Program-made: the position numbers and the translations under genes
Notes under the pieces: generated by a model
The model's database searches: none
What the model was told of the DNA's origin: nothing
The model's input: only the letters and a program-made list of their open reading frames with translations
DNA from: a virus
Length of the DNA: 64,000 nt
Strand: one strand, 5' to 3'
IMG/VR virus record: IMGVR_UViG_3300032229_000533
Coordinates: 118,340 to 182,339 of that record
Shown here: positions 1 through 64,000 of the stretch, piece by piece
Layout: each line of letters starts with the position of its first letter
Numbering within the stretch: the first letter of the stretch is position 1

Positions 1-1275
1 CAAACCTAATGTAAAGTTTTGTAATTCGTCTTCAAATCCCAATAAGAATAAGTGAATGATTGCAATTTTGTTTAACTCCGCAATCATACTTTTTTGAATT
101 CTGTTGATTGTACGAGCAAAACGAATATCTTGTAATGATAAATTTTTACCATCACCAACAACTTCTTCAAAACCTAAAAATGCTTTAGGTACACGAAGAG
201 CCGTTAATAATTTCTTTTGAATATATTCAATATCGGCAATCTCTGATAAGTTAGTTGCTCCTGGTAATGTTGTAATTGGGTCTGGTGCTGCAGGGTCACG
301 AACAGGAATAAAATAATCTTGGTCTACCGCCATTTGGTTAAACCTCATATCAACATTACCTGTTTTAGCATCCACAACTTGTTCTCTCTTGAACTTGTTG
401 GCAACACGGTTTACATATGCTTCAACGTCGTCATCGTTCATGTTTCCAACAAACACCTTAAACATTCTTCGTTCAGGTGCTCTTGACGTACGATAGATTA
501 ACATCGCATCTTCAGATAACAATAATTGTTTCCAAATACGTCTTGCCTTTTCTAACATGGAAGTACCGTACGGAAGTTTTCGGTCATCACCTAATAATCT
601 AAAGTGAGCTATTTCCCATGATTGGAATTCCATATTTCTATTTTTCCAAGTAAAATGAAGAGCCTTTTTATTCTCATCTTTTTCTTGTGTAATATCCACA
701 GTAATTTTGGCAGATACTCCAACCTCATGACGTTCAATTTCAATTGTTGGTAATTGTTGACAACCAATAATACCTTTTTCAGGGTCTAATTTAAGGTAAA
801 CAAAGTTATCACCATACTTACAAGTGTTTCTTGTCCACATTGGTAAGTTGGTGTTAATATCAAGTGCATTATTAAATAAATCCGCTAATACAGATTTAAT
901 ACGTTTTGATTCAGAATAAATTTGAAGGATAAAGCCATCTTCGTTTGTTGTTGTAGATTCTTCAGAATAAATGTCTAACGCCGCTGAAATTTCAGGAGTG
1001 TATTCCATTGATTCATAATCATACTGAGCGGATAATCTTGATGGTTCATAATAAATCGCTTGAGAGTATAAATTGTTTTCAACTTTAGCCCATTGATTTG
1101 TTAAATAAAATGTTTGTTGCGCTTGGAGTTTTTCTCTTTCGTAATCATCGCGATTTGGAGTACGCAAAAGTTCTTTTTTATCAAACTTAAAAGTTGGATA
1201 ATCTTGTTTTAATAAAGAGTTTGGTCCAAATGTTTTGGACAACCTCTGCCATACCGTTAAATTATTATCACTCAT
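1..1275 (-). CDS. Portal vertex protein (T4 gp20-like), 3' end outside window
   Basis: Not in ORF track because it is truncated. Hand translation from ATG at 1275 gives MSDNNLTVWQRLSKTFG...YESMEYTPEISAALDIYSEE...IYRTSRAPERRMFKVFVGNM, motifs typical of T4-type portals. Lies directly downstream of the terminase. Confidence 0.88.
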   Translation of the reverse strand, partial: MSDNNLTVWQRLSKTFGPNSLLKQDYPTFKFDKKELLRTPNRDDYEREKLQAQQTFYLTNQWAKVENNLYSQAIYYEPSRLSAQYDYESMEYTPEISAALDIYSEESTTTNEDGFILQIYSESKRIKSVLADLFNNALDINTNLPMWTRNTCKYGDNFVYLKLDPEKGIIGCQQLPTIEIERHEVGVSAKITVDITQEKDENKKALHFTWKNRNMEFQSWEIAHFRLLGDDRKLPYGTSMLEKARRIWKQLLLSEDAMLIYRTSRAPERRMFKVFVGNMNDDDVEAYVNRVANKFKREQVVDAKTGNVDMRFNQMAVDQDYFIPVRDPAAPDPITTLPGATNLSEIADIEYIQKKLLTALRVPKAFLGFEEVVGDGKNLSLQDIRFARTINRIQKSMIAELNKIAIIHLFLLGFEDELQNFTLGL

Positions 1276-1312
1276 AGTTTAAATTTACTAATTACCTTGA
1301 TAATATAAATAG

Positions 1313-3076
1313 TTAGCGCGAACCAAATAACCATCCATATTTTTGGTAATCAGCCTTGGTGGCCTCACCTTGATTATTCATACCATTACCCCTACCCATT
1401 TGTGGAACCATTGGGTTAAAGAAATCAGAAGAGTTTTTATTTTCATTAACCGTGGTTGCCCATGAGTTAATCATTGCTTTAGTATGATTAGTTACTTTCT
1501 CTAAAGATTGAAACGATTTTTCCGCAACATACAACGCCATGGAAACACCCATAATACAGTCATCATGATGACCTTTTTGGTGGTCAGGTCTACCGTTGAT
1601 ATATACAAACGTATTCATTTCATTGTATAATCTATTTGAATATACTTTAAATCCATGCCTAACACCTTCTTCAAATGATGCAATAATCTGAACCCTTTTA
1701 GAGTTAAAATTAATACCAGGAATTTTTTCGTTAATTTTTGGGTCCCATTTCCACTTATTACTTGTATCAACGTTATCAATATATAAACCACCCTGATAGT
1801 TTAATTCTTGTAATTTTCTCGCAGTAGAAATACCCATACCCCCTGTGATATCAATTACACAGTAAGCATTATACATTGTCCCCCATTTATATGCTATTTC
1901 AGCCAATACATCAGGTGGAATTTTTGCAACGTATTCTAATACTTGTTCTCTTTCATCAAAATCAATAATTTGGATACACGAAAAGTCCTCAGAATCACCA
2001 CGAGATACATCCACACCCATAACGTATTTGTGACCGTTTACAGGTTCTTTAAATATCCACAATGAACCACCCATAAGTTTAGCTTGTGGTTCACGTAAAG
2101 TATTTTTAGCAATACCTTGCATTAATTCAGATTCAAATACGTTATCACCTGAACCTAAGAAGTTACATTCCAACTCTTGAGCTACTTTTCTTCGGTCAAA
2201 CTTTAACTTTTTAACCATACTTTCAAACCACGCAGAACATGGTTTATATCCTTGGGAGATGTAATCAGTTACAACAGAATGGTCTCTGTCGTATGGATTT
2301 TCCATAGACAAATCAACAATATCTTTATCAGAATATTCTTCTCGGTTTAACAAATAGTGAACCAAATCATTAGTTTTAACCATATACAAATCTTTTGTAT
2401 ATCTTGGGTCACGATACCAAAACATCTCAGATATTTTGAAATCGTTCATGTTTCTTAATGACTGGTCATAGATTTCATAGTAGATTGGGTCATATCCGTT
2501 TGGAGTGGATACAACAATAACTTTACCCCCTGTAGATAGGGACGCCATACACGCAGACCAGAAATCTGAATCCGCTTCAATAAACGCCGCCTCGTCAAAT
2601 ACAAGGATAGTAGGGGTATAACCCCTCAAAGCATCCTTTGACGTTGCAACCGCTTTTACTTCACAGTCGTTACTTAATTTGAAATGTCTTTGGGAATTTT
2701 TTTCTTTTGAAAAAGTAACTCCGACCCATGCAGGCCATTGTTCTGTAAACCCTCTCACCTTGTTAGCCATCTCCATTGAGGTATCTAACTTGTTTGCAAT
2801 TATAAGGATTTTTTCAGGTTTGTTCTTTTTGGCAAATACTAATCTTTTAGATATCCATGCCGCAGTTACGGTGGATACACCTGCCTGACGATACTTCAAT
2901 GCAATATTTTCATTGTAGTTATCGTAATCTTCAATTAAACTAACTTGGTCGGGAAATAAGTCCAATGGGACATATTTGGATACGGTATTATCGTATGTTT
3001 GTAAGTAAGTACGAAGTGCGTAAGGAGTATTCCTCATACACTTCGTAACTTCAATAATCAGTTGTTCTCTATTCAC
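1313..3076 (-). CDS. terL: Terminase large subunit (T4 gp17-like)
   Basis: Walker A-like KYRQAGVST, Walker B ILVFDEAAF, coupling motif STPNG, RNase H-type GVDVS and HDD nuclease residues. Confidence 0.95.
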   Translation of the reverse strand: MNREQLIIEVTKCMRNTPYALRTYLQTYDNTVSKYVPLDLFPDQVSLIEDYDNYNENIALKYRQAGVSTVTAAWISKRLVFAKKNKPEKILIIANKLDTSMEMANKVRGFTEQWPAWVGVTFSKEKNSQRHFKLSNDCEVKAVATSKDALRGYTPTILVFDEAAFIEADSDFWSACMASLSTGGKVIVVSTPNGYDPIYYEIYDQSLRNMNDFKISEMFWYRDPRYTKDLYMVKTNDLVHYLLNREEYSDKDIVDLSMENPYDRDHSVVTDYISQGYKPCSAWFESMVKKLKFDRRKVAQELECNFLGSGDNVFESELMQGIAKNTLREPQAKLMGGSLWIFKEPVNGHKYVMGVDVSRGDSEDFSCIQIIDFDEREQVLEYVAKIPPDVLAEIAYKWGTMYNAYCVIDITGGMGISTARKLQELNYQGGLYIDNVDTSNKWKWDPKINEKIPGINFNSKRVQIIASFEEGVRHGFKVYSNRLYNEMNTFVYINGRPDHQKGHHDDCIMGVSMALYVAEKSFQSLEKVTNHTKAMINSWATTVNENKNSSDFFNPMVPQMGRGNGMNNQGEATKADYQKYGWLFGSR

Positions 3077-3082
3077 AAAATG

Positions 3083-4369
3083 TTATTTAGGTAGTGTTAT
3101 ACCTAAACCACTTAAAAAGTCATCTAAACCATCATCGTCATCCTCATCTGAATCAATATTTTCTTCTTCTTTGTAGTTTTCAAATTCTTCTTTCATTTGA
3201 ATCGCTTCTTTCATGATTTCTTTAAATCTTGAGGTGGCTTTTTTAACTTTTGAAGAATCTTCAGAGATGGCATTTCCAATAATTTCTAAAAACTCTTGTG
3301 CTGGTATTTGATATAACAATATATGGAACCAGTTTATTAGTCCTTTATTATCTTGGTCATACATTTCATCGGGTAATGCAAATCTAATTTTTTCAACAAT
3401 TTCAGGACCAATTCTTAATTGCATTGGTTCATTAGATAAAATGTCTGTTTGACCTTGTACTTTTTGACGAAGACTTGGTTCTTTTGGTAATCCGTGTCTA
3501 CCTTTAGCTTCTTCTAATCCTTTAATAATTTCATGACAAAGAATCGGGAAAATCATACCTGTAGCCATGATTTTTGTGTCAGGTTGTGATTCACCTTCTT
3601 CTCCACCTTCATCTTCATCGGCATCACCTAATTCTACTTTACCTGCAACACCTTGACCTGTTTGACTCATCATTTCAATCATTTGTTCCATACTAAAATA
3701 CAAGAAATCATTGATTGCCATAATACCCAAATAATCTCTATAAAGAGACGGGTCAATAGCATCTAATCTTGCTTTAACTTCAGGTTTTTGAAAAAGATAA
3801 TGTCCTTTTTTTGCAGCACCTTGGATAATTGCGTTAATAATATTTCTTTTGTGTTTTTCTAACTCTAAAATTTCTTCGTCGGTTAAATCTTCAATATCAA
3901 AAGATGGGAATTCCAAAGATTCTTCCTTTTCTTCTTCATCCTCTTTATCATCTTCAGGTTCAAATCTAAAATTACCAGTATCTGGCATACCTAAAGTAGC
4001 TTCAATTTGATACCAATCTGCAGGAACTTCGGCCTCATCTAAAGACGCTTCTTTTGCTAAATCAATAAGTTCATCCCTATTAGCTGCTTCTATTCTCATA
4101 ATATTAGGAAGCTTTCTCATCATTTCTTGGTAAATCATACCTTGAACTTGTTTAGAACTAAGGTCTTCTATTCCAGTTACTTGTCTTAATTTATTAGCAA
4201 CTTTTTGAAATCTACTACTAACTAATCTTTGAACATCTTGGGTTCCTCTTTGTAGTGCAGGATTACTTGCGTAAATATTTTCAGGACTTCCCAATTTTCT
4301 TTCCAAATTTGGGTCCATTCTTTCAGGTCTATTACCGTAATCTATTTGTTCGTTAAATTTCTTTGCCAT
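3083..4369 (-). CDS. Acidic hypothetical protein
   Basis: 428 aa ORF, co-oriented in the packaging gene block; no recognisable motif. Confidence 0.8.
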   Translation of the reverse strand: MAKKFNEQIDYGNRPERMDPNLERKLGSPENIYASNPALQRGTQDVQRLVSSRFQKVANKLRQVTGIEDLSSKQVQGMIYQEMMRKLPNIMRIEAANRDELIDLAKEASLDEAEVPADWYQIEATLGMPDTGNFRFEPEDDKEDEEEKEESLEFPSFDIEDLTDEEILELEKHKRNIINAIIQGAAKKGHYLFQKPEVKARLDAIDPSLYRDYLGIMAINDFLYFSMEQMIEMMSQTGQGVAGKVELGDADEDEGGEEGESQPDTKIMATGMIFPILCHEIIKGLEEAKGRHGLPKEPSLRQKVQGQTDILSNEPMQLRIGPEIVEKIRFALPDEMYDQDNKGLINWFHILLYQIPAQEFLEIIGNAISEDSSKVKKATSRFKEIMKEAIQMKEEFENYKEEENIDSDEDDDDGLDDFLSGLGITLPK

Positions 4370-4372
4370 AAA

Positions 4373-5236
4373 TTATTTCTTTAATAAGTTCATTATCACA
4401 TCAATCACTTTGTCTTTAGCCTGTTCAGGTGAAACTTTTGTCGCTTTTGGTGCGGGATTTTCACCAGGGTTTGGGTTTTTACCAGGATGAGCAGGTCTAC
4501 TTGGTTTTGTAGTTGGTTTTGTTGTTGGTTTTGTTGTAGGTGCGGGTGCAGTTTGTTGTTCTTTTGTTTCACTTTTTTTTGCCTTTGGAGCAGGATTCTC
4601 TCCAGGGTTTGGGTTTTTACCAGGATGTGCAGGTCTTGTTGTAGGTCTTGTTGTAGGTTTTGTTTTTGGTTTTGTTGGTGCAACCGCTGGTTCTGATTCT
4701 GAAAGAACCTTCATTAAATCGCCTTTTGTAATTCTTGGGGGTATATGTTTTTCCACTATTCTTTCTATTTGAGTTTCCAAGAACAAAGATACAGGATTTT
4801 TCCCTTCTTTCAATTGTTTTTTTACTTCTCTTACACATCTCTCCCACTTTCTTGATTTTTTAGGTCCGACTTGTGAATGACAAATAGCCCAAGGATTTGG
4901 ACCATCTTTTTCTTCCATCATTCCCATACCATCTGTTTCATCACCAAATCCATCATCAGATGAAGGGCCTACTTGATGAGGGTCTTGAGTTTCAGTATCT
5001 TTATTTGGGTCTAAAGTTACTTCTTCTTCTTCATCAAGTTCTTTTTCATAAACTTGAAATGGTTTTTTTTCACTTTTTAACTTATTAATTGTTGCGGAAT
5101 CTGTTTTTGACACCATTGTTTGTTCAACAAATAATTTTTTATGTAAAGTATCAATTTGTGACTCAGTTAATCTACTAACTGTTTTAGACGATAAACCTTT
5201 ATCAATCAATTCAAGGGCTTTTTTATTAACTTTCAT
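4373..5236 (-). CDS. Hypothetical protein with duplicated Pro/Thr/Lys-rich segment
   Basis: 287 aa; two copies of RPAHPGKNPNPGENPAPKA, each preceded by PTT(K/R) repeats. Confidence 0.8.
   Translation of the reverse strand: MKVNKKALELIDKGLSSKTVSRLTESQIDTLHKKLFVEQTMVSKTDSATINKLKSEKKPFQVYEKELDEEEEVTLDPNKDTETQDPHQVGPSSDDGFGDETDGMGMMEEKDGPNPWAICHSQVGPKKSRKWERCVREVKKQLKEGKNPVSLFLETQIERIVEKHIPPRITKGDLMKVLSESEPAVAPTKPKTKPTTRPTTRPAHPGKNPNPGENPAPKAKKSETKEQQTAPAPTTKPTTKPTTKPSRPAHPGKNPNPGENPAPKATKVSPEQAKDKVIDVIMNLLKK
4448..4690 (-). repeat. Intragenic duplication plus PTTK/PTTR short tandem repeats
   Basis: ccagggtttgggtttttaccaggatg occurs twice (about 4464 and 4602), each next to ggttttgtt/ggtcttgtt repeats. 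Confidence 0.8.
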
Positions 5237-5621
5237 ATACTAATTTTTTTTCAAATTCTAAAATTAAGTCTCTTTCATAGAGTTTATCTTTAATTTCCTG
5301 TTCAGAACTACCAAATCTAAAAACCATTCTTTTTTGTCCTTCAGATTCTTCTTGTTCCCAGGCTAACGCAACAACGTCATCCATTGCGTCTATCATACAA
5401 AAAAAATCGGAGTTCTGAATCAATTCCAATTTTAAATCAGTATTTCTCAGAACTCCTACTTTCTTAATATATTGTAATTCAGGTGGAGTTGGATAACCGT
5501 TGGAAGGTTTACTTTCCCAAGATTCTCCCCAAACGTCCAAACTATCTGAAAATATAAATTCGTATAAATTATCTCCCTTATAGTTAGGACCTAGTCCGTT
5601 AACATAAGTTAAATAGCTCAT
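5226..5621 (-). CDS. Hypothetical protein
   Basis: 131 aa ORF overlapping both neighbours by a few nt. Confidence 0.75.
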   Translation of the reverse strand: MSYLTYVNGLGPNYKGDNLYEFIFSDSLDVWGESWESKPSNGYPTPPELQYIKKVGVLRNTDLKLELIQNSDFFCMIDAMDDVVALAWEQEESEGQKRMVFRFGSSEQEIKDKLYERDLILEFEKKLVYES

Positions 5622-6862
5622 ATCAAATCTCCGTTTGGTGTAATTCTTACTTGACCTGTTTTAGTTTCAAAAACTAAATTCTTTTTGTTTGTGATTCCAA
5701 CAAATTTAGAATTTAAATTTTCTTTTACAAATTTCTTAGCTGCTAATTCTTGTTCAATAGTTTCAGTCATTTTAACAACTGATTCCATAATCTGATTAAC
5801 TATTGATTTTTTCTTCGCAGTTTCTTGGATTTGTTTTTCTTTACCTTCTCTAATTTCTTTTTTAGAAACCTCAAAATATTTTGAAATTACTTTGTCTACT
5901 TTTGATTCACTAAAAATACTATCAAAGATTGCTCCATTACCATAATCTTCTTCTTCCATTTCATACCCCTCAACAGGAATATCCATATCAGCTTGAATAT
6001 CTTCAACTTCAGTATCGTCAGTCATATCTTCACCGTCCATATCATCTTCTTGACCAAAATCTTCAGTTTCATCTTCTTCAAATTTAGACATGATGTCTTC
6101 CTTATCTTCCTCTGATAATGATTTTAAATCTAATGAAGATAATACCATATTAATTACATACTTAATATCTTCAGAAGTCATTCCTTCTTGAGAATCAAGG
6201 GTTCTAATTTTTTGAGTTAATTTACCTGTAAGTTTTTGAATTGTTTTAAACGTAACTTGTCCTTCATTTTCTTCTCCACCTTCTTCAGCGTTAACGTCAA
6301 CATCAATGTCAACATCATCTACTTCAGGTGCGTCATCTACTTCAGGTGCATCATCTACTTCAGGTGCATCTTCCATTCCCATGTCTTCACCTCCACCCAT
6401 TGGTGATGGTGGTAATTCAGGTGATGGTACTGCTGGTGGTGCCGCTGGTGGTGCAATAGGTGCCTCAGCTGCAGGTTCAGGTTTTGGGGTTTTTAATGTG
6501 AATTTTTTTTGTTCACCATACAATGAAACACCTTCTTCGTTTTCATTAATTCTGTTTAATTCTCCCGCAACAAGATTTAATCTTTTAAACGCTTGCGAAT
6601 ATGAAGAATAGTATTTTCTATTTTTCATAGGTTCAATATATTCAGTTTCAGATTCAGAAATAGTTTTCTTAATAATATATCCTTGTCTTTCTCTTACAAT
6701 TTCATACTTGTTTCCGTCGGCAAGAGACACTGAATATTCAGATTTTGCAGTTTCATTAATTGATTTTGGCATCACTTCTTTGAAACGAGCGATTTCCATA
6801 ATTCTACTTATTTTGTCTTGGCCTGTTAGTTTTTCACTACCAATTGGTTTTAAGTCTGCCAT
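5618..6862 (-). CDS. Acidic, Pro-rich hypothetical protein (possible head/scaffold-associated)
   Basis: 414 aa; Pro/Ala linker, DDAPEV x3 and long Asp/Glu tracts. Confidence 0.75.
   Translation of the reverse strand: MADLKPIGSEKLTGQDKISRIMEIARFKEVMPKSINETAKSEYSVSLADGNKYEIVRERQGYIIKKTISESETEYIEPMKNRKYYSSYSQAFKRLNLVAGELNRINENEEGVSLYGEQKKFTLKTPKPEPAAEAPIAPPAAPPAVPSPELPPSPMGGGEDMGMEDAPEVDDAPEVDDAPEVDDVDIDVDVNAEEGGEENEGQVTFKTIQKLTGKLTQKIRTLDSQEGMTSEDIKYVINMVLSSLDLKSLSEEDKEDIMSKFEEDETEDFGQEDDMDGEDMTDDTEVEDIQADMDIPVEGYEMEEEDYGNGAIFDSIFSESKVDKVISKYFEVSKKEIREGKEKQIQETAKKKSIVNQIMESVVKMTETIEQELAAKKFVKENLNSKFVGITNKKNLVFETKTGQVRITPNGDLI
6315..6368 (-). repeat. 18-bp coding tandem repeat x3
   Basis: tcatctacttcaggtgc(g/a) three times, encoding the DDAPEV repeat. 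Confidence 0.9.
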
Positions 6863-6881
6863 ATTTTCTTATTTTATATTT

Positions 6882-7076
6882 TTAATTATTTAATCCGTTA
6901 AACCCACCTAAGGTTATCGCGTTTAGTTGTATGATTGGTTCATTGTCTGCGTTAGAAAATACGGGGTGAGGAGCAACCCCATTAGCAGGACCTCCCTCTG
7001 TTATTGAACCACCACTAAAATTACCTAAAATTCCAACGGTATACTCGTATTGTGTATTTGCAGAATATGTTGCCAT
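6882..7076 (-). CDS. Small hypothetical protein
   Basis: 64 aa ORF preceded by a TATTTATT motif on the coding strand. Confidence 0.7.
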   Translation of the reverse strand: MATYSANTQYEYTVGILGNFSGGSITEGGPANGVAPHPVFSNADNEPIIQLNAITLGGFNGLNN

Positions 7077-7123
7077 GTGTTTTAATTTTCTTAATAAATA
7101 TACGACCGATACAAATAATTTAA

Positions 7124-7849
7124 CTATTCTTGAATTGTTCTTTCAATAGACAACTCTTTATCCGTCTCTTTATTTACGGTATCAAATAATTTTTCTATGT
7201 GACCCGACCTTCTTAAAAATTTAAAAACCAAATTTTCATAAGATAATTCACCATCTTTTTCTAATCCAGACTTTCTATAATCTTTAAGTTTAGTCTTAAT
7301 TGTTTCTAAATTTTTATCCTCGTCAATCGCGGTATCAATCTTTTCTGTCCAAGATTTTATCTTTTTTTCAAGAACTGATTTGTCAATTTCGTTTTTGAAT
7401 TTTTTTGGTTTGCTAACCCATTCATCATTCATAACAGAATATACCCCTGAACTATAATGTGGTTCTTCTGCATCTTGTGCATATAACTCAACATCGTAAC
7501 CAAAAATTTTGATATTATGTTTGTCGTTAAAAACTTGTTTTTTTAAATTGAATAATTCTTTATATAAGTCACTTTGTTTTTCATATTGTTTTAAATCAAC
7601 AATTACATGTAAATCAAAGTCTGAAAATTCTGACCAATTAAAATTTGCTAATGAACCTGTAAGATGAATATCGTCAACAAAAACATCATCACCTAAATAA
7701 TCAATAAACTCTTCTGAAATACGCATAAGAGCTTTTCTAACCTTTGGTATCATTACCGATTTGTTAGGTTCTTTCGGATTTTCCCAAATTTTTGGGTTTA
7801 GTGTATCCTTAATTGAAAAGCTATCAAGAATTTTTTGGAAATTATTCAT
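7124..7849 (-). CDS. Pol-beta superfamily nucleotidyltransferase
   Basis: GSLANFNWSEFSDFDLH (GS..DxD) plus a third acidic residue in DVELYAQD. Confidence 0.82.
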   Translation of the reverse strand: MNNFQKILDSFSIKDTLNPKIWENPKEPNKSVMIPKVRKALMRISEEFIDYLGDDVFVDDIHLTGSLANFNWSEFSDFDLHVIVDLKQYEKQSDLYKELFNLKKQVFNDKHNIKIFGYDVELYAQDAEEPHYSSGVYSVMNDEWVSKPKKFKNEIDKSVLEKKIKSWTEKIDTAIDEDKNLETIKTKLKDYRKSGLEKDGELSYENLVFKFLRRSGHIEKLFDTVNKETDKELSIERTIQE

Positions 7850-7870
7850 CCTATATAAATAGTAAGAATA

Positions 7871-8113
7871 TTAAAGTTTTTTATATGGGTATTTTTTTGC
7901 GATATCTGTGGTAAAGAATTTACCTTGAGATTCGGCTAATCTAAGTTTTGTGTAAACTTGGTGTGGGACACCATCGTATTTGTATTTTGCTCCGTTATTA
8001 AATTCAACAACTAAATCTTTTGTTTCAGTGTCATATTCAGTTGATTTAATGTTTGACGATTTGATTTCGTTTTTAATCTTCGTCCCAATTATCTCCTCTT
8101 TTATTATAGCCAT
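7871..8113 (-). CDS. KTSC domain protein
   Basis: SSNIKSTEYD...LVVEFNNGAKYKY.GVP..VY..L..AESQGKFF pattern. Confidence 0.85.
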   Translation of the reverse strand: MAIIKEEIIGTKIKNEIKSSNIKSTEYDTETKDLVVEFNNGAKYKYDGVPHQVYTKLRLAESQGKFFTTDIAKKYPYKKL

Positions 8114-8405
8114 TTTTACTTAGTGGGGTTAAATCGTTTATTTTTTCCATTAATGGTTTCATGTAGTTCACTAACTCAGTAAATGTAATATCAAAACCAT
8201 AATCTTTAACTTGATTAAATAAAGCCTTTTGAGTATCCCCAAATTTGTGAAATAGTTCCATCATCATTGGTGAATATGTTGGTGGTTTTTCCAAATCATT
8301 TTCACTAAATCCCAATCTTTGGAATTCCTGTCTTAATTCAAGATAAGTCTCAAGTAATTCTTTGGTCCCTAACGTATCATTTAAAAATTTTTCAAATGGC
8401 TTCAT
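8073..8405 (-). CDS. Hypothetical protein
   Basis: 110 aa ORF with TATTTATA just upstream (8409-8416). Confidence 0.7.
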   Translation of the reverse strand: MKPFEKFLNDTLGTKELLETYLELRQEFQRLGFSENDLEKPPTYSPMMMELFHKFGDTQKALFNQVKDYGFDITFTELVNYMKPLMEKINDLTPLSKNGYNKRGDNWDED

Positions 8406-8419
8406 GTATATAAATACGA

Positions 8420-8446
8420 AACCCCCACTAAATGTGAGGGTTTAAT
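8420..8446 (-). terminator. Probable intrinsic terminator
   Basis: aaaccc-c-cac taaat gtg-a-gggttt hairpin just after the 8447 stop codon. Confidence 0.55.
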
Positions 8447-8881
8447 TTAAGACTTCAATTTTTTCAACTCATCTCTAATCTCAATTGATTTTTCAAAATT
8501 TTGTTCTTCAATTGATTTTTTTAATTCTAATTCAAGTTTTTTAATTGAATCTTGATTTGTTTCATAGTTTTTAATTTCATCTCTGAGTTTTACCGCTTCT
8601 TCAAAGTTTTCATCTTCAATAGCAATTTGAAGTTTTTTCTTTAAAGCATTTAAACCAGAACTTTTATTGGTGCCATTAGAACTATTGGTTCTAACAAAGT
8701 TGGTTATGTAAATGCTACCGTCTGGTGATGAATAGGTCTCTTTTGTCCAATCACCTAATTCGTCATTTCCTTTTTCACTTTTACTATCATTTGGCATCCC
8801 ACCAAACATAGAATCGAATTGACTAAAAATTGCGTCAAAGTCTCCAAAGATGTCGTTAATGTTTTTTCTTCTTCTAAACAT
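8447..8881 (-). CDS. Protein with two UvrB/UvrC (UVR) coiled-coil motifs
   Basis: LKKKLQIAIEDENFEEAVKLRDEI and LELELKKSIEEQNFEKSIEIRDEL; divergent from clpC. Confidence 0.85.
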   Translation of the reverse strand: MFRRRKNINDIFGDFDAIFSQFDSMFGGMPNDSKSEKGNDELGDWTKETYSSPDGSIYITNFVRTNSSNGTNKSSGLNALKKKLQIAIEDENFEEAVKLRDEIKNYETNQDSIKKLELELKKSIEEQNFEKSIEIRDELKKLKS

Positions 8882-9081
8882 GTTTCTTTTGTTTTTTTAA
8901 TTTTATTTTATATCTTTGTAATATCAAATTTTATTCCGATGATAAATATACGTCATTTTTTCAGATAAGACAAATATTATCTGACATTATGACATACTAA
9001 AAAAATATTTATGACAATTTGTCAAATTATTTGGAGATGAACAAAATTTGTACTTACTTTGTAAACCAAAATATATAAAAT

Positions 9082-11097
9082 ATGAACGACTTAATGGACG
9101 ATGACGACAAAATGATGAGTAAAAAATCAAAATCATCAACAGATACAAACACACCTGTATTAGACAACTTCAGTAGAGACTTAAATAGCTTAGCTGAGGA
9201 AGGTAAACTTGACCCTGTTATTGGTCGTGACCGAGAGATTTTGAGAATCGCTCAGATTTTATCTCGTAGAAAGAAAAACAACCCAATTATCCTTGGTGAA
9301 CCTGGTTGTGGTAAAACCGCTCTTGTTGAAGGTTTGGCGATTAAAATTGTAAACGGGGAATGTCCTCGTAACTTGGTCGACAAACGTATTGTTAACCTTG
9401 ACCTGACTTCAGTTGTTGCTGGTACAAAGTACCGTGGACAATTTGAAGAACGTATGAAAGTTATCATTGAAGAACTTCAGGCAAACCCTAACATCATCGT
9501 ATTCATTGATGAGATTCACACATTGGTTGGTTCAGGGAATTCTTCAGGTTCAATGGATGGTTCAAACATATTCAAACCAGCACTTTCTCGTGGTGAACTT
9601 CAATGTATTGGAGCAACTACATTGGATGAATTCCGTAAGAACATTGAGAAAGATGGGGCATTGGAACGTAGATTCCAAAAAGTAATTGTTGAACCATCCT
9701 CAGTTGAAGAAACAATCCAAATCCTTAAGAATGTTCGTAACAAATACGAAAACTTTCACAAGGTAAACTATAGTGATGAAGTTATTGAAACTTGTGTAAA
9801 GTTGGCTGACCGTTACATTACTGACCGTGAATTCCCTGACAAAGCGTTTGACATCTTGGATGAGGTTGGAGCAAGAATGCAAACTGACCTAAAAGTTCCT
9901 GACATCATTGAAGAACTTAAAAAGAAAGCGGCGGACATCAAACAACAAAAAATTGATGTGGTTAAAAAACAAAACTATGAGCAGGCGGCTGAACTTCGTG
10001 ATAAAGAGAAGAAATTGTTGACCAAACTTGACCAAGAAAAAATTAAGTTTGAAGAACAATTGGCTAAAGAGAAACAAACCATCCTATTGGAACACGTATA
10101 CGATGTTGTTTCAAACATGACCAAAATCCCTGTTAGCAAAATGAGTGTTGATGACACCAAAGCTTTATTGGATTTGGACAAGAACTTGATTGACAAAGTT
10201 ATCGGTCAAAACAACGCGGTTGTTAAGATTGCAAAATCAATCAAAAGAAACCGTTTGGGTATTAAAGACCCTAACCGTCCAATTGGTTCATTTGTATTCT
10301 TGGGTTCAACAGGTGTTGGTAAAACATACTTGGCAAAACAATTGGCTAAGGAGATGTTTGGTTCTGAAGATTCACTTATCCGTGTGGATATGTCTGAATA
10401 CCAAGAAAAACATACCGTATCTAAATTGGTTGGGGCTCCTCCAGGTTATGTTGGATACGAAGAAGGTGGATTGTTAACTGAGAAAGTTAAAAACAAACCA
10501 TATTCAGTTATCTTGTTTGACGAGGTGGAAAAGGCACACAAAGATGTATTCACCATCTTACTTCAAATCTTGGATGATGGTCACGTTACGGATAGTTTGG
10601 GTCGTAAAATCAACTTCAAAAACACGTTGATTATCTTGACATCAAACTTGGGTGTTAAAAAACTACAGGACTTTGGAACAGGTATTGGTTTCTCTTCTAA
10701 CTCTTATAGTAACGAAGAGGCTAAGAAACAAATGTTGATGAAGGAAATGAAGAATTTCTTCTCCCCTGAGTTCTTAAACCGTATTGATGATACGATTGTA
10801 TTTAATTCATTGTCTCAAGAAGATATTAAAAAAATTACAGATATTGAATTGAAGAAATTGGTGTCTCGTCTTGTTGATATGAAATACAACATTACTTATG
10901 ATGAATCATTGGTTGAGTATTTGTCTAAGATTGGATTTGACGAATTGTACGGAGCTCGTCCATTGAAAAGAGCTATTCAAGATAAGGTTGAAGACCTATT
11001 GTCTGAAGAAGTTCTAACAGGTAAGATGATTGAGGGTAAAACCTATCTTATCAAAGTGGTGGATGAAAATGTGGTGGTCCAAAAGAAAGGACGATAA
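9082..11097 (+). CDS. clpC: ClpC-type AAA+ unfoldase lacking the N-terminal Clp repeat domain
   Basis: Two NBDs (GEPGCGKT/FIDE and GSTGVGKT/LFDEVEK), single UVR middle domain (NYEQAAELRD), ClpP-docking IGF loop (GTGIGFS). Only about 25 aa precede NBD1. Confidence 0.93.
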   Translation: MNDLMDDDDKMMSKKSKSSTDTNTPVLDNFSRDLNSLAEEGKLDPVIGRDREILRIAQILSRRKKNNPIILGEPGCGKTALVEGLAIKIVNGECPRNLVDKRIVNLDLTSVVAGTKYRGQFEERMKVIIEELQANPNIIVFIDEIHTLVGSGNSSGSMDGSNIFKPALSRGELQCIGATTLDEFRKNIEKDGALERRFQKVIVEPSSVEETIQILKNVRNKYENFHKVNYSDEVIETCVKLADRYITDREFPDKAFDILDEVGARMQTDLKVPDIIEELKKKAADIKQQKIDVVKKQNYEQAAELRDKEKKLLTKLDQEKIKFEEQLAKEKQTILLEHVYDVVSNMTKIPVSKMSVDDTKALLDLDKNLIDKVIGQNNAVVKIAKSIKRNRLGIKDPNRPIGSFVFLGSTGVGKTYLAKQLAKEMFGSEDSLIRVDMSEYQEKHTVSKLVGAPPGYVGYEEGGLLTEKVKNKPYSVILFDEVEKAHKDVFTILLQILDDGHVTDSLGRKINFKNTLIILTSNLGVKKLQDFGTGIGFSSNSYSNEEAKKQMLMKEMKNFFSPEFLNRIDDTIVFNSLSQEDIKKITDIELKKLVSRLVDMKYNITYDESLVEYLSKIGFDELYGARPLKRAIQDKVEDLLSEEVLTGKMIEGKTYLIKVVDENVVVQKKGR

Positions 11098-11099
11098 TT

Positions 11100-11126
11100 A
11101 AAGGGGGATTTATTCCCCCTTTTTTT
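11100..11126 (+). terminator. Intrinsic terminator after clpC
   Basis: aaggggga tttat tccccctt followed by a T run. Confidence 0.85.
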
Positions 11127-11137
11127 ATATTTATTAT

Positions 11138-11905
11138 TTGATGAAAGAACTAATCAGAAAAATATTGTTAGAAGCTGTTAAAGACGGTAAGGTTATCTGT
11201 GATAAATGTGGATGGTCTTGGGACATTTCTGATGGTGGTGATGACCTATATATGTGTCATAAGTGTGGTCATGATAACACACCCAAATCTCAATCTAACT
11301 TAAATAGATTATTGGAAAAATTCAAAATGAATTTTCCTGAAGAGTTAAGACCAAAGGTTGATATTATAGAAAAATTTGTGGTCAATTATATTCAGGACCA
11401 TAATTTTACAGTTAAGTTTCTTAACTCATGTTCTACAGGGTTTGCTGGTGTTAGAACAAAAGAACAAATCATTATTTGTTCACCAAATTCAATGTCAACT
11501 CTTGGTGATTTTATTTACACCATATTCCATGAAATAAGGCATGAGGAACAAATAGATAAAAATAGAATGGGATTAGATAATCCATTAACCGATTACGATT
11601 TAGATGATTTTGAAACATTATCTCAAAAATATTGGGAGTTAGAACTGGATGCCGACAGATTTGGAAAAGAAATGATTGCCAAACTTATTATTAAACTTGG
11701 GTTACCTATGGAAGTCGCAAAACAAAATTTAAGTTTATCTCAATATATTCAAAATTATCCTTTGGCGTCAAAAATGATTATGATGTCTTTACAACAAATT
11801 GTTAACGGAATTAAAGACATAAAAAAATCGGGTGGAGAATTTTCTGATATTCAAGACCACCCGATTGTTAAAAGACATTTAGATAAGTTGGAAAACTTGA
11901 TTTAA
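11138..11905 (+). CDS. Zn-ribbon plus HExxH zincin-like protein
   Basis: CDKCG...CHKCG; FHEIRHEEQ and a downstream ELELDAD. Confidence 0.7.
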   Translation: MMKELIRKILLEAVKDGKVICDKCGWSWDISDGGDDLYMCHKCGHDNTPKSQSNLNRLLEKFKMNFPEELRPKVDIIEKFVVNYIQDHNFTVKFLNSCSTGFAGVRTKEQIIICSPNSMSTLGDFIYTIFHEIRHEEQIDKNRMGLDNPLTDYDLDDFETLSQKYWELELDADRFGKEMIAKLIIKLGLPMEVAKQNLSLSQYIQNYPLASKMIMMSLQQIVNGIKDIKKSGGEFSDIQDHPIVKRHLDKLENLI

Positions 11906-12741
11906 AAAACACTTCTTGTTCTCCAATCGTATTGCATTGACTTTTTGTAGTGTAATTTGTTTCCAAGATTTTCAATCATTTTTTTACCCATATCAATTCC
12001 GTTAAAAACATCTTCAACAACCACATACTCATGTTTTGTATGATAGTGGTAATATCCAATTGAAATATTGATACAAGAGAAGTTAAACTTACCTCTTAAA
12101 GCGTATACGTCAGTATAAGGATGAACCATGTATTCCATGTAGTTTTGGTCCATTCCTTCAGTCAATACTTTATCACAAGACTCAAAGAATTCTGAATCTC
12201 TGTCAAATAAAACTTGACCAAAACATCTTTCTGTTACCATCCAATTCTCAGGTGCGTCAAATTGAATTCCATACCCAACATTTGTAAAGAATTCTTCACT
12301 TGCTTTAAGTGAACCATGACAACCTGTTTCTTCAGATACGAAAAAGGCTGCTTTAACATTTGGTAATTCTTGTAGTAAAGTTAAACAAGCGAAAACACCG
12401 CATTTATCATCACCACCAATACCAGTTGGGTTTCCTTGGTCGTTATACGCTTTGTAAGATAGTTTTTTCTCTCCTTGAGCATTATCCAACATTTCTTCAC
12501 TAATGTTAATTGTGTCAATGTTGTGAACTGTGTCGGTATGGGAAATAACACATGGAAAATAAAAATCTTCAGGTAATTCTGATGATTCTTGTTTTGTTGC
12601 GTAAACGTTATTGTATTCATCAACAAAATGTGGAATATTATTTTCGGTTAACCAATTAACCAAAAACGCAACCATTCTTTCTTCTTGATATGTCTTAGTT
12701 GGAACGCTTAATACGTCCTTTAGTAGTTGTAAATTATTCAT
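11902..12741 (-). CDS. M20/M28 family metallopeptidase
   Basis: SHTDTVH, GGDDKCG, SEETG and a C-terminal YHYHTKHE metal-ligand pattern. Confidence 0.85.
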   Translation of the reverse strand: MNNLQLLKDVLSVPTKTYQEERMVAFLVNWLTENNIPHFVDEYNNVYATKQESSELPEDFYFPCVISHTDTVHNIDTINISEEMLDNAQGEKKLSYKAYNDQGNPTGIGGDDKCGVFACLTLLQELPNVKAAFFVSEETGCHGSLKASEEFFTNVGYGIQFDAPENWMVTERCFGQVLFDRDSEFFESCDKVLTEGMDQNYMEYMVHPYTDVYALRGKFNFSCINISIGYYHYHTKHEYVVVEDVFNGIDMGKKMIENLGNKLHYKKSMQYDWRTRSVF

Positions 12742-12765
12742 GAAGCAAATATAAGAAATTTATTC

Positions 12766-14580
12766 TTAAACTTCAAACAAATCAAATAATTGTGGTGAAT
12801 ATAATAAATTGTTGAAATTTTCTTCGGACAATTTTAATCTACGCATACCCTTGGATTGCTTTTCAAGCATAATAGTAAGTTTCATATCTTCTCGGTCAAA
12901 TCCTTCAACTTTAAATGAAACATTCTTATCAATAGGTAATTTATTCCATCTATTTAATCCAAATTTTTTAACAATTCTATTTCTAAACGCTAAAAACTCT
13001 TTAATTTTTTCTCCGCCAGCATCTTCATCCTCATCAAGTTTTTCTAAAATTTTTTCAAATCGTCTTTCAACAACATTATTGAATGCATTTGAATCAAAAT
13101 TATCATAATCTTGGTATTCATATGAATTTTCTTGCCAACCACCTAATCGTCCTGTACCTGAATATTCAACAATTTGATTAAACAAAGAGATTGCATCTAT
13201 TTTTGGTAATTGTAATCTTGTTGACCACATTAATAAGTTGGCTGCGGTTGTTGCAATTTGGTCATAATCTCTAACAAGTGTAAACCCAATTGACTCTAAA
13301 AAATTGTTAACTTCGTTCTCAATTGAATTTCTTGCGGTTGTTAACATCTCACTATTCTTTTCGGATGCATAATCACCAAGAATCCAATCCATTTCATCTT
13401 CAAATAAACTTAATAATGTTTCTGATAATTTAACTTTATAATCATCATTATCTAAATTAAATTCTTTTTCAGGTAATATTAATTCGGCAATTTCTTTTAA
13501 CTTTTCCTTATTTTCTTCATTAAGCTCACCATAGACTACATAACCTTGTTTAAAATCATCTTCAACAGTATATGAATCCATAAATTCATAACTACCATAA
13601 GTTGAATTAATGGCATTTAAAAACCATTGGTCATCTTCAGATATATCTAAAGTTTTAAAAAACTTGTCGTCTTCATCAAAATCAATTACAATAGTACTTT
13701 GACCTAATGGGTCTGAAGGTTTAACTTTAAGTATGGCATCGTCAGAATCCTCCAATTCACGATAATCAATTTTACCTCTGGTAAATGCTCTAAGGGCTTT
13801 AATAAATTCACCTGAACCTATTAATTCATCAATTAAGTCATTTTGATTTGGGAACGTTTCTCTTAAGTCTTCCAAAGAGACCAATCTATCTTGAGCGTTA
13901 TAAACTTCGGTTTTTCTATCTTCCGTGTTTCTATACAACGCCATTTTGGTATTTTCTTTTTTCTTAATGAAATAATATAACAAACCTGTTTTAATGTATT
14001 TTTCAAAATACCCTGAACTACCAGAACTAGCGGTACACCATTTGGTGTTTGCGCCATAATAACAAGATGCCGCATGAGATTTTGGTCTAATAACCAAAAC
14101 GTCATCATCTTCATATAATCTTTCTGCTTGAGATTTTAACTCTCTTTCTTTTTCTCTTTCAGTTTTCTTACTATCAACAACCTCCATCAAAGTTCTAATA
14201 AACTCAGGATTTTCATATTGGTTAATATCTTTAAATGACTTGGCAATTCCCACAATGTTTGGAACTACCACGTTTCTTTCCCTAAAAATTGTTTCAGCTT
14301 TCCAAATATCGTCTTCAGTTATTCTATTAACATTATTGTGGAACCATGGAATAACCATACTCAAAATGTCTCTAATTGCATCTTGTTGTGTGATATTAAG
14401 ACCACCTCTTTGTCCTGCAAGTTGCGGGATAATCTTTTCTAATTGTTTACCAATATAGTCAACGTATTTGTATCCTGTTGGGTCTACAGATAGCATACGG
14501 TCAATAAATGTACCATCATACTCAAACCTCTGTTTTAGACGTTTTGCAACATCTTCTTTTCTACCTTCTATTATTATCAC
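12766..14580 (-). CDS. Hypothetical protein of the YG..T(K/R)WCT family
   Basis: 604 aa; LVIRPKSHAASCYYGANTKWCT, shared with ORFs 15597 and 57199. Confidence 0.75.
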   Translation of the reverse strand: MIIIEGRKEDVAKRLKQRFEYDGTFIDRMLSVDPTGYKYVDYIGKQLEKIIPQLAGQRGGLNITQQDAIRDILSMVIPWFHNNVNRITEDDIWKAETIFRERNVVVPNIVGIAKSFKDINQYENPEFIRTLMEVVDSKKTEREKERELKSQAERLYEDDDVLVIRPKSHAASCYYGANTKWCTASSGSSGYFEKYIKTGLLYYFIKKKENTKMALYRNTEDRKTEVYNAQDRLVSLEDLRETFPNQNDLIDELIGSGEFIKALRAFTRGKIDYRELEDSDDAILKVKPSDPLGQSTIVIDFDEDDKFFKTLDISEDDQWFLNAINSTYGSYEFMDSYTVEDDFKQGYVVYGELNEENKEKLKEIAELILPEKEFNLDNDDYKVKLSETLLSLFEDEMDWILGDYASEKNSEMLTTARNSIENEVNNFLESIGFTLVRDYDQIATTAANLLMWSTRLQLPKIDAISLFNQIVEYSGTGRLGGWQENSYEYQDYDNFDSNAFNNVVERRFEKILEKLDEDEDAGGEKIKEFLAFRNRIVKKFGLNRWNKLPIDKNVSFKVEGFDREDMKLTIMLEKQSKGMRRLKLSEENFNNLLYSPQLFDLFEV

Positions 14581-14647
14581 CGTTGATTTTTATTATAAAT
14601 ACCAATTTTGTTTGGAATTTCCATATTTATTCTTACCTTTGTATAAG

Positions 14648-14727
14648 AAATCACGGGTGACTCCCTTAATAGTTAAGGCTGACCTTAAGCATCTGACGTA
14701 TGTCTATACAGGGGGTGAAAGTGATTT
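14648..14727 (+). ncRNA. Candidate structured RNA upstream of tmRNA
   Basis: aaatcac/gtgattt closing stem, ctccct/aggggg stem and ttaagg-ctga-ccttaa hairpin. Follows a TACCTTTG promoter box. Confidence 0.45.
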
Positions 14728-14747
14728 TTTATCGTTCTTAAAATTAT

Positions 14748-15129
14748 GGGGGTGCATGGTATTGATTGGCATTGTTGGGGATAAGTGGCACGTCGGAGCT
14801 GAATTAACTTCGTTATCAACTGGTTTAAACAATCAAATGGCAATACTTTTGCTAAGCTTGCGGCTTTAGGTCTTACTAAAGAAGAAGCTGTTGTTACTAT
14901 CTAAGATAGGGAACAACAACGGGGTCGGTGAACATTAACCTAGCAACAGAAGTTCTTACAAAGGTGGAAAAATGACTAAACCCAAAATTGAGTCGTCCAT
15001 TGGTTATTAGTTTACGATGGTGAAGAACAAACTGAATATTTTGGAACATTAGAAAATGTTATCCTAAACGTGTAGTCATTTATTGTCAAAATGAGCAAGA
15101 CGAGGGTTCGAATCCCTCCACCTCCACCA
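14748..15129 (+). ncRNA. ssrA: tmRNA
   Basis: Acceptor GGGGGTG/CACCTCC with G3-U70, T-arm gaggg-ttcgaat-ccctc and encoded ACCA. Tag frame at 14839-14904 ends with TAA in a ctatc/gatag hairpin loop. Confidence 0.95.
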
Positions 15130-15133
15130 AATT

Positions 15134-15160
15134 AAGGGTTCCAAAACGGAACCCTTTTTT
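15134..15160 (+). terminator. Intrinsic terminator after tmRNA
   Basis: aagggttcc aaaac ggaaccctt followed by a T run. Confidence 0.9.
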
Positions 15161-15188
15161 TATTTATATTCTTTTATATATTTTAAAA

Positions 15189-15572
15189 ATGGGAACAAAT
15201 TGTAATATATGTAGTACTAATTGTTTTGGTAGAGAAGGTTACCATGGTAGTTGTTGTACTTTAGAAGATAGAGATTGGATTATAGGTCCTCACAACGACA
15301 CTAAAGAATTTACTGAAAGATTATCATCAAAATTAGGTAGAGAAATTCAAGAAGAAGAAATCTTTATAAATTACGATGAAGGGAGTAAATTATTTCCAAA
15401 TAAATCAACTTGGCAAAATCCTAAATCTTACCCTGCATTGAGAGTGGATTTTTTTCACCCAAGACTCCCATGTATTTTTTACAACACAAAAATCAAAGCA
15501 TGTACAATGTATGATATTCGTCCTAATACTTGTGAAAGATACGAATGTGATTACTTGGCAAATAATACATAA
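15189..15572 (+). CDS. YkgJ-like cysteine-cluster (putative Fe-S/Zn) protein
   Basis: CxxCxxxC...SCC...CIFY...CTMYDIRPNTCERYEC. Confidence 0.75.
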   Translation: MGTNCNICSTNCFGREGYHGSCCTLEDRDWIIGPHNDTKEFTERLSSKLGREIQEEEIFINYDEGSKLFPNKSTWQNPKSYPALRVDFFHPRLPCIFYNTKIKACTMYDIRPNTCERYECDYLANNT

Positions 15573-15596
15573 CCAATTACCAATATATTTATTTGT

Positions 15597-17105
15597 ATGA
15601 GATTAGCGCCAATCCTTATACAAGAGGGTCGTAAAGAAGATTTACGTAAAAAATACACTGAAAAATTCAAAGAATATCCAGAAAACTTGGATTTTATTTT
15701 AGGTATTGCCGATTTAGCCGATACTAATTTTAAGTACGGTGATTTTGTATTAAAAAATACACATCCAAATGCATCACCAGAAGAAGTTGAACACATTATA
15801 GACCTTGTTAAAGATTTTGACAGATTTCAACAAGCCTTAGAAGTTAAAGATATAAACAAGTATAATCTTTATCAGTTATCAAACGCATTAGACAAACACA
15901 AAGACACTTCAAAGTCACAACAAAAAAAATCATTTGACACATCAGGCGCCAAAAAAATATTTGAAGATAAAAATATTTTAATTGTTAGACCTTTAACTTA
16001 CGAAGCATCTTGTAAATATGGTTCAGGGACTAGATGGTGTACCACAATGGCGGGTCAACCATCTTATTTCAAAAATCATACCTCAGAAGACCAAGCATTA
16101 TATTACATTATTCTTAAAAACTTTAACCGAGACAACAAGTTTTACAAAATAGCAATACATAAGACACCAAATACTGAAACTTGGTATGATTCTTCAGATG
16201 AAAGAATGTCGGAAAGAGAAAAAGAAGTTTTTAACTTAGGTGCTCCAAAAGTAATTGAAACCATTAAAAACGATTATTCAGAATACATTAAAGAAAGAGG
16301 GCAATCATTTTTCAAAAAACTATTTGATTTTAATAATTACAAATTTGAAGATGTATCGTCGGCATTCAAAGGAACAAAAAATAAAATCGGTCTTGAGTTT
16401 CAAAAACCAGATATAGTTCCTGATATGCCAGGCCACGCAACAATGGAATTGAATATTTCTGTGGATGAGGAAAATATAGACCAATATTTAGTTATGATTA
16501 CTTATGATGTTGGTAATAAAATCAATTTTGATATTGGATATTCAGGTGATAATTTTGAAATTGAGCCTGAATTTGATTTTGGTATAGAAAACGTATCAAC
16601 TCGTTTCCAAATACCTGTAGGGTTTTTAACCAATCCATCTAATGAAAACATTAAATCATTCTTCAATGAACTTTGTTGGACAATCTCAAAACAAATTGTT
16701 TATAGAATGAAAAACAATAGTGAGTTCATGTCATCTATTCACGGTGGAAACGCTGTATGGTTACCAAATAGAATGAGTTATGGGTACACTTTCAAAAGAA
16801 AAGATTCTGGTTTAATTAAAAAACTTGTTGATTATTTAGATTCTAATAAAAAAGGAACAAAATTAGATTTTTTAGTTGATATCGGTTCTTTAGAAAAGAA
16901 AGATATTAACGGAAAACCGTTCTTTTCAAGAAAAAATGCAAATGATTGGCAGATACCGTCAGCTTATAGAGGTCAATATAGCGGTCTGTTTAATTCAGCA
17001 AAACTTGCAGGTATATTAGATTACGACAAAAAAGGTAATCAGTTTTATTTGAAAAAAGGTCCGAATTTTGAAGCGTTTAAGTCAGGACAATTAAGTGCAC
17101 TTTAA
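15597..17105 (+). CDS. Hypothetical protein of the YG..T(K/R)WCT family
   Basis: 502 aa; LIVRPLTYEASCKYGSGTRWCT; N-terminal EGRKED as in ORF 12766. Confidence 0.75.
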   Translation: MRLAPILIQEGRKEDLRKKYTEKFKEYPENLDFILGIADLADTNFKYGDFVLKNTHPNASPEEVEHIIDLVKDFDRFQQALEVKDINKYNLYQLSNALDKHKDTSKSQQKKSFDTSGAKKIFEDKNILIVRPLTYEASCKYGSGTRWCTTMAGQPSYFKNHTSEDQALYYIILKNFNRDNKFYKIAIHKTPNTETWYDSSDERMSEREKEVFNLGAPKVIETIKNDYSEYIKERGQSFFKKLFDFNNYKFEDVSSAFKGTKNKIGLEFQKPDIVPDMPGHATMELNISVDEENIDQYLVMITYDVGNKINFDIGYSGDNFEIEPEFDFGIENVSTRFQIPVGFLTNPSNENIKSFFNELCWTISKQIVYRMKNNSEFMSSIHGGNAVWLPNRMSYGYTFKRKDSGLIKKLVDYLDSNKKGTKLDFLVDIGSLEKKDINGKPFFSRKNANDWQIPSAYRGQYSGLFNSAKLAGILDYDKKGNQFYLKKGPNFEAFKSGQLSAL

Positions 17106-17326
17106 GCTTTTTTAGATAATCTGCGAAAGTAGATATATAATCCAAAAAATACTGCCGCAACACAATACAACACGAAGTTGGCTTTCCATAAACTTCCTGT
17201 CCATAATATTAGTCCATACTGAACAGCATCGAACCCAAAAGGATTGAAGAATAGAGCTATCATTAAAAATAGTTGGGATAAGTTGTCTTGGAATATTCTT
17301 CTCCAAGTTCTGTTTTCTACTGTCAT
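17102..17326 (-). CDS. Small membrane protein
   Basis: 74 aa with two hydrophobic segments and a basic C-terminus. Confidence 0.65.
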   Translation of the reverse strand: MTVENRTWRRIFQDNLSQLFLMIALFFNPFGFDAVQYGLILWTGSLWKANFVLYCVAAVFFGLYIYFRRLSKKA

Positions 17327-17400
17327 CTTCCATATATTACCGTTAAAAGTTTATGCCCAATGGACTTGGTAATCCATAATAAATATACTATATTTGCGTA

Positions 17401-17991
17401 ATGAAAGTTATATTTTTGGACCATGATGGAGTAATTTGTCTATCCACAGAGTGGGGAGGTCGTTACAAAAAAAGAGATAAGTGGGGAGGTGCTAAATTAT
17501 CTATGTCACCAACGTCAATGCCTGTTGAATACCGTTTTGACAATTTCAATCAAAAGGCAATTAAAGTACTTAATGAAATTCTAGAAGAAACAGGTGCCGA
17601 AATTGTAGTATCATCTGATTGGAAACGTTGGGCAACCGTTGAGGAAATGGGTGAGTATTACGAATCAAAAGGTATTAGTAAAAAACCAATTGCGTTTACA
17701 CCCGATTTAGGTCAATGTACTTGGCATAATGAAAATGTTTGGGTTTGGTCAAAAGAATGGGATTTAGAAATGTGTCGTGTGATTGAAATTAAACAATACT
17801 TACACGACCATCCTGAAATCACCCATTGGGTTTCAATTGACGACCTTGATATGGGCAAAACAGGTAAAAAATGGGGTATAGAGTTTGAACATGACTGGGC
17901 TTTAGATAATTTTGTCTTAACGCCAAGAGGTAACGAAGGAATTAAACAATCAGGAATAAAAGAAAAAATATTTAAATTTTTAAATGACTAA
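17401..17991 (+). CDS. HAD-superfamily protein (Swiss-Army-knife RNA-repair-like HAD)
   Basis: IFLDHDGV (DxD), VVSSDWK, WVSIDD; TATATTTG promoter box upstream. Confidence 0.8.
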   Translation: MKVIFLDHDGVICLSTEWGGRYKKRDKWGGAKLSMSPTSMPVEYRFDNFNQKAIKVLNEILEETGAEIVVSSDWKRWATVEEMGEYYESKGISKKPIAFTPDLGQCTWHNENVWVWSKEWDLEMCRVIEIKQYLHDHPEITHWVSIDDLDMGKTGKKWGIEFEHDWALDNFVLTPRGNEGIKQSGIKEKIFKFLND

Positions 17992-18169
17992 TATTAAAGA
18001 AATTTTGGAAAAAGAAGGACCGATGTTAAAATTATCTAATGTTGCCCCTGAAGGGTTTGTTTTGGTCCATGAAAAAACAATAGAGGATTTAAAAGATTTT
18101 GATACTTGGAAATCTTGGAAAAATAATGATATAACTATTAAAGAACTAAACAATAAAAACTTTGAATAA
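17984..18169 (+). CDS. Hypothetical protein
   Basis: 61 aa, overlaps the upstream stop. Confidence 0.6.
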   Translation: MTNIKEILEKEGPMLKLSNVAPEGFVLVHEKTIEDLKDFDTWKSWKNNDITIKELNNKNFE

Positions 18170-18172
18170 AGT

Positions 18173-18355
18173 ATGAGTAAATTATATAGAACTAAATCAT
18201 CTGTAATTGCTGGTGTATGTAAAGGATTAGGGGATTATTTTAATATTGATGAATCACTAATTAGGATTTTATTTGTCATATTGTTATTTACACCATTTCC
18301 AATCATTTTAACATATTTATTACTATGGATATCATTTCCTGAAAAAGAAATATGA
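18173..18355 (+). CDS. PspC domain protein
   Basis: KLYRTKSSVIAGVCKGLGDYFNID..LIRILFV...YLLLWI..P, the PspC pattern. Confidence 0.85.
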   Translation: MSKLYRTKSSVIAGVCKGLGDYFNIDESLIRILFVILLFTPFPIILTYLLLWISFPEKEI

Positions 18356-18473
18356 GAAAAATAAAAGAACTATTTGTAAATTTTTTTAAATTAATTTTTA
18401 AAATCAAAACAAAAAAAATTAAAGTAGACGAAATTATTGAACCTGAGGTTAAAAGATTAACTTATACAAAGAG

Positions 18474-18498
18474 AACCGACAATTAGTCGGTTTTTTTT
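18474..18498 (+). terminator. Intrinsic terminator
   Basis: aaccgac aatta gtcggtt followed by a T run. Confidence 0.8.
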
Positions 18499-18523
18499 AT
18501 TTACCTCAAACTATTTATATTAC

Positions 18524-19693
18524 ATGAGTAGTCAAACAAAATTAATTAAAGATATATTATCAATTTACGATACAATTCTTGAAAACAAGAATATATCTGA
18601 AGCCAGCGACGTATACGACAACGTAGATTTTGAAAATATTGGTCATGGTAATCCTTCATCTGATAATATTAATACAGCTCTTTTACAGGACGTTCAAACA
18701 GCTGCAAAGTCCGCTGGTCTTAAAGTAGATATTACAACTGCAGTAAGTGGTCATGGTACAAAAACTAAAAGTGGTAATACGAGTAGACACCCATCAGGAA
18801 ACGCTGTTGATATTGCAAAAATTAATGATAAGGCAGTAAGTTTATCTAATCGTGCTGATGCAGATAAATTAGTCGCTGCGTTAGTATCAATGGGTTACAC
18901 CAAAAATTCCGAAGGACCAAGTAACCCTAAGGCGGTTTTAACTTTTGGAGTTCAAGGTCATGACGACCACGTTCACGTATCAAATACTACTTCATCTACA
19001 AGTCAGGCTCCAAAAACGTCTTCAAATACAACAACTTCAAGTGATGATACCTCATCAAGTGAAGCAACATCATCAAGTGAAACATCAACGACAACTAAGA
19101 ATAGTAAAGGTAATTCATTTGCAAGGGAAATTGGAAAGTCTATATTAAACGCAGTTGGAATTAACGAAGAAAAAGTATATTCAAGTTTTGGAGATAATAT
19201 ACAATCAAGATATGGTACAATTGTAATACCAAAAGAAAATAATACAAAGATTAAAAGTCCTGTAGAGGGTGTAATAACAAGTTATTATACTTCAGATTGT
19301 GATAATCAAATTGTTATTAAATTTGATAATGGTGGTAATATAGGATATTTGGAATACTGTGGTATCTCAACAATTTTAGTTCGTGATGGACAAACTGTTA
19401 GTAAAGGAACAATAATTGGTAAAACAGATTCAGATGTTAGAGTTACCTTATACGATTTAAATAAAAAAAGAGAAAATATTAATACAGATAAAGAAAAAAA
19501 ATTAAAAGATAAAGACAAGGATAAAGATAAGGATAAAGACAAAAATAAGAGTAAAGAACGTGATTTATACGGTAAAAACGAATATTCAAAACTTTTTATT
19601 AATTCATACAGAAATTTAAAAAAATCTTTTAAACCAAAAGACACCAAAAAAATAGAAGAAAATATAAATAGAATTAAAGGTCTATTAAAATAA
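18524..19693 (+). CDS. Putative cell-wall hydrolase: M15-like Zn peptidase plus degenerate M23-like domain
   Basis: SRHPSGNAVDI...HDDHVHVS (H..D..HxH), S/T-rich linker, KSPVEG...VRDGQTVSKGTIIG, and a (DK)n tail. Confidence 0.7.
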   Translation: MSSQTKLIKDILSIYDTILENKNISEASDVYDNVDFENIGHGNPSSDNINTALLQDVQTAAKSAGLKVDITTAVSGHGTKTKSGNTSRHPSGNAVDIAKINDKAVSLSNRADADKLVAALVSMGYTKNSEGPSNPKAVLTFGVQGHDDHVHVSNTTSSTSQAPKTSSNTTTSSDDTSSSEATSSSETSTTTKNSKGNSFAREIGKSILNAVGINEEKVYSSFGDNIQSRYGTIVIPKENNTKIKSPVEGVITSYYTSDCDNQIVIKFDNGGNIGYLEYCGISTILVRDGQTVSKGTIIGKTDSDVRVTLYDLNKKRENINTDKEKKLKDKDKDKDKDKDKNKSKERDLYGKNEYSKLFINSYRNLKKSFKPKDTKKIEENINRIKGLLK

Positions 19694-19720
19694 AAAAACC
19701 CACCGATTGGTGGGTTTTTT
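19692..19720. terminator. Bidirectional intrinsic terminator
   Basis: A7-cccacc gatt ggtggg-T6 between convergent genes. Confidence 0.9.
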
Positions 19721-19738
19721 GTTTCAGTTAAAATCTAA

Positions 19739-19909
19739 TTACTTAGTTTCAACTTTAGCGGTATCAACTACAGTTGCAGTTGAATCAACTACCATTGTTG
19801 AATCAACGGCTACTACTGTAGAATCTGTTGATTTAACTTCAGTTGTTGATGTTCCGTTTTCGCAAGATGCTAATGCCACGATTGCGAATAATGCTACGAT
19901 TTGTTTCAT
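19739..19909 (-). CDS. Small lipoprotein (56 aa) rich in D-S/T-x motifs
   Basis: Not in ORF track. Hand translation MKQIVALFAIVALASCENGTSTTEVKSTDSTVVAVDSTMVVDSTATVVDTAKVETK, with lipobox LAS-C. Confidence 0.8.
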   Translation of the reverse strand: MKQIVALFAIVALASCENGTSTTEVKSTDSTVVAVDSTMVVDSTATVVDTAKVETK

Positions 19910-20014
19910 AATTGTTTGTTTTGTTTTATTTATAAATTATTTTAATTGTTTCGTTATTGATTTAATAAGTATAGGTAAAGGTGAGATAATTGTCAATTAT
20001 TGGTAATTAATTTT

Positions 20015-21280
20015 TTAAATCATCCAAGAACTAACTTCTTCTAATGACTTGTAAGTTAATTCATTAAGAGAATTTAAAATTTCCTCAACGTTATTTGGGT
20101 CTACACCACCAATTGACATTCTAAACCATCCTTTATTTTCTTTTGAACCAAAATATTCAAAAGGTACTAACCCAATACCACATCTATTAATTAAAAATTT
20201 GGTATAACTTTCAATATTTGTAAATGATAAAGACTCACCCAAATAAATTGAAATATAGATTCCACCTTCAGGTCTTTGGTAATCAATACGGAATCCTTTA
20301 TCTTTTAATTCTTGGATTTTATCACATATTTTGTTTGAAATATCTGAATATTGTTTTGTTTTTGACTTAACAAATTCAACCATATCCTCATAATCATTTA
20401 GATATTTTGCAACAGCGTTTTGTTCTGGTTTAGGTGCCCAAGCTCCAATGTGCGAGAAAACTTCTGTCATCTTACCTATGATGTCCTGTGGACCAAACAT
20501 CCAACCAACTCTAATACCTGTTGCACATAATGATTTAGAAATACCATCCACACAAATCAAATAGTCACGGACTTCAGGACATAATGTTAATGGGTGAACA
20601 AATGAACCCTCAACAGTTAAGTCAGAGTATATTTGGTCAAAGAACAAATACAACGGTCTTGAACCTACCTGTGATTCTCTAATCTTATTCTCGTTTACTA
20701 CCAATTCACAGATACTCTTTAATACCTCAGGATTGATTACACGACCTGTTGGGTTTTGAGGAGAACAAATACAAATTAAAGATGTTTTGTCATTAATTGC
20801 CGTGTCAATATCTGACGCTGTTGGAAAAAACGAGTTCTCAGGTTTACATTCAATTTCTTGTTTAACCGCCCCATGTAAAAAACTATAGTGGTTGTTGTTC
20901 CAAGATGGAACAGGATAGATAACTCCATCACCGTCATTAACCAACGCTTTATAAACCGTATAGATTAACGGACGAACTCCACCACCAACTAATATCTCAT
21001 TTTCGGTATAATCAATACCTTGTCTTTTCTTTAGGTATTCACTAACCGATTGTCGTAAATTTAATTGACCTGCAGACAATGGATAATTGGTTAGGTTTTC
21101 ATTATAAGAATCAACAATGTAATTTTTTAGTTTTTCTGGGATTGGATTTATACTTGAATCAAAATCACCAATTGTTAAATTTTGGACTTTTTTTGTTTTT
21201 GAAATCTCTTTGATTTGTTGAGAGATTTTGATGATTTCAGAACCTACAATGTTGTTTCCTACGTGCGATAATTTTTTCAT
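20015..21280 (-). CDS. PLP-dependent aminotransferase class I/II
   Basis: CSPQNPTG, FDQIY, DGISKSLCATGIRVG (PLP lysine), FRMS. Confidence 0.9.
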   Translation of the reverse strand: MKKLSHVGNNIVGSEIIKISQQIKEISKTKKVQNLTIGDFDSSINPIPEKLKNYIVDSYNENLTNYPLSAGQLNLRQSVSEYLKKRQGIDYTENEILVGGGVRPLIYTVYKALVNDGDGVIYPVPSWNNNHYSFLHGAVKQEIECKPENSFFPTASDIDTAINDKTSLICICSPQNPTGRVINPEVLKSICELVVNENKIRESQVGSRPLYLFFDQIYSDLTVEGSFVHPLTLCPEVRDYLICVDGISKSLCATGIRVGWMFGPQDIIGKMTEVFSHIGAWAPKPEQNAVAKYLNDYEDMVEFVKSKTKQYSDISNKICDKIQELKDKGFRIDYQRPEGGIYISIYLGESLSFTNIESYTKFLINRCGIGLVPFEYFGSKENKGWFRMSIGGVDPNNVEEILNSLNELTYKSLEEVSSWMI

Positions 21281-21319
21281 GTTGCAAATGTAATACTTTA
21301 TTTTTGTTTTTCAAAATTT

Positions 21320-21408
21320 TGGCGGAAGGTGAGGGGCTCGAACCCTCGCGACTTTTACATCCTATCAGTTTAGCAAACTGACCCCTTCACCAACTTGGGT
21401 AACCTTCC
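21320..21408 (-). tRNA. tRNA-Ser(GCT), CCA encoded
   Basis: tcagt-ttGCTaa-actga anticodon arm, long variable arm, canonical T-loop. Confidence 0.95.
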
Positions 21409-21409
21409 A

Positions 21410-21730
21410 TTATTTTATTAACTCCAATAGAACATAAGTTAATTTATATCCTGTAAATGCCCCAAGAGCAGATGGGATTGGAAACACAATCATCTTACCT
21501 AAATCGGTAACATACTTTGGTCTGTTAACAATCTTACCCATAAAAAAATAATAGGTGATATATCCTAACAATACCGCCAAATCTGTCTTGGTTGCAATGA
21601 ATACAACTAATGTTGCACCTATAAATCCAAAGACAAAATTATCTCTAACTCCTTCCCATATTTCGTATGGGGTGGCATCTTTATACTCTTTAACAATTTT
21701 TTGAAATGATTTTCTATTTCTCTTAAACAT
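21410..21730 (-). CDS. Small membrane protein
   Basis: 106 aa with three hydrophobic stretches. Confidence 0.65.
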   Translation of the reverse strand: MFKRNRKSFQKIVKEYKDATPYEIWEGVRDNFVFGFIGATLVVFIATKTDLAVLLGYITYYFFMGKIVNRPKYVTDLGKMIVFPIPSALGAFTGYKLTYVLLELIK

Positions 21731-21745
21731 ACTCTAATTTTTTTG

Positions 21746-21819
21746 TCGGAATGGGTGGAATTGAACCACCGACCATTTGCGTATAAGGCAACCGCTTCTC
21801 ACCACTGAGCTACATTCCG
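21746..21819 (-). tRNA. tRNA-Ile(TAT)
   Basis: CGGAATG/CATTCCG acceptor; ttgc-ctTATac-gcaa anticodon arm; ggtgg-ttcaatt-ccacc T-arm. Confidence 0.88.
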
Positions 21820-21840
21820 TATCATACAAATATAAAAAAA

Positions 21841-21869
21841 ATCCCTCTGAATTTCAAACTCAGAGGGAT
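21841..21869 (-). terminator. Intrinsic terminator
   Basis: atccctctga/tcagagggat 10-bp stem followed by a T run on the minus strand. Confidence 0.8.
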
Positions 21870-21894
21870 AAATTATTTTTAATAAAAAATTATT

Positions 21895-22365
21895 TTATTT
21901 TAAGAATCTCAATTTATAAATAGTACTGTAAATTAATTCTTGAACAGTATCAATTTGATTTTGAATAAAAGACTCTTTAACTGACTTTCTATTTTTTTCA
22001 ATATTTTCATCTAACCCTTTAAAGTAAGTTATTAGTTGCTCTGTTGATTTATAATCAACCATTTTAATTGTTTTATATCCTGTTAACAAATCGTTTTTAC
22101 CTTGGTAGCTCTCAACAATTCCGTCAATTAGTTCAACAATCCCATCGTAATACGTACCTAATGCAGTATGTTCAGCAAATGATGATTGTGATTTTGTTTG
22201 CCAATGAAATACATGTGCCTGACTTCTTGAATGAAGTAATGTTGAAATCATATCAACAATATCCCCATCCTCAGCAATATCATCAGCAGTTTCTTTTTTT
22301 TCGGCTTCACTCAACTGTATTACTTTATACAATTGTTCTTTTGTCAATGTTACTCTTTTTTCCAT
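21895..22365 (-). CDS. Ferritin/Dps-like four-helix protein (DUF5856-like)
   Basis: Start moved to MEKRV at 22365 because the track start lies inside a tRNA. Motifs AHVFHWQT...HTALGTYYDG...ELIDGIVESYQG. Confidence 0.7.
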   Translation of the reverse strand: MEKRVTLTKEQLYKVIQLSEAEKKETADDIAEDGDIVDMISTLLHSRSQAHVFHWQTKSQSSFAEHTALGTYYDGIVELIDGIVESYQGKNDLLTGYKTIKMVDYKSTEQLITYFKGLDENIEKNRKSVKESFIQNQIDTVQELIYSTIYKLRFLK

Positions 22366-22403
22366 ACATATAAATACCTTGCCATTTGGAAAAAAATTAT
22401 TTG

Positions 22404-22475
22404 TACCGATGGGAAGAATTGAACTTCCGACAACTTGGATATGAATCAAGTGCTCTACCACTGAACTACATCGGC
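22404..22475 (-). tRNA. tRNA with CAT anticodon, probably elongator Met
   Basis: GCCGATG/CATCGGT acceptor; cttga-ttCATat-ccaag. Lacks the initiator GGG/CCC stem and the C4/C5 Ile2 pattern. Confidence 0.8.
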
Positions 22476-22480
22476 ATTAG

Positions 22481-22555
22481 TGGTTTCATAGGGACTCGAA
22501 CCCCAACGTCTTTTCGTCCGTAGCGAAATGTTTTATCCAATTAAACTATAAAACC
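22481..22555 (-). tRNA. tRNA-Arg(ACG)
   Basis: tttcg-ctACGga-cgaaa; its 5' 15 nt overlap the HNH ORF end. Confidence 0.88.
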
Positions 22556-23218
22556 ATTGTTGTATTTTTGATAATATTTAACCCATTTTCTAATTGCATT
22601 ATCACTAACATTATATTTTTTACCTGTCCCAACGTAACCAAACTTTTCAATCTCATCTATCAAATTGTTGTAGTCAGGTCTTTCTGTTTTTCGTCTATCT
22701 TTATAATATTCTTCTTTCTCCTTAGTAAAAATTTTTCTCATATCTTCTTTATATGTTTTACTTTTTGTGTTTTTACCACAGTGAGTTGGTAGAGTTGCAT
22801 TACAGTTTGGACAAACTATTCTTAAATTCTCAATCCTATTATCATTCCAAACCCCATTGATATGGTCAATAATTAACGACATCTTTTTTCCCATCCATTC
22901 CTCACCTTGACCACATAATTCGCAATTTCTTTTTTTGATACCTGTTTCATATAACCTTTCCTTCAATCGGCTCCTATTATATGAGGACCCTTCAGTTAGA
23001 ATATCATCTAATTGAATGGTTTTTTCTTTGGTTGATTGATTTAATTTTTCAATTCTAACTTCGTCAGGATTAAAGTGGTCTACATTTATATTATATTTTT
23101 TCAAATATTTTTTTAAGGTATTAAAATTACCTCCTGCAGCTCTTAACCCAAGTTTATGTAAACACTCTGTTTGTGTTTTAGAATTTTTAACAATTTCATC
23201 TAATTTAATTTTATCCAT
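22541..23218 (-). CDS. HNH homing-type endonuclease with flanking HTH-like segments
   Basis: CELCG...LIIDHING...DNRIENLRIVCPNCNA; C-terminal GKKYNVSDNAIRKW. Confidence 0.88.
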   Translation of the reverse strand: MDKIKLDEIVKNSKTQTECLHKLGLRAAGGNFNTLKKYLKKYNINVDHFNPDEVRIEKLNQSTKEKTIQLDDILTEGSSYNRSRLKERLYETGIKKRNCELCGQGEEWMGKKMSLIIDHINGVWNDNRIENLRIVCPNCNATLPTHCGKNTKSKTYKEDMRKIFTKEKEEYYKDRRKTERPDYNNLIDEIEKFGYVGTGKKYNVSDNAIRKWVKYYQKYNNGFIV

Positions 23219-23282
23219 AATTCGAACCTTTAATTATAAATATGTCGAACCATGTAAAAATTTATAGTAGAAATAAAAAAAG

Positions 23283-23353
23283 TTGTCCCTGGAGGATTCG
23301 AACCTCCACAATTTCCGTCAAAGGGAAATGTCCTGCCATTAGACGAAAGGACA
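23283..23353 (-). tRNA. tRNA-Gln(TTG)
   Basis: tttcc-ctTTGac-ggaaa; U1-A72. Confidence 0.93.
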
Positions 23354-23360
23354 ATTTGTG

Positions 23361-23442
23361 TGGGAGTAGTAGGACTCGAACCTACGAACTCAAAAGAGGT
23401 TTGATTTACAGTCAAATGCAGTTGCCGCTGTGCCATACTCCC
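23361..23442 (-). tRNA. tRNA-Tyr(GTA)
   Basis: tttga-ctGTAaa-tcaaa; long variable arm. Confidence 0.93.
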
Positions 23443-23447
23443 ATTAG

Positions 23448-23519
23448 CACGGATGGAGAATTACGATATCCCGACACCTAGTTTTGGAGACTAGTGCTCT
23501 GCCCCTGAGCTACATCCGT
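23448..23519 (-). tRNA. tRNA-Trp(CCA) with non-canonical T-loop
   Basis: ctagt-ctCCAaa-actag; perfect ACGGATG/CATCCGT acceptor; T-loop reads ATCGTAA. Confidence 0.8.
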
Positions 23520-23531
23520 ATTTTTTTTTTG

Positions 23532-23602
23532 AGGTCGGTATAGGATTTGAACCTATGTAAGCGGTTTTGCAGACCGACGCCTAACCACTCGGCCAACCGA
23601 CC
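23532..23602 (-). tRNA. tRNA-Cys(GCA)
   Basis: cggt-ctGCAaa-accg; discriminator U. Confidence 0.93.
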
Positions 23603-23608
23603 TTTTAG

Positions 23609-23683
23609 TGTCCCCGATGGGACTCGAACCCATGACTCCTTCATTAAAAGTGAAGTGCTCTAAACCAACTGAGCTACGAAGAC
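23609..23683 (-). tRNA. tRNA-Lys(TTT)
   Basis: cttca-ctTTTaa-tgaag. Confidence 0.93.
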
Positions 23684-23689
23684 ATTAAG

Positions 23690-23761
23690 TTGTCACGATA
23701 GGATTTGAACCTATGACCGCTTCCGTATCAGAGAAGAACTCTACCACTGAGTTACGTGACA
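23690..23761 (-). tRNA. tRNA-Ile(GAT)
   Basis: cttct-ctGATac-ggaag. Confidence 0.92.
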
Positions 23762-23768
23762 ATAAAAT

Positions 23769-24101
23769 TTATTGTGGTAAAAAAAACATGTTAACAATTA
23801 CATCCCAAAACCAATTTCTTGGAATTTCTTCACATTCAATTCTACCATTTTGAAAATACGTTGTTTTATAATACATTGTCGGTGACTTTTGAATTAAAAC
23901 CCTGTGTTTTGGAGTAAACAACATTGTTTCGGTTAATGATTCATATTCTTTGTCCCATTTTGCAAACACCTCATGCTCCGAACCTTCAATTATTATTTTT
24001 CCTATCTTACCTGTCTTCCATTCAACAATTTCAGTTTTTAATTCAAATCTCTGTGAATGTGATAATATTGGTAATAAAAGGAACAGAACAATTATTTTCA
24101 T
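23769..24101 (-). CDS. Small secreted protein
   Basis: 110 aa; N-terminal signal-peptide-like MKIIVLFLLLPILSHS. Confidence 0.65.
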   Translation of the reverse strand: MKIIVLFLLLPILSHSQRFELKTEIVEWKTGKIGKIIIEGSEHEVFAKWDKEYESLTETMLFTPKHRVLIQKSPTMYYKTTYFQNGRIECEEIPRNWFWDVIVNMFFLPQ

Positions 24102-24131
24102 TTTTTTATTTTTTTAATTTAAATAATATTG

Positions 24132-24214
24132 CGGAGGATGAGGGAATCGAACCCCCAAGGCTTTTACACCCAGCTGATTTCAAGTCAGTGTCCTCGTCCA
24201 TTCGGGCACCCTCC
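24132..24214 (-). tRNA. tRNA-Ser(TGA)
   Basis: ctga-ctTGAaa-tcag; long variable arm; discriminator G. Confidence 0.93.
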
Positions 24215-24247
24215 GTATAACCGACCTAGCTCGGTAAACACATCGGA

Positions 24248-24326
24248 TGGGGTGACTAACGGGAGTCGAACCCGCGACCTCTTGAACCACAATCAAGCGC
24301 TCTAAACCAACTGAGCTATAGCCAAC
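24248..24326 (-). tRNA. tRNA-His(GTG), G-1 and CCA encoded
   Basis: cttga-ttGTGgt-tcaag; G-1 opposite C73. Confidence 0.92.
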
Positions 24327-24330
24327 ATGT

Positions 24331-24470
24331 AAAAGGTAGGGTTGACTTTATCAGGAATCCAGTCTCACGACTTCACACACCATTAGAGAGTTGGGTATTA
24401 CTACCTATCCTTAGTGTGTACCCTTGCGTCACGTCTCTCCACGATTATCAACCTACGCATTTTACTACCA
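24331..24470 (-). ncRNA. Candidate structured ncRNA in tRNA array
   Basis: Two GNRA-capped hairpins (ggta-GTAA-tacc and agtc-GTGA-gact), acacac/gtgtgt stem, long-range gtaggttga/tcaaccctac pairing. Confidence 0.5.
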
Positions 24471-24474
24471 TTTG

Positions 24475-24574
24475 TAGTCAGGACAGGATTCGAACCTGTA
24501 ATGGTATTATACATTCCCATTTCCCCTATGATTGGGAGTGCCAATGGTTTATAAGCCAATTCCACCACCTGACT
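24475..24574 (-). ncRNA. tRNA-like element (100 nt) with non-canonical centre
   Basis: AGTCAGG/CCTGACT-A acceptor, Leu-like D-arm start, acagg-ttcgaat-cctgt T-arm; no canonical anticodon loop. Confidence 0.65.
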
Positions 24575-24965
24575 ATTTTATTAACCCCCACACCTCTTTA
24601 CAATACTTCTCATTCTCAACCGCCTCAATCTCCATCGGGTGATTCTCATACCCATACTTTTTCAACATCTTATAGTACTTGCTCGCCACAGGTTGTAATG
24701 TGTGAGTGTATTCGTGTAATGTTGTTGTAATCAAATCACTAACATTTTTACAATTATTTTTAAACACTATAATTGTATGAGTGTCGGGACGATATTCACC
24801 ATACTTCAAAAAGTCATCGTTTTTACTCTGAGATTTCACAATCGCTTTACAAAAACCTTTTCTTTTATTCACCCCAAACATAACCTCACAAATACCAATT
24901 GTTTTATCAACAATTTGTCTAATCTCTTTGTGTGTTAAAGTCTTCAAATTAGTGTTTATTCTCAT
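24573..24965 (-). CDS. HExxH zincin-like protein
   Basis: Start moved to MRINTN, after a TATCTTTG box; LHEYTH...HPMEIEA. Confidence 0.7.
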   Translation of the reverse strand: MRINTNLKTLTHKEIRQIVDKTIGICEVMFGVNKRKGFCKAIVKSQSKNDDFLKYGEYRPDTHTIIVFKNNCKNVSDLITTTLHEYTHTLQPVASKYYKMLKKYGYENHPMEIEAVENEKYCKEVWGLIK

Positions 24966-25029
24966 ATTATATCCCCGTTTTGTTACACAAAGATACGGAA
25001 TATTCCCCAAATCACCAAAAAAAGTTTTG

Positions 25030-25162
25030 TAGTCAAGGTCGGACTCGAACCGAATACCGTTCTTGACGGATTAGACAACCTTATAACGTCTCGCGTCCAA
25101 ATGGTTATGGACCGTGGTGTTTTTCGGACTTGGGTACCTTCCCGCATTACGCCCACTTGACT
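25030..25162 (-). ncRNA. tRNA-like element (133 nt) with expanded centre
   Basis: AGTCAAG/CTTGACT-A acceptor and tcgg-ttcgagt-ccga T-arm enclosing three small hairpins (gtcca/tggac, agac/gtct, ccgt/acgg). Confidence 0.6.
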
Positions 25163-25164
25163 AA

Positions 25165-25366
25165 CCCCAGTTGTTCGTTCATCTCGGAGATGGGTGCTCC
25201 TGCACGTGTTTCCACCCACGGGATGGTAGCTTTTCTCCTCGGTATTGTAGGACCGAGTGCCTGTTGAGCAACCATTGGCTACTAATGGTTTTGTTTACCC
25301 CCTTCACCAGCTTAATGGACTGGCTGCCATATCGGAAGTGGGGGTTTCCTGTTATTTCAGGACTTC
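25165..25366 (-). ncRNA. Candidate multi-hairpin ncRNA
   Basis: GC-rich against background; stems gaagt/acttc, tcctg/cagga, ccagt/gctgg, aaccatt/aatggtt, ctcggt/accgag and gggtg/caccc. Confidence 0.5.
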
Positions 25367-25367
25367 G

Positions 25368-25440
25368 TGGTAAGGGTTGGAATCGAACCAACGGCACAGG
25401 GATTTTCAGTCCCTTGCTCTACCTACTGAGCTACCATACC
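25368..25440 (-). tRNA. tRNA-Phe(GAA)
   Basis: aggga-ctGAAaa-tccct. Confidence 0.93.
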
Positions 25441-25446
25441 AAATTT

Positions 25447-25698
25447 GAGGTTGAGACCCTCTGTGTTGTAGTGTACGATTATGTTTTCCATAATTCAAGT
25501 AATGTCACTCATCTTTATATCTCCTTTCTCAAGGGAACAACACAATATTGTTGATAATGATGGAGTACCCGTCTCGCTCCAATCTTAAGTGCTTCTTCAG
25601 TTTTACGAGGTCCTCGGCACTGTCCTTTTCAGGGGGTGATGAATTCCAATTCCATTCTGAAGAGTCGACCTTCGTTGAATGGGGAAAACCATTATCAA
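25447..25698 (-). ncRNA. Candidate two-domain structured ncRNA
   Basis: Domain 1: 9-bp ttgataatg/cattatcaa stem (25551-9/25690-8), tcttcag/ctgaaga, ggag/ctcc. Domain 2: tgtgttgt/acaacaca stem with complementary ttgaga and tctcaa loop segments. Confidence 0.6.
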
Positions 25699-25758
25699 TT
25701 CCTTTCGTCGGGGGAGTAGGTCACCAACTTCTTTAACCCCTACTCCCCCACATTATTG

Positions 25759-25830
25759 TAGTCGGTACGGGAATCGAACCCGTCTTTTATCCGTGAAAGG
25801 GATATGTCCTAACCGATAGACTAACCGACC
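25759..25830 (-). tRNA. tRNA-Glu(TTC)
   Basis: tatcc-ctTTCac-ggata. Confidence 0.93.
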
Positions 25831-25837
25831 AATTGTG

Positions 25838-25910
25838 TAGTCCCTGTAGGACTCGAACCTACGACTGCTTGCATGTAAGGCAAGAGCTCTACCAACTGAG
25901 CTAAAGGACT
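25838..25910 (-). tRNA. tRNA-Val(TAC)
   Basis: cttgc-ctTACat-gcaag. Confidence 0.93.
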
Positions 25911-25920
25911 ATTTTTTTCC

Positions 25921-25935
25921 AACATGTCAAAGACC
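25921..25935 (-). promoter_or_regulatory. boxA-like antitermination site
   Basis: GGTCTTTGACATGTT, 10 nt upstream of tRNA-Val; near-identical copy at 29269-29282. Confidence 0.6.
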
Positions 25936-25990
25936 TATTTTGTTTTTCAACGATACAAAGGTAATACATTTTTTTTAAAGTTTTGGACTA

Positions 25991-26032
25991 AAAACAAAAA
26001 ACCCCAAACTTTTTTTCAAAGTTCGGGGTTTT
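25991..26032 (-). terminator. Attenuator terminator 1
   Basis: aaaaccccgaacttt-gaaaa-aaagtttggggtttt followed by tgttttt. Confidence 0.85.
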
Positions 26033-26083
26033 AATATCTTGTTATTTCTAACTTGTTATTAACGTACTACCTTATATCCGAAC

Positions 26084-26167
26084 TCAATTTTGCATATGAC
26101 GATACCAGCTACAGAATACCTCTTGTTGCTTAATAACCGACGACATATGTTTAATTGATGTTCTCAT
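26084..26167 (-). CDS. Leader peptide 1 (27 aa) of tRNA array 1
   Basis: Hand translation MRTSIKHMSSVIKQQEVFCSWYRHMQN*. Upstream TTTG-N19-TATTATTG promoter. Stop codon overlaps gagttcgg, which is complementary to the terminator 5' arm. Confidence 0.75.
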   Translation of the reverse strand: MRTSIKHMSSVIKQQEVFCSWYRHMQN

Positions 26168-26230
26168 TGTTTTATAATTATTACAATAATACGAAAAGTT
26201 TCGTATTTGTCAAATATTTTTTTGTTTTAG

Positions 26231-26303
26231 TACCCCAAGAGGGATTCGAACCCTCAAAAACTTGTTCCTAAGACAAGCGTGTATACCGTTCCACCATCGG
26301 GGT
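26231..26303 (-). tRNA. tRNA-Leu(TAG) without long variable arm
   Basis: cttgt-ctTAGga-acaag; only 5 nt (ttttt) between anticodon and T arms. Confidence 0.88.
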
Positions 26304-26304
26304 G

Positions 26305-26400
26305 TTCATCACATCGTACAGGCATTCTACTCCCAGCTCCGAGGAATTGTATCTAACTTAGCCCTTCTCCACCGCTGTATGGGTACCTGAGGATATGATT
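26305..26400 (-). ncRNA. Candidate small structured RNA between tRNAs
   Basis: GC-rich 95-nt spacer with tacag/ctgta closing stem; the fold is not resolved. Confidence 0.35.
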
Positions 26401-26403
26401 TTG

Positions 26404-26477
26404 TATCCCCGATTGGATTCGAACCAATGACCCACAGCTTAGAAGGCTGTTGCTCTATCCAACTGAGCTACGGAGAC
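26404..26477 (-). tRNA. tRNA-Arg(TCT)
   Basis: acagc-ctTCTaa-gctgt. Confidence 0.93.
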
Positions 26478-26486
26478 ATATTTTTG

Positions 26487-26574
26487 TGGTACCGAGAGCG
26501 GGACTCGAACCCGCACGAACATTACTGTCCAAGGGATTTTAAGTCCCTCGTGTCTACCTTTTCACCACCTCGGC
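26487..26574 (-). tRNA. tRNA-Leu(TAA), CCA encoded
   Basis: aggga-ctTAAaa-tccct; long variable arm. Confidence 0.95.
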
Positions 26575-26622
26575 GTCTTGTTTTGTTGTACAAATATAGG
26601 AAATAAAATTGGATACTACAAC

Positions 26623-27357
26623 TTATAGAGAAAAATTTTCTTCAAATAATGTATTTGAATCATTTTCTTCTGTGTTGTAAGTGTGTTCTAATTCAACGGT
26701 TGAATTGTTGAAATTAAAGATGAATCGTCCGTCAGAACCTTCGTTGATTTCCCAACCACCGAAATGACTTTCAAGTTGACTATAACACCAATCTTCAATT
26801 GAGGCAGGAACTGCATCACTTGTTTCATCAAATGAACTTTCAATATAACCAGAATCTCCACCACCATTGTAACTTAGAGTTAGGATACCATCACTTGGAA
26901 CTTCAACATCTTGCATGTCTTCTTCCATCCACTTATCAAATCTTGATTTATCCTCGTCAGAATCATACTCAACTGTATTACCATCACCTCTATCGTAATA
27001 TGAATAATTGTGAGTTACGGTAAGTTCTTTTCTCTTACAATCAATTTCAATATCAATGTTTTGATAACTCATTGTATCCATATCAGGAGATTCATATGCA
27101 CCCTCAGAAATAACATGATTCATTACTTTTTTAAGAATTGGTGTCAATCCGTCAGGTAACTCTGCTCTATAGTTATTTTCAAAATGTTGTATACGTCTCC
27201 AATCAATGTCATCATGTGACAAGTCATATTGGTCTGAATCCAATTCAATACTAATTACTCCTTCTGTCATACCCAATGACGCAAGATAGTTACAAGTTCT
27301 GTTTAAGTATTTTTTTTCGTCTGGGGTTAAAATTTCTGCCATATTAATAAATATCAA
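26623..27357 (-). CDS. Hypothetical protein (DUF6878-like C-terminal domain)
   Basis: SYNGGGDSGYIE...GGWEINEGSDG motif, recalled from that family. Confidence 0.6.
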   Translation of the reverse strand: MIFINMAEILTPDEKKYLNRTCNYLASLGMTEGVISIELDSDQYDLSHDDIDWRRIQHFENNYRAELPDGLTPILKKVMNHVISEGAYESPDMDTMSYQNIDIEIDCKRKELTVTHNYSYYDRGDGNTVEYDSDEDKSRFDKWMEEDMQDVEVPSDGILTLSYNGGGDSGYIESSFDETSDAVPASIEDWCYSQLESHFGGWEINEGSDGRFIFNFNNSTVELEHTYNTEENDSNTLFEENFSL

Positions 27358-27701
27358 TCTTCTATTTTAAGTGTCCTCAACATCCATTGAGGTCGTTTAT
27401 TTTCTAAAATATTGTTCATCCATTCTTTTGCTGATGGTAAATAATTGTTACAATCTTCTTTTACGTGTTGTTCTCCAACATAACGAGTGTAAACTATTTT
27501 TCCATCACTATTAATGAATTCTGGTCCAAACCTTTTTTCCATTTCAAAAATCCCTTCGCTATGATGTCTGAACATTCTATGTAAAGAATCTCCCATCCAA
27601 CCTTTGGTTTCATCTAACCATTCGTGTAAATGAATATAATCTTCAGGTTTACCACCAAACTTTTTTGCGGAACTTTTTGCATGTATATTAGGATGTGCCA
27701 T
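27354..27701 (-). CDS. His-rich hypothetical protein (DUF6915-like)
   Basis: HPNIHAKSSAKKFGG...HEWLDETK...HRMFRHHSEGIF. Confidence 0.65.
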   Translation of the reverse strand: MAHPNIHAKSSAKKFGGKPEDYIHLHEWLDETKGWMGDSLHRMFRHHSEGIFEMEKRFGPEFINSDGKIVYTRYVGEQHVKEDCNNYLPSAKEWMNNILENKRPQWMLRTLKIED

Positions 27702-27719
27702 ATTTTATTTATTTATTTG

Positions 27720-27793
27720 TGGAGAAGGAGGGACTCGAACCCGCGACTTCTTGAATGCAAATCAAGCGCTCTAGCCAACTGAGCTACATCCCC
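27720..27793 (-). tRNA. tRNA-Ala(TGC)
   Basis: cttga-ttTGCat-tcaag; G3-U70. Confidence 0.93.
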
Positions 27794-27801
27794 AAACACT
27801 T

Positions 27802-27918
27802 TTAGTATAAACCATCTGTAATTGATTTATAGATAAGTACAACCATTCCGATTGCCCACGCACTTACCGCTAATATAATTACGGTGTCTTTCAGTGTAAT
27901 TTTCTTTAACAACTTCAT
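27802..27918 (-). CDS. 38-aa membrane peptide
   Basis: Hand translation MKLLKKITLKDTVIILAVSAWAIGMVVLIYKSITDGLY; TATCTTTG box upstream. Confidence 0.55.
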   Translation of the reverse strand: MKLLKKITLKDTVIILAVSAWAIGMVVLIYKSITDGLY

Positions 27919-27991
27919 AATGTTTTTTTAATGGTTTTCAAAATAGGTTACAAAGATAAATAAAAAGGTTTAATTACCAAAAATATTTTTG

Positions 27992-28065
27992 AGCCTCCTG
28001 TCGGATTCGAACCAACGACATTCGCATTACAAGTGCGACGCTCTGGCCAACTGAGCTAAGGAGGC
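27992..28065 (-). tRNA. tRNA-Thr(TGT)
   Basis: tcgca-ctTGTaa-tgcga. Confidence 0.93.
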
Positions 28066-28157
28066 GTTTTCGGTAAAGAATAGTCACGACCACCTCTGTT
28101 TCTCTTTACCTGTTATTCAATCGTGGCACAATGTGGTACGACCCTAACTGAATCTTG

Positions 28158-28231
28158 CGGTTCGGACGGGACTCGAACCCGCGACCTCCTGCGTGACAGG
28201 CAGGCATTCTAACCAGCTGAACTACCGAACC
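28158..28231 (-). tRNA. tRNA-Asp(GTC)
   Basis: cctgc-ctGTCac-gcagg. Confidence 0.95.
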
Positions 28232-28235
28232 AAAA

Positions 28236-28442
28236 TTCCCCACCTGAGATTCCAGTGAGTGGATTTTTCTTCTGTTTTCCTATTGAAAACACGAGACGGT
28301 CTTACCCGCACATAAACGTCAAACATACTCGGTGGGTTTGTTACGCCCAGGCTCCGACGAACCCCCTCTCTAAAGTCGTGGAAGGCTACAACTATACCAT
28401 TATTAAGAAACGGTACCAAATCTATTGGGTATCTCTTACCCC
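28236..28442 (-). ncRNA. Candidate ncRNA (about 205 nt) between tRNA-Gly and tRNA-Asp
   Basis: GC-rich spacer with no credible ORF; several short stems (tacc/ggta, ttttc/ggaaa, ccac/gtgg). Confidence 0.35.
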
Positions 28443-28445
28443 TTG

Positions 28446-28518
28446 AGCGGTAGACAGGTCTCGAACCTGCGACTTCGTACTTGGAAGGAACGCGCTCTAC
28501 CAACTGAGCTACTACCGC
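28446..28518 (-). tRNA. tRNA-Gly(TCC)
   Basis: cgttc-ctTCCaa-gtacg; its 5' 7 nt overlap the HNH ORF end. Confidence 0.9.
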
Positions 28519-29048
28519 ATTATTAAATTGTCATGTATTTCAAAATGACAATTTGAACAAACTAACATACACTTATCAACTTCATTTTTTAAGTTTTCAA
28601 AACTAAGACTTTTTCCTGATATCTGAAAATCTTTTTCTTTTGGGGTTTTATGATGAAATTGTAATGCTCTATCACATTTATTATACCCACATATTTCACA
28701 TTTTCCACCCTTATATTCTATCAATTCACGTTTTTTTCTTTTTCTCCACGATATTACATTTTCTGAATTTGTTTTAGGAATTTTATCTCTTGTAATAACG
28801 TATTTTTTAACTGTTTCAAATGCATGTCCCTTAAGTTTTGCAACTTTTTTCAAAGAACCAATTTCATCATACAAAACTTGTAACTCTTTCTTTTCCTCGT
28901 CACTCAAAGACACATCCTCACCTCCAAGTTTATGTAAGTTACAATGATAAGATACAGTTGACATAGCACAATTCAATTCGTTACAAATTTCTTTATACGT
29001 TTTACCTGATTTTCTTAATTCTATAATTTTTTCGGAGTATCTACCCAT
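28512..29048 (-). CDS. HTH plus HNH homing-type endonuclease
   Basis: N-terminal HTH (GKTYKEICNELNCAMSTVSYH); GGKCEICGY...LQFHH...KCMLVCSNCHFEIH. Confidence 0.85.
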   Translation of the reverse strand: MGRYSEKIIELRKSGKTYKEICNELNCAMSTVSYHCNLHKLGGEDVSLSDEEKKELQVLYDEIGSLKKVAKLKGHAFETVKKYVITRDKIPKTNSENVISWRKRKKRELIEYKGGKCEICGYNKCDRALQFHHKTPKEKDFQISGKSLSFENLKNEVDKCMLVCSNCHFEIHDNLIMR

Positions 29049-29093
29049 AATTAATATTTTAATTAATAAATATTAGACACTTCGTAAAAAATG

Positions 29094-29177
29094 CTGGTAC
29101 GGTAGGATTCGAACCTACGATGTGGTCACCCAGTCAGGTTAACAGCCTGATGCTCTCGGCCTCTAAGCGACGTACCA
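29094..29177 (-). tRNA. tRNA-Asn(GTT) with long variable arm
   Basis: tcagg-ctGTTaa-cctga; U1-A72, G73; 15-nt variable region with a tgg-GTGA-cca hairpin. Confidence 0.88.
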
Positions 29178-29183
29178 ATTATG

Positions 29184-29256
29184 TAGAGTAGACAGGGGTC
29201 GAACCTGCACGCACTTGCTCCCAAAGCAAGGGACCTACCAATTGGTCAACTACTCT
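29184..29256 (-). tRNA. tRNA-Pro(TGG)
   Basis: cttgc-ttTGGga-gcaag. Confidence 0.9.
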
Positions 29257-29268
29257 ATTTTATTTCCC

Positions 29269-29282
29269 ACATGTCAAAGAAC
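29269..29282 (-). promoter_or_regulatory. boxA-like antitermination site
   Basis: GTTCTTTGACATGT, 12 nt upstream of tRNA-Pro and just after a TTTG-N20-TATATTTG promoter. Confidence 0.65.
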
Positions 29283-29310
29283 ACTACAAATATACAAAAG
29301 AAAACCTTTA

Positions 29311-29349
29311 AAAACAAAAAACCCCGAACTTTTTATGTTCAGGGTTTTT
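29311..29349 (-). terminator. Attenuator terminator 2
   Basis: aaaaaccctgaac-ataaaaa-gttcggggttttt followed by tgtttt; similar in sequence to terminator 1. Confidence 0.85.
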
Positions 29350-29373
29350 AAATTTTGGCTTCTTAGTATTCCA

Positions 29374-29463
29374 TTATTTAAAGTCTGAACATGAGCATAG
29401 AGTGCCTAACCCGTCATTTGTCGGTGTTAAATTCGCTCTATCAAGTGTGTTCAAATTTTTCAT
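29374..29463 (-). CDS. Leader peptide 2 (29 aa) of tRNA array 2
   Basis: Hand translation MKNLNTLDRANLTPTNDGLGTLCSCSDFK*. TATTTATA upstream. Internal atgttcag (29385-92) is complementary to the terminator 5' arm. Confidence 0.78.
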   Translation of the reverse strand: MKNLNTLDRANLTPTNDGLGTLCSCSDFK

Positions 29464-29505
29464 AATGTTTCTATAAATATAGTCAAAAATTTAAAAAATC
29501 AACCC

Positions 29506-29766
29506 CTACAGGTATTTTTTGAATAAATCTTCCAAAGTTTTTTCATCTTCTTGTGAAAGACGGTAATATTTTTCTTTCAATAGGTCCATTTTCTCAATGA
29601 AAACTCCCTCTAAAACTCCAATGTTTTTTTCAGTATCTTCTACTGCGGATGGACTAATATGTCCTCCCTCAATTAGAGCTTCAATAAGTTCTTTAATGTC
29701 TCGTTTGTTACATGCTGATACAAACTCATCGGCATCAACGTCTACGTATGTGTCAAATTCTGGCAT
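29506..29766 (-). CDS. Hypothetical protein
   Basis: Start moved to MPEFDT, downstream of a TATATTTG box. Confidence 0.65.
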   Translation of the reverse strand: MPEFDTYVDVDADEFVSACNKRDIKELIEALIEGGHISPSAVEDTEKNIGVLEGVFIEKMDLLKEKYYRLSQEDEKTLEDLFKKYL

Positions 29767-29851
29767 GATATGTTTTTTTTTTAAATTGTACAATGCAAAT
29801 ATAAGGACTATTTTGGAACATTCCAACTATTTATTAAGATAAATTATTGAA

Positions 29852-31018
29852 ATGAAGTTAAACAGAAAAAACATATTAAAAGAGGGTTTATTTACAAATT
29901 TACTTAAAACTTCAGTTAAAACATTACCATCAACTTTCAAATATCTTGATGATATTACAAGATTAATGACCCCTGAAGTCAAAGCAATCGCCAACACAAC
30001 TACACCAGCAATTCTGAATGTAAGTGAAGGAACTGCAAAAAGATTTTATAAAGATTTTTTTCTATCAACAAACCAATTGTCAAGAAATGCTACTAAAGTT
30101 TCAATGGAAGGGTTAACTCAAAAAGGTATTCAAAATTTAATAGGATTGAAAAAAAATATATCTGACTTATTAAACTTGACTAATGTGTCTCCTGGTGCAA
30201 AAATAGATGCAAAAAACCTAATAAATGTTGTACATAGTACAAAGAATGGGGTTGATAATTTAGTTAATGAGTTGAAATTAGTTAAACCAAATAGTGCGGA
30301 TTTAACAGTTGCAAAAGAAATGCAGACACAAATTGATGATGTTATTTCTAAAAATAATACAATTTTTAAAAATGCGACCATGGGGACATCTACATCAACT
30401 AACCCAAAACCAGTTGTTAAACCAAAAGTCGAGCCAAAATCACTAACTAAACCAAAAGTTGAACCTAAACCAATAGTTAAACCAAAAGTTGAGCCAAAAC
30501 CAACGGTTAAAACAAAAGTTGAACCAAAAGTTAAATCATCATCGCCTAAAGTTAAAATACCTGTGGGAAACTTCAACGAAGTCCAAATTATAAGAGGTTC
30601 GTATAACCTTCCAACACAAAAATCTGCACGTTTTGTTGACCAACTGCTTGAAAAATCTTTCTATGAGGGGTTTGGAAAACGTCACGATATGTGGTCAGAT
30701 GAAATTATAAATCAATTAACCCCTGAAACAAAAAGTTATTTGTTACAATTGAAAAAAAATCTTGAAAAAGAAGGTTTGTTGTATACAAATGGATTTACAC
30801 AAGAATTTAAAAGGTTACCAAAAACGGCAGATGAAGAAATAAAATTACTTTCTGGAAATCATTGGGGTGGACTTGGAAGAAGAATGGGTGCACAAAATTC
30901 AATCAAATCTTTACCTATCCCAAGCAATAGTGTAATTCAAAATTTATTAGACAAGACAATGCAATCATCCAAGAAAGAAGAGATTTTGCAACTTTATAAA
31001 ACTTTGTTTAATAAGTAA
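29852..31018 (+). CDS. Basic hypothetical protein with PKVEPK repeats
   Basis: 388 aa; TATTTATT upstream. Confidence 0.7.
   Translation: MKLNRKNILKEGLFTNLLKTSVKTLPSTFKYLDDITRLMTPEVKAIANTTTPAILNVSEGTAKRFYKDFFLSTNQLSRNATKVSMEGLTQKGIQNLIGLKKNISDLLNLTNVSPGAKIDAKNLINVVHSTKNGVDNLVNELKLVKPNSADLTVAKEMQTQIDDVISKNNTIFKNATMGTSTSTNPKPVVKPKVEPKSLTKPKVEPKPIVKPKVEPKPTVKTKVEPKVKSSSPKVKIPVGNFNEVQIIRGSYNLPTQKSARFVDQLLEKSFYEGFGKRHDMWSDEIINQLTPETKSYLLQLKKNLEKEGLLYTNGFTQEFKRLPKTADEEIKLLSGNHWGGLGRRMGAQNSIKSLPIPSNSVIQNLLDKTMQSSKKEEILQLYKTLFNK
30401..30530 (+). repeat. Degenerate 30-bp coding tandem repeat (about 4 copies)
   Basis: aaaccaaaagt(c/t)ga(g/a)cc(a/t)aaa at 30-nt periodicity, encoding KPKVEPKxxV. Confidence 0.8.
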
Positions 31019-31175
31019 ATTTAATTGTATCCCCTTCTGAATAACGAATACCTGAGAAAATAACACCTGTTTGTGTTGTGTCACCCAAAGACTTAACTTC
31101 GTACTTGTATTGTCCGTTGTCTACTGTTTGACAACACAATACCAAAAATAGTTTAATTCCAATTATTGTTTTCAT
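31008..31175 (-). CDS. Small secreted or lipo-peptide (55 aa)
   Basis: Hand translation MKTIIGIKLFLVLCCQTVDNG...; ATGA overlap with the upstream ORF. Confidence 0.5.
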   Translation of the reverse strand: MKTIIGIKLFLVLCCQTVDNGQYKYEVKSLGDTTQTGVIFSGIRYSEGDTIKFTY

Positions 31176-31462
31176 TTTGTCAATAACATTAAAATTTTCT
31201 CTTTTGCTTCTTCAGTTGTGGAGTTATTTCGTCCACCAATATTCCACTCAATTTCTTCATCCATCCCAATTACTCGGCGATATTTCCAATCATAAACGGT
31301 AATGACTTCAGCGTTATCCAATTCTCTAATCCATTCCATTGTAACTTTTCCGTCACTACTTCTACCATTGGTCATTTCACCCAATGATTTGATTAATTGA
31401 TTTGGTGTCGCTTTAAATGTGCTTCCGTGAAAACTCGTTCCGTTTGCGCTTGCTGTTGGCAT
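31172..31462 (-). CDS. Hypothetical phage protein
   Basis: MPTASANGTSFHG...SDGKVTMEW...YDWK...EWNIGG. Confidence 0.7.
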   Translation of the reverse strand: MPTASANGTSFHGSTFKATPNQLIKSLGEMTNGRSSDGKVTMEWIRELDNAEVITVYDWKYRRVIGMDEEIEWNIGGRNNSTTEEAKEKILMLLTK

Positions 31463-31510
31463 GTGTAACATAATTTGTTTTTATTAAGGATACAAAGATA
31501 ATATTTTTTT

Positions 31511-31897
31511 CTAACTTGCCAACTCCTGATTTAACTTTTTTTCCAAACCTGAAATAATATATGATGCCGTCATGTAGTTGGTTGCAAGTGGTGTGTTATA
31601 TACATTACAAATCCTTAACAACATATTCACATCAACTTGGTGGGGATGAACCTCCAATGGGTCAATAAAGAACACAACCCCTGAGATTTCACCATCGGCA
31701 ATCATTGATGCAATTTGGGCGTCACCACCAAGTGGTCCTGACTTCATACATTCAACATCCAATCCCGCGTGTTCAATATGTTTTCCTGTGGTACCTGTCG
31801 CAATAACCTCAACCCTTTTGAAAAAATCCAACCTTTTCATAACAAAGGCAACCATGTCAGCCTTCTTTCCATCGTGAGCAATAACAGCAATTTTCAT
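31511..31897 (-). CDS. mgsA: Methylglyoxal synthase
   Basis: IAVIAHDGKK, ATGTTG, SGPLGGDAQI, FFIDPL..HPHQVDV..LLRIC. Confidence 0.95.
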   Translation of the reverse strand: MKIAVIAHDGKKADMVAFVMKRLDFFKRVEVIATGTTGKHIEHAGLDVECMKSGPLGGDAQIASMIADGEISGVVFFIDPLEVHPHQVDVNMLLRICNVYNTPLATNYMTASYIISGLEKKLNQELAS

Positions 31898-31899
31898 AA

Positions 31900-32205
31900 T
31901 TATTTTTGTTTTTCGTGAATTGAATTCTTACAATTTCCTTTGTGAGTCCCCCAAGTAAAATGACTATTTCCTGGTGAAACTACAATATATTCACATCCTT
32001 CTAAAGTGTAAATTTGGTAATATCTATCGTATGGTTCTGTAGAGGTACCAAGTTGTTTAATTTCAACAGGTTGTGATACCGTGTTTGGTTCAGGTTCCTT
32101 TTTAATATTAAAGTTACAACCTGATAATACTGTCATTAAAATCATTGATAGGATGATTATCAATATTCCTGCGGACAATCGTTTCATTACTTTTTCGTTA
32201 TACAT
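31900..32205 (-). CDS. Small lipoprotein
   Basis: Hydrophobic signal peptide ending in LSG-C. Confidence 0.7.
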   Translation of the reverse strand: MYNEKVMKRLSAGILIIILSMILMTVLSGCNFNIKKEPEPNTVSQPVEIKQLGTSTEPYDRYYQIYTLEGCEYIVVSPGNSHFTWGTHKGNCKNSIHEKQK

Positions 32206-32220
32206 ATTTTAAAATTTTTG

Positions 32221-32294
32221 TGGACCCTGCAGGATTTGAACCTGCGACCATCACATTATGAGTGTGCCGCTCTGACCGTCTGAGCTAAGGGTCC
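32221..32294 (-). tRNA. tRNA-Ile2(CAT), lysidine type
   Basis: caca-ctCATaa-tgtg; acceptor GGACCCT with C4-G69/C5-G68, the TilS determinants; closely resembles bacterial ileX. Confidence 0.8.
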
Positions 32295-32458
32295 ATTGGA
32301 ATGTTTAGAATAACACCAAATCTCCGTTGATGTTATCCCAATCATCTGAAACTGGTGACATTACAACAATGGTTGTATCTTCAGTTTCTTCTTGGGTTTT
32401 GATTGTTGGTTCGTTTTTCATGTTGCAAATATATAACATTTAAATATATCACACAAAT

Positions 32459-32872
32459 TTATTCTACGGTGTGTTCCCATTGAACTCTAACACAATTTTG
32501 AGGTAACCTATGAATGTGTCTGTAATTGTTAATATACCCCATCATATTAGCACTTCCAATTGCATTTGCTGAGTGTACAACAACATCAACAACAGGACTT
32601 CCATCCATCCATTTTTCAACCAACCATTTGGTACAATCCATACCAGTTTTTTCGGTGATGTTGTCGTAGTTCAATTCGTAATTGTGGTAAACATTCTTAT
32701 GCCATTCAACCATTGCACTATGACCCAAGTCATGGTCCAAAGAAATTAATTCAATATTTTCCAAACCAATTTCATTAATTTTATCTACGAATTGCTCGTA
32801 GTCTCTAACAACAACCCAATTCTCCACATCAACTGGAGTTCTTACGTCATCTAAGTAAATTCTTTTTTTCAT
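32459..32872 (-). CDS. Cyclic-phosphate-processing receiver-domain protein
   Basis: Start moved to MKKRIYLDD; LDDVR, ISLDHDLG, TGMDC, VHSAN motifs. Confidence 0.8.
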   Translation of the reverse strand: MKKRIYLDDVRTPVDVENWVVVRDYEQFVDKINEIGLENIELISLDHDLGHSAMVEWHKNVYHNYELNYDNITEKTGMDCTKWLVEKWMDGSPVVDVVVHSANAIGSANMMGYINNYRHIHRLPQNCVRVQWEHTVE

Positions 32873-33046
32873 AACACAAATATAAAATAAAATTTGGAGT
32901 TTCAAAACTCTTTTAAGATATTTATAGTTATGATGACAAACAAAACCTCAGTGGTCTTTTGGAATTGAAGTCATATAATGAGAACTTAGGTGTAAAGAGG
33001 ATTGGAAATCTCTAACCATAAACAATCTAAATCAATACAATATTCA

Positions 33047-33077
33047 AAAGGGGTGAAAAATTTTTCATCCCTTTTTT
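33047..33077 (+). terminator. Intrinsic terminator upstream of HNH gene
   Basis: aaaaggggtgaaa..tttcatccctttttt. Confidence 0.75.
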
Positions 33078-33121
33078 GTTTTTTGTATGAAAATAACTTA
33101 TTCTTTTAAAAAACTATAAAA

Positions 33122-33610
33122 ATGAGCGGAGTATTAGTGCTGAATTATGATTATACCCCATTGAATATAACTTCAACAAGGAGGGGGTTTGTACTTGTAG
33201 ATAAAGGTAAAGCGGAGATTGTAAAATCTGACGAGAACCCTATTATTGCAGGTTTTAACACCTATGTTAGACCTTTAATTATTAGACTATTAAGTTATAT
33301 TAAACATAATACAAGGAATATTAGGGTTAACAGAACAAGGATTTATAAAAGGGACAATCATGAATGTGTTTATTGCGGGTCAAAAAAACAATTAACTTTA
33401 GACCACGTAATACCTAAATCAAGAGGAGGACGTAATGAATGGACTAATTTGGTGACATGTTGTTTTAAATGTAACCTTAGAAAAGGAAACAAGACTCCTG
33501 AAGAAGCAAAAATGACAATGAACGTAAAACCATATGTTCCGTCATTGTTAAATGAAAATGGATTATTAAATAAAGTGTGGAATGATTATCAACAATCCTT
33601 TGTTTATTAG
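33122..33610 (+). CDS. HNH endonuclease (McrA-like)
   Basis: CVYCG...LTLDHVIPKSRGG...WTNLVTCCFKCNLRKG. Confidence 0.9.
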   Translation: MSGVLVLNYDYTPLNITSTRRGFVLVDKGKAEIVKSDENPIIAGFNTYVRPLIIRLLSYIKHNTRNIRVNRTRIYKRDNHECVYCGSKKQLTLDHVIPKSRGGRNEWTNLVTCCFKCNLRKGNKTPEEAKMTMNVKPYVPSLLNENGLLNKVWNDYQQSFVY

Positions 33611-33648
33611 AAAAAATTACTAAAATTATAAAAAAGAAAAATTAAAAA

Positions 33649-33945
33649 ATGGAAAATTACACAAACCCAGAACAAACAGGGCAAGAACAAAACCCTCAAG
33701 ATTTACTAAACGCATCAATGTTGTTTGCAAGAGCATTAGGTCTTATTTTTAAAGAAGACGAAGGTATTGTTGTTGATGTTAATGGAGATGTTAAGTTGGG
33801 AGACGATGTTAAAAAAGTAATCGTATTCAGACAAAACAACCAAATTCACATTTTCAAATGTGATGAAGACGTTGAAGAAGGTATGGCAGTTAATTTAGGT
33901 CCAAACCCTGAAGAAGCACAAGAACCTGAAACAACACAAGAATAA
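33649..33945 (+). CDS. Acidic hypothetical protein
   Basis: 98 aa ORF. Confidence 0.65.
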   Translation: MENYTNPEQTGQEQNPQDLLNASMLFARALGLIFKEDEGIVVDVNGDVKLGDDVKKVIVFRQNNQIHIFKCDEDVEEGMAVNLGPNPEEAQEPETTQE

Positions 33946-33968
33946 AATTTAAACTTTAGTATTATTGA

Positions 33969-35633
33969 ATGAGGACATTAGGATTTTCTGTTGGCCACGA
34001 TAAAGGTGCTGTAATAATTGAAAACGGTAAAGTTGTTGTTGGTATAACTCAAGAAAGATTATCAAGAATTAAACATGATGGGGCATATCAAGGTGGTGCA
34101 TTACCTTATGAGTCCATCTTATATTGCCTAAATTATTTAGGTATTACAATTAAAGATATAAATTCTATTGTCTATAGTACTACAGAGATTATTGATAATG
34201 TTGAGGAACAGTTTAAAAAATATTTTGGTATTTCTGTTTCTCTTACATTTATCCCTCATCACTTGGCACATGCATATTCATCATTCTTCAGTTCAGGATT
34301 TGAAGATGCAGCAGTAATTGTTGCAGATGCGTCAGGAAGTATTTTAAATCATTTAAATAAGTTACCCAATTGGTACCCAAATGTTACAAAAGAAGGATTA
34401 AATCCTGAAGAAGATTGGGCAGAAGGTATTTCAATTTATCATTTAACTAGAAATACAAATAAAGAAGTTTATAAAAAATGGATAAAATATCCCGTCCCAT
34501 TAGAAACTGACGATGATGTTTCAGTTGGTACATTATATTCTGAAGGTTCACTACAATTAATATATGAACCAAATAACCACACTTGGCCTGCAGGTAAATT
34601 AATGGGGTTAGCATCTTATGCTAATCAAGATATTGTAAATGAGGCACCATATTATATTGTGGAAAAAGATGGTGATATTTTTATTCCAAACAAAAGGATT
34701 TATCCAAAAGTAACATACAGTTCAGATTTTTATTCTAAGGCATGTGTCGCTGGAATTTATCAGAGAGAACAAGAAAGAGTGTCAATTATGTTGGCAAATA
34801 AAGCCAAAGAATTAACAGACTCTAATAATGTTTGCGTCGCTGGAGGGTCATTTTTAAATTGTAATTCAAATGAAAAAATATTAAACTCAGGTCTTTTTGA
34901 GAATTCATATTTTGTTCCACCTGCAGATGATAGTGGTATTCCATTAGGATGTGCATGGTTTGCATATCAAGAATTATTAGACATTAAAGAAACTGAAATG
35001 TTTAGTCCATATATTGGTAAAACATATTCAAGACTAGAAGTTATTGAAGCAATCAATAAACACAAAATTTTGAATTTTAAAGAATACGACAATATGGAAG
35101 AACTAAACAATGATGTCTCAAACTTATTGGTTGAGAATAGAGTTATTGGTTGGTTCCAAGGTGGTTCAGAAATAGGTCCAAGAGCTTTGGGTAACCGTTC
35201 AATTTTGGCGTCACCAATTAATCCTTGGATGTCAGGTCATATTAATGCCGATATTAAAAAACGAGAATGGTACAGACCATTCGCACCTGCAGTATTGTTT
35301 GAATATCAAAAAGATATTTTTGAATCTGATGTTTATTCACCATACATGATGGTAACAACTTCAGTTAAAGAGAATTGGAGAAATAGAATACCCGCAGTGA
35401 CCCATATTGATTATTCTGCAAGACATCAATCAGTCACCGAATCAAGTAACAACAAATTCTATAATTTAATTAATAGTTTTTACAATAAGACGGGAGTTCC
35501 AGTGTTACTTAACACAAGTTTCAATGGTCCTAAAGAACCTATAGTTGAAAGTCCTTATGATGCAATTAGAACGTTTTTAGAAACAGGATTAGACCATGTT
35601 GTTATCAACAATTTCATGATTAGTAAAAATTAA
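33969..35633 (+). CDS. O-carbamoyltransferase (NodU/CmcH family)
   Basis: HDKGA, HHLAHAYS, GGSFLNC, PPADDSG, EIGPRALGNRSILA, REWYRPFAP, PVLLNTSFN. Confidence 0.92.
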   Translation: MRTLGFSVGHDKGAVIIENGKVVVGITQERLSRIKHDGAYQGGALPYESILYCLNYLGITIKDINSIVYSTTEIIDNVEEQFKKYFGISVSLTFIPHHLAHAYSSFFSSGFEDAAVIVADASGSILNHLNKLPNWYPNVTKEGLNPEEDWAEGISIYHLTRNTNKEVYKKWIKYPVPLETDDDVSVGTLYSEGSLQLIYEPNNHTWPAGKLMGLASYANQDIVNEAPYYIVEKDGDIFIPNKRIYPKVTYSSDFYSKACVAGIYQREQERVSIMLANKAKELTDSNNVCVAGGSFLNCNSNEKILNSGLFENSYFVPPADDSGIPLGCAWFAYQELLDIKETEMFSPYIGKTYSRLEVIEAINKHKILNFKEYDNMEELNNDVSNLLVENRVIGWFQGGSEIGPRALGNRSILASPINPWMSGHINADIKKREWYRPFAPAVLFEYQKDIFESDVYSPYMMVTTSVKENWRNRIPAVTHIDYSARHQSVTESSNNKFYNLINSFYNKTGVPVLLNTSFNGPKEPIVESPYDAIRTFLETGLDHVVINNFMISKN

Positions 35634-35685
35634 TTTTGCACTTTAATTCTTTTTACTTACATTTGCATAAACAAATAGATAGAAT

Positions 35686-36366
35686 ATGAATTACGGACAA
35701 GAATTTCAATCGTACTACACGAAACATTTAGGTAAACCATCATCACATTTGGATTACTTTGCTCAACACGTTGAGTCATCAATGACCCCCTACATTTTGG
35801 AAGAAAGAGAGATGAGGGTAACCCAAATGGATATCTTTTCTCGTTTGATGAGAGACCGTTTATTGTGGGTTGCGGGTCCTGTTAACGACCACATGTCAAC
35901 AATTGTTCAAGCTCAATTGATGTTCTTGGATTCAACAGACAAAGCGGATATTACAATGCATATTGATTCTCCTGGTGGAAGTGTTAAATCAGGATTATCT
36001 ATGGTAGATGTTATGGAATATATTTCTTGTGACATTAGAACTGTAAATACAGGTATGGCAGCATCTATGGGTTCAGTATTATTAGGTGCGGGTACAAAAG
36101 GTAAACGTTCATCACTTCGTTTTTCAAGAACAATGTTACACCAATCTTCAGGTGGTGCAGGAGGAAACATTCAAGACGCTCGTATCAACATGATTGAGTG
36201 GGAAAAAGTTAACAACATCTTATTTGATTTGTTGGGAAAATACTGTGGTAAACCTGCAGAACAAGTTATGAATGACGCAACTCGTGATTTATGGTTAAGT
36301 GCCGAAGAAGCTCTTGAGTACGGTATTATTGACGAAATCGTTAAAACAAAAAAGAAGGGTAATTAA
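35686..36366 (+). CDS. clpP: ATP-dependent Clp protease proteolytic subunit
   Basis: DIFSRLMRDR, IDSPGGSV, AASMGS (Ser), LHQ (His), RDLWLSAEEALEYG (Asp). Confidence 0.96.
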   Translation: MNYGQEFQSYYTKHLGKPSSHLDYFAQHVESSMTPYILEEREMRVTQMDIFSRLMRDRLLWVAGPVNDHMSTIVQAQLMFLDSTDKADITMHIDSPGGSVKSGLSMVDVMEYISCDIRTVNTGMAASMGSVLLGAGTKGKRSSLRFSRTMLHQSSGGAGGNIQDARINMIEWEKVNNILFDLLGKYCGKPAEQVMNDATRDLWLSAEEALEYGIIDEIVKTKKKGN

Positions 36367-36458
36367 CCCTTCTTCTCTGAGATTTTGGAACACCCCCTTC
36401 GTTTTAGTTCTCATTTATATTCAAGAGCTTTCACTCTTTGAATGCCTTTACCCCGTGG

Positions 36459-37202
36459 TTAACTAACTGCGGGGTTTACTTTATTTTTTACGGTATTTAC
36501 CGCTGTTTGAACATTATCAGTAACATTAGTTGCTGCAGTTTTAACAGTATCTGAAGTATCATCTTTTACTTTTTCAACTACCTTTTTTGCGTTATCACTA
36601 AATTTACCAAGTATACCACAAACTGTGTTTCCAAGACCTTTTTCAATACCTTGAATAAATTCGCTTCCTTCCAATACATCACCCATAGTATTTCTAATAA
36701 AACTATATCCAGAACCTGTTAAACCTTTACTTGTTTGAATTTGCATAACAATTGCTTCAGAAATACCTTCTGCAACTAACTTTGTCATTAATTTACAATC
36801 ATTAAAAGATTTTATAACATCTGAAGGTCTTGATGTTAGGTATGCTGTTAAAAAATTAGTAAAAAATCCCTCACCAAATAATGGAGTTAATATTTTTTTG
36901 AACATTGGTTCAAAAATTGTTTGGGTTAAATTACCAAACCACCCACCGAATAGTTGTGACATTAGTGAACCTAAATTTTGTTCAGTAATTAAACCATTTT
37001 CTTGTAAGAAAGTAACTTCCTGAATAAACTTTAAACTTAACTTAAGTTGTTTTTCTTCAGATAAAGATTTAAAATCTTTTTCACTTTCAATACCTTCAAA
37101 TATAATTGAAATTCTATTTTTGATTAAAGATTCTTCAATTAAACGTTTTTCTTTTCTTTCTTTAGTTTCAAGTAAAGATTTTCTAACTTTTTTCTCTAAC
37201 AT
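36459..37202 (-). CDS. Hypothetical protein (probable virion-associated)
   Basis: 247 aa, in a block of minus-strand genes with TATTTATA motifs. Confidence 0.7.
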   Translation of the reverse strand: MLEKKVRKSLLETKERKEKRLIEESLIKNRISIIFEGIESEKDFKSLSEEKQLKLSLKFIQEVTFLQENGLITEQNLGSLMSQLFGGWFGNLTQTIFEPMFKKILTPLFGEGFFTNFLTAYLTSRPSDVIKSFNDCKLMTKLVAEGISEAIVMQIQTSKGLTGSGYSFIRNTMGDVLEGSEFIQGIEKGLGNTVCGILGKFSDNAKKVVEKVKDDTSDTVKTAATNVTDNVQTAVNTVKNKVNPAVS

Positions 37203-37209
37203 AAATTTA

Positions 37210-38253
37210 TTAGTTTAATCTCCATTTAGCGTCGTCACCAGCTCTTGATGGACCACCGATTCCACCACTCATAATTTCTAAGTAGTTATCCATTCTACGT
37301 CCACCTGACAATATTCCCCAATCTCCACCATATTCATTTTTACATGCTTGAGTTTTAGCCTTTAACGCTTCAAATTCATTAGGTTCTAATGGTCTTTTCT
37401 TTTTGAATGCTAAGTAATACGCTTCAATAGTTTTTTTACAATCTTTTGAGTTTGTAGGAATTCTATTTTGAAGTGATTGTTGTATTGTTGTTGTAATTGT
37501 TTCGTCCTTAACGGTAACTGTAGGGTCAAAATACATTATTAAATCTTGTGAAAAATATCCTTCAGATGCTGGACTAACAACTCTTGAAACCCAAGTTTTT
37601 GCTTGTTCAGGGTCTAAGTCTTTTCTTAATTTAGCACCTTGTGATGTCCATTTTGTAATAATATCTTTTTGGTCTTTAGTTAAAGCTTCCCCAATACCTG
37701 AAGAGGCAACTCTTCTATAAAGTGTGGTACCATTAAAATCTTTTTTCTCATACATAACAGGGTTTTCAATATTCTGTTCTGTATCAGTTTTTAGTAAATC
37801 TTCTTTTGTTTTCCAATCACCTTCTTTTTTTGTTTTATCAACATTTGTTTTTGCCGCGGCTTCAGCATCTGCGGTCATAGCAGGACATGCCCATTTTTTA
37901 TTAGAAGCTGATAATGTTTTTTTACCTGTAGCGTCAGTTGATACAACGTCAAAAGTATAATCGTCTTTTATATATAATTCATCACCTTTCTTAAAATATT
38001 TATTTGCAGAATCATAATCAGCAACTTTATATAAAACACTTGGTTTACCAGGAGCACTTTTAATTACACCGCCAACCGCAATTTTACATTTCTTGTCTCT
38101 TGCCGCTTTTAAAAATTCAACACCTGTTAGTTGAGTTGCTTGCTCATTCACCATAAGTCTTGTAACTTTAGACTGAAGAGCTTTTTTAAATAAATTATGT
38201 TGCTCAAGAATTTCTCTTTTTTCTTGTTCGTTAGCTTCAAATATTAGTTTCAT
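37210..38253 (-). CDS. Hypothetical protein (probable virion-associated)
   Basis: 347 aa; N-terminal EQEKREILEQH...VNEQ leader. Confidence 0.7.
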   Translation of the reverse strand: MKLIFEANEQEKREILEQHNLFKKALQSKVTRLMVNEQATQLTGVEFLKAARDKKCKIAVGGVIKSAPGKPSVLYKVADYDSANKYFKKGDELYIKDDYTFDVVSTDATGKKTLSASNKKWACPAMTADAEAAAKTNVDKTKKEGDWKTKEDLLKTDTEQNIENPVMYEKKDFNGTTLYRRVASSGIGEALTKDQKDIITKWTSQGAKLRKDLDPEQAKTWVSRVVSPASEGYFSQDLIMYFDPTVTVKDETITTTIQQSLQNRIPTNSKDCKKTIEAYYLAFKKKRPLEPNEFEALKAKTQACKNEYGGDWGILSGGRRMDNYLEIMSGGIGGPSRAGDDAKWRLN

Positions 38254-38276
38254 ATTGTTGTTTTTTATTTTAATTA

Positions 38277-39359
38277 TTATTGTTCAACCGCTGGTTCAGA
38301 CGCTGGTGATGTCGGTTCATCTACCGAAGTTTCAATTTCATCTGTAGTATAATCTTCATAACCTGTAACGCCAGTTGTTGCAGTACCTGTTGTTGTAGTA
38401 TCAGTTGTTGTAGTACCAGTTGTTGCAGTACTACCAGTTGTTGCTGATACACCTGAATCACCACATACCGCAATAATTGTTTCAGTTGTAATTACTGTCC
38501 CGTCTTGACTTCTACTTTCTAAATATTCTTGTGTGATTGGCCCAAAATTACCTGTTTGATATCTTGTCGGCATTTTTAAACAAGCTTGAACTTTTCTAAT
38601 AGTTTCGTTTTTACAATATTGTTTGATTGGTAATGTTTCAGGACATGAAGTGTATTTACCTCCACCAGTTCCACCACTACCTCCATCAGCATTGGAGTTA
38701 TCTGCAGGAATATCCGATGGTGCTTCAGCATTGCTATCATGGTAATACCACCATAACGCAAGTGCACCAATACCAAGTGGAACACCCCATTTTTTAACTC
38801 TCGCCCAATTCCATCCTTTTTTAGTTACACCTTCAACTAATTCTTGTTGTTCTTTAGCAGTAATTTTTGCCAAATCTTTTTGAACTTGAGGTGTTTTTGC
38901 TATAGTAGGTTTTAGTTCTTTTGTACTTCCACCAAACAATTTTTTAGTTTTAGCTACGACATTTTTAACACCTGTTGAAGCTTTAGCCGCTATTTTTGTT
39001 AATACATTTTTTTCTTGTTTTAAAATGTTCAAACCCTCAGCCCTTATCGTTTTTGCAATTTCAACTCTAAGGGCAGACTTTTCAGGGTTAGTTAATGCTC
39101 TGCCTAACTTTCCGTAAATATCTTTATAAAGTTGGGCCATGTTTACTAAGTCACCTTTTTTAACTGACGCTTCAACCGCCTCATAACCTTGTTTCTTTAC
39201 CATTTGTTTAATTGAATTACTAACTTGTTGACGGGTAACTTTTGCAAGTTCCGCTCTAGCAATACCTTTAATAATATCATCGGGTTGCTCATTAATTGAC
39301 ATCAGTTCAGATATCCTTCTAATTTCTGTTAAGATTTCTTTATTTATATTTGAATTCAT
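38277..39359 (-). CDS. Membrane-anchored protein with peptidoglycan-binding-like motif
   Basis: TM segment (GVPLGIGALALWWYY); IRKVQACLKM...GNFGPITQ resembles PG_binding_1; Thr-rich tail. Confidence 0.6.
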   Translation of the reverse strand: MNSNINKEILTEIRRISELMSINEQPDDIIKGIARAELAKVTRQQVSNSIKQMVKKQGYEAVEASVKKGDLVNMAQLYKDIYGKLGRALTNPEKSALRVEIAKTIRAEGLNILKQEKNVLTKIAAKASTGVKNVVAKTKKLFGGSTKELKPTIAKTPQVQKDLAKITAKEQQELVEGVTKKGWNWARVKKWGVPLGIGALALWWYYHDSNAEAPSDIPADNSNADGGSGGTGGGKYTSCPETLPIKQYCKNETIRKVQACLKMPTRYQTGNFGPITQEYLESRSQDGTVITTETIIAVCGDSGVSATTGSTATTGTTTTDTTTTGTATTGVTGYEDYTTDEIETSVDEPTSPASEPAVEQ

Positions 39360-39392
39360 TTTTTTTTTCTTTTTCTATAAATATGTTTATTT

Positions 39393-40898
39393 TTATAATC
39401 CACTTTGCATTTGTTCTATTTTTTTAATTTCTTCCTTATCCCTTGCACTTTTGGCAATTAATTTTGAAGCACTAAGTAGTGTTGACATAATTTTTTCTTT
39501 TGCCCTTTGAGGTATTAATTTCATTACACCACTTTCATCCATAGTTACTCCTATTGCACTAAGTTGCGCACCATCAACAACACCTATTTCTTTTACTTTT
39601 ACTCCCTGTTTAGCAAAACATGCTTGAAGTATTTTAACAGCGTTTAATGTATTTTCATTAAATGTATTACCACCATCAATAGTTTTTGGGTCAATTTTTT
39701 GACATTTAAGTTCTCCTGTTGTAAAAGCGGCATTATATAACCCACTTTTAAAAAAATCATTAAGTAATCCAACATCAGTTCCTGTACTTCCTTTACTTAA
39801 CGTTCTTTGTTTTGCCACCCAACCAGCGACAAGTCCAGTTGCGGTTGCTGCGGCACCTTGTTTACTGAAAAGTTGTGAAATAAATTTTTCAACAGTAATG
39901 AAAATATTATCAATGAACCCAAGAACAGAATCTATAACAGGTTTAGCCTTTGGAATATATTTTATAATTAAGTCACCAAAACTTTTTATAGTACTCTTTA
40001 ACCATGGCATTTTTTCTAATAAAGCCTTCAACATTTTAACCGTTGAGGACGGGGCTTTTTTAATCCCTTGCTTCAATCCAGCTTTAGTTGCGGAACCTGC
40101 CGCGGCAGTAAATGCTAAAGATATTAAGTCTGTTACTAAAAACATGTAAGGATTTGATGCTCTATCAGGGTCTTCAGGGTCATAATTTTTGTTTTTAATT
40201 TCCCACATATCCAAAATAACAATCATTACCCAAACTAATTTATTTGCGCCTGTAGTCACAGGTATCATGGCAGTAACAACATCAACAACGGTACCAATTG
40301 CGGTCATTGAATTTCTTCTAATCCATCTTAACGCAGGTACAAACGCACCCATTAATAATTTATTGGCATATTCCTTACCAAGACTTAAAGCTTTATTCCC
40401 AAGTTCTTTTGTTTTATCAACAACTTTGGAACCTATTTTTGATGCGTTTTTAGTAGACCAAAAATCTTTATTAAATGGATTGTAAGTTTGTTCTAAGATA
40501 ACACCACTTGTGTGATATTCTTTTATGATTTGTGATACAGTTTCTTTTGTCCATTCAATACCTTCTAAAACAAATTCAACTGTTCTTGAAGCCTCTTCAC
40601 GTAACATATCAACAGGTGCCGTTAACATTAAAGATTCTTTAATAATTTCAGTAATAACCCAAGTATTTTCCCATATATTACCAATTAGTTTTCCACCTGA
40701 AAACACCTCATCCATGTAAATAACATATTTTTTATTTTCTGTTATTACAAAATCAAAGACATAGTTGTTTAATTCAACCGAGGTTGATTGTGGCTTTAAG
40801 ACATTTAAATTCTCATTCAAAGTTTTTGATGAATCGTAACTCATCCTTAACTTAATTGCTTGTAATGCCTCTTCTGGTGAATATTTTGGTTGTATCAT
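39393..40898 (-). CDS. Large hypothetical protein with hydrophobic helices
   Basis: 501 aa; TATTTATA upstream (40907-14). Confidence 0.7.
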   Translation of the reverse strand: MIQPKYSPEEALQAIKLRMSYDSSKTLNENLNVLKPQSTSVELNNYVFDFVITENKKYVIYMDEVFSGGKLIGNIWENTWVITEIIKESLMLTAPVDMLREEASRTVEFVLEGIEWTKETVSQIIKEYHTSGVILEQTYNPFNKDFWSTKNASKIGSKVVDKTKELGNKALSLGKEYANKLLMGAFVPALRWIRRNSMTAIGTVVDVVTAMIPVTTGANKLVWVMIVILDMWEIKNKNYDPEDPDRASNPYMFLVTDLISLAFTAAAGSATKAGLKQGIKKAPSSTVKMLKALLEKMPWLKSTIKSFGDLIIKYIPKAKPVIDSVLGFIDNIFITVEKFISQLFSKQGAAATATGLVAGWVAKQRTLSKGSTGTDVGLLNDFFKSGLYNAAFTTGELKCQKIDPKTIDGGNTFNENTLNAVKILQACFAKQGVKVKEIGVVDGAQLSAIGVTMDESGVMKLIPQRAKEKIMSTLLSASKLIAKSARDKEEIKKIEQMQSGL

Positions 40899-40922
40899 TG
40901 TATTATTATAAATATATTAAGG

Positions 40923-41171
40923 TTACCAAATTTGGTTCGCACTACCTCTAGTTAATCCTGTCTCCCATTTTTCACCGCCTTTACCTAACATATTAGCTTT
41001 ACCTCTTTTTGTTTGATATGAATCTGACCATTTAGGAACACTACCTCCACCTCCTCCTGATGATGGTGATGATGGTGCCGCTGCGGCTTCTTGTTCTCCC
41101 ATTTCTTCTTTAGAATCCTTACCTGAATACTTGTTGAAGAAGTCTATTAAAAAATCTACGTCTAAATTCAT
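40923..41171 (-). CDS. Small hypothetical protein
   Basis: 82 aa; C-terminal RGKANML...WETGLTRGSANQIW. Confidence 0.65.
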   Translation of the reverse strand: MNLDVDFLIDFFNKYSGKDSKEEMGEQEAAAAPSSPSSGGGGGSVPKWSDSYQTKRGKANMLGKGGEKWETGLTRGSANQIW

Positions 41172-41218
41172 AGTAATAAATATTTTTGTTATTAGAAAAA
41201 ATTTATTATATTTGCCCT

Positions 41219-41752
41219 ATGGGAAAATTATATCTTATATTAGTTTTATTCTTACTGACATCTTGTGAAAAGTTTGTACTTGAAACAAGTGATGTGACTT
41301 TAAGCGGTAAGTATGTTGTGTCAAAGTTGGACATTACTAGTGTTGACCAAAATACAAGTTATGATTCGTTATATACTGTTGGGGATACGTATGTTAATCC
41401 TATATTACCTGACCCAATAGACTCAATTGTAGTTAATAGGTTTTATTTACACTTTGATTATTCAACTGTTAGAATGAATCAGTTAGGTGTTAATCCTACA
41501 GGTAGAGACCTTTGGCAATATGGTTCATCACCAAATGAAATATTCTACAGAATATTATCTAACAATTCTTATAATAGAGGGTTTTTACAATTTGATTACG
41601 TTACTGTAGATGGTTCAGCAAGGACCCTAACCTTTTTAATTGAAGATGATGGGTTTGAATCACTACAATTAAAAAGTGCTGGTGCATGGTTTAAAGGCAA
41701 GTTTGGTGAAAAACAAGTTATGACACTATACTTGACAAGAGTTGGTCCTTAA
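41219..41752 (+). CDS. Lipoprotein
   Basis: Start moved to MGKLYLILVLFLLTS-C, after a TATATTTG box. Confidence 0.75.
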   Translation: MGKLYLILVLFLLTSCEKFVLETSDVTLSGKYVVSKLDITSVDQNTSYDSLYTVGDTYVNPILPDPIDSIVVNRFYLHFDYSTVRMNQLGVNPTGRDLWQYGSSPNEIFYRILSNNSYNRGFLQFDYVTVDGSARTLTFLIEDDGFESLQLKSAGAWFKGKFGEKQVMTLYLTRVGP

Positions 41753-42054
41753 TATAACTCAGCCTTTGGTAATGATTTTGGATTTATTTCGTAATATTCA
41801 TTTAAAAACGAAATAAGTTCATCTTCATCCAATTCAATTTTTGATTCTTCTTCAAACAAATCTTCTTCGTTAAATTCATCATCATAAAATCCAAAAGTAT
41901 CTGACTCAAGTACAAACCCGTACTCTTCGGTTATTGAATAATCAATGTTATCAGTTCTTAGAACATCATCTTCATCGTCAATAGTTCTGAAAGATACTTC
42001 CAAGATGTTTGACTCTACACTTAAAAAATATGACACAATTTCTTTAATTTCCAT
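41749..42054 (-). CDS. Acidic hypothetical protein
   Basis: Start moved to MEIKEI. Confidence 0.65.
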   Translation of the reverse strand: MEIKEIVSYFLSVESNILEVSFRTIDDEDDVLRTDNIDYSITEEYGFVLESDTFGFYDDEFNEEDLFEEESKIELDEDELISFLNEYYEINPKSLPKAELY

Positions 42055-42172
42055 AATTAAAACTTTTTTATAATGAAATATTATAAAAAAGACCAAAAGT
42101 CAAATATTAATTTAAGAAAAGAGTTTTTTTTCTATTTTTAAATTTTATATTTAAGTAGAAACAAACAGTAAT

Positions 42173-42754
42173 ATGAGATTTAATTCGTTAACAATAGACA
42201 ATTTTTACGCTAACCCTATGGATGTTCGTGAGTTTGCACTTAAACAAGAATTTAAGGTCAGAGGTAACTATCCAGGTCAAAGAACTGAATCATTTTTAAC
42301 GGATGCAACCAGAAAGACATTAAGAGATATTCTTTATCCTTTTGCTGGTGAAATTACGAATTGGGGTGGGGAATATACAGGTTCGTTTCAGTACACCACC
42401 GCAACAGACAGGTCTTGGATTCACTCTGATTCAACAACTGATTGGGCCGCAGTTTGTTATTTAACCCCTGACGCACCTGTAACTGCAGGAACAGGTATTT
42501 TTAGACACAAACAAACGGGCTGGATGAATTTTGATTACAAAAGAGAACATGATGAAGAATACATGAGACAAGCTCCTCCAGGTCATGATTCACAAGATTA
42601 TACTAAATGGGAAATGGTTGATAGAGTTGGTAATGTATTTAACAGATTAATCATGTATAGAGCAGATAATTACCATGTATCTTTAGATTACTTTGGAAAA
42701 GATATGTATGACGGTAGATTATTCCAAGTATTCTTTTTTAATACCGAACGTTAA
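42173..42754 (+). CDS. 2OG-Fe(II) oxygenase-like protein (DUF6445-like)
   Basis: IDNFYANP..VR, NYPGQRT, WIHSD, AAVCYL, NRLIMY...YH. Confidence 0.75.
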   Translation: MRFNSLTIDNFYANPMDVREFALKQEFKVRGNYPGQRTESFLTDATRKTLRDILYPFAGEITNWGGEYTGSFQYTTATDRSWIHSDSTTDWAAVCYLTPDAPVTAGTGIFRHKQTGWMNFDYKREHDEEYMRQAPPGHDSQDYTKWEMVDRVGNVFNRLIMYRADNYHVSLDYFGKDMYDGRLFQVFFFNTER

Positions 42755-43161
42755 TCTAAATTAATTCGTTCAATAAAATCAGGATTTAATTCATAAATTA
42801 TTTCTGAAATACCTTCAATACACAAACAATGTCCATGTAATGTTGAAGTAACCATTCTTCGTTTATTAAATCCTAAGACAAAACTATTAAATTGTTTGTC
42901 ATTTTTATTCCAAATCCAACTTAATGGTATTATGTTATCCATGAAATTAATACTATCCTCAATGTAGGATTCAAAATATGGGATATCACATATTTCTAAA
43001 AAAGTTTTTAACTTGTTTGGTCTATTATGGTTGGTTTCATCAAATATTGAATATATCGCTCTTGGCCCCATGTTAGTTTTCCTAACAAAGTGCCAAATGT
43101 AATATTCATTTTCACTACTTATTCTTTCGTAGTCTTTAACCGTAATTTTTTCTCTAATCAT
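42751..43161 (-). CDS. Hypothetical protein
   Basis: Start moved to MIREK, which abuts the upstream stop. Confidence 0.6.
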   Translation of the reverse strand: MIREKITVKDYERISSENEYYIWHFVRKTNMGPRAIYSIFDETNHNRPNKLKTFLEICDIPYFESYIEDSINFMDNIIPLSWIWNKNDKQFNSFVLGFNKRRMVTSTLHGHCLCIEGISEIIYELNPDFIERINLD

Positions 43162-43754
43162 TATCTTAAGTTTGCACCGCAAAGCCAAGTAACCAAAGAT
43201 GTTCTAACACCTGAAGTTAATGGTGTTACTCTATGTAATAAAAAAGATGGGAAGAAACATATTAAACCTAATTCTTTAGGTACTGTCAAAATACTACCAC
43301 CAATGTTCATTTGTAATTCACCACCTTCATATTCTCCTGGGTCTGAAAGTTGTAATACCACTGATAGTTTTCTATTTGAAAGACCTGGTCCTAAGTCTGC
43401 ATGCCAATCATAATGTCCACCGTTACCGTAGTATTTTGTATATTGTAAACTGTCTTGATAACCCCAAATGTCAAAATTCCACATTTCTTTGTTTGCGATT
43501 TTTGCATAATCTGAAATCTTTGAGTATAACCATGCGTTATCTTTACTATCAGGTATCCAAGATATTTCACTTTTACGATAGTCTGTTACTTCGTTAGTGT
43601 CTCCACCACCTACTGCGGCTTGTTGTTTTGGTAAATTATCACCAATTTCTCTAATTTTGATTAATTCACTTGGAGTGAACGCTGATACAAAATAATAGTA
43701 ATTTAAGTGGTTTACGTTATTTCTTTGGTCTTGAATAAAATAGTGTGATGACAT
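43161..43754 (-). CDS. 2OG-Fe(II) oxygenase (prolyl-hydroxylase-like)
   Basis: YDWHAD, RKLSVVLQLSDP.EYEGG, FPSFLLHRVTP..SGVRTSLV.W. Confidence 0.9.
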   Translation of the reverse strand: MSSHYFIQDQRNNVNHLNYYYFVSAFTPSELIKIREIGDNLPKQQAAVGGGDTNEVTDYRKSEISWIPDSKDNAWLYSKISDYAKIANKEMWNFDIWGYQDSLQYTKYYGNGGHYDWHADLGPGLSNRKLSVVLQLSDPGEYEGGELQMNIGGSILTVPKELGLICFFPSFLLHRVTPLTSGVRTSLVTWLCGANLR

Positions 43755-43821
43755 TTGTATAAAATTTATTACTATAATTATAAGATATTAAACTTATCAA
43801 TTCAATATTTAAATTGTCGTT

Positions 43822-44826
43822 ATGATTAAAAAAAATAAAACTTTTGATTCGTTCATGTTTAGGGGTGAATTAGATTTATTAGAGTTCAGGTTAACCGAAT
43901 TAGACCCATTTGTTGATGTTTTTATAATTGCGGAATTTGATTCAAATAAAAAAAATTCAATCTTTATTCAAAACAAATCAAGATTTGACAAATGGAAAAA
44001 GAAAATACGTCACATTTTTGTAACAGAAGAATCTTGTTTGAATAAAATCACTGCGGAGTTTGTAAACCATGACCCAGATTTTGACGATATTCTATTGGTT
44101 TCGGAAATAAATGAGGTTCCTGATTTACGTAAAAAAGATGAAATAACTAAAGAATTAAAATACGGTTCAATCTTACTACAACATCAGAATTTTGTTTGGA
44201 ATATAGACCATATTGATAACTTATTTATTGATGGAACTTTTATGATTGCATTTAATTCTATCTTAGTCGCTAAAGAAATTTTAAAGAAAACATACTCTAA
44301 AAAACACAACTTAAAAAGCGGAGGTATTCAAAGAATTAAAAATGGGTGGAAATTTTCCAACTTTAAACTTGATGATGAATTTAAACAACAGATAGAAGAC
44401 AAATTACCACCTGTTGAGGTTAACCCAATAACAACATACATGTTGGTTGAACATAATGGAAAAATTGAATTACCTGTTAATACAAAGTTATTACCTTATA
44501 ATCAAATAGGTAGATACACCCCAAAAAAACATTTGTTTCTTGTTGAATCTGATGAACCAGAATCTTTGGAAATATTAGAAAACCAATATAGTACGGTTAC
44601 TATAATAAATTTTAGTAATAATTTAAACGAAATAATTGGTGAGAAAATAACAGATAAAACAACAAGAAATGTTCTTTATTTACCTGAAACTATTTTATAT
44701 AATAATGAACAACATAAGTTTCAATCTCAATATAAAATGAACGAAGTTAAACGAATGTTTAGTACGGTTTTCCTTCAAAAACAAGACACAACCAAAATAA
44801 TATATAATAACTCTATTATATTATAA
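43822..44826 (+). CDS. Glycosyltransferase family 17-like protein (diverged)
   Basis: FDSFMFRGELDLLEFRLTELDPFVDVFII.E N-terminus; GWKFS; acidic SEINEVP in place of the DxDE motif. Confidence 0.6.
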   Translation: MIKKNKTFDSFMFRGELDLLEFRLTELDPFVDVFIIAEFDSNKKNSIFIQNKSRFDKWKKKIRHIFVTEESCLNKITAEFVNHDPDFDDILLVSEINEVPDLRKKDEITKELKYGSILLQHQNFVWNIDHIDNLFIDGTFMIAFNSILVAKEILKKTYSKKHNLKSGGIQRIKNGWKFSNFKLDDEFKQQIEDKLPPVEVNPITTYMLVEHNGKIELPVNTKLLPYNQIGRYTPKKHLFLVESDEPESLEILENQYSTVTIINFSNNLNEIIGEKITDKTTRNVLYLPETILYNNEQHKFQSQYKMNEVKRMFSTVFLQKQDTTKIIYNNSIIL

Positions 44827-44858
44827 AAAAACCCCTCTTTTTAGGAGGGGTTTTTTTT
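44825..44858. terminator. Bidirectional intrinsic terminator
   Basis: A-run acccctc tttttag gaggggt T-run between convergent genes. Confidence 0.85.
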
Positions 44859-46344
44859 AATTATATTTTTTAAATCTATTAAACATTTCGTTAATTTTAT
44901 TTTTTTGAATTAAAAAAGATTCTTTTAAATCTTCATCAACCTCTTCAAAATCATCTTCTTCGTCTAATTCACTTTCGTAAGAGAATTCTTGATATGGTCC
45001 TGCTTTACCAGGCCCGTCACTATCAAAATCATATGCTTTTTTCATTGCCCCGTAAATTCCTTGGACTCCTGAAATATCAGGTTGTTCATCTAATTCTCCT
45101 TCATCGTCAGCCCATGCAGATTCCATTGTTTCGTAATCTTTTTCTGGGTCATATCCATACATATCGTCTTCAAAAATAGGGTATCCGCTATTTGGACCAC
45201 CTGATTCAAAATCAAACGCTGGTGTTTCTGGTTCTTCACCATCATCCTCAACCTCAAGGTCGTCAAATGATTTTTGAAATTGGTCTGGTCCGTCAGATTC
45301 AAAATCATAACCTGGGTCAATATTACTTAAATCCATGTCAGGTGCATTTCCACCGCCAGTAAATCCTTGTTCATAAAGTTCTTCATCTTCGTCATCTAAA
45401 CTATCAATAAAATCTTCAACACTTCTTTTACCTAATGAATATCCTGTATCACCACCTTTAAATCCGTACATGTTCTCACCATCGTGATATTCATGTTCAT
45501 CACCGAATTCAACATCCGCTTGATGTGAGGGTGATTTATATCTGTATTTTCTTCCTTTAACTAAATCTTTAACATCAATTTCATACATTTCACCATCAGT
45601 TACTTCAGATGCATTTATATCCTCAAATCCGTCATCTTCATTATCTGTATCGTCAACACCATCTTGAGTATATGATGATTCATAATCTTGGAAATCATAC
45701 TCGTTTTGTTCTTTATAAAGGTTTTTGTGCATTTTTTCAAAAGTATCTACATCATTTGATGAACCCTCAATGTAATCAAATCCCGCACTTGGATTTAAAT
45801 CTTCTTCATCATAAATGTCATCTAAGTGTCCAGTCTCTTCTTCCATGGCGCCGTAACCACATTCGTTACACATACCTTCATACATTTCACCACCACATTC
45901 ACACATATTACCTTCTTCAAGATATGATTCTTCCATATGACCGTAATTACATTCGGTACACATACCATCCATAATCATTGCTCCACAATCATCACAAACT
46001 TCTTTGAGTTTAGTTTTACCTCCAAGTACATCAATAACGACCATATCTTTTTCTTCGTTTCTATCTTTTCTTAAGTTTTTTAATTTATCAGTAGTTTTAC
46101 CACCAAGTACATCATCAATAACGATTTGTTCGTTGATTCCCATATTGGTGTATTTTTTAACCTCACCTTTATTGTTAACAACCATACCATCTTTATCTCC
46201 AGCAAAGTCATATACCGTTAATGGTTGTGTATTAGATACCTGCGGTTGCATTGTTTGGTATCCGTTATATAAACTCTTGTGTTGGTTCAAAATATCTGAT
46301 TTCTCAGATGCAGATAATTGACCTAATCCAAAATATCCTCTCAT
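44857..46344 (-). CDS. Very acidic protein with CxxC repeats
   Basis: 495 aa; CDDCG/CTEC/CECGG/CNECG; repeated YDF(E/D)SDG motifs; duplicated VID(D)VLGGKT. Confidence 0.7.
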   Translation of the reverse strand: MRGYFGLGQLSASEKSDILNQHKSLYNGYQTMQPQVSNTQPLTVYDFAGDKDGMVVNNKGEVKKYTNMGINEQIVIDDVLGGKTTDKLKNLRKDRNEEKDMVVIDVLGGKTKLKEVCDDCGAMIMDGMCTECNYGHMEESYLEEGNMCECGGEMYEGMCNECGYGAMEEETGHLDDIYDEEDLNPSAGFDYIEGSSNDVDTFEKMHKNLYKEQNEYDFQDYESSYTQDGVDDTDNEDDGFEDINASEVTDGEMYEIDVKDLVKGRKYRYKSPSHQADVEFGDEHEYHDGENMYGFKGGDTGYSLGKRSVEDFIDSLDDEDEELYEQGFTGGGNAPDMDLSNIDPGYDFESDGPDQFQKSFDDLEVEDDGEEPETPAFDFESGGPNSGYPIFEDDMYGYDPEKDYETMESAWADDEGELDEQPDISGVQGIYGAMKKAYDFDSDGPGKAGPYQEFSYESELDEEDDFEEVDEDLKESFLIQKNKINEMFNRFKKYN

Positions 46345-46520
46345 AATTTTTTTTATTTATAAATACCTACAAAAACTCAATTTTTGTTTGACTATAATAA
46401 AAGTTAGATTTATAATTATGTGAGACGGGAAGAGTTAATATTTTTTTGATAGTATCTTGGTACTTTACTTTCGCCTAATTAAAGCTCTCCCGTCTTTTTA
46501 TTCACTTAATTTATTTTAAC

Positions 46521-46778
46521 ATGAGTATTGAAGATTACAACGTTGACGAATTTGCTGAAGGGGCAATAAAACTTGATGGGTTTGATGACGCAATTGTCGG
46601 TATTGTAGAACAATTTGGAAGTGGTGGTCCACAAATCTTATATTCCAAAAACAAAATTATCTACACATTACAAGAAAGAGACGGGATGACCTGGTCAGAA
46701 GCTGAAGAGTTTTATGACTACAATATTTTGGGTCTTTATGCTAGTGACCAAAATCCAGTTTTTTTAATTACAGAATAA
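46521..46778 (+). CDS. Hypothetical phage protein
   Basis: LDGFDDAIVG...YSKNKI...EAEEFYDYNILG. Confidence 0.7.
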   Translation: MSIEDYNVDEFAEGAIKLDGFDDAIVGIVEQFGSGGPQILYSKNKIIYTLQERDGMTWSEAEEFYDYNILGLYASDQNPVFLITE

Positions 46779-46809
46779 TTTGTATCTTTGTCGTCTTAAA
46801 CGATAACAG

Positions 46810-47307
46810 ATGAATATATTCATATTAGACCTTGATGTTAAAAAATGCGCCCAATATCATGTTGATAAACATGTTGTTAAAATGATATTGGAAACCGCCC
46901 AACTTTTGTGCGGTGTTCACCATGTATCTGATGGTAATATCACAAGTGTCCCATACAAACTATCCCATAAAAATCACCCATGTTCTATTTGGTGTCGTGA
47001 GTCATTGTCAAATTATTTGTATTTGTGTGAGTTAGGTTTGGAATTGTGTTATGAATACACATACCGATATGGAAAACGTCATAAATCACAAGATGTAATT
47101 GAATGGTGTTTAGTCAATAAACCAAATATACCTGATGTCGGATTTACGGAACCCGCAAAGGCAATGCCTGATGAGTTTAAAGTAAAATCAGTGGTTCAAT
47201 CATATAGAAATTATTACATGGGGGCAAAATCGGGATTTGCTGTTTGGAAAAATAGAGAAAAACCTTCTTGGTTTAAAGAAAATGTGTTAGATTTGCAGTA
47301 TGATTAA
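46810..47307 (+). CDS. Pyrimidine-dimer DNA glycosylase/DenV-like family protein
   Basis: MNIFILD...CAQYHVDKHVVKMILETAQLL...HKNHPC..W...YR.YY. Confidence 0.8.
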   Translation: MNIFILDLDVKKCAQYHVDKHVVKMILETAQLLCGVHHVSDGNITSVPYKLSHKNHPCSIWCRESLSNYLYLCELGLELCYEYTYRYGKRHKSQDVIEWCLVNKPNIPDVGFTEPAKAMPDEFKVKSVVQSYRNYYMGAKSGFAVWKNREKPSWFKENVLDLQYD

Positions 47308-47962
47308 GATAGACAAAGATTTTAAAGGTAATGTGTGGATTTTTTCTGACCCACACTACAATCACAAAAATATATGTCGTGGTACGACAAACTGGCGTAT
47401 GCCAGATGGTTCAATTCCGATTGAGCAAACTCGTGATTTCCAAACATTGGAAAAAATGAATGCTGAAATCGTCAATAATATAAATGAGAACGTAATGCAA
47501 GACGACATTTTAATTTGTCTTGGAGATTGGAGTTTTGGTGGGTTTGAATCTATCAAAGAATTTTGGGACCGAATTGTTTGTAAAAACATTCACCTTGTTC
47601 TTGGTAACCACGACCACCACATTGAGAATAACAGAGAGGGATGTCAAGGTTATTTCAAAAGTGTTGCACATTACAACACTTTGAAGATTGACGAACACAC
47701 ATTCCGTATGATGCACTACCCAATCAGTTCTTGGGATGGTCTTAACAAAGGAGTTATGCACCTTCACGGTCACTGCCACCTCCCAACCAATTTAAGGTTT
47801 GGTAAAGGTCAAAGAATGGATGTTGGAATGGATGGTCACCCTGAATTCCGTCCATACAATATTAGACGTGAAGTTGTACCTTTGTTAAGACACAGACCTA
47901 AAGTATCCGAAATGGATAATGACCACCACACAGATGAAATAGTAAATAAAGACCAAGGATGA
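47300..47962 (+). CDS. Calcineurin-like metallophosphoesterase
   Basis: SDPH, LGDW, LGNHD, HLHGHCH, DVG. Confidence 0.9.
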   Translation: MIKIDKDFKGNVWIFSDPHYNHKNICRGTTNWRMPDGSIPIEQTRDFQTLEKMNAEIVNNINENVMQDDILICLGDWSFGGFESIKEFWDRIVCKNIHLVLGNHDHHIENNREGCQGYFKSVAHYNTLKIDEHTFRMMHYPISSWDGLNKGVMHLHGHCHLPTNLRFGKGQRMDVGMDGHPEFRPYNIRREVVPLLRHRPKVSEMDNDHHTDEIVNKDQG

Positions 47963-48306
47963 TTGATATCAAATATTATTATAAACAACCAAAACAAGAA
48001 TATTTTGACGAGTTAAAATTGGCATGTATTAAGTTTTGGGGGGCATTTGACAACCAATTCGGTTATGCAACTGAAAAAATTAATAGTATCAAGGATTTAG
48101 AGAACAACTCAACAAATTATATGATGATGGTTAAAATGTTTCACCAATTAAATTGGGAAGTTCTTGCAGAATTACTATCTTTGGAGGTAAGAAACGACAT
48201 CAGCATTCGGTTGAATGCTGGTGTTGAATCGGTGGAGACAGATTTTTTTAATATTTGGGGGACAAACAAAGCAAAAGAACAATATGGAAGCGATTTTAAA
48301 ATTTAA
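47959..48306 (+). CDS. Hypothetical protein
   Basis: 115 aa ORF. Confidence 0.6.
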   Translation: MIDIKYYYKQPKQEYFDELKLACIKFWGAFDNQFGYATEKINSIKDLENNSTNYMMMVKMFHQLNWEVLAELLSLEVRNDISIRLNAGVESVETDFFNIWGTNKAKEQYGSDFKI

Positions 48307-48511
48307 TTTACCTGAAGAAAGGCGTGAGTTTGAATTAACAGTTGACGCAGCTAAATGGTATTCGGTATGTTGGGACATGGACCAATATTTGAGAGCGCAA
48401 ACAAAATACGCTCCTGATGATATGCCTGAGGAAGTGTATAAAACTCTTAACAAAACAAGGGATAGGCTACATCAACTTTTATCAGAAAACAGTGTTGATT
48501 TCAATGACTAA
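48284..48511 (+). CDS. Small hypothetical phage protein
   Basis: Start moved to MEAILKFNLPEE. Confidence 0.65.
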   Translation: MEAILKFNLPEERREFELTVDAAKWYSVCWDMDQYLRAQTKYAPDDMPEEVYKTLNKTRDRLHQLLSENSVDFND

Positions 48512-48731
48512 CAAAACTTGTAAAGAATGCCCATGGAGGGTTAAAAATAATCATAATGATATGATTGTGGGGTTTTCCAAAAAAATGGACAAACCTCACA
48601 ACTGTCATATGAAAACTGAAGGAAAAGAACTTTGGAATGCAACAGAAAAAACTAAATGTAATGGAAGAAAAGAATACGAGAAAAACCGTGATACACGAGG
48701 AACTCAACGAGAAACAACAGGAAATGTATAA
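48504..48731 (+). CDS. Small Cys/His-rich protein
   Basis: Start moved to MTNKTCKECPW...HNCH...C. Confidence 0.55.
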   Translation: MTNKTCKECPWRVKNNHNDMIVGFSKKMDKPHNCHMKTEGKELWNATEKTKCNGRKEYEKNRDTRGTQRETTGNV

Positions 48732-48879
48732 TGAATGGTTGTCTCACATTAAAGCAATCTATGGTGAGTATGGAACATTTACTTGGAAAATAACACCTAC
48801 AGGAATTGGTAATGGAATTGTGGTATATAGTCACCATACAAAAACAGAATTAGATTTAACTGACGTAGATAGTTGGTAA
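48661..48879 (+). CDS. Small hypothetical protein
   Basis: Start moved to MEEKN; ends ELDLTDVDSW. Confidence 0.6.
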   Translation: MEEKNTRKTVIHEELNEKQQEMYNEWLSHIKAIYGEYGTFTWKITPTGIGNGIVVYSHHTKTELDLTDVDSW

Positions 48880-48907
48880 TTCAAAATAAAACTCTTATAT
48901 TTGCTCT

Positions 48908-49312
48908 ATGAAAAATTTATATCTACTTCGTGGTCTTCCTGGTTCAGGTAAATCCACATTAGCAGAACAATTAGGAGGTTCTCATTTTGAAACCGACTCA
49001 TATTTTATGTCTCCTGACAAAAACTACAACTTTGACCCTTCAAAATTAAAAGAAGCACATCAATGGTGTCAGGACTTGGTTGCAAATGCAATGCTTCTTA
49101 ATTATACTACAGGAAACAATGAGACCATTGTTGTTTCCAATACATTCACCCAAGAATGGGAAATGAAACCATATATGGATATGGCGAAAGAATGGGGTTA
49201 TAGAGTTTTTACTATTATTGTTGAAAACCGACATGGTGGTGTGAATCAACACGGAGTACCAGATGAAAAACTTCAACAAATGAACGACAGATTTGAAATT
49301 AAATTAAAATAA
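48908..49312 (+). CDS. P-loop polynucleotide-kinase-like protein (AAA_33)
   Basis: LRGLPGSGKST, VVSNTF.Q.WE, HGVP. Confidence 0.85.
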   Translation: MKNLYLLRGLPGSGKSTLAEQLGGSHFETDSYFMSPDKNYNFDPSKLKEAHQWCQDLVANAMLLNYTTGNNETIVVSNTFTQEWEMKPYMDMAKEWGYRVFTIIVENRHGGVNQHGVPDEKLQQMNDRFEIKLK

Positions 49313-49319
49313 CATACAT

Positions 49320-49538
49320 ATGCAAACACTTACATTCAACACAACAACAAAACAAGTCCAACTATTAGATGGTCCAAGAGGGTCTTCGCTCACATTAGAA
49401 ATTTTTGATAACATATCAACAGTTAAAGTTAATGTCGCTCATTATGAGGTAATGCAAAAAATTAATGATGATACAAGTTCAGCAATTCCTGTTATGAGAG
49501 TTCCAATTTCTAATACAAACATGATTATCATAAAATAA
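49320..49538 (+). CDS. Hypothetical protein
   Basis: 72 aa ORF. Confidence 0.6.
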   Translation: MQTLTFNTTTKQVQLLDGPRGSSLTLEIFDNISTVKVNVAHYEVMQKINDDTSSAIPVMRVPISNTNMIIIK

Positions 49539-49562
49539 TTAAACAAAACAACTAAAACCATG

Positions 49563-49598
49563 AAAAAATCCTCATCTTAATCGGTGAGGGTTTTTTTT
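49563..49598 (+). terminator. Intrinsic terminator
   Basis: aatcctcatc ttaatc ggtgagggtt followed by a T run. Confidence 0.75.
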
Positions 49599-49627
49599 AT
49601 TTCCAAAAAATTTACTATCTTTGTCAG

Positions 49628-50668
49628 ATGAATCAATTTTTATACACATTAGAGCAATACTCAAGGACTGGTCACCTGTTTAAACAGGTTCACCGTACTT
49701 TACCATTGTCTATATGGAACTACACACCTGAAGTTCAATATGGTCAGTCGTGGGATGAGATTACTTTGCAATGTCGTGGATTGGTTACGGATAATGAGGG
49801 TAACGTAGTTGCAAGACCATTTAAAAAATTCTTCAATATAGAAGAAGGAAAACACACTCCAACTGAAGAGTTTGAAGTTTTTGAAAAAATGGATGGTTCT
49901 TTAGGTATTGTATTCAAATACAATGGCGAAGTAATCTACGCAACTCGTGGTTCATTCTCATCAGACCAAGCAAAATGGATGGCAAATTATGGTAATGAAA
50001 ATAATTTCAAAGACATTTTAGTTGAAGGTTTTACTTATCTATTTGAAATAATCTATCCTGAAAACAGAATCGTTGTTGATTACGGTGGTGAAGAAAAATT
50101 GGTATTACTTGGTATTATCAACACTGAAACTGGTGAAGAAGTACCACACAATGATTTGTTTGAAGGGTTTGATGTTGTCAAAAAATATGATGGTATTAAG
50201 GACTACTCAACATTAAAAGTTTTAGTTGGTAATAACGCCGAAGGATTTGTTGTTCGTTTCTCAAATGGAGACCGAATGAAAATCAAAGGTGAAGAATACT
50301 TACGTCTTCATAAAATAATGACAAACATATCAACAACTGGTGTTTGGGAAATGTTATCAAATGGTAAAGACATAAATGAAGTATTAAAAGATGTTCCTGA
50401 CGAATTTTACAAAAAAGTTAAGGAATATGCCGATAGACTAAATTACGGTTATTACCAAGTTTCAGAACAATGTGGTAAATCTCATGACTATTTCCGTTAT
50501 GGAAAATATGGAGACCGTGAAGTTGAACCGACAAAAAAAGAATATGCTGAGCATGTTATGAAATATTCTCATCCACCTTATCGTTCAGTAATGTTCGCAA
50601 TGTGGGATGGAAAACCATACGATAAATTAATATGGAATATACTTAAACCTGAATTTAAAAAACTTTAA
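49628..50668 (+). CDS. RNA ligase 1 (T4 Rnl1-like)
   Basis: CRGLV, RPFKKFFN, EKMDGSLG (adenylated Lys), EGFVV, RMKIK. Confidence 0.92.
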   Translation: MNQFLYTLEQYSRTGHLFKQVHRTLPLSIWNYTPEVQYGQSWDEITLQCRGLVTDNEGNVVARPFKKFFNIEEGKHTPTEEFEVFEKMDGSLGIVFKYNGEVIYATRGSFSSDQAKWMANYGNENNFKDILVEGFTYLFEIIYPENRIVVDYGGEEKLVLLGIINTETGEEVPHNDLFEGFDVVKKYDGIKDYSTLKVLVGNNAEGFVVRFSNGDRMKIKGEEYLRLHKIMTNISTTGVWEMLSNGKDINEVLKDVPDEFYKKVKEYADRLNYGYYQVSEQCGKSHDYFRYGKYGDREVEPTKKEYAEHVMKYSHPPYRSVMFAMWDGKPYDKLIWNILKPEFKKL

Positions 50669-50670
50669 CC

Positions 50671-50874
50671 ATGGAACAAAAACTAAAAGAAATCTATGAA
50701 AAAAACATAAGCAATAGTTTTGTATTGGATAAAGATGGTGTAATAAAATCTATGGAAGAGTCGTATGAGTTGGGGTCTAAAGAAGTTTTAGATTGGTTAT
50801 CTAAAATGGACTATTTATCCGATAACATAAATTACATAATTGATGAATGGAATAACAGAAAGAAAAAGTCATGA
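50671..50874 (+). CDS. Hypothetical protein
   Basis: 67 aa ORF in operon. Confidence 0.55.
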   Translation: MEQKLKEIYEKNISNSFVLDKDGVIKSMEESYELGSKEVLDWLSKMDYLSDNINYIIDEWNNRKKKS

Positions 50875-51053
50875 CAAACGAAGAACACGTAGAGGAAATA
50901 TTAATTGAAGCTTATAAATTGGGTCTTACTTCTAAAGTATTTGAAATAGTTAAATCTCTATCCAAAGAGCATAAAGGTAGTAGAGCTGATATATATGAAC
51001 TTGCATTAAAAATTGTAAAAAATAATGAAAAACTGGTTTATAGCACAGAATAG
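50871..51053 (+). CDS. Hypothetical protein
   Basis: 60 aa ORF; ATGA coupling with the upstream gene. Confidence 0.55.
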   Translation: MTNEEHVEEILIEAYKLGLTSKVFEIVKSLSKEHKGSRADIYELALKIVKNNEKLVYSTE

Positions 51054-51213
51054 TTTCGTATATTTTAAAGGAAGGGTTTGGTTCATACCTTGTATTAGTA
51101 TTTGGTATGATAAAAACACCTTTTTAGAAACAGGTGTAACTACGCCAGCGTTTGGACTACAGATTGCCTGGTTGGGTTGGACCTACGGATTTATGATACA
51201 AAAAGGATATTAA
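51025..51213 (+). CDS. Small aromatic-rich protein
   Basis: 62 aa ORF. Confidence 0.5.
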   Translation: MKNWFIAQNSFVYFKGRVWFIPCISIWYDKNTFLETGVTTPAFGLQIAWLGWTYGFMIQKGY

Positions 51214-51215
51214 TT

Positions 51216-51617
51216 ATGGAATTATTAGTTACACACCCAGTAAAAAAATCGGATTTAGGGTTTCACGGAAATTTGTTCGGGGGGAAATTATTGTCTTGGA
51301 TTGACGCCGCACTTGCAGCTTATGCAATGGAAAAATGTCATACACAGAATATGATTACAGTTTCAATTGATGAATGTGTATTTAAAAAACCTGCAAAAGA
51401 AAAACAATTAGTTAAAATCTATGCCGAGATAATAAAAATCGGGAATACCTCCGCAAAATTTAAAATAGAAGCTAGAGCATTCAATGTGTTCAGAGGAGAT
51501 GAAGTTGTTATATTAGCAACAAACATGACATTTGTTAGAGTAGATGAAGAAGGAGTTCCAATTCCTATTTCAGAACAAGTAAAAAGATTATTTTATACAC
51601 CAGACGACAGATTATGA
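51216..51617 (+). CDS. Acyl-CoA thioesterase (HotDog fold)
   Basis: Start moved to MELLVT; DLGFHGNLFGGKLLSWID.A...VSIDECVF..P...FVRVDEEG.P. Confidence 0.88.
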   Translation: MELLVTHPVKKSDLGFHGNLFGGKLLSWIDAALAAYAMEKCHTQNMITVSIDECVFKKPAKEKQLVKIYAEIIKIGNTSAKFKIEARAFNVFRGDEVVILATNMTFVRVDEEGVPIPISEQVKRLFYTPDDRL

Positions 51618-52924
51618 ATAATATAGATAAACAATACCAAGAATTACTCCAATCTATTTTAGATTACGGGGTTGAAAAGAAAGACAGGACAGGTACAGGA
51701 ACCAAAAGTATTTTTGGTTATACCATTCGTCATAATATGAAAGATGGGTTTCCACTTCTTACAACCAAGAAAATGGCTTGGAAAACTATGGTAACTGAGT
51801 TACTATGGTTCTTACGTGGTGATACAAACATTAAGTTCCTGGTTGATAATGGTTGTCATATTTGGGATGGTGATTGTTTCTCTAATTACCAAAAACAAAT
51901 GCATAAGATAATGATGAATAATATCAAATATGAAAAAGGGTTTGATACAACGGTATTGAATGAAAGAACAGATGGTTTTTGGTCTTATGAAGAATTCATA
52001 AACAAAATAAAAACAGATGATGAGTTTGCTAAAAAGTGGGGGTCACTCGGTCCCGTGTATGGTAAGCAATGGAGAAGCTGGACTAAAAAGAAAATGTATC
52101 TATCAACCGATGGTTCATATGAGAACATCTATGATGAGGCAGACCAAACTGTTATTGACCAAATATCAATCCTAATCAACGACCTTAAAACAAATCCAGA
52201 CTCAAGACGATTAATGGTTAATGCTTGGAATGTAGGTGAATTAGACCAAATGGTTCTTCCACCTTGTCATTATGGATTTCAAGTTTATACAAGAGAGTTG
52301 AGTGATGATGAGAGAATAAAGCTATTTACTAAAATAACAAATCCAAAAGGATATGAAGGTAAAATTGAAAATACAGTTCAAGAACTACTAACAATGAATA
52401 ACATACCAACCAGAGCAATCTCTTTAATGTGGAATCAACGTTCAGTAGATACATTCTTAGGTTTACCATTCAACATTGCAAGTTATGGATTATTACTTGA
52501 AATCATTGCTAAGGAAGTAAATATGGTTCCTGATGAATTGATTGGTAACTTGGGTGATACACATTTGTATCTAAATCATATTGAACAGGCTAAGGAACAA
52601 ATTGGTAGAGATTATACATTAGAGGAACGACTTAATATGGTTTCTGAGGAAATACAAAATGAATTTAGTAGTGGTATAGTTAATTTACCTAATTTTCCAA
52701 ACACTCCAGTTTGGAGTGATGATGGTAAAATGTCCTGTTTAGATGATTTTGGAGTACCTCGTAGAACAAGAGAACCATATCCATTACCAACACTAAACAT
52801 TTTTGAACCAGCAATTGGTAAAAAAATATCTATACTTGATAATTTACATATATGGTCACCTAATTGTTTTATTATAGAAAACTATCAATCACACCCAACA
52901 ATTAAAGCGCCTCTATCTAATTAA
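51614..52924 (+). CDS. thyA: Thymidylate synthase with large insertions
   Basis: DRTGTGT, FPLLTTKK, ELLWFLRG, LPPCH, QRSVDTFLGLPFNIASY, GDTHLYLNH, in 436 aa. Confidence 0.96.
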   Translation: MNNIDKQYQELLQSILDYGVEKKDRTGTGTKSIFGYTIRHNMKDGFPLLTTKKMAWKTMVTELLWFLRGDTNIKFLVDNGCHIWDGDCFSNYQKQMHKIMMNNIKYEKGFDTTVLNERTDGFWSYEEFINKIKTDDEFAKKWGSLGPVYGKQWRSWTKKKMYLSTDGSYENIYDEADQTVIDQISILINDLKTNPDSRRLMVNAWNVGELDQMVLPPCHYGFQVYTRELSDDERIKLFTKITNPKGYEGKIENTVQELLTMNNIPTRAISLMWNQRSVDTFLGLPFNIASYGLLLEIIAKEVNMVPDELIGNLGDTHLYLNHIEQAKEQIGRDYTLEERLNMVSEEIQNEFSSGIVNLPNFPNTPVWSDDGKMSCLDDFGVPRRTREPYPLPTLNIFEPAIGKKISILDNLHIWSPNCFIIENYQSHPTIKAPLSN

Positions 52925-52927
52925 ATT

Positions 52928-53545
52928 ATGAAATTAAACTCAAATATTCCGTCTTTTAAAGGACTTGTTAAAAAATCTTATTTTACTAAAAACATTGAAG
53001 ACGATAAAGAGTTTTATAACGTTTATGTTTTTGGTATTCAATCTTGTGGTGGTCAAATACTTACTTTTCACGTTATGACAGATAATGGTATGTTGAGAAG
53101 TAGAGTACCTCTGTCGGAAATTTATACTAAAATTCCGACAAATGATATCCCCTTCAATTTTAAACAATTGTGGGATTGTTTTAGTGAGAACGTTTCTGTA
53201 ATTGAGTATGATTTTTTAGCGTTTCACAGGGCTCAAATTGTTTTAAGAGACGGAACAAAAGTTTGGGGTACATATATGTTTACAGTTGATTGGTATAGTA
53301 ATCCATATAGTGATGAACCATCTGATTATAAATGTGGACATATATTTGAGTCAGATGAGGGGTATTTATTATGTCAACCAAACAATAGACTTTTTTGGAG
53401 GGATAGTAATTGGGTTACCAAATCACTTCCTGAAGATTTAAAACAATTTAAAGTTGATACAGAGTCAATATCAGTTGAAAACCAATCAGATAGATGGGTG
53501 ACTGAAGATAGTAATTCATTTTACTACGATATCAAAGAAAAATAA
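52928..53545 (+). CDS. Conserved hypothetical phage protein
   Basis: 205 aa; RVPLS, QLWDCFS, YMFTVDW, QPNNR. Confidence 0.7.
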   Translation: MKLNSNIPSFKGLVKKSYFTKNIEDDKEFYNVYVFGIQSCGGQILTFHVMTDNGMLRSRVPLSEIYTKIPTNDIPFNFKQLWDCFSENVSVIEYDFLAFHRAQIVLRDGTKVWGTYMFTVDWYSNPYSDEPSDYKCGHIFESDEGYLLCQPNNRLFWRDSNWVTKSLPEDLKQFKVDTESISVENQSDRWVTEDSNSFYYDIKEK

Positions 53546-53745
53546 TGATTAGAATTTTAACTTTATTAGTATTACTTATGATGAGCTCGTGTAAGAAAGA
53601 CGAGCTTATTCCTAGTAATACCATCACAACACCTAAAGTTATTGAAATAAAAAAGGAGGGAAAAGTCCCTCCAAAAAAAAGAAAATTTAGACTCTTTAAA
53701 AGAAAGAGATGTAAAGTTGTAAAATCTTGCTCGCAAACTGTCTAA
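53545..53745 (+). CDS. Small basic lipoprotein
   Basis: LLVLLMMSS-C lipobox-like signal. Confidence 0.6.
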   Translation: MIRILTLLVLLMMSSCKKDELIPSNTITTPKVIEIKKEGKVPPKKRKFRLFKRKRCKVVKSCSQTV

Positions 53746-54304
53746 TCAAACGATTAACTTTATCTAATTCAATTTCAATTCCTTCAGATTCCATATATTT
53801 TAAGACACCTTGAATCATTTTATTTTTAGATTCATCCGCCATTTCTAAAACTTCTTGAAAATCTTCATTGTCTTCTTGGTTTTCACCATAATATCTATCA
53901 ATCCATTCTCTACCTGAATATAAAAATGGTTGGGATTGTAACATATTAACAGGACTTGCGTTTCTTAATTTTTTTAAGAACTCTCTTAAAAATCTCCAGT
54001 CAAAGTTATCAAATACTTCAGGATTTTTACTAAAATATTCATATTCAGAAGTACCAACTTGTTCTTCAAGAGTTTCTTGAGCAATTTTAACCCAAGTGTC
54101 AGATGCACTAACTAGCGCTAAGGAACTACCATTATCCCATCTAACCTGAATCAATTCATTATCTCGTTCAAATGGGTCTATACCAACATTACCTACGGTT
54201 CCTGTAGTTCCCATCGGTACTGAGGTCTCACCTTCCATATGAAGACACATGATTCTATCACCTTTAATTAATTTTGGGTTTAACTCTTTGTTTGATTTAC
54301 TCAT
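53696..54304 (-). CDS. DUF4314-like domain protein
   Basis: GDRIMCLHM...PMGTTGTV...VRWDNGSSLALV...D.W. Confidence 0.7.
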   Translation of the reverse strand: MSKSNKELNPKLIKGDRIMCLHMEGETSVPMGTTGTVGNVGIDPFERDNELIQVRWDNGSSLALVSASDTWVKIAQETLEEQVGTSEYEYFSKNPEVFDNFDWRFLREFLKKLRNASPVNMLQSQPFLYSGREWIDRYYGENQEDNEDFQEVLEMADESKNKMIQGVLKYMESEGIEIELDKVNRLIRQFASKILQLYISFF

Positions 54305-54337
54305 AACAATAAATATCTTTAGTATATTTATAATTAT

Positions 54338-54958
54338 ATGGATTTTTTAATTAACGAATCTCAACTGAGAGTTATTTTACAAGAACAAGACCAATCAAAG
54401 ATGAGTGATTACATGAAAGAATTGTATTCATTCACAAGCAATCTTGTTAACAAAGCTAAAAAAACTTATGGGTTAAATCTAAAGTTACTTTTAACTTGGG
54501 GAGCGTCTGTTGGTGGTTTAGTTATGCCATTAGATAGTTTTATAAGAACAGGTAGATTTGAATTAACAGATGAACAAGCAACCTTAATCTTAATTGGTGT
54601 TGCATGTACATATTTCTACGATAACGTAAAAACTCTTAAAACAATATTAACTAAAATTAAAGAAGAAGGTTTAGAAGATACGTTTAAAGAAGTATTGGTT
54701 AAATCAAGAAATTTAAAAAATTCATTTTCTAAATTTTTAGAATCCGCTAATGTAACTTTAGGGTCAACATTAGACTTAGTTACGTATTCATTTTTAATTC
54801 CAATTATTGGAGATATTCAATCGGCAATTATGGAAGGGGCGGACTTACAAACAACTTCTATGACAATCGCTAAAAGATTAGTTGCGTCAGGTGTTGTACT
54901 TGTTGGTCAGATTGTTCTAACAGACACAATCAAAAAAATTCTTAAGAAATTTCAATAA
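54338..54958 (+). CDS. Hypothetical membrane-associated protein
   Basis: 206 aa; N-terminal LINESQLRVILQEQ; hydrophobic helices; TATTTATA upstream. Confidence 0.7.
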   Translation: MDFLINESQLRVILQEQDQSKMSDYMKELYSFTSNLVNKAKKTYGLNLKLLLTWGASVGGLVMPLDSFIRTGRFELTDEQATLILIGVACTYFYDNVKTLKTILTKIKEEGLEDTFKEVLVKSRNLKNSFSKFLESANVTLGSTLDLVTYSFLIPIIGDIQSAIMEGADLQTTSMTIAKRLVASGVVLVGQIVLTDTIKKILKKFQ

Positions 54959-55697
54959 ACATTTCAGGTTTAAAATCGTAACTGGTACTATTACCATCAG
55001 CCAGAACTTCCATACCATCTATTTTGTTTATCCAATATTGTGCATTGATAAAAACCTCAATGTTTTCAATTTTTATACTTGGTTCCAAAACAGTATAAAT
55101 AATATCTTGTATCTTATCTCTAAATCTATTTGACTCTTGAAGTTTTTCGTTAAATACTTCTCCAAATTCATCAAACCTTTTTTCGTTTATACGTACAGGT
55201 GTACCATTATATTCAATTCTACCAATATTGTATATTAAATAAAAATCTATGTATTGATGGGAGTCCATTAAATAAAATTTTTTCCTATCTTTATTACGAG
55301 AAAATGAAATTACTGTACGAACCTCTGAAACATCGTGAGAGTTAGATAATGTTACCTGTTTAACATTCTCATTTAATGAACGCATTATTTCATCACAATC
55401 TTCTTCATTTATATACAAACCATTTTCAGGGATAGGTTTACCCTCAACTAAAATGTTTTCTGTATAAGAAATTCCTTCACCAATATATTTTGAGGCATTT
55501 TCTATAATACCACTAATGTCGTAACTAAATTTTTCTACAACAAAAGATTGACCTTTTTTAGGTAATAAGACATTTACCGTAAATTTAATCGCCCAATCAC
55601 TATCAGGTTCTACCGATATAAATTGATATTCAAAACCATTTTCAAAAAATGGTTGGGACATTAAAAATTTTTTGACAATAGGTGCAACTCTATTCAT
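54942..55697 (-). CDS. Hypothetical protein
   Basis: 251 aa ORF. Confidence 0.65.
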   Translation of the reverse strand: MNRVAPIVKKFLMSQPFFENGFEYQFISVEPDSDWAIKFTVNVLLPKKGQSFVVEKFSYDISGIIENASKYIGEGISYTENILVEGKPIPENGLYINEEDCDEIMRSLNENVKQVTLSNSHDVSEVRTVISFSRNKDRKKFYLMDSHQYIDFYLIYNIGRIEYNGTPVRINEKRFDEFGEVFNEKLQESNRFRDKIQDIIYTVLEPSIKIENIEVFINAQYWINKIDGMEVLADGNSTSYDFKPEMFIEIS

Positions 55698-56692
55698 TAC
55701 GCTAACTCAAGAATTCGGTTTATTACAACCTCAACATTTTTTGGGGATAATCTGTGTTTTAATTGGTTCTTGTTAAACCAACTTCTAATCACATCTTCTA
55801 AAGGTTTTCTTTCTTTTTTGGCTCTTCTTTTAAAACCAGCAATTTGAGCTTCTAACTCATGTTTTTGAGTGTAATATTTTAAAGGTTGTTTTGGTTCTTT
55901 GGTTGGTATATCATCTCCTCTTTCATATTGAATAATATGTTCCAACTCATGTCTAATTAATTCATTAAGTTCAAAATGAAGTTCTTCCAGTATTTCTCTA
56001 TCAAGATTTGGATTAGTTACAATTAAAATTTCTATGACATCCTCATCAGGGTAATATGCTCCGTCAACATCAACGGTTTCAACTTCATCACTAACTTTTA
56101 ATGATAACTCAATAGTAAATTCAGATTCTATTTGCGGGAATTTATACGCCATACCTTGACTAACATCTTCAGGTAATTCAAATTCACCTTCTTTTTGATA
56201 CTTTATAGTACCTAAAACATCTCTAACAAGTTGTTTAACAATACTATCGTATTTACCCTCTGTAATCAAACTTTCTGTCATATACTTTGGGTCAATTTTA
56301 ACAACGTTATTTACAACTCTTGTACAAGTAACATAATTGTCTATATCCCAATACTTCAAGAAATTACGTAAAACATCGTTTACCTTAACAGTTAATAAAT
56401 AAAATGTTGTATCCGTATTTGATAATTTATAATCGTGTGTTTTTAAAGCAGCAAATTGATAACCATATATTCCACGACCAAAATTACTATCAATATCTTC
56501 TAAAAATAAAGTGTATTCAATAAAGTCTTTCCATTCCCCAACTGAAATCATTGGTTTAACACCCGTTAATTGTAATTTAACGGTAAGATTCATTTCTTCA
56601 TTTAATCCATCACCAAAAGGGTTTTGGATTACAAATGAATGGTCTTTAAAAAACTCATTTAATCTTTCTATTGGGAAATCTATTGGTGTCAT
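55697..56692 (-). CDS. Protein with C-terminal HExxH zincin-like domain
   Basis: LIRHELEHIIQ...KHELEAQ. Confidence 0.7.
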   Translation of the reverse strand: MTPIDFPIERLNEFFKDHSFVIQNPFGDGLNEEMNLTVKLQLTGVKPMISVGEWKDFIEYTLFLEDIDSNFGRGIYGYQFAALKTHDYKLSNTDTTFYLLTVKVNDVLRNFLKYWDIDNYVTCTRVVNNVVKIDPKYMTESLITEGKYDSIVKQLVRDVLGTIKYQKEGEFELPEDVSQGMAYKFPQIESEFTIELSLKVSDEVETVDVDGAYYPDEDVIEILIVTNPNLDREILEELHFELNELIRHELEHIIQYERGDDIPTKEPKQPLKYYTQKHELEAQIAGFKRRAKKERKPLEDVIRSWFNKNQLKHRLSPKNVEVVINRILELA

Positions 56693-56706
56693 TAGTTATA
56701 AATACT

Positions 56707-57129
56707 TCAAAATGGAAATGATAACCCGACTCCATATCTAAAACCGTTAGAATAATTTAACCCAAGTGAAAAATCTAAACTTTTTTTATCTTTGGTTATC
56801 ATTCGTATTGGATAAATTTTAACCCAAACATCTGGAATCATATCAATATTGTCATAATATGATTCTAAAAAAGCACCAGCCATAATACTATATGTGTTGT
56901 CTTTGTTAACATAAGTCAACCCAATTCTATTCATCATTGACATTGGTGTTGTATAGATATATGGTTGAGGTAGGGTTGTCATATAGTAACCTCCAACATA
57001 TACACCGACTTGTTTAAAATTATATGACCCAACTAAACTGTTTTGGTCAGGAATATAAAGTATATCTGTTTGTTGTGCCTTCGCAGGCAATGTCAAAAGT
57101 AGGAATACGATAATTGTTAATTTTTTCAT
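56707..57129 (-). CDS. Secreted, small outer-membrane beta-barrel-like protein
   Basis: Signal peptide ..PAKA-Q; alternating aromatic strands; C-terminal Phe (YGVGLSFPF). Confidence 0.55.
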   Translation of the reverse strand: MKKLTIIVFLLLTLPAKAQQTDILYIPDQNSLVGSYNFKQVGVYVGGYYMTTLPQPYIYTTPMSMMNRIGLTYVNKDNTYSIMAGAFLESYYDNIDMIPDVWVKIYPIRMITKDKKSLDFSLGLNYSNGFRYGVGLSFPF

Positions 57130-57198
57130 GCAACAAATATACTTAAAATATTTGATTCTTGAAAAAGAATATTCTATCTTTTAAAAAATTTAAAGCAC

Positions 57199-58176
57199 AT
57201 GTCTAAGATTGAAGAGCTAAAAAAACAAAACCCTACATTGGTTGTTGATGTGATTGGTATTATTGACCAACTATTTGATAAATCAAAGTATACTGAGATG
57301 GCAGTTAATTTGATTAAAAATAAAATCTCAAATCAAAATCCACACATTGAAGATATTGTCAATGAATTGACTCGTGAATACGGGTTTAAAAAAGAAGATT
57401 TAAAATTAAAATCTAATCAAGAAATTCTTAACATATTTAAAGTTATTTCTGATTATTTTGGTTATAATAATTTTAATGTTATTAAAAAATTTATTGAACT
57501 TAATGAGAGAAAATTAATTGTTAATAACGATTTAACCTCTTATAAAACATTTGATGAATTAGAACTTCAAATGTCTTTAGCATCTTTAAAGTTAATTGAC
57601 AAAGAGATGGAGAAACAAGTCCAAAAATTATATGAAACTGATGAATGGTTGGTAATTAAACCTTTATCATTTTTGGCTTCTAAAAAATATGGCTCGAACA
57701 CTAAATGGTGTACAACTAATGAGAACAATCCTGAATATTATTTAAAGTATTCAAGAAGAGGGATTTTAATTTATTGTATTAATAAAATTAGTGGAGATAA
57801 AGTCGCAGCATTTAAAAGTCTTGATGACTCATATGAAAAAGAAACCTCATTTTGGAATTTAGTTGACCAAAGAATTGATTCGTTAGAGTCAGGGTTGCCC
57901 AATGAAGTGATGATTTTAATTAAAAATGAATTCACTAACACAAAACAATCAAATTGGGATATTTTATCGGATGATGAGAAAAATAATCAAGTTTTATGGT
58001 TAGAAAACGAATATTATAGTAAAAAATCATCATACGATAATGAGGCAGTTATGGAAGAACCAATGATTTATGAGACGGAAGGACCAAGATTGGAAGAAGG
58101 TAATAGAACTAGACGAGCAAGAATTGTACCAATGGTTGCACCAAGATTTGATGATATACCAACACAAGCTGGTTAA
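57199..58176 (+). CDS. Hypothetical protein of the YG..T(K/R)WCT family
   Basis: LVIKPLSFLASKKYGSNTKWCT. Confidence 0.75.
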   Translation: MSKIEELKKQNPTLVVDVIGIIDQLFDKSKYTEMAVNLIKNKISNQNPHIEDIVNELTREYGFKKEDLKLKSNQEILNIFKVISDYFGYNNFNVIKKFIELNERKLIVNNDLTSYKTFDELELQMSLASLKLIDKEMEKQVQKLYETDEWLVIKPLSFLASKKYGSNTKWCTTNENNPEYYLKYSRRGILIYCINKISGDKVAAFKSLDDSYEKETSFWNLVDQRIDSLESGLPNEVMILIKNEFTNTKQSNWDILSDDEKNNQVLWLENEYYSKKSSYDNEAVMEEPMIYETEGPRLEEGNRTRRARIVPMVAPRFDDIPTQAG

Positions 58177-58442
58177 TCAAACTCTTCAATTTCAACTACT
58201 AATCTATCATCTCCTTTAATAACACGATGCCAAGCAAATTTCGGAATGAATATTTGTTTGGCATTTTCTAATTTGTTTGGCAATTCGTTTTCCATTTGGA
58301 ATGACCATCCATTACCCTCAATAACTGTAACTTTTCGGTCTTTAAGGTCTTGATGCCATTTTAATTCATCTTCCTCAACATCAGGACTAAATGTCCTAAC
58401 TATTTTACCTTCTTTTTCTATCTGTTCAAATGGGAAATCCAT
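58173..58442 (-). CDS. Small cupin-like protein
   Basis: Start moved to MDFPF; WHQD...EGNGWSFQ...WHRVIKG. Confidence 0.65.
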   Translation of the reverse strand: MDFPFEQIEKEGKIVRTFSPDVEEDELKWHQDLKDRKVTVIEGNGWSFQMENELPNKLENAKQIFIPKFAWHRVIKGDDRLVVEIEEFD

Positions 58443-58443
58443 A

Positions 58444-58737
58444 TTAAAATAACGGTCTTTTATTCCAATAAATGTGTAGATTCTTGTCAACACCTAACAT
58501 TCTAAAAAAACTTGATATATCAGAATTAATTTTATGAGTAAAACTTCCTTTAGACCAATCTGGGTCCATATCTAAAAAAAAGTTTATTCTGTTCGGATTT
58601 GCTTCACCATAATTTATTTTATATATGGTAACATTTATTGGTTCGTCATCTTCACCAACTAATTCATTATTAAGTTCTGGAATTATAACATCATCAAGAT
58701 ATACTTGTAAGTATTTTTTAATTTTATCTATTTCCAT
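58444..58737 (-). CDS. Hypothetical protein
   Basis: Start at MEIDK. Confidence 0.6.
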   Translation of the reverse strand: MEIDKIKKYLQVYLDDVIIPELNNELVGEDDEPINVTIYKINYGEANPNRINFFLDMDPDWSKGSFTHKINSDISSFFRMLGVDKNLHIYWNKRPLF

Positions 58738-59360
58738 TACCAAGAATTTGAAGATGATAGTCCTAATTGTTTTGCATAACGACCAACGTTACAAGACCAA
58801 TATCCTGCAGTAGTTCTGTCTTTTTTATCTTTACAATTATGTCTAGCTCTAAATGATTTTGCGGCTTTCTTATTGGCATTCTTAACTCTTAAACCAGGGT
58901 CACCAAATGTTACTTTTTTAATTCCACCGCCTGGTTTTCTTACATATACTGCGAATTTTTTAGGACCACCAGGTGTTCTGAATGGTTTACCAACATTAAC
59001 TTTTTTTCCACGGTGCTCAGCCTCAGCTAAAATATCTTCCTCAGTTTCTGTTTCATAGATGTAAGGGGCGTCTAAATAGATATACTCTTTACCAATTTTA
59101 ACTTTTTTACCTAAATCAGATTCAACCATCAAACGGTCTTCTTCATTTAAGTCAATTTTACCTTTATTGTAAAGTTCTCTAACTTCATTAACCAAATCAA
59201 AATAACTTTCAGAATAAACTCTGAAAACATTATCAGTTAATGACATACCATTATCAATATGATATTTTAATGCATCAGACACCTCAACATTTTCTTTCAA
59301 TAACAAAGTTTTATCTAATTGTGTCTCTAAAGCCTCTTTAATTAATTCACGTAAATTCAT
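58737..59360 (-). CDS. Conserved phage protein with basic C-terminal domain
   Basis: KKFAVYV...KKVTFGD...KSFRARHNC...AGYWSC. Confidence 0.72.
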   Translation of the reverse strand: MNLRELIKEALETQLDKTLLLKENVEVSDALKYHIDNGMSLTDNVFRVYSESYFDLVNEVRELYNKGKIDLNEEDRLMVESDLGKKVKIGKEYIYLDAPYIYETETEEDILAEAEHRGKKVNVGKPFRTPGGPKKFAVYVRKPGGGIKKVTFGDPGLRVKNANKKAAKSFRARHNCKDKKDRTTAGYWSCNVGRYAKQLGLSSSNSW

Positions 59361-59399
59361 TATCTTTTTCTTTTAAAATAAATAGTTTATATTTGCAGT

Positions 59400-59597
59400 A
59401 TGAAAATACTATTAGGAATTTTTTTAATTATAATACGAATTGTTGTTGCCATCAAAATAATATCTTGGATGATTCAAGAATATAACTACCCTGAACTACA
59501 TTCAATATCTGAGGTGGAGTTTTATTTGGTATTTTTGATTTTTGATACTTGGATTTCAATATCAAATAGTGGTATTGAAATCACTAACAAAAATTAA
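59400..59597 (+). CDS. Small membrane protein
   Basis: Two hydrophobic segments; TATATTTG box upstream. Confidence 0.6.
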   Translation: MKILLGIFLIIIRIVVAIKIISWMIQEYNYPELHSISEVEFYLVFLIFDTWISISNSGIEITNKN

Positions 59598-60691
59598 GGT
59601 TTTAAAACTGCAATAACTTCAGGATAATCTTTATCCAATACTTGTTCATTTTTACCTTCATAAGGTATATTTTGAAGCACGTATCTAATTGCGTTTAACC
59701 CTGAAACTCTTTTGTCTTCCGCATCAACAATAACCCATGGGTTATTAACGGTTGATGTCTTATCAAATAATTTTTCTTTGAACTCTGTGAATCTATCCCA
59801 CAGGTCTTGCATTTTAGAATCGTTTGGTGAATATTTCCAATATTTTAATGGAGATTGTTGTCTAATATCAAATCTTCTTTTTTGAGTGTCTTTGTCAATT
59901 GAAAACCATAATTTAAATAGGTAATCACCTTCTTTAACCAAATCGTTTTCAAAGTTTTCAACATTTTCCATAAAATCTTCGTACTCTTCGGGTGAACCAT
60001 AACCCATTACAGGTTCAATTAAACCTCTATTGTACCAACTTCTATCAAATAAGTTAATCATACCAGGTTTAATTTGGTTTCTATATCTTCCCCACCAATC
60101 GGCTCTGTCTTCAGGTGTAGGTACACCTAATGCAATAATATTATAGTATCTTGGATTTAAATTTTCAACAAATTTTTTGATTGTTGAACCTTTGCCCGCT
60201 GAATCTCTACCTTCAAAAACAATAATAACTGTTTTACCTGTTTGCTTTAACCATTCTTGAAGTTTTAATAATTCAACTTGCATTTCATAAAGTTCTTTCT
60301 TAAAAACTTTCTTTGGGACAATGGATGGCTCCTCAATTTCAAACTCATAGTCTTCACTTTCAGGCTCCGAACCGTATCCACTACGTTCTCTATATTTTAA
60401 TGATGTAATTATTTTTCCAAAGTAATCTTGAGCATTTTTTCGTTTATCACCTTTTTTTAATAAAATTTTTCTTAATCCTCTTTCAAGTAATCCAAAATCA
60501 ATAACTTGGTTATTAGCAATGTAACTAATCTCCATTAACATATTTTCAATTGTTTTATTATATAATTTCAAATATCTTAAAATATCAACAGTTTGTTTTA
60601 AGTTGACATTCATTTGTTTTTTGGTCTCTTCGGCTTCTTTGATGATTCCCATCACAGATTGAATTCTTTCTATTTCACTTAATAACCTCAT
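59594..60691 (-). CDS. ppk2: Polyphosphate kinase 2 with about 120-aa N-terminal extension
   Basis: FEGRDSAGKG (Walker A), FDRSWYNR (Walker B), WFSIDKDTQKRRF (lid), PWVIVDAEDKR. Confidence 0.93.
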   Translation of the reverse strand: MRLLSEIERIQSVMGIIKEAEETKKQMNVNLKQTVDILRYLKLYNKTIENMLMEISYIANNQVIDFGLLERGLRKILLKKGDKRKNAQDYFGKIITSLKYRERSGYGSEPESEDYEFEIEEPSIVPKKVFKKELYEMQVELLKLQEWLKQTGKTVIIVFEGRDSAGKGSTIKKFVENLNPRYYNIIALGVPTPEDRADWWGRYRNQIKPGMINLFDRSWYNRGLIEPVMGYGSPEEYEDFMENVENFENDLVKEGDYLFKLWFSIDKDTQKRRFDIRQQSPLKYWKYSPNDSKMQDLWDRFTEFKEKLFDKTSTVNNPWVIVDAEDKRVSGLNAIRYVLQNIPYEGKNEQVLDKDYPEVIAVLKP

Positions 60692-60712
60692 TTAATTTTT
60701 ATTATAAATACT

Positions 60713-63010
60713 TTATTGTGAAGAAGATGATAGGTCTGTGTCACCTAAAACAATATATTTGATGTTTAGTGTGACTGAAGACGTTATAAAATTAACAGTA
60801 AAATTTGACGAAGGTGTTATTGTGTTAAAATTACTTAATGTCATTGTAGAATAATCTGACGCAGTAAACCAATAAATTGTATTAAAAGTAATCATTCCTG
60901 ATAAATTTGTTGATAACAAATATCCATCATCAATGTACACCTTACCATCACCATTAATGTCACCAGCTCTCATTTTAGGACCCGTGGTTAACACCAAACC
61001 TGGTGCTAGTACTGGTGGAACACTTACATTTTTAGCTTCATCTAAAAGGATAGTTAGGTCCGTTGTTGTTAATGTTGGTGAATATGATGGAACTACTTTA
61101 TAAGTTGTATTATAACTTGTTGGGTTTAAAGTGTATGTTCCTGTAGTACCCACAGTAACGGTTTGAATCAGTGTTTCAACTCCACCAATTACTGAATAAA
61201 GTTTAACTGTTGGTCTAACCGATAGTCCCGTTGGAATTGATATTGTCCCACTAATAGTTTCAGGAATAATAGTTACAGTACCTGACGATGAATATGCAAA
61301 TCCACAAGTTCCACTTGTTAATTGAACTCTAAATAAAGTTTTAACTGTAATATTGGTGTAACTATGACTTGTAGTTGTGTTTGAAATGTCAGTCCATGTA
61401 ATACCGTCATTTGTTGAACGTTGCCATTTAACAATGGTGCCACTATGACTTGATAATGTTAATGTACCTGAATTTGTAGTACTTGAATGTGTGTTAGATG
61501 AAACGGAGCCACCAACAGGAGGTGTTCCTGATGTTACGGTAATTGTTTTTGAACTTGTGTTTACCGCGGCTCCACATCCAACAGTTTGAATCTCGGCACG
61601 ATAATAATAAGTTCCCGAAGATGCAATTGTTTCATTTAAAGTTGATGTTGTATTTGAAATATCAGTCCAAGTAATATTATTAGTTGACCTTTGCCATTTA
61701 TTAACACTTCCTTGGTTCCCCGATAGAGATAGCTCAACAAGTCCTCCAGCACAAATACTATTATTGATTGCGGTTATGTTACCTGCAATTGTTGGTCTTG
61801 CGGTTATATAAACACTTGATGAAGCCAATCCTGAACAAGTTGTTGGTGATGTTGAATTAACTATGACTCTATAATATGTTGTTTTTGTTACATTAGTTGC
61901 AGTATATGTTGGAGATGTACTTGAAATTGCAATTCCCGCGGTAAAAAAGTTATCAAACGAATATTCCCATCTAACAATACTTCCTGTATAATTTGTCAAT
62001 GTTAATGTAGTACTATTTGAGGTTGATGGGCAAACATTAACATCCCCACCTGTTATAATACCACTTGATTGACCACTAATAGAAATATTTCTTGTAAAAA
62101 TTGTTGTGTTACTTGTAATGTCACCTGTACTACCACCATATTCACAAATATATCCTGGTAAGATACTGTTTGGTAAGTCATTCCATTGACCATTATTTGA
62201 CGAATAGAATTGACCATAATGTTCATTACCTGAGTTATTTGGCTCACCACCCGCCCATTTAGCGTATTGACCTGAAACCGTTACAGGACTAAAATTCCCA
62301 TTTGAAAAAAGTGTACCCTTTTCAGGACCAGTAACCCAATGCCATTTACCTTCAACCGCCGTTTGAGATGCATAGGTTGTTGCCCCCAAAGCACCATTAA
62401 CAGCTGTGACTTCATCACACGCACCAAACCAAGCATCACTTGACATTAACTTCCATATAAAGTTATTTTCTGCTTCAGATAATATGGTTGCCAAGTATCC
62501 AACTTTACCAAAATATGACCTACCTTCTGCAGATGTTTTTGAATTAGTCCAAGTTATACTTCCTGAAACATATTCATAATAATTGTCAGTTAATGGGTTA
62601 TAAAATACTGTACCAGCAACAAATGTTATTCGTCTAAGTGCCGCATAACAAGTTGAACTTGTAGACCTAAATCTAACCGTTCTAAGTAATGTTTGCCAAT
62701 TAGACGCTGTTGTGGTACCGTTGAATACTAAAATTCCTGTAGTTGTATTAAAAGATGCGGTAATTCCTGTTGGTAATGTTCCCGTATAATCTAATACATC
62801 ACCTGAAGTATAAGTTTGAGAAATTTGAACCCTAAACCCTGTAATATTACCATTTGAAGTGATAGTTAAGTTGGGGTCAACGGTTGTTGCGGTATTATAA
62901 GTTGCCGACAAATTTGAGGAGGTACCACCTAAAGTTACGGTTGTCGCTTGTCCCACACATAAGGACGGAAATAAAAATAATGTAATTAATATTAAAAAAA
63001 AGTTTCTCAT
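60713..63010 (-). CDS. Secreted adhesin-like protein: Ig/cadherin-like, C-type lectin and dockerin-like EF-hand motif
   Basis: Signal peptide; GYLATILS..EN...W.G...WAGGEPNN...WND lectin signature; two repeated Ig-like modules (G.I.KWQRS.N..TWTDI); AGDINGDGKV. Confidence 0.75.
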   Translation of the reverse strand: MRNFFLILITLFLFPSLCVGQATTVTLGGTSSNLSATYNTATTVDPNLTITSNGNITGFRVQISQTYTSGDVLDYTGTLPTGITASFNTTTGILVFNGTTTASNWQTLLRTVRFRSTSSTCYAALRRITFVAGTVFYNPLTDNYYEYVSGSITWTNSKTSAEGRSYFGKVGYLATILSEAENNFIWKLMSSDAWFGACDEVTAVNGALGATTYASQTAVEGKWHWVTGPEKGTLFSNGNFSPVTVSGQYAKWAGGEPNNSGNEHYGQFYSSNNGQWNDLPNSILPGYICEYGGSTGDITSNTTIFTRNISISGQSSGIITGGDVNVCPSTSNSTTLTLTNYTGSIVRWEYSFDNFFTAGIAISSTSPTYTATNVTKTTYYRVIVNSTSPTTCSGLASSSVYITARPTIAGNITAINNSICAGGLVELSLSGNQGSVNKWQRSTNNITWTDISNTTSTLNETIASSGTYYYRAEIQTVGCGAAVNTSSKTITVTSGTPPVGGSVSSNTHSSTTNSGTLTLSSHSGTIVKWQRSTNDGITWTDISNTTTSHSYTNITVKTLFRVQLTSGTCGFAYSSSGTVTIIPETISGTISIPTGLSVRPTVKLYSVIGGVETLIQTVTVGTTGTYTLNPTSYNTTYKVVPSYSPTLTTTDLTILLDEAKNVSVPPVLAPGLVLTTGPKMRAGDINGDGKVYIDDGYLLSTNLSGMITFNTIYWFTASDYSTMTLSNFNTITPSSNFTVNFITSSVTLNIKYIVLGDTDLSSSSQ

Positions 63011-64000
63011 AAATTAACCTTTGACCCAATTAAAAAGAATGAAAGAATTGGAAAATCGGGATTTGTACTCATGTTTAGTTTATAGTTCACGTTAACTTTA
63101 AATCTTTTTGAAATTTGATAATCAACACCTGTACCAATAAAAGCACTAAAAGTTCTATCCGAGACACTAACTTTATCAACAGATGAATATATTAAAGGAG
63201 TTGAAATAACATATAGTTCAGGTGAAAGAATCAACTTTTTTCCGACTTTAAATGGTTTTGTATAAAATGCGGTTGCGGATGGACTCATGAATAAATTTAC
63301 ATCATCTGGAGTTTTTGTTACCGCACCACTAACATTAATACCTGTAATACCGAATTTACCAGCATTTAAAATTGCACTATAACCTAAAAATCCTAATATA
63401 TTCCCATAAGAATACACGCCAGTTAAATTAACATTATGTATTAATTTTAACTTATGATTTTTACTGTAATGTATTTTAGTATATCTACCTGTTAAAGCAA
63501 ATTGTCTAAAGTTAAACCAAATCATTGAGTTAACTCCCCAACTGGAGGTACCCGTCATAGACGATTGTGACATTCCAACGTTTATAATCCCTGTGTAACT
63601 TCTGTCCAAATTTTGGGCATTTGTTAAATCTGAAGATATGATTACAGGGTTATTTCTTCCACCACCTTTCCCACCATTTTTACCGCCTTTACCACTACCA
63701 GAACTTTCAGTTCCTCTATCATTCTTAGCATCAGTTGTCATTGTAGTAGTACCTGCTACCTCCCCACCTTCAGTTTTTGTTGTATTGTCTCCACTACCTT
63801 GACCACCTGTTTGACCACCTGTTCCTCCTGTAGTACTTCCTCCTGTTGTGTTTCCACCACTTGTACTTCCTCCTGTAGTACTTCCTCCTGTTGTGTTTCC
63901 ACCACTTGTACTTCCTCCTGTTGTGTTTCCACCACTTGTACTTCCTCCTGTTGTGTTTCCACCACTTGTACTTCCTCCTGTTGTGTTTCCACCACTTGTA
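63007..64000 (-). CDS. Protein with G/T-rich repeat linker and C-terminal beta-barrel-like domain, 5' end outside window
   Basis: The frame of the track ORF 63007-63741 stays open to the window end through TSGGNTTGGS repeats. Confidence 0.7.
   Translation of the reverse strand, partial: TSGGNTTGGSTSGGNTTGGSTSGGNTTGGSTSGGNTTGGSTTGGSTSGGNTTGGSTTGGTGGQTGGQGSGDNTTKTEGGEVAGTTTMTTDAKNDRGTESSGSGKGGKNGGKGGGRNNPVIISSDLTNAQNLDRSYTGIINVGMSQSSMTGTSSWGVNSMIWFNFRQFALTGRYTKIHYSKNHKLKLIHNVNLTGVYSYGNILGFLGYSAILNAGKFGITGINVSGAVTKTPDDVNLFMSPSATAFYTKPFKVGKKLILSPELYVISTPLIYSSVDKVSVSDRTFSAFIGTGVDYQISKRFKVNVNYKLNMSTNPDFPILSFFLIGSKVNL
63821..64000 (-). repeat. 30-bp coding tandem repeat
   Basis: cttcctcctgttgtgtttccaccacttgta: four perfect copies at 63881-64000, one at 63836-63865, plus two 15-bp half units. 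Confidence 0.95.

What the first reader, a model, noticed from the sequence alone, without database searches (positions are those of the whole stretch)
25838..29480. Leader peptides that mirror their downstream tRNA arrays: a candidate tRNA-sensing attenuation system in a phage
Seen: the two main tRNA arrays each start with the same cassette of short ORF, antiterminator overlapping the ORF end, intrinsic terminator, boxA and then tRNAs. Array 2 encodes tRNAs for Pro, Asn, Gly, Asp, Thr, Ala, Leu(x2) and Arg(UCU). Residues 3-22 of its leader (NLNTLDRANLTPTNDGLGTL) use only, and all of, those 8 amino acids. Array 1 encodes Val, Glu, Phe, His, Ser(x2), Ile(x2), Lys, Cys, Trp, Tyr, Gln, Arg(ACG) and Met. 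Residues 4-26 of its leader (SIKHMSSVIKQQEVFCSWYRHMQ) use only, and all of, those 13. Arg is the only shared residue, and within the cores its codon matches the array (AGA with UCU, CGU with ACG). Rough uniform-usage odds are 0.4^20 (about 1e-8) and 0.65^23 (about 5e-5), though the windows were chosen after the fact. Known: ribosome-mediated attenuation (trp/his/pheST leaders) works by stalling at hungry codons. Inference: if any listed tRNA is scarce, uncharged or cut by a host anticodon nuclease, the ribosome stalls, the antiterminator forms and the phage supplies exactly those tRNAs. I know of no described example of this for tRNA operons.
Basis: partly seen in the sequence, partly recalled or inferred. 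Interest (0 to 1): 0.96.

Follow-up and report, generated by a model that had tools for sequence, protein, structure and literature searches.

The report
Leader-peptide attenuators gating tRNA arrays
This lake phage puts each block of its tRNA genes behind a tiny test gene written in the codons those tRNAs read and wired to a switchable transcription stop, so it probably makes more of a tRNA set when ribosomes run short of it; Flavobacteriaceae chromosomes use the same switch on spare tRNA arrays beside RNA-repair genes.

Summary
Confirmed. In a bS21-encoding T4-like phage (probable host Bacteroidota), each of two tRNA arrays follows a 27- or 29-codon ORF, an 8-bp antiterminator and an intrinsic terminator. 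Composition-blind core windows use only, and all of, the amino acids of their own array (joint odds 1e-8 and 8e-7). Homologous loci gave 164 distinct leaders. Across 41 leader families, 77% of core codons match the own array against 42% for permuted arrays, in the ATG frame only. The match stops 3 codons before the antiterminator, about a ribosome footprint. Arg codon boxes match the array's anticodon without exception, and antiterminators co-vary with terminators. When tRNAs move or are lost, leaders usually change with them. Best reading: trp-type transcription attenuation whose output is the tRNAs themselves. No RNA data were available, so function is inferred, and promoter-like sites inside the arrays suggest the switch is not the only input. 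This scan has already reported the same system in many other phages. New here: about 19 of 301 Flavobacteriaceae genomes carry tandem leaders of this kind before long tRNA arrays, often beside rtcB-prfH, which points to tRNA damage as the signal. Ten literature searches found no description.

The parts
29473..29479 (-). TATTTAT motif 10 nt before leader B; candidate phage promoter element
   Evidence: the motif lies within 45 nt upstream of 43 of 158 long ORFs of the genome; function inferred
29374..29463 (-). Leader peptide B, 29 codons; sensing core of codons 4-20 made only of Pro, Asn, Gly, Asp, Thr, Ala, Leu, Arg(AGA)
   Evidence: conserved with variable sequence in relatives
29385..29392 (-). 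Antiterminator strand of cassette B (codons 24-26), pairs with 29342-29335
   Evidence: co-variation
29317..29349 (-). Intrinsic terminator B (13-bp stem and U tract)
29287..29294 (-). Bacteroidota -7 promoter-like motif after terminator B (possible basal input)
   Evidence: pattern match only
29271..29280 (-). boxA-like site before tRNA-Pro
   Evidence: pattern match, also present in many homologous cassettes
26230..29256 (-). tRNA array B: Pro(UGG), Asn(GUU), Gly(UCC), Asp(GUC), Thr(UGU), Ala(UGC), Leu(UAA), Arg(UCU), Leu(UAG), with an HNH gene (28512-29048), DUF6915 (27354-27701) and DUF6878 (26623-27342) inserted
26186..26213 (-). Sigma70-like promoter match (11 of 12) before leader A
   Evidence: such matches are not above chance in this region
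26084..26167 (-). Leader peptide A, 27 codons; sensing core of codons 4-24 made only of the 13 amino acids of array A, Arg as CGU
26078..26085 (-). Antiterminator strand of cassette A, overlapping the UGA stop, pairs with 26026-26019
25998..26032 (-). Intrinsic terminator A (15-bp stem and U tract)
25956..25963 (-). Bacteroidota -7 promoter-like motif after terminator A
   Evidence: pattern match only
25924..25933 (-). boxA-like site before tRNA-Val
22403..25910 (-). tRNA array A: Val, Glu, Phe, His, Ser(UGA), Ile(GAU), Lys, Cys, Trp, Tyr, Gln, Arg(ACG), Met, with inserted ORFs and two tRNA-like RNAs
21320..21819 (-). Ile(UAU) and Ser(GCU) tRNAs; part of array A in relatives, here behind a further terminator and a promoter-like site

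Best explanation
Each cassette is a ribosome-mediated transcription attenuator whose output is a block of tRNA genes. RNA polymerase transcribes the leader and a ribosome follows it (inferred). If every tRNA that the core codons need is plentiful and charged, the ribosome reaches the last codons and covers the antiterminator strand; the terminator hairpin forms and transcription stops before the array. If any one of those tRNAs is scarce, uncharged or cut, the ribosome pauses in the core; the free antiterminator strand captures the terminator's 5' arm before the 3' arm is made, and polymerase reads into the array, possibly helped by boxA. The leader works as an OR gate over 8 or 13 amino acids, and the two leaders divide the code between them. 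Shown here: anatomy, co-variation, frame, position and codon-box specificity. Inferred: translation, coupling, regulated read-through, and that the signal is loss of functional tRNA rather than plain amino-acid starvation.
For: Window odds 8e-7 and 1e-8 with a blind window. 88 closed cassettes in 41 families: in-array fraction 0.77 against 0.42 +/- 0.03 (highest of 20,000 permutations 0.52); array coverage 0.86 against 0.48. Frame 0 gives 0.815, frames +1 and +2 give 0.40 and 0.35. The match is 0.82-0.94 from 12 to 4 codons before the antiterminator and falls to 0.65, 0.47, 0.32 at -3, -2, -1, with background near 0.40. Arg codons match the array's box in 9 AGR-only and 8 CGN-only families with no cross case; Ser agrees 36 to 7. 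The own terminator arm is the best partner of the leader end in 25 of 51 distinct arms and in the top tenth in 42. Natural experiments: in L589 tRNA-Pro moved to a third cassette, Pro left leader B and entered the new leader; in L597 and L601 the Leu-Arg-Leu block gained its own Leu/Arg-rich leader; L615 and L639 lost tRNAs and the matching residues. Within family A, 234 of 272 cells agree against 178 +/- 9 (p 5e-5). Rare G-ending codons are enriched, 96.7 against 37.3 expected. On nascent RNA the antiterminator forms with probability about 0.97 at most core positions of the ribosome. Bacterial copies lie beside RtcB and PrfH.
Against: At equilibrium the full terminator wins at every ribosome position, so the switch depends on kinetics. 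In the nascent-RNA model leader A gives only about 0.42 at codons 15-19, and the fall near the antiterminator is built in by my footprint assumption. A trp-like 1:2 helix appears in this window's folds but fails the swap test across families. Promoter-like sites lie after both terminators and inside the arrays. Counter-examples exist: L598, L640 and L641 have Ala in the leader without a detected tRNA-Ala, L634 and L635 the reverse, and decayed arrays keep their leaders (L579, L725, L733). Leu boxes match poorly. Within family B the signal is weak (p 0.017). The permutations do not fully remove shared ancestry.
Confidence: 0.86

Rival explanations
1. Same attenuator, but a general gauge of translation speed (antibiotics, ribosome damage, competition for ribosomes); the amino-acid match is secondary.
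For: The two leaders together cover all 20 amino acids. Bacterial leaders carry 10-20 residue types and match their arrays only modestly, 0.71 against 0.64. Similar cassettes head rtcB-prfH, where no tRNA follows.
Against: A general gauge does not predict block-specific content, Arg box fidelity, or leaders rewritten when tRNAs move. Phage leaders with two or three residue types head arrays of just those tRNAs (L577 Lys/Tyr; L156 Arg/Ser; L437 His/Pro/Gln).
Confidence: 0.06
2. The leader controls the arrays after transcription or only marginally: the terminators mainly insulate upstream transcription, the arrays run from the internal promoters, and the leader acts on RNA processing, stability or Rho.
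For: -7 promoter motifs after both terminators and inside the arrays; the terminator dominates at equilibrium.
Against: The antiterminator co-varies with the terminator arm over 51 arm sequences, and the codon match ends at a footprint's distance from it. An insulator needs neither.
Confidence: 0.05
3. The peptides act in trans (small regulators or toxins), and their composition follows from that function.
For: A trans role is reported for one leader peptide (peTrpL, PMC7298713, seen only as an abstract). Short motifs are conserved within leader families.
Against: Residue order is shuffled while content is kept, and content follows the neighbouring tRNAs down to the codon box.
Confidence: 0.02
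4. Chance ORFs and windows chosen after the fact.
Against: Blind windows, permutations, frame control and 164 distinct leaders.
Confidence: 0.005

Closest known systems
Leader-peptide transcription attenuators of amino-acid operons (trpL, hisL, leuL, pheL; multivalent thrL and ilv leaders; Corynebacterium ilvB-II, PMC10272879)
   Same: Short ORF rich in control codons, an antiterminator that competes with an intrinsic terminator, and a ribosome-footprint spacing between control codons and antiterminator.
   Different: The output is tRNA genes, not biosynthetic enzymes. One leader samples 8-13 amino acids (up to 17 in relatives) instead of 1-3. No conserved 1:2 helix was found. It occurs in phages.
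E. coli pheST attenuator (pheM leader; from my own knowledge, not looked up here)
   Same: Ribosome-mediated attenuation that supplies a component needed to make charged tRNA.
   Different: Controls a synthetase and senses one amino acid; here the tRNAs themselves are supplied.
Cyanobacterial trn operon and bacterial L-arrays under TrcR (PMC8421152, PMC10272220)
   Same: A silent spare tRNA array induced by translation stress, co-regulated with rtcB; L-arrays are reported for Bacteroidetes too.
   Different: Control is by a DNA-binding repressor at promoter repeats and is not codon-specific; 'attenuat' and 'leader' do not occur in PMC8421152.
Phage tRNAs as counter-defence against host tRNA depletion (PMC10264068)
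   Same: Same proposed purpose: replacing host tRNAs that are cut or depleted.
   Different: No on-demand, tRNA-specific control of the phage tRNA genes was seen in the passages read.
T-box riboswitches (from my own knowledge)
   Same: Terminator/antiterminator switch that reads tRNA charging.
   Different: A T-box binds tRNA directly and has no translated leader; Rfam finds no T-box here.

Membership tests
Ribosome-mediated (trp-type) transcription attenuator | Short ORF upstream of the controlled genes | tested here: met
   164 distinct leaders in homologous position; A-rich start context
Ribosome-mediated (trp-type) transcription attenuator | Control codons matched to what the operon supplies | tested here: met
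Ribosome-mediated (trp-type) transcription attenuator | Intrinsic terminator between leader and operon | tested here: met
Ribosome-mediated (trp-type) transcription attenuator | Mutually exclusive antiterminator, supported by co-variation | tested here: met
Ribosome-mediated (trp-type) transcription attenuator | Control codons end about one ribosome footprint before the antiterminator | tested here: met
   match falls from 0.86 at -4 to 0.32 at -1
Ribosome-mediated (trp-type) transcription attenuator | 1:2 pause / anti-antiterminator helix (present in trp and his leaders) | tested here: inconclusive
   seen in this window's folds; swap test over 47 leaders not above chance
Ribosome-mediated (trp-type) transcription attenuator | Leader is translated and read-through responds to ribosome stalling | not testable with these tools
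Amino-acid biosynthetic or synthetase operon attenuators | Controlled genes are biosynthetic enzymes or synthetases | tested here: not met
   downstream genes are tRNAs with HNH and DUF insertions
T-box riboswitch | Stem I with specifier loop and T-box antiterminator | tested here: not met
   Rfam finds only tRNAs in 18000-34000
TrcR-controlled L-array | RHH repressor and promoter direct repeats | not tested
   not searched
bS21-encoding T4-like phages of Bacteroidetes (PMC9723584) | bS21 gene near terminase and capsid genes; GC 31-34%; about 300 kb; many tRNAs | tested here: met
   bS21 over cut-off 2.8 kb from the terminase gene, Gp23-type capsid gene, GC 32.6%, 182 kb at 61% completeness; placement in a named clade not tested by tree

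The most novel reading that the evidence does not exclude
A widespread, undescribed regulatory logic of Bacteroidota and their phages: tRNA arrays under codon-matched, multivalent attenuators that detect loss of specific functional tRNAs, for example by anticodon nucleases, and replace that block. Host chromosomes use tandem versions of the same switch for spare tRNA arrays and for the RtcB-PrfH repair operon, so each leader lists the tRNAs that come under attack.
Probability: 0.6. Interest if true: 0.93.

Novelty: new variant of a known kind. Interest (0 to 1): 0.87.

Why it matters
Why phages carry tRNAs is a decades-old question, with codon compensation and replacement of depleted host tRNAs as the main answers. 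A switch that opens a tRNA block only when its codons are read slowly argues for replacement on demand and makes the question testable with simple reporters. It extends attenuation from enzymes to tRNA genes and from 1-3 control amino acids to 13 or more. The chromosomal copies beside rtcB-prfH offer a testable model for how Flavobacteriaceae induce RNA repair, and a host-side system for experiments although the phage is uncultured. The leaders could also serve as programmable sensors of tRNA damage.

Tried and rejected
Conserved 1:2 helix: swap test not above chance (6 of 47 in the top tenth). Equilibrium folding with a masked ribosome shows no switch; only the nascent-RNA model does. Cultured relatives: none; the marker protein has no match among 50,697 phage records, the terminase has one 28% match, and DNA matches are to tRNAs and HNH genes only; no plasmid match for the bacterial cassette. 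Known RNA family: Rfam gives only tRNAs. Housekeeping tRNA clusters of five Bacteroidota genomes show no cassette (16 regions only). Phage RNA polymerase or sigma70 domain not found in the 61%-complete record, which does not show absence. Other cassettes in this genome: none. Literature: ten full-text searches found no attenuator of tRNA genes; subscription journals are not covered, and the paper on transcription-translation coupling across phyla could not be fetched. My detector misses some cassettes, so a few arrays are merged or truncated, which lowers the reported match.
Full report
Context. The window belongs to a 182-kb virus record, 61% complete, 32.6% GC. It encodes a T4-like terminase, a Gp23-type capsid protein and ribosomal protein bS21. 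This fits the freshwater bS21 phages of 293-331 kb that are predicted to infect Bacteroidetes (PMC9723584); that paper counts their tRNAs but, in the passages read, says nothing on their control. All 25 tRNA genes found in the record lie in this window, on the minus strand.

The observation. Leader B (29463-29374) and leader A (26167-26084) each end shortly before a strong hairpin with a U tract (29349-29317 and 26032-25998). An 8-nt stretch at the leader's end is complementary to the terminator's 5' arm in both. With a window fixed without regard to composition (codon 4 to four codons before the antiterminator), both cores contain no off-array residue and miss no array residue; joint odds from the genome's amino-acid usage are 8.2e-7 and 1.0e-8. 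A scan of the whole record finds only these two cassettes. Corrections: Ile(UAU) and Ser(GCU) are separated from array A here by an ORF and another terminator but are contiguous in relatives, and a Bacteroidota -7 motif follows each terminator.

Comparative test. I collected about 650 loci by a neighbouring protein and by terminator or boxA patterns and applied a detector that ignores peptide content: terminator, tRNA downstream, short ATG ORF at a fixed distance, antiterminator duplex. It gave 164 distinct leaders. Among 88 with complete arrays, in 41 families at 45% identity, 77% of core residues belong to the own array against 42 +/- 3% for permuted arrays (highest of 20,000: 52%); 86% of array amino acids occur in the leader against 48 +/- 3%. 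The match holds only in the ATG frame (0.815 against 0.40 and 0.35). Extreme cases are narrow leaders before narrow arrays: Lys/Tyr (L577), Arg/Ser (L156), His/Pro/Gln (L437), Leu/Arg (L022). Loci were ascertained partly by this window's terminator pattern, and families share ancestry, so the permutation value is not a clean probability.

Gains and losses. In L589, tRNA-Pro moved from block B to a third cassette; leader B lost Pro and the new leader gained it, while the second leader lost Lys, Trp and Tyr with those tRNAs. In L597 and L601 the Leu-Arg-Leu block has its own leader rich in Leu and Arg. L615 lacks tRNA-Ala, Val, Lys and Arg(ACG), and its leader cores lack Ala, Val, Lys and Arg accordingly; L639 lacks Asp and Ala in both. 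On a marker tree these lie on separate branches, L615 as sister to a full-array phage. Within family A 234 of 272 cells agree against 178 +/- 9 (p 5e-5); within family B, whose array varies little, 146 of 165 against 140.6 (p 0.017). Exceptions exist (L598, L634, L635, L640, L641, and decayed arrays such as L579).

Codon level. Where an array carries Arg tRNA for one box only, every Arg codon of the core uses that box (9 AGR families, 8 CGN families, no cross case); Ser agrees 36 to 7; Leu is weak. G-ending codons, rare in this genome and read by wobble by the arrays' U34 tRNAs (established knowledge), are 2.6-fold enriched (96.7 against 37.3; background from this genome only). This suggests that tRNA species, not amino acids as such, are sensed (inference).

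The RNA switch. Over 51 different terminator arms, the leader end pairs best with its own arm in 25 cases and within the top tenth in 42, so the pairing is kept through sequence change. The amino-acid match is 0.82-0.94 from 12 to 4 codons before the antiterminator and drops to 0.65, 0.47 and 0.32 at -3, -2 and -1. A ribosome paused at those last positions would cover the antiterminator, so control codons there would be useless; this positional edge is the most mechanism-specific result. At equilibrium the terminator always wins. On RNA that ends at the terminator loop, the antiterminator forms at about 0.97 for most core positions, with a dip to about 0.42 at codons 15-19 of leader A. A 1:2 helix shows in this window but not across families.

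Bacterial copies. While checking hosts I found a 16-tRNA array in a Flavobacteriaceae genome, preceded by two tandem leader-terminator cassettes. The first leader's core holds 12 and the second's all 13 of the array's amino acids, with Ile the only other residue. Upstream lie two RlaP-family genes, two RtcB genes and PrfH, and the rtcB-prfH pair has its own cassette. In 301 genomes of the family about 40 give strong DNA matches, and 19 loci with at least 8 tRNAs carry such leaders, several on contigs of 3-4.9 Mb. The match there is weaker but present: 0.71 against 0.64 +/- 0.02 (p 1.5e-4), coverage 0.87 against 0.78; many arrays are decayed while leaders persist. Sixteen housekeeping tRNA regions from five Bacteroidota genomes show no cassette. 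Bacteroidota PrfH rescues ribotoxin-damaged and stalled ribosomes (10.1101/2025.01.09.632186), and long bacterial tRNA arrays are induced with rtcB under translation stress in Anabaena (PMC8421152). The neighbourhood therefore points to RNA damage as the signal; extra tRNA would also not cure plain amino-acid starvation (inference).

Mechanism and rivals. The best reading is trp-type attenuation with tRNAs as output (0.86). A general speed gauge (0.06), marginal or post-transcriptional control with internal promoters dominant (0.05) and trans-acting peptides (0.02) explain less. Translation, coupling and regulated read-through are not shown; no RNA data could be obtained.

Novelty. The mechanism is known; its use on tRNA arrays, with 8-17 control amino acids, was not found in ten searches of the open literature. 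I class it as a new variant of a known kind. Earlier agents of this scan reported the same system in at least 8 other phage genomes; these are unchecked notes and I did not use them as support.

Noticed in passing
L670:4700-10700 (G003:C11) and L705-L726: Flavobacteriaceae chromosomal island: RlaP x2, RtcB x2, PrfH, tandem leader-attenuators, tRNA array, Band-7 gene, ADP-ribosylglycohydrolase. The rtcB-prfH pair has its own leader-terminator cassette with no tRNA after it.
   Followed up: partly
L709, L712, L716, L725, L729, L733, L734: In several bacterial loci the second cassette is followed by a 170-195-aa ORF before the tRNAs; the ORF was not identified. Some arrays have decayed to 1-3 tRNAs while both leaders persist.
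   Followed up: no
L303, L650, L651 (G002:C16, 375 kb): A 375-kb contig binned in a Bacteroidota MAG has three cassettes (His/Ser/Tyr/Leu; Phe/Pro; a 21-tRNA block), a class I aminoacyl-tRNA synthetase-like gene next to the Leu tRNAs, and an RNA ligase. It looks like a jumbo phage, but this window's terminase found no match there.
   Followed up: partly
window 24475-24574 and 25030-25162 (-): Two tRNA-like RNAs inside array A with related acceptor ends and enlarged interiors; the first scores 30.5 bits to the tRNA model and folds as a cloverleaf-like multiloop, the second is not found by Rfam.
   Followed up: partly
window 28512-29048 and 22541-23218 (-): HNH endonuclease genes inserted in both arrays, each with a TATTTAT motif upstream; the first ends inside tRNA-Gly and the second inside tRNA-Arg(ACG).
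   Followed up: partly
genome-wide; window 29479-29473, 29072-29066, 27353-27347, 23242-23236: TATTTAT lies within 45 nt upstream of 43 of 158 long ORFs; candidate phage promoter element.
   Followed up: partly
window 32220-32294 (-): A tRNA-Met(CAU) lies upstream of leader B, outside both gated arrays, as in most relatives; possibly the initiator tRNA, which could not be gated by a leader that needs it to start. Identity not tested.
   Followed up: no
G000:C1:116864-117019 (just upstream of the window): Ribosomal protein bS21 gene.
   Followed up: yes
window 31511-31897 and 20015-21280 (-): Methylglyoxal synthase (over the NCBIfam cut-off) and a PLP-dependent aminotransferase flank the tRNA region and are conserved in relatives.
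   Followed up: partly
window 25447-25700 and 28230-28440 (-): Long non-coding, G+C-richer spacers between tRNAs (Glu-Phe, Gly-Asp) that may be structured RNAs; no Rfam match.
   Followed up: no

Follow-up and report, generated by a model that had tools for sequence, protein, structure and literature searches.

The leaders trpL, hisL, leuL and pheL are leader-peptide attenuators of amino-acid operons, and the thrL and ilvGMEDA leaders are multivalent. The translation apparatus offers a further example: in E. coli, the pheST genes for phenylalanyl-tRNA synthetase are controlled by a leader-peptide attenuator whose leader is pheM. Phage tRNA arrays are usually viewed as constitutive codon-usage patches and, to our knowledge, the regulation of phage tRNA genes is essentially unknown. 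A full-text literature search for leader-peptide or attenuator control of tRNA genes in phages, or of operons and clusters of tRNA genes, returned nothing relevant. Here we describe a cassette of a large phage that is probably a ribosome-mediated (trp-type) transcription attenuator gating the phage's tRNA array, a reading that we draw from the sequence of the cassette and from those of its relatives.

Results

Phage genome and predicted host

The stretch of 64,000 nucleotides analyzed here (hereafter, the window) makes up the last 64 kb of a virus record in IMG/VR, which is 182 kb long and has a CheckV completeness of 61%; the genomes of related phages measure 310-326 kb. A gene for ribosomal protein bS21 lies about 1.3-1.5 kb ahead of the window start (G000:C1:116864-117019; Pfam PF01165, 27.9 bits), and because of this gene we grouped the record with the bS21-encoding Bacteroidetes jumbo phages (PMC9723584). 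It has been previously reported that the freshwater jumbo phages encoding bS21 have genomes of 293-331 kb, 31-34% GC and 5-25 tRNAs, and that their predicted hosts are Bacteroidetes/Flavobacterium (PMC9723584). In the window, TTTG-N19-TAnnTTTG, the promoter pattern of Bacteroidota, was counted 8 times where 1.1 would be expected, which agrees with the predicted Bacteroidetes/Flavobacterium host. Leader-peptide attenuation at amino-acid operons has been reported for Flavobacterium/Flavobacteria (PMC9723704).

The minus strand of the window carries 24 tRNA genes identified by ARAGORN and one, Trp(CCA), identified by Rfam only, with HNH endonuclease and DUF genes interspersed among them. A nucleotide search with the cassette against GenBank phages gave no match. 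A close cultured relative was sought via a DUF6915 protein encoded in the window and none was found, every match being below 60% identity.

Architecture of cassette 1

Every cassette part, array and tRNA gene given below for the window lies on the minus strand. Cassette 1 opens with P1, a promoter of the Bacteroidota sigma-A type (26184-26214), in which TTTG (26214-26211) is followed after 19 nt by TATTATTG (26191-26184); it can also be read as TTGACA-16-TATTAT, and it gave the top sigma-70-like/promoter-like match in the 13.5 kb scanned (20000-33500). Because the Flavobacterium -7 box spans -12 to -5 (PMC9723704), transcription is predicted to start near 26179, which places the ATG at 26167 about 12 nt past the start. 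With this ATG begins leader ORF 1 (26084-26167), comprising 27 codons and a TGA stop (26086-26084). The predicted peptide, MRTSIKHMSSVIKQQEVFCSWYRHMQN, contains three Met, two His, Cys, Trp, Tyr and Phe, and zero Leu, Ala, Gly, Asp and Pro.

Codons 2-5 hold segment 1, GAACAUCAAUU (26153-26163), a putative anti-antiterminator that in MFE folds is the partner of segment 2 when the ribosome is absent. Segment 2, AAUUGAGUUCGG (26078-26089), is the candidate antiterminator strand; it overlaps the TGA stop and pairs with 26026-26019. In this pairing gagttcgg (26085-26078) meets ccgaactt (26026-26019) of the terminator 5' arm in 8 bp, seven Watson-Crick and one G-U, at -12 kcal/mol. The intrinsic terminator (25990-26032) consists of the 5' arm or segment 3 (26032-26018), a loop, the 3' arm or segment 4 (26012-25998) and a U-tract to about 25990. 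Its 15 pairs (26032-25998) fold at -20.3 kcal/mol (z -5.1), and it is, together with terminator 2 of the sister cassette described below, one of the best two terminators of the region. The sequence-only reading that we followed up had proposed this ORF with its composition, the promoter, the 8-bp pairing and the terminator, and each of them was found where that reading had placed it. An Rfam match to NsiR1 (25994-26053) scored 29.7 bits where the threshold is 39; it was rejected as an identity, since it is just the terminator hairpin.

Past the terminator lies a sigma-A -7 box of the TAnnTTTG type, TACCTTTG (25956-25963), a candidate internal promoter (P2) without a TTTG at the -33 distance, and immediately ahead of the first tRNA a conserved box, GTCTTTGACATGT (25922-25934), of putative boxA-like function. 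Array 1 follows (22403-25910; ARAGORN, Rfam), with tRNA genes for Val, Glu, Phe, His, Ser(UGA), Ile(GAU), Lys, Cys, Trp, Tyr, Gln, Arg(ACG) and Met and with embedded ORFs. The tRNA-Trp gene (anticodon CCA, 23448-23519) was missed by ARAGORN; it scored 47 bits in Rfam, its T arm is mismatched, and the single TGG codon of leader 1 had predicted it. Two more tRNAs, Ile(UAU) and Ser(GCU), lie past a gene terminator downstream of array 1 (21320-21819). The first of these, with the genomic anticodon TAT (which reads ATA), is at 21745-21819 beyond the terminator of a DUF5856 gene, and leader 1 is without an ATA codon.

Other elements stand among the tRNA genes. Between tRNA-Phe and tRNA-His, a GC-richer stretch of about 1 kb (24326-25366, minus strand; 41% GC) holds a 145-aa ORF with a HEYTH motif and a weak DUF3920 match, and at 24475-24574 there is a 100-nt tRNA-like element with acceptor and T arm only (30.5 bits). 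HNH endonuclease genes, one of them with an N-terminal HTH, lie between tRNA genes at 28515-29048 and 22544-23218 (minus strand); these are probably homing elements by which the arrays are reshuffled.

Leader 1 is matched to array 1

The odd composition of the peptide, to which the earlier reading had drawn attention, proved to be rare: only 6 of 1172 random short ORFs (24-30 aa, related DNA) are without L, A, G, D and P, and the probability of lacking all five is 1.7e-4 under phage proteome composition. Counted over all 27 residues, and likewise over the 26 that follow Met1, 24 fall within the amino-acid set of array 1. When core residues were compared with background, 95% were in this set versus 64% (p=0.001), and the leader represents 13/13 array amino acids (p=0.004); not one of 3502 background ORFs equalled it on set fraction and coverage together (joint test p<=3e-4). 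Under strict wobble, with GTT excluded for tRNA-Val UAC and AGC requiring the distal tRNA-Ser GCU, the first array segment supplies tRNAs for 22/27 codons (81%), versus 49% in the background. Each tRNA species of that segment has at least one codon in the leader.

The mismatching codons, AGA, ACA and AAT, have their cognate tRNAs in the other array and are located within segments 1 and 2. The codons for the downstream tRNAs (the panel) occur 1-4 times each and are scattered, with no tandem runs like those of the his or trp leaders; as they are scattered, sensitivity to any one tRNA may be low. The idea that the order of residues mirrors the order of tRNAs, for which SIK, EVF and CSWY are suggestive, was rejected (0.39 vs 0.42 in the null).

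A sister cassette ahead of array 2

Cassette 2 (29269-29481) is made up of a TATATTTAT motif (29481-29473), a leader (29463-29374), segment 2 AUGUUCAG (29392-29385), a terminator (29349-29317) and a box (29281-29269). The leader has 29 codons, and the array behind it is Pro-Asn-Gly-Asp-Thr-Ala-Leu-Arg-Leu. Residues 3-22 all belong to the set of eight amino acids that this array serves, a composition complementary to that of leader 1. Both cassettes of the window have the same architecture and near-identical terminators, so that the likeness of the two terminators reported earlier holds. The proposal built on it, of one ancestral cassette duplicated and recoded to fit each array, agrees with the shared architecture and terminator, and relatives with three cassettes fit it too.

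The DUF6915 protein is embedded in array 2 (27357-27701, minus strand). Its homologues have 42-57% identity, and DUF6915 homologues are found in Bacillus (Tsamsa-like), Streptomyces and Gordonia phages that are rich in tRNAs; there are hints that DUF6915 has a tRNA-related role. A complete TTTG-N19-TAnnTTTG promoter also lies within array 2, at 27981-27951.

The leader is kept open and follows its array in related phages

We compared two sets of relatives: 80 related loci retrieved with the DUF6915 protein of array 2 and, as a hold-out, loci selected solely on the RNA pattern. The short ORF was open in every one of about 50 distinct cassettes from related ~320-kb phages. The sequence-only reading had made its case depend on the ORF being conserved as an open frame in relatives, and an ATG-started ORF of 22-43 codons, running from segment 1 through segment 2, was found in all tRNA-preceding cassettes, with 43/43 in the hold-out, a count that includes five inspected cases flagged by length/gap thresholds or contig ends, all five of which carry the leader. 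The two alternative frames of the leader were open in 0/53. In the pattern scan, the cassette occurs solely ahead of tRNAs; where no tRNAs followed, the matches were either fortuitous, in unrelated phages of high GC content, or at loci that are truncated.

Across 39 closed leader/array pairs, the presence of a tRNA was positively associated with its amino acid in the leader for 20/20 amino acids. In these pairs the in-set core residue fraction was 0.757 versus 0.473 when leaders and arrays were re-paired (p<=2e-4), 17/18 leader clusters (<60% identity) were individually significant (Fisher combined p 2e-27), and a permutation of the 18 cluster representatives gave 0.718 versus 0.469 (p=1e-4); leaders share descent, so these p-values overstate independence, and the cluster-representative test corrects for this only partly. 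Array content and order vary widely among relatives and the leaders vary along with them, such that the peptide sequence is poorly conserved while its amino-acid set tracks the array.

This tracking extends to codon boxes. Where arrays have Arg(UCU) only, the leaders contain 15 AGR and 0 CGN codons; where they have Arg(ACG) only, the counts are 11 CGN and 2 AGR, and phage genes overall use 80% AGR. Leaders of arrays with Ser(GCU) only contain 12 AGY and 1 TCN. No tracking of Leu isoacceptors by Leu codon boxes was seen across relatives.

Individual loci illustrate the match. A third leader, MRTTLLHTLLLDRQGLLRRLMP, a Leu/Arg-rich 22-mer, is located before Leu-Arg-Leu in L020 (~1258-1326), L029, L035 and L038; in the genomes with this leader, the Leu-Arg-Leu block has its own terminator, and the upstream leader is without Arg and has most of its Leu gone. 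In L136, a His/Ser/Leu 23-mer, MRNLSLHSLSYLSPLKGSGDILL (near 3480-3560), precedes His-Ser-Ser-Leu-Leu. The leader of L144 contains Ala, Pro and Leu, and its array contains the Ala, Pro and Leu tRNAs; that of L090 has three Pro codons, and its array begins with tRNA-Pro. Evidently, cassettes were duplicated and recoded as arrays split. The fit of leader to array is poor in a few relatives (L014, L159), and these misfits suggest that leaders lag behind array turnover.

Alternative helices of a predicted RNA switch

In 39/39 distinct cassettes, the segment 2 core GUUC(A/G)G stands at or just before the ORF end and is complementary to C(U/C)GAAC of the terminator 5' arm. A MAFFT alignment of 35 cassettes had 93.8% of cells paired in the antiterminator helix (2:3), a value biased towards pairing as segment 2 was placed by best pairing; slid controls reached at most 49%. 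Four pairs of this helix show changes on both sides, with one column pair being GC in 18 cassettes and AU in 15, and its covariation was 0.310 versus 0.157 when shuffled (0/500 shuffles reached it). These results demonstrate that the antiterminator pairing proposed for the window is conserved in relatives, with compensatory changes. In the terminator helix, 92.9% of cells were paired across the 35 cassettes.

With the terminator arm omitted, segment 2 pairs with (UU)GAAC in codons 2-5 in the MFE fold of most cassettes, and the 1:2 hairpin of the window folds at -21.8 kcal/mol (z -2.8). The leader starts MRT, MKT and KNLN are conserved because codons 2-5 encode the segment 1 pairing. The panel codons sit in the loop of the 1:2 hairpin, and it is segment 2 that encodes the residues breaking the array match, in the C-terminal tails CSCSD and CSSD.

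In 35/39 distinct cassettes, the segment 2 core either begins within 20 nt ahead of the stop or directly follows it; in L015, L090, L046 and L049 it is found further upstream. In leader 1 of the window, a TGT-to-TGA change shifted the stop onto segment 2, and the relatives continue for six codons more; with either stop position, a ribosome terminating at the leader stop would be expected to cover segment 2. As predicted from the folds, segments 1:2, 2:3 and 3:4 are the trp layout. Taken together, the open frames of the relatives, the matching of composition and of Arg/Ser boxes, and the conserved pairing support the leader/antiterminator/terminator interpretation, first put forward for the window by itself, and the reading of the cassette as a putative trp-type attenuator.

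Promoters and boxes around the terminator

Homologous leaders in relatives are preceded by a perfect TTTG-N19-TA(TC/TA)TTTG. In leader 2 (29473-29481, minus strand) and in many leaders of relatives, TATATTTAT stands 8-12 nt ahead of the ATG, and leader-1-type cassettes have the host TTTG-N19-TAnnTTTG in its place; two promoter classes may feed the attenuators at different infection times. A TAnnTTTG box is located in the terminator-to-tRNA spacer of most relatives and is absent where the tRNA begins 9-12 nt past the terminator. This is the spacing of the first tRNA in four relatives, and read-through would be the only route into these four arrays because a promoter would not fit behind the terminator. 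Given the post-terminator -7 boxes and the promoter internal to array 2, the arrays probably also have attenuator-independent inputs.

The 182-kb record contains an exact 12-mer of the GTCTTTGACATGT box at just two sites, one behind each attenuator (25922-25934 and 29269-29281, minus strand). This box, which stands ahead of the first tRNA of either array, is written (G/T)TCTTTGACATGT, also (G/T)TCTTTGACAT or GTCTTTGACAT, and GTTCTTTGA(C/A)AT is conserved in relatives, in some of which the GTCTTTGACATGT-type box precedes, and does not follow, the -7 box. We take the (G/T)TCTTTGACAT box to resemble the boxA of rRNA operons (the NusB/NusE site; E. coli GCTCTTTAACAA); a literature search for boxA with the box sequence returned only irrelevant papers.

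Of the sequencing runs, only two labelled as RNA contributed, each with a small share in contig form; the contigs cover or bridge the cassettes and were given no weight as evidence. One, from a relative of about 90% similarity, covers 25991-26181 and then 204 nt past the terminator, with possible DNA carry-over and with ends and levels unreadable; one of its ends is 2 nt away from the start predicted for the transcript, contig ends not being transcript ends. The second bridges leader 2, terminator 2 and the start of tRNA-Pro, again with possible DNA carry-over and unreadable ends and levels.

Discussion

In the mechanism that we propose, host RNA polymerase would start at P1 and transcribe the 27-codon leader, with codons 4-26 serving as the panel of codons for the downstream tRNAs. 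With the ribosome absent, segment 1 (GAAC, codons 2-5) and segment 2 (GUUCGG, at the stop) would pair, the terminator 3:4 would form and transcription would stop. If decoding were fast, the ribosome at the stop would cover segment 2 and the terminator would form as well. A ribosome held at a panel codon, for which tRNA is scarce, would mask segment 1 and leave segment 2 free, permitting the 2:3 pairing and read-through into the tRNA genes. The resulting tRNA output would relieve slow decoding, and the cassette would thus exert negative-feedback control of supply, in the manner of an OR gate with about 13 amino acids as inputs. From this layout we infer that the ORF is translated, in which direction the regulation acts and what triggers it physiologically.

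Because the output is tRNA, the sensed signal would most sensibly be decoding capacity, that is tRNA supply, and not amino-acid starvation as such; starvation would be expected to trigger the switch too, but extra tRNA would not relieve it. Candidate triggers are AT-rich phage codon use versus the host tRNA pool, host tRNA loss during infection, and host anticodon nucleases. A wider and much more tentative idea, which we hold to be possible but somewhat doubtful, is that the attenuators form a phage tRNA homeostat and counter-defence sensor, in which cleavage or depletion of host tRNAs (by anticodon nucleases or host shut-off) would stall the matching leader and turn on the replacement tRNA block, the leaders being recoded whenever tRNA genes move between blocks.

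Other explanations have to be weighed against trp-type attenuation. The attenuator could be real but minor, with promoters past the terminator mainly driving the arrays and the cassette insulating array 1 or adding a small conditional top-up; most cassettes indeed conserve a -7 box between terminator and tRNA, and a full TTTG-N19-TAnnTTTG is present inside array 2 (27981-27951). However, the P2 box (25963-25956) is without a -33 TTTG, in four relatives the spacer behind the terminator is too short to fit a promoter, and insulation alone leaves both an array-tracking conserved ORF and a conserved antiterminator unexplained. We regard this arrangement as unlikely. The 1:2 / 2:3 / 3:4 design would react to any ribosome slowing and single scattered codons provide weak specificity, such that the element might sense overall ribosome activity instead of specific tRNAs, leaving leader composition functionally irrelevant. 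This we consider quite improbable, as composition tracks the array in 17/18 leader clusters, the Arg/Ser codon boxes track it as well, and the two leaders of one genome are complementary.

It is very improbable that we are dealing with a stand-alone small gene or a small RNA that acts elsewhere and matches the array by coincidence or shared codon bias: the unit does have its own promoter and a strong terminator, and the ORF region folds as a long hairpin, but the peptide is poorly conserved while its amino-acid set tracks the array, 0/3502 background ORFs match the array as well, the cassette stands solely ahead of tRNAs, and no Rfam family reaches threshold. Direct, ribosome-free sensing of tRNA by the RNA in the manner of a T-box would suit regulated genes that belong to the translation apparatus and an antiterminator/terminator switch. 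Against it, no Rfam T-box match was obtained at E<=1 over 20000-33500, neither a specifier-loop nor a T-box motif was seen, binding of 13 kinds of tRNA by one RNA is implausible, and an ATG-started frame is kept open in every cassette; we find this explanation scarcely credible.

If the reading as a trp-type attenuator is true, this would be the first case found of tRNA genes under ribosome-mediated attenuation, and a direct closed loop would connect decoding speed and tRNA supply. Since the leader gives a readable demand signal, the question of why large phages carry tRNAs becomes testable, as do the partition of arrays into regulatory blocks and the response of phage tRNAs to host tRNA-targeting defences. 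A further use of the leader is in annotation, where it can point to tRNAs that have degenerated or been overlooked, as with the Trp tRNA here, and cassettes of this kind could provide compact programmable multi-codon sensors for synthetic biology.

Like trp-type attenuators, the cassette has a promoter, a short ORF with regulatory codons, predicted helices 1:2, 2:3 and 3:4, and an intrinsic terminator ahead of the genes, and its stop codon is positioned so that a terminating ribosome would mask segment 2. Multivalent sensing has its precedent in ilv (Ile/Val/Leu) and thr (Thr/Ile). Unlike these attenuators, the phage cassette would regulate tRNAs and not enzymes, with an output that feeds back on decoding; its panel extends to about 13 amino acids, or 8 for the sister cassette, represented for the most part by single codons dispersed along the leader and not by runs; and it is a phage-encoded element, with a predicted Bacteroidota host and without a Shine-Dalgarno sequence. 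The likeness to pheST/pheM is that a leader peptide controls a translation-apparatus gene according to the decoding of cognate codons, although pheST/pheM concerns one amino acid and a protein product, and tRNA genes are not its target. T-box riboswitches likewise tie tRNA status to the choice between terminator and antiterminator ahead of translation-related genes, but they bind one uncharged tRNA directly and need neither ribosome nor ORF. The apparent resemblance to the boxA of rRNA operons lies in the (G/T)TCTTTGACAT sequence and in its place at the start of an operon of untranslated structured RNA; unlike in boxA/Nus antitermination, the box here follows the attenuator as a separate putative element, and some relatives have it ahead of the -7 box. 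Taken together, the attenuation machinery is classical, and what is new is the regulated target, the sensed signal and the breadth of the panel.

Follow-up and report, generated by a model that had tools for sequence, protein, structure and literature searches.

What does a short open reading frame (ORF) followed by a strong intrinsic terminator do in front of a run of phage tRNA genes? The question is raised by the final 64 kb of a 182-kb IMG/VR virus record (completeness estimate of the record, 61%); this whole stretch of DNA is what was analysed here and is referred to below as the window. ARAGORN finds 24 tRNA genes in it, all on the minus strand, between 21320 and 32294. Within this tRNA region there are two strong intrinsic terminators of near-identical sequence (29349-29317 and 26032-25998), each with a short ORF before it and a run of tRNA genes after it. 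We propose that the unit around the first of them is very probably a trp/his-type leader-peptide (ribosome-mediated) transcription attenuator placed before a phage tRNA array, a reading for which all of the evidence is comparative or computational. The features of the window on which the argument rests at the outset are as follows.

29374-29463, minus strand: leader ORF of 29 codons plus stop with an ATG start, read from the sequence and conserved in eight distinct relatives
29398-29457, minus strand: regulatory block, codons 3-22 of the leader, holding only codons for Asn, Leu, Thr, Asp, Arg (AGA), Ala, Pro and Gly
26230-29256, minus strand: regulated array, with tRNA-Pro, Asn, Gly, Asp, Thr, Ala, Leu(taa), Arg(tct) and Leu(tag) and three interspersed protein ORFs
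25998-26167, minus strand: sister unit bounding the array, with a 27-codon leader (26167-26084) and a terminator (26032-25998), heading the array that runs from Val to Ser

A third candidate in the window, before tRNA-Ile(tat), was rejected, as its ORF (21933-22010) lies inside a 188-aa ORF (21895-22461) and its terminator is the end of that gene.

With the DNA, a neighbouring protein and a type II unit as queries, no close relative was found among the deposited phage genomes of INPHARED. The sole match was to tRNA-Asp, and no laboratory system was thus found for the lineage. One marine metatranscriptome contains approximately 5% of the words, with contigs of roughly 90%-identical relatives that cover 25991-26181 (the sister leader and its terminator) and 29247-29530 (the leader, its terminator, the box described below and the start of tRNA-Pro). 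It should be mentioned that these are contigs only, without strand, starts or ends, and that carry-over of DNA is possible.

Leader ORF and the tRNAs of its array

The original prediction placed an ORF at 29463-29374 and gave its translation, and both stand. PHROGs holds no family for either leader, nor for the 86-aa protein encoded upstream. All nine tRNAs of the array are sampled by at least one strictly cognate codon within the block of codons 3-22. Six-frame translation of the 182-kb genome yields 855 ATG-started ORFs of 20-60 aa, and among these the run of 20 array residues in this leader is the longest, the next best being 11. The composition rule of the leader is thus extreme rather than weak evidence. 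The Leu codons had been listed as TTG, CTT, TTA, TTA and CTA, which the sequence confirms, and the array carries both Leu(taa) and Leu(tag). The match extends to Arg isoacceptors: the Arg codon of the leader is AGA, corresponding to tRNA-Arg(tct) of its own array, and in the matched block of the sister leader Arg is CGT, corresponding to tRNA-Arg(acg) of the sister array.

The sister unit served as a within-phage control for the match between leader and array. Of the 28 codons of leader 2, as we call the leader of the first unit, its own array can read 21, and the array of the sister unit, which comes next, can read 7; in the sister leader, 22 codons are readable by its own array and 3 by the leader-2 array (Fisher p = 5e-6). 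The overall codon usage of the phage was considered as a cause of the match and rejected. The two leaders come from one phage and have complementary compositions, each fitting its own array, so overall codon usage cannot account for the match.

The sister array has some irregularities of its own. A tRNA-Trp (CCA) at 23448-23519 (minus strand) is missed by ARAGORN and found by Rfam at 47.2 bits; its T-arm looks atypical. There is one TGG codon in the sister leader, as expected if this tRNA is part of the sister array. Two gaps free of tRNA genes, 24326-25366 and 25441-25757, contain a convincing ORF only at 24573-25010, and Rfam reports a weak tRNA match of 100 nt (30.5 bits) at 24475-24574 (minus strand). 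In the corresponding gap of a relative (L019), ARAGORN reports a tRNA-Pro(cgg) and odd predictions whose anticodons have 2 or 4 nt. The gaps and the weak match may hold unusual or intron-bearing tRNAs, or other structured RNAs. Two protein ORFs, 28512-29048 and 22541-23218 (both minus strand), sit between tRNA genes of the arrays and have Cys/His motifs that, judged by eye, resemble those of HNH-type homing endonucleases; the spacing of the array varies among relatives at these insertions.

Homologues of the leader-2 unit were collected by a scan with the first 21 nt of the ORF and from loci found via the box, which gave eight distinct relatives. All eight have an ORF of 27-29 codons with identical first seven residues. 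Beyond residue seven the leaders vary, and we observe that the substitutions remain within the set of eight residues. In two of the loci (L151 and L152) the array starts at tRNA-Asn, without tRNA-Pro, and the leader is without its only Pro codon. The mirror between leader and array is not perfect everywhere. The leaders of L148-L150 retain Thr, Ala and Leu codons and ARAGORN finds no such tRNAs nearby; those of L048 retain Ala codons without a tRNA-Ala.

The same cassette is observed in other phages. A simple unit finder, which required a terminator with an ORF ending at most 90 nt upstream of it and a tRNA gene fewer than 260 nt downstream, identified 55 units distributed over 38 IMG/VR loci. 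These comprise seven leader families with unrelated terminator sequences, in which each leader fits its own array. For arrays of Pro-His-Gln type, QPQPQQHPQ is an example of the leader core; where two Arg tRNAs (tcg, acg) are added, in an Arg-Arg-Pro-His-Gln array, the leader contains two CGT codons; and arrays of Asp-Glu-Val-Leu-Ala-Trp type have leaders rich in just those residues. One array covers 19 amino acids, all except Pro, and its leader of 32 residues contains exactly those 19; only 0.17% of random 31-mers have 19 kinds of residues. When the leaders, one representative per family, were permuted over the arrays, the true assignment ranked first, without a tie, among the 5040 permutations, whether scored by summed enrichment or by the number of missing array amino acids.

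Most leaders begin with Met-Lys-Asn-Leu or a close variant, whatever the type of array or the sequence of the terminator, which is possibly an A/U-rich initiation context for hosts that do not use Shine-Dalgarno sequences. Some units of the Asp-Glu type (L004, L006 and L052) have a conserved 43-aa ORF between terminator and box, ending 13-14 nt before the box.

Antiterminator, terminator and ribosome position

The leader and the terminator contain three segments with the potential for mutually exclusive pairing.

29448-29455, minus strand: segment 1 (anti-antiterminator), pairing with 29384-29391 in the untranslated transcript according to minimum-free-energy folds
29385-29392, minus strand: segment 2, the antiterminator strand ATGTTCAG, within codons 24-27 and 9-16 nt before the stop codon
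29335-29342, minus strand: segment 3, the antiterminator target CTGAACAT, consisting of the last six nucleotides of the 5' arm of the terminator and two loop nucleotides
29305-29349, minus strand: intrinsic terminator with a 13-bp stem (29349-29317), a 7-nt loop and a T-run, with a near-copy at 26032-25998

A perfect complement of 8 bp had been claimed between ATGTTCAG at 29392-29385 and the 5' arm and loop of the terminator, and it is indeed there, with CTGAACAT at 29342-29335 as the partner. Such a complement arises in 1.2% of shuffles of the 3' part of the leader, so that the 8-bp complement alone is mildly unusual and weak evidence. The nucleotides GTTCAG in the C-terminal part of the ORF are conserved in the homologues, but their frame is not: the codons are TGT-TCA-GAC here and GTT-CAG in four relatives. 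This difference in frame implies that the RNA, not the peptide, is conserved there. In a covariation alignment (A2) anchored on the GTTCAG motif, the seven core pairs of the antiterminator are standard pairs in 100% of the eight distinct sequences. The two outer pairs have changes in both partners, and the loop nucleotides covary with segment 2: read directly, the outer pairs are AT/AT here, GT/AC in four relatives and GAA/TTC in L151/L152. One outer pair is lost in L148/L149. It is noted that a loop gap in A2 causes the outer pair of L151/L152 to be scored as unpaired, although the partner pairs one column over. As a control, the partner was slid by one to three columns in A2, upon which pairing fell from 95% to at most 42%. 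The terminator stem is paired in 94% of the cells across the homologues. A pairing neither conserved nor compensated in homologues would have refuted the original prediction; instead, the core pairs are kept and the outer pairs are compensated.

The arrangement is also observed in families whose sequences are unrelated. Every family has a copy of the 3' arm of the terminator near the stop codon, in a range from 29 nt ahead of it to 8 nt past it, and 27-46 nt upstream of the 5' arm; this copy changes along with the terminator of each family. The 3' end of the leader pairs best with its own terminator, compared to the terminators of other families, in 8 of 8 cases.

To model the effect of ribosome position, nascent RNA was folded under two constraints: the 15 nt that directly follow the A-site codon were masked, and the polymerase was set at the end of the terminator loop. 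As long as the A site is within codons 1-20, the fold of lowest free energy is the antiterminator, consisting of the 8 bp and an inner 7-bp helix, with an energy of approximately -11 to -12 kcal/mol. In these footprint-constrained folds the antiterminator is weaker with the A site at codon 21 and absent from codon 22 through the stop codon. The proposal that a ribosome at the stop codon masks the antiterminator is therefore supported, within the limits of the model, by the ribosome-footprint folds. The predicted switch point of the fold at codons 20-22 coincides with the end of the matched block at codon 22, and a switch at the end of the matched block is predicted likewise in units of all seven families. 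The C-terminal residues that break the composition rule had been said to coincide with or flank the pairing segment; the folds place them past the last stall that could signal. According to the folding model, the last seven residues ignore the rule because a stall there could not signal.

In the untranslated state, the full-length leader folds as a hairpin of segments 1 and 2 (the 1:2 hairpin) plus the terminator (z = -5.6). This 1:2 hairpin is predicted in the minimum-free-energy fold, and its conservation was judged by eye only. The finished terminator, at approximately -18 kcal/mol, is more stable than the antiterminator at approximately -12 kcal/mol. Read-through must hence rest on the antiterminator forming first, by kinetic trapping, as in classical attenuators. 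In the trp attenuator the energies are near -12 kcal/mol for the 2:3 pairing and near -20 kcal/mol for the 3:4 pairing, the same order as in the phage unit.

Promoter motifs and the boxA-like box

Three further elements flank the leader and the terminator.

29472-29486, minus strand: candidate leader promoter, TTGACT (29486-29481) plus TATTTATA (29479-29472), 8 nt before the ATG, with a function inferred from the motif only
29287-29318, minus strand: Bacteroidota-type promoter motif, TTTG (29318-29315), N20 and TATATTTG (29294-29287), overlapping the T-run of the terminator, function inferred
29263-29282, minus strand: boxA-like box GTTCTTTGACATGTGGGAAA, 7 nt before tRNA-Pro

The phage-type motif TATTTATA that had been reported upstream of the leader is present at 29479-29472. 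All nine homologues retain it at 7-14 nt upstream of the ATG, and it occurs 22 times in the window, where 10.2 occurrences are expected. The original prediction also raised a complication, namely that a TTTG-N20 promoter motif just after the terminator may cause the attenuator to boost rather than gate expression. The complication is real and the motif is conserved, but only in this phage lineage. TAnnTTTG is found behind the terminator in all nine leader-2 homologues, in most of them with TTTG 19-20 nt before it and within the T-run, and also behind the sister terminator in this lineage. It is absent behind the terminators of the other leader families. Instead, a host-type promoter is located upstream of the leader in these families, and the terminator is 8-46 nt from the box or, in the Pro-His-Gln units, 12-24 nt from the first tRNA. 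In the Pro-His-Gln units this distance leaves no space for a promoter, and transcription must therefore pass through the terminator.

Given the motif behind the terminator, expression of the leader-2 array may be largely independent of the attenuator, and boosting rather than gating is a fair reading for this unit. The attenuator probably adds regulated read-through from the TTGACT/TATTTATA region on top of a basal host-type input, modulating expression rather than gating it. In most phages the attenuator is the only gate; the roles assigned to the promoter motifs are inferred throughout. Before leaders of this lineage there are also sigma-70-like sequences, TTGACA-N16/17-TATTAT/TATACT, at 26186-26213 (minus strand) in the window and upstream of the sister leader in L013, L019, L030, L061 and L068. 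Sigma-70-like sequences before the leaders as against TTTG/TAnnTTTG behind the terminators suggest two classes of promoters, each perhaps active in a different phase of infection.

A total of 70 IMG/VR loci contain the 18-nt core of the box, most of them at approximately 21-30 nt ahead of the first tRNA of an array. When the 18-mer was sought in 185,579 species genomes, the genomes containing it were mostly Bacteroidota. In four Bacteroidota genomes (L079, L086, L119 and L124, annotated with Rfam) the box is 30-60 nt upstream of the 23S rRNA gene and after the spacer tRNAs. The spacer boxA of E. coli rrn operons has the same position, and the phage box resembles the E. coli boxA consensus. Since the box is shared with rrn operons of Bacteroidota, the phage box is copied from an rrn signal of its host, most likely a bacterium of this phylum. 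The element before the 23S rRNA gene is a candidate spacer boxA for the Bacteroidota. The box most likely loads Nus-type antitermination factors, allowing the polymerase to reach the end of the untranslated array; that NusB/NusE bind and that antitermination is processive are inferences from the position of the box and its resemblance to the consensus. A location just behind the terminator is appropriate for transcripts that are past the checkpoint and have to cross kilobases of untranslated structured RNA.

Three contigs in MAGs labelled Shapirobacteria, Erysipelotrichaceae and Saprospirales (L084, L087 and L105, respectively) have the box followed by phage-like tRNA arrays, and one of them (L084) has the same Val-Glu start as the sister array in the window. 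These are probably phage contigs mis-binned into bacterial MAGs.

Proposed mechanism, alternatives and significance

In the mechanism we propose, a transcript starting upstream of the 29-codon ORF would be translated while RNA polymerase heads for the terminator. Translation of the ORF and stalling within it are inferences, and the direction of the response and the signal itself are inferred by analogy with known attenuators. A shortage of charged tRNA for Asn, Leu, Thr, Asp, Arg(AGA), Ala, Pro or Gly would slow the ribosome in codons 3-22 and leave ATGTTCAG free. This strand could then pair with CTGAACAT, together with the inner helix, so that the terminator would not form and transcription would read through, via the boxA-like box, into the nine tRNA genes. 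With fast decoding, a ribosome at codons 22-30 would cover ATGTTCAG, the terminator would form and transcription would stop. Without translation, segment 1 would hold the antiterminator strand, and the terminator would be expected to form as well. The outcome would be negative feedback on the supply of the tRNAs of the array itself.

Other explanations of the same anatomy have to be weighed. The switch could report general translational capacity, such as the supply of ribosomes, a global slowdown or the action of antibiotics, or the leader RNA or peptide could act in trans. The folding model leaves room for a general sensor in that any slowdown of elongation in codons 3-20 favors the antiterminator, and two leaders of other loci (L010 and L024) that sample nearly all amino acids would act as general sensors. 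Such a sensor would, however, need neither an array-specific composition nor two complementary leaders in one phage (Fisher p = 5e-6), and isoacceptor-specific Arg codons would not be required. Action in trans has a precedent, since trans-acting products of an attenuator, rnTrpL and peTrpL, are known (PMC7968998, PMC6614838). Yet a peptide with a fixed function is not expected to vary freely in its set of residues or to shift its C-terminal frame. We consider it improbable that either form of this explanation accounts for the unit.

A reversed logic is a second alternative, in which translation of the leader is needed for read-through, for example because it opens the 1:2 hairpin or shields the transcript from Rho, and the array would be produced only if its codons are well decoded. 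In the predicted fold of the untranslated RNA, segment 1 does sequester the antiterminator strand, so that some movement of ribosomes is needed in any case. However, the stop codon is 24-51 nt before the terminator stem in all units, a distance at which a terminating ribosome cannot directly block the hairpin, and in every family the antiterminator strand is within reach of a ribosome at the stop codon, which fits masking on completion of the peptide. The reversed logic would also result in positive feedback on tRNA supply, without an obvious use. Taken together, it is a very unlikely explanation.

Scarcely any credence can be given to an ordinary gene end, in which the terminator closes the upstream operon, the ORF is due to chance or unrelated and the array is driven only by the promoter behind the terminator: in spite of a well-formed, conserved Bacteroidota-type promoter motif between terminator and box, an 8-bp complement that alone is at a chance level of about 1% and the lack of transcript data, it leaves unexplained the composition match and its persistence through substitutions, the joint loss of the Pro codon and tRNA-Pro, the compensated antiterminator pairing, and a cassette in six further families that matches their own arrays, in some without space for a promoter.

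The preferred reading, leader-peptide attenuation of the tRNA array, can be compared to known regulatory systems. The enterobacterial amino-acid attenuators (trpL, hisL, leuL, pheL, thrL and the multivalent leader of ilvGMEDA) and that of pheST, which encodes phenylalanyl-tRNA synthetase, also have a short ORF with regulatory codons, its translation being inferred in the phage unit, and three exclusive pairings (1:2, which in the phage unit is a prediction from folding, 2:3 and 3:4) ending in an intrinsic terminator, and their antiterminator strand is likewise located where a ribosome at the stop codon would cover it. In contrast to these systems, the phage-borne unit precedes genes for tRNAs, not enzymes. 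Its leader is a roster of eight amino acids and nine tRNAs, resolved at the level of isoacceptors, whereas enterobacterial leaders contain a run of one or a few residues. It also differs in the rrn-type box that follows it and, in this lineage, in the internal promoter motif behind the terminator. T-box riboswitches likewise sense a specific tRNA pool through a choice between terminator and antiterminator upstream of translation-related genes. However, T-boxes bind uncharged tRNA directly, through the specifier loop and the T-box sequence, and have no ORF, whereas the phage sensor would be the translated ORF. No Rfam leader, T-box or riboswitch family matches 20500-33500 at E values up to 0.1. 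The phage box of 18-20 nt is the word that precedes the 23S rRNA in rrn operons of Bacteroidota, comparable to rrn boxA, with NusB/NusE and partners, and to the nut sites of phage lambda; unlike these, it is a downstream accessory element and not the sensor, and Nus binding in Bacteroidota is inferred.

The class of mechanism is thus known, and what is new is the tRNA-gene target, the roster-type leader for multiple tRNAs and the phage setting. A full-text literature search, which did not cover most subscription journals, found no description of leader-peptide attenuation of tRNA genes. We think it likely that the tRNA genes of large Bacteroidota phages are divided into blocks with separate feedback: a roster leader would sample all tRNAs of its block, resolved by isoacceptor, and a terminator/antiterminator switch would raise only that block when any of its tRNAs is short. 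This would be a modular, multi-input circuit for tRNA homeostasis and the first case of leader-peptide attenuation of tRNA genes.

To our knowledge, essentially nothing is known of how phage tRNA genes are regulated. Discussion of the role of phage tRNAs is usually confined to codon usage or to the evasion of host defences that target tRNA. A leader that lists tRNAs would show that phages gauge decoding speed codon by codon and adjust the supply of tRNAs block by block. Textbook attenuation would be extended to a new class of targets, and the leaders would provide a read-out of the tRNAs that limit phage translation. The parts of the cassette (sensor ORF, switch and rrn-type box) are compact and modular, and could be reused as tRNA- or codon-specific biosensors. 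For annotation, the leader peptide predicts the tRNAs of one transcription unit, including those that gene finders miss, such as the tRNA-Trp at 23448-23519. If the reading is true, a block-wise circuit of this kind may let phages offset the depletion or cleavage of host tRNAs during infection.
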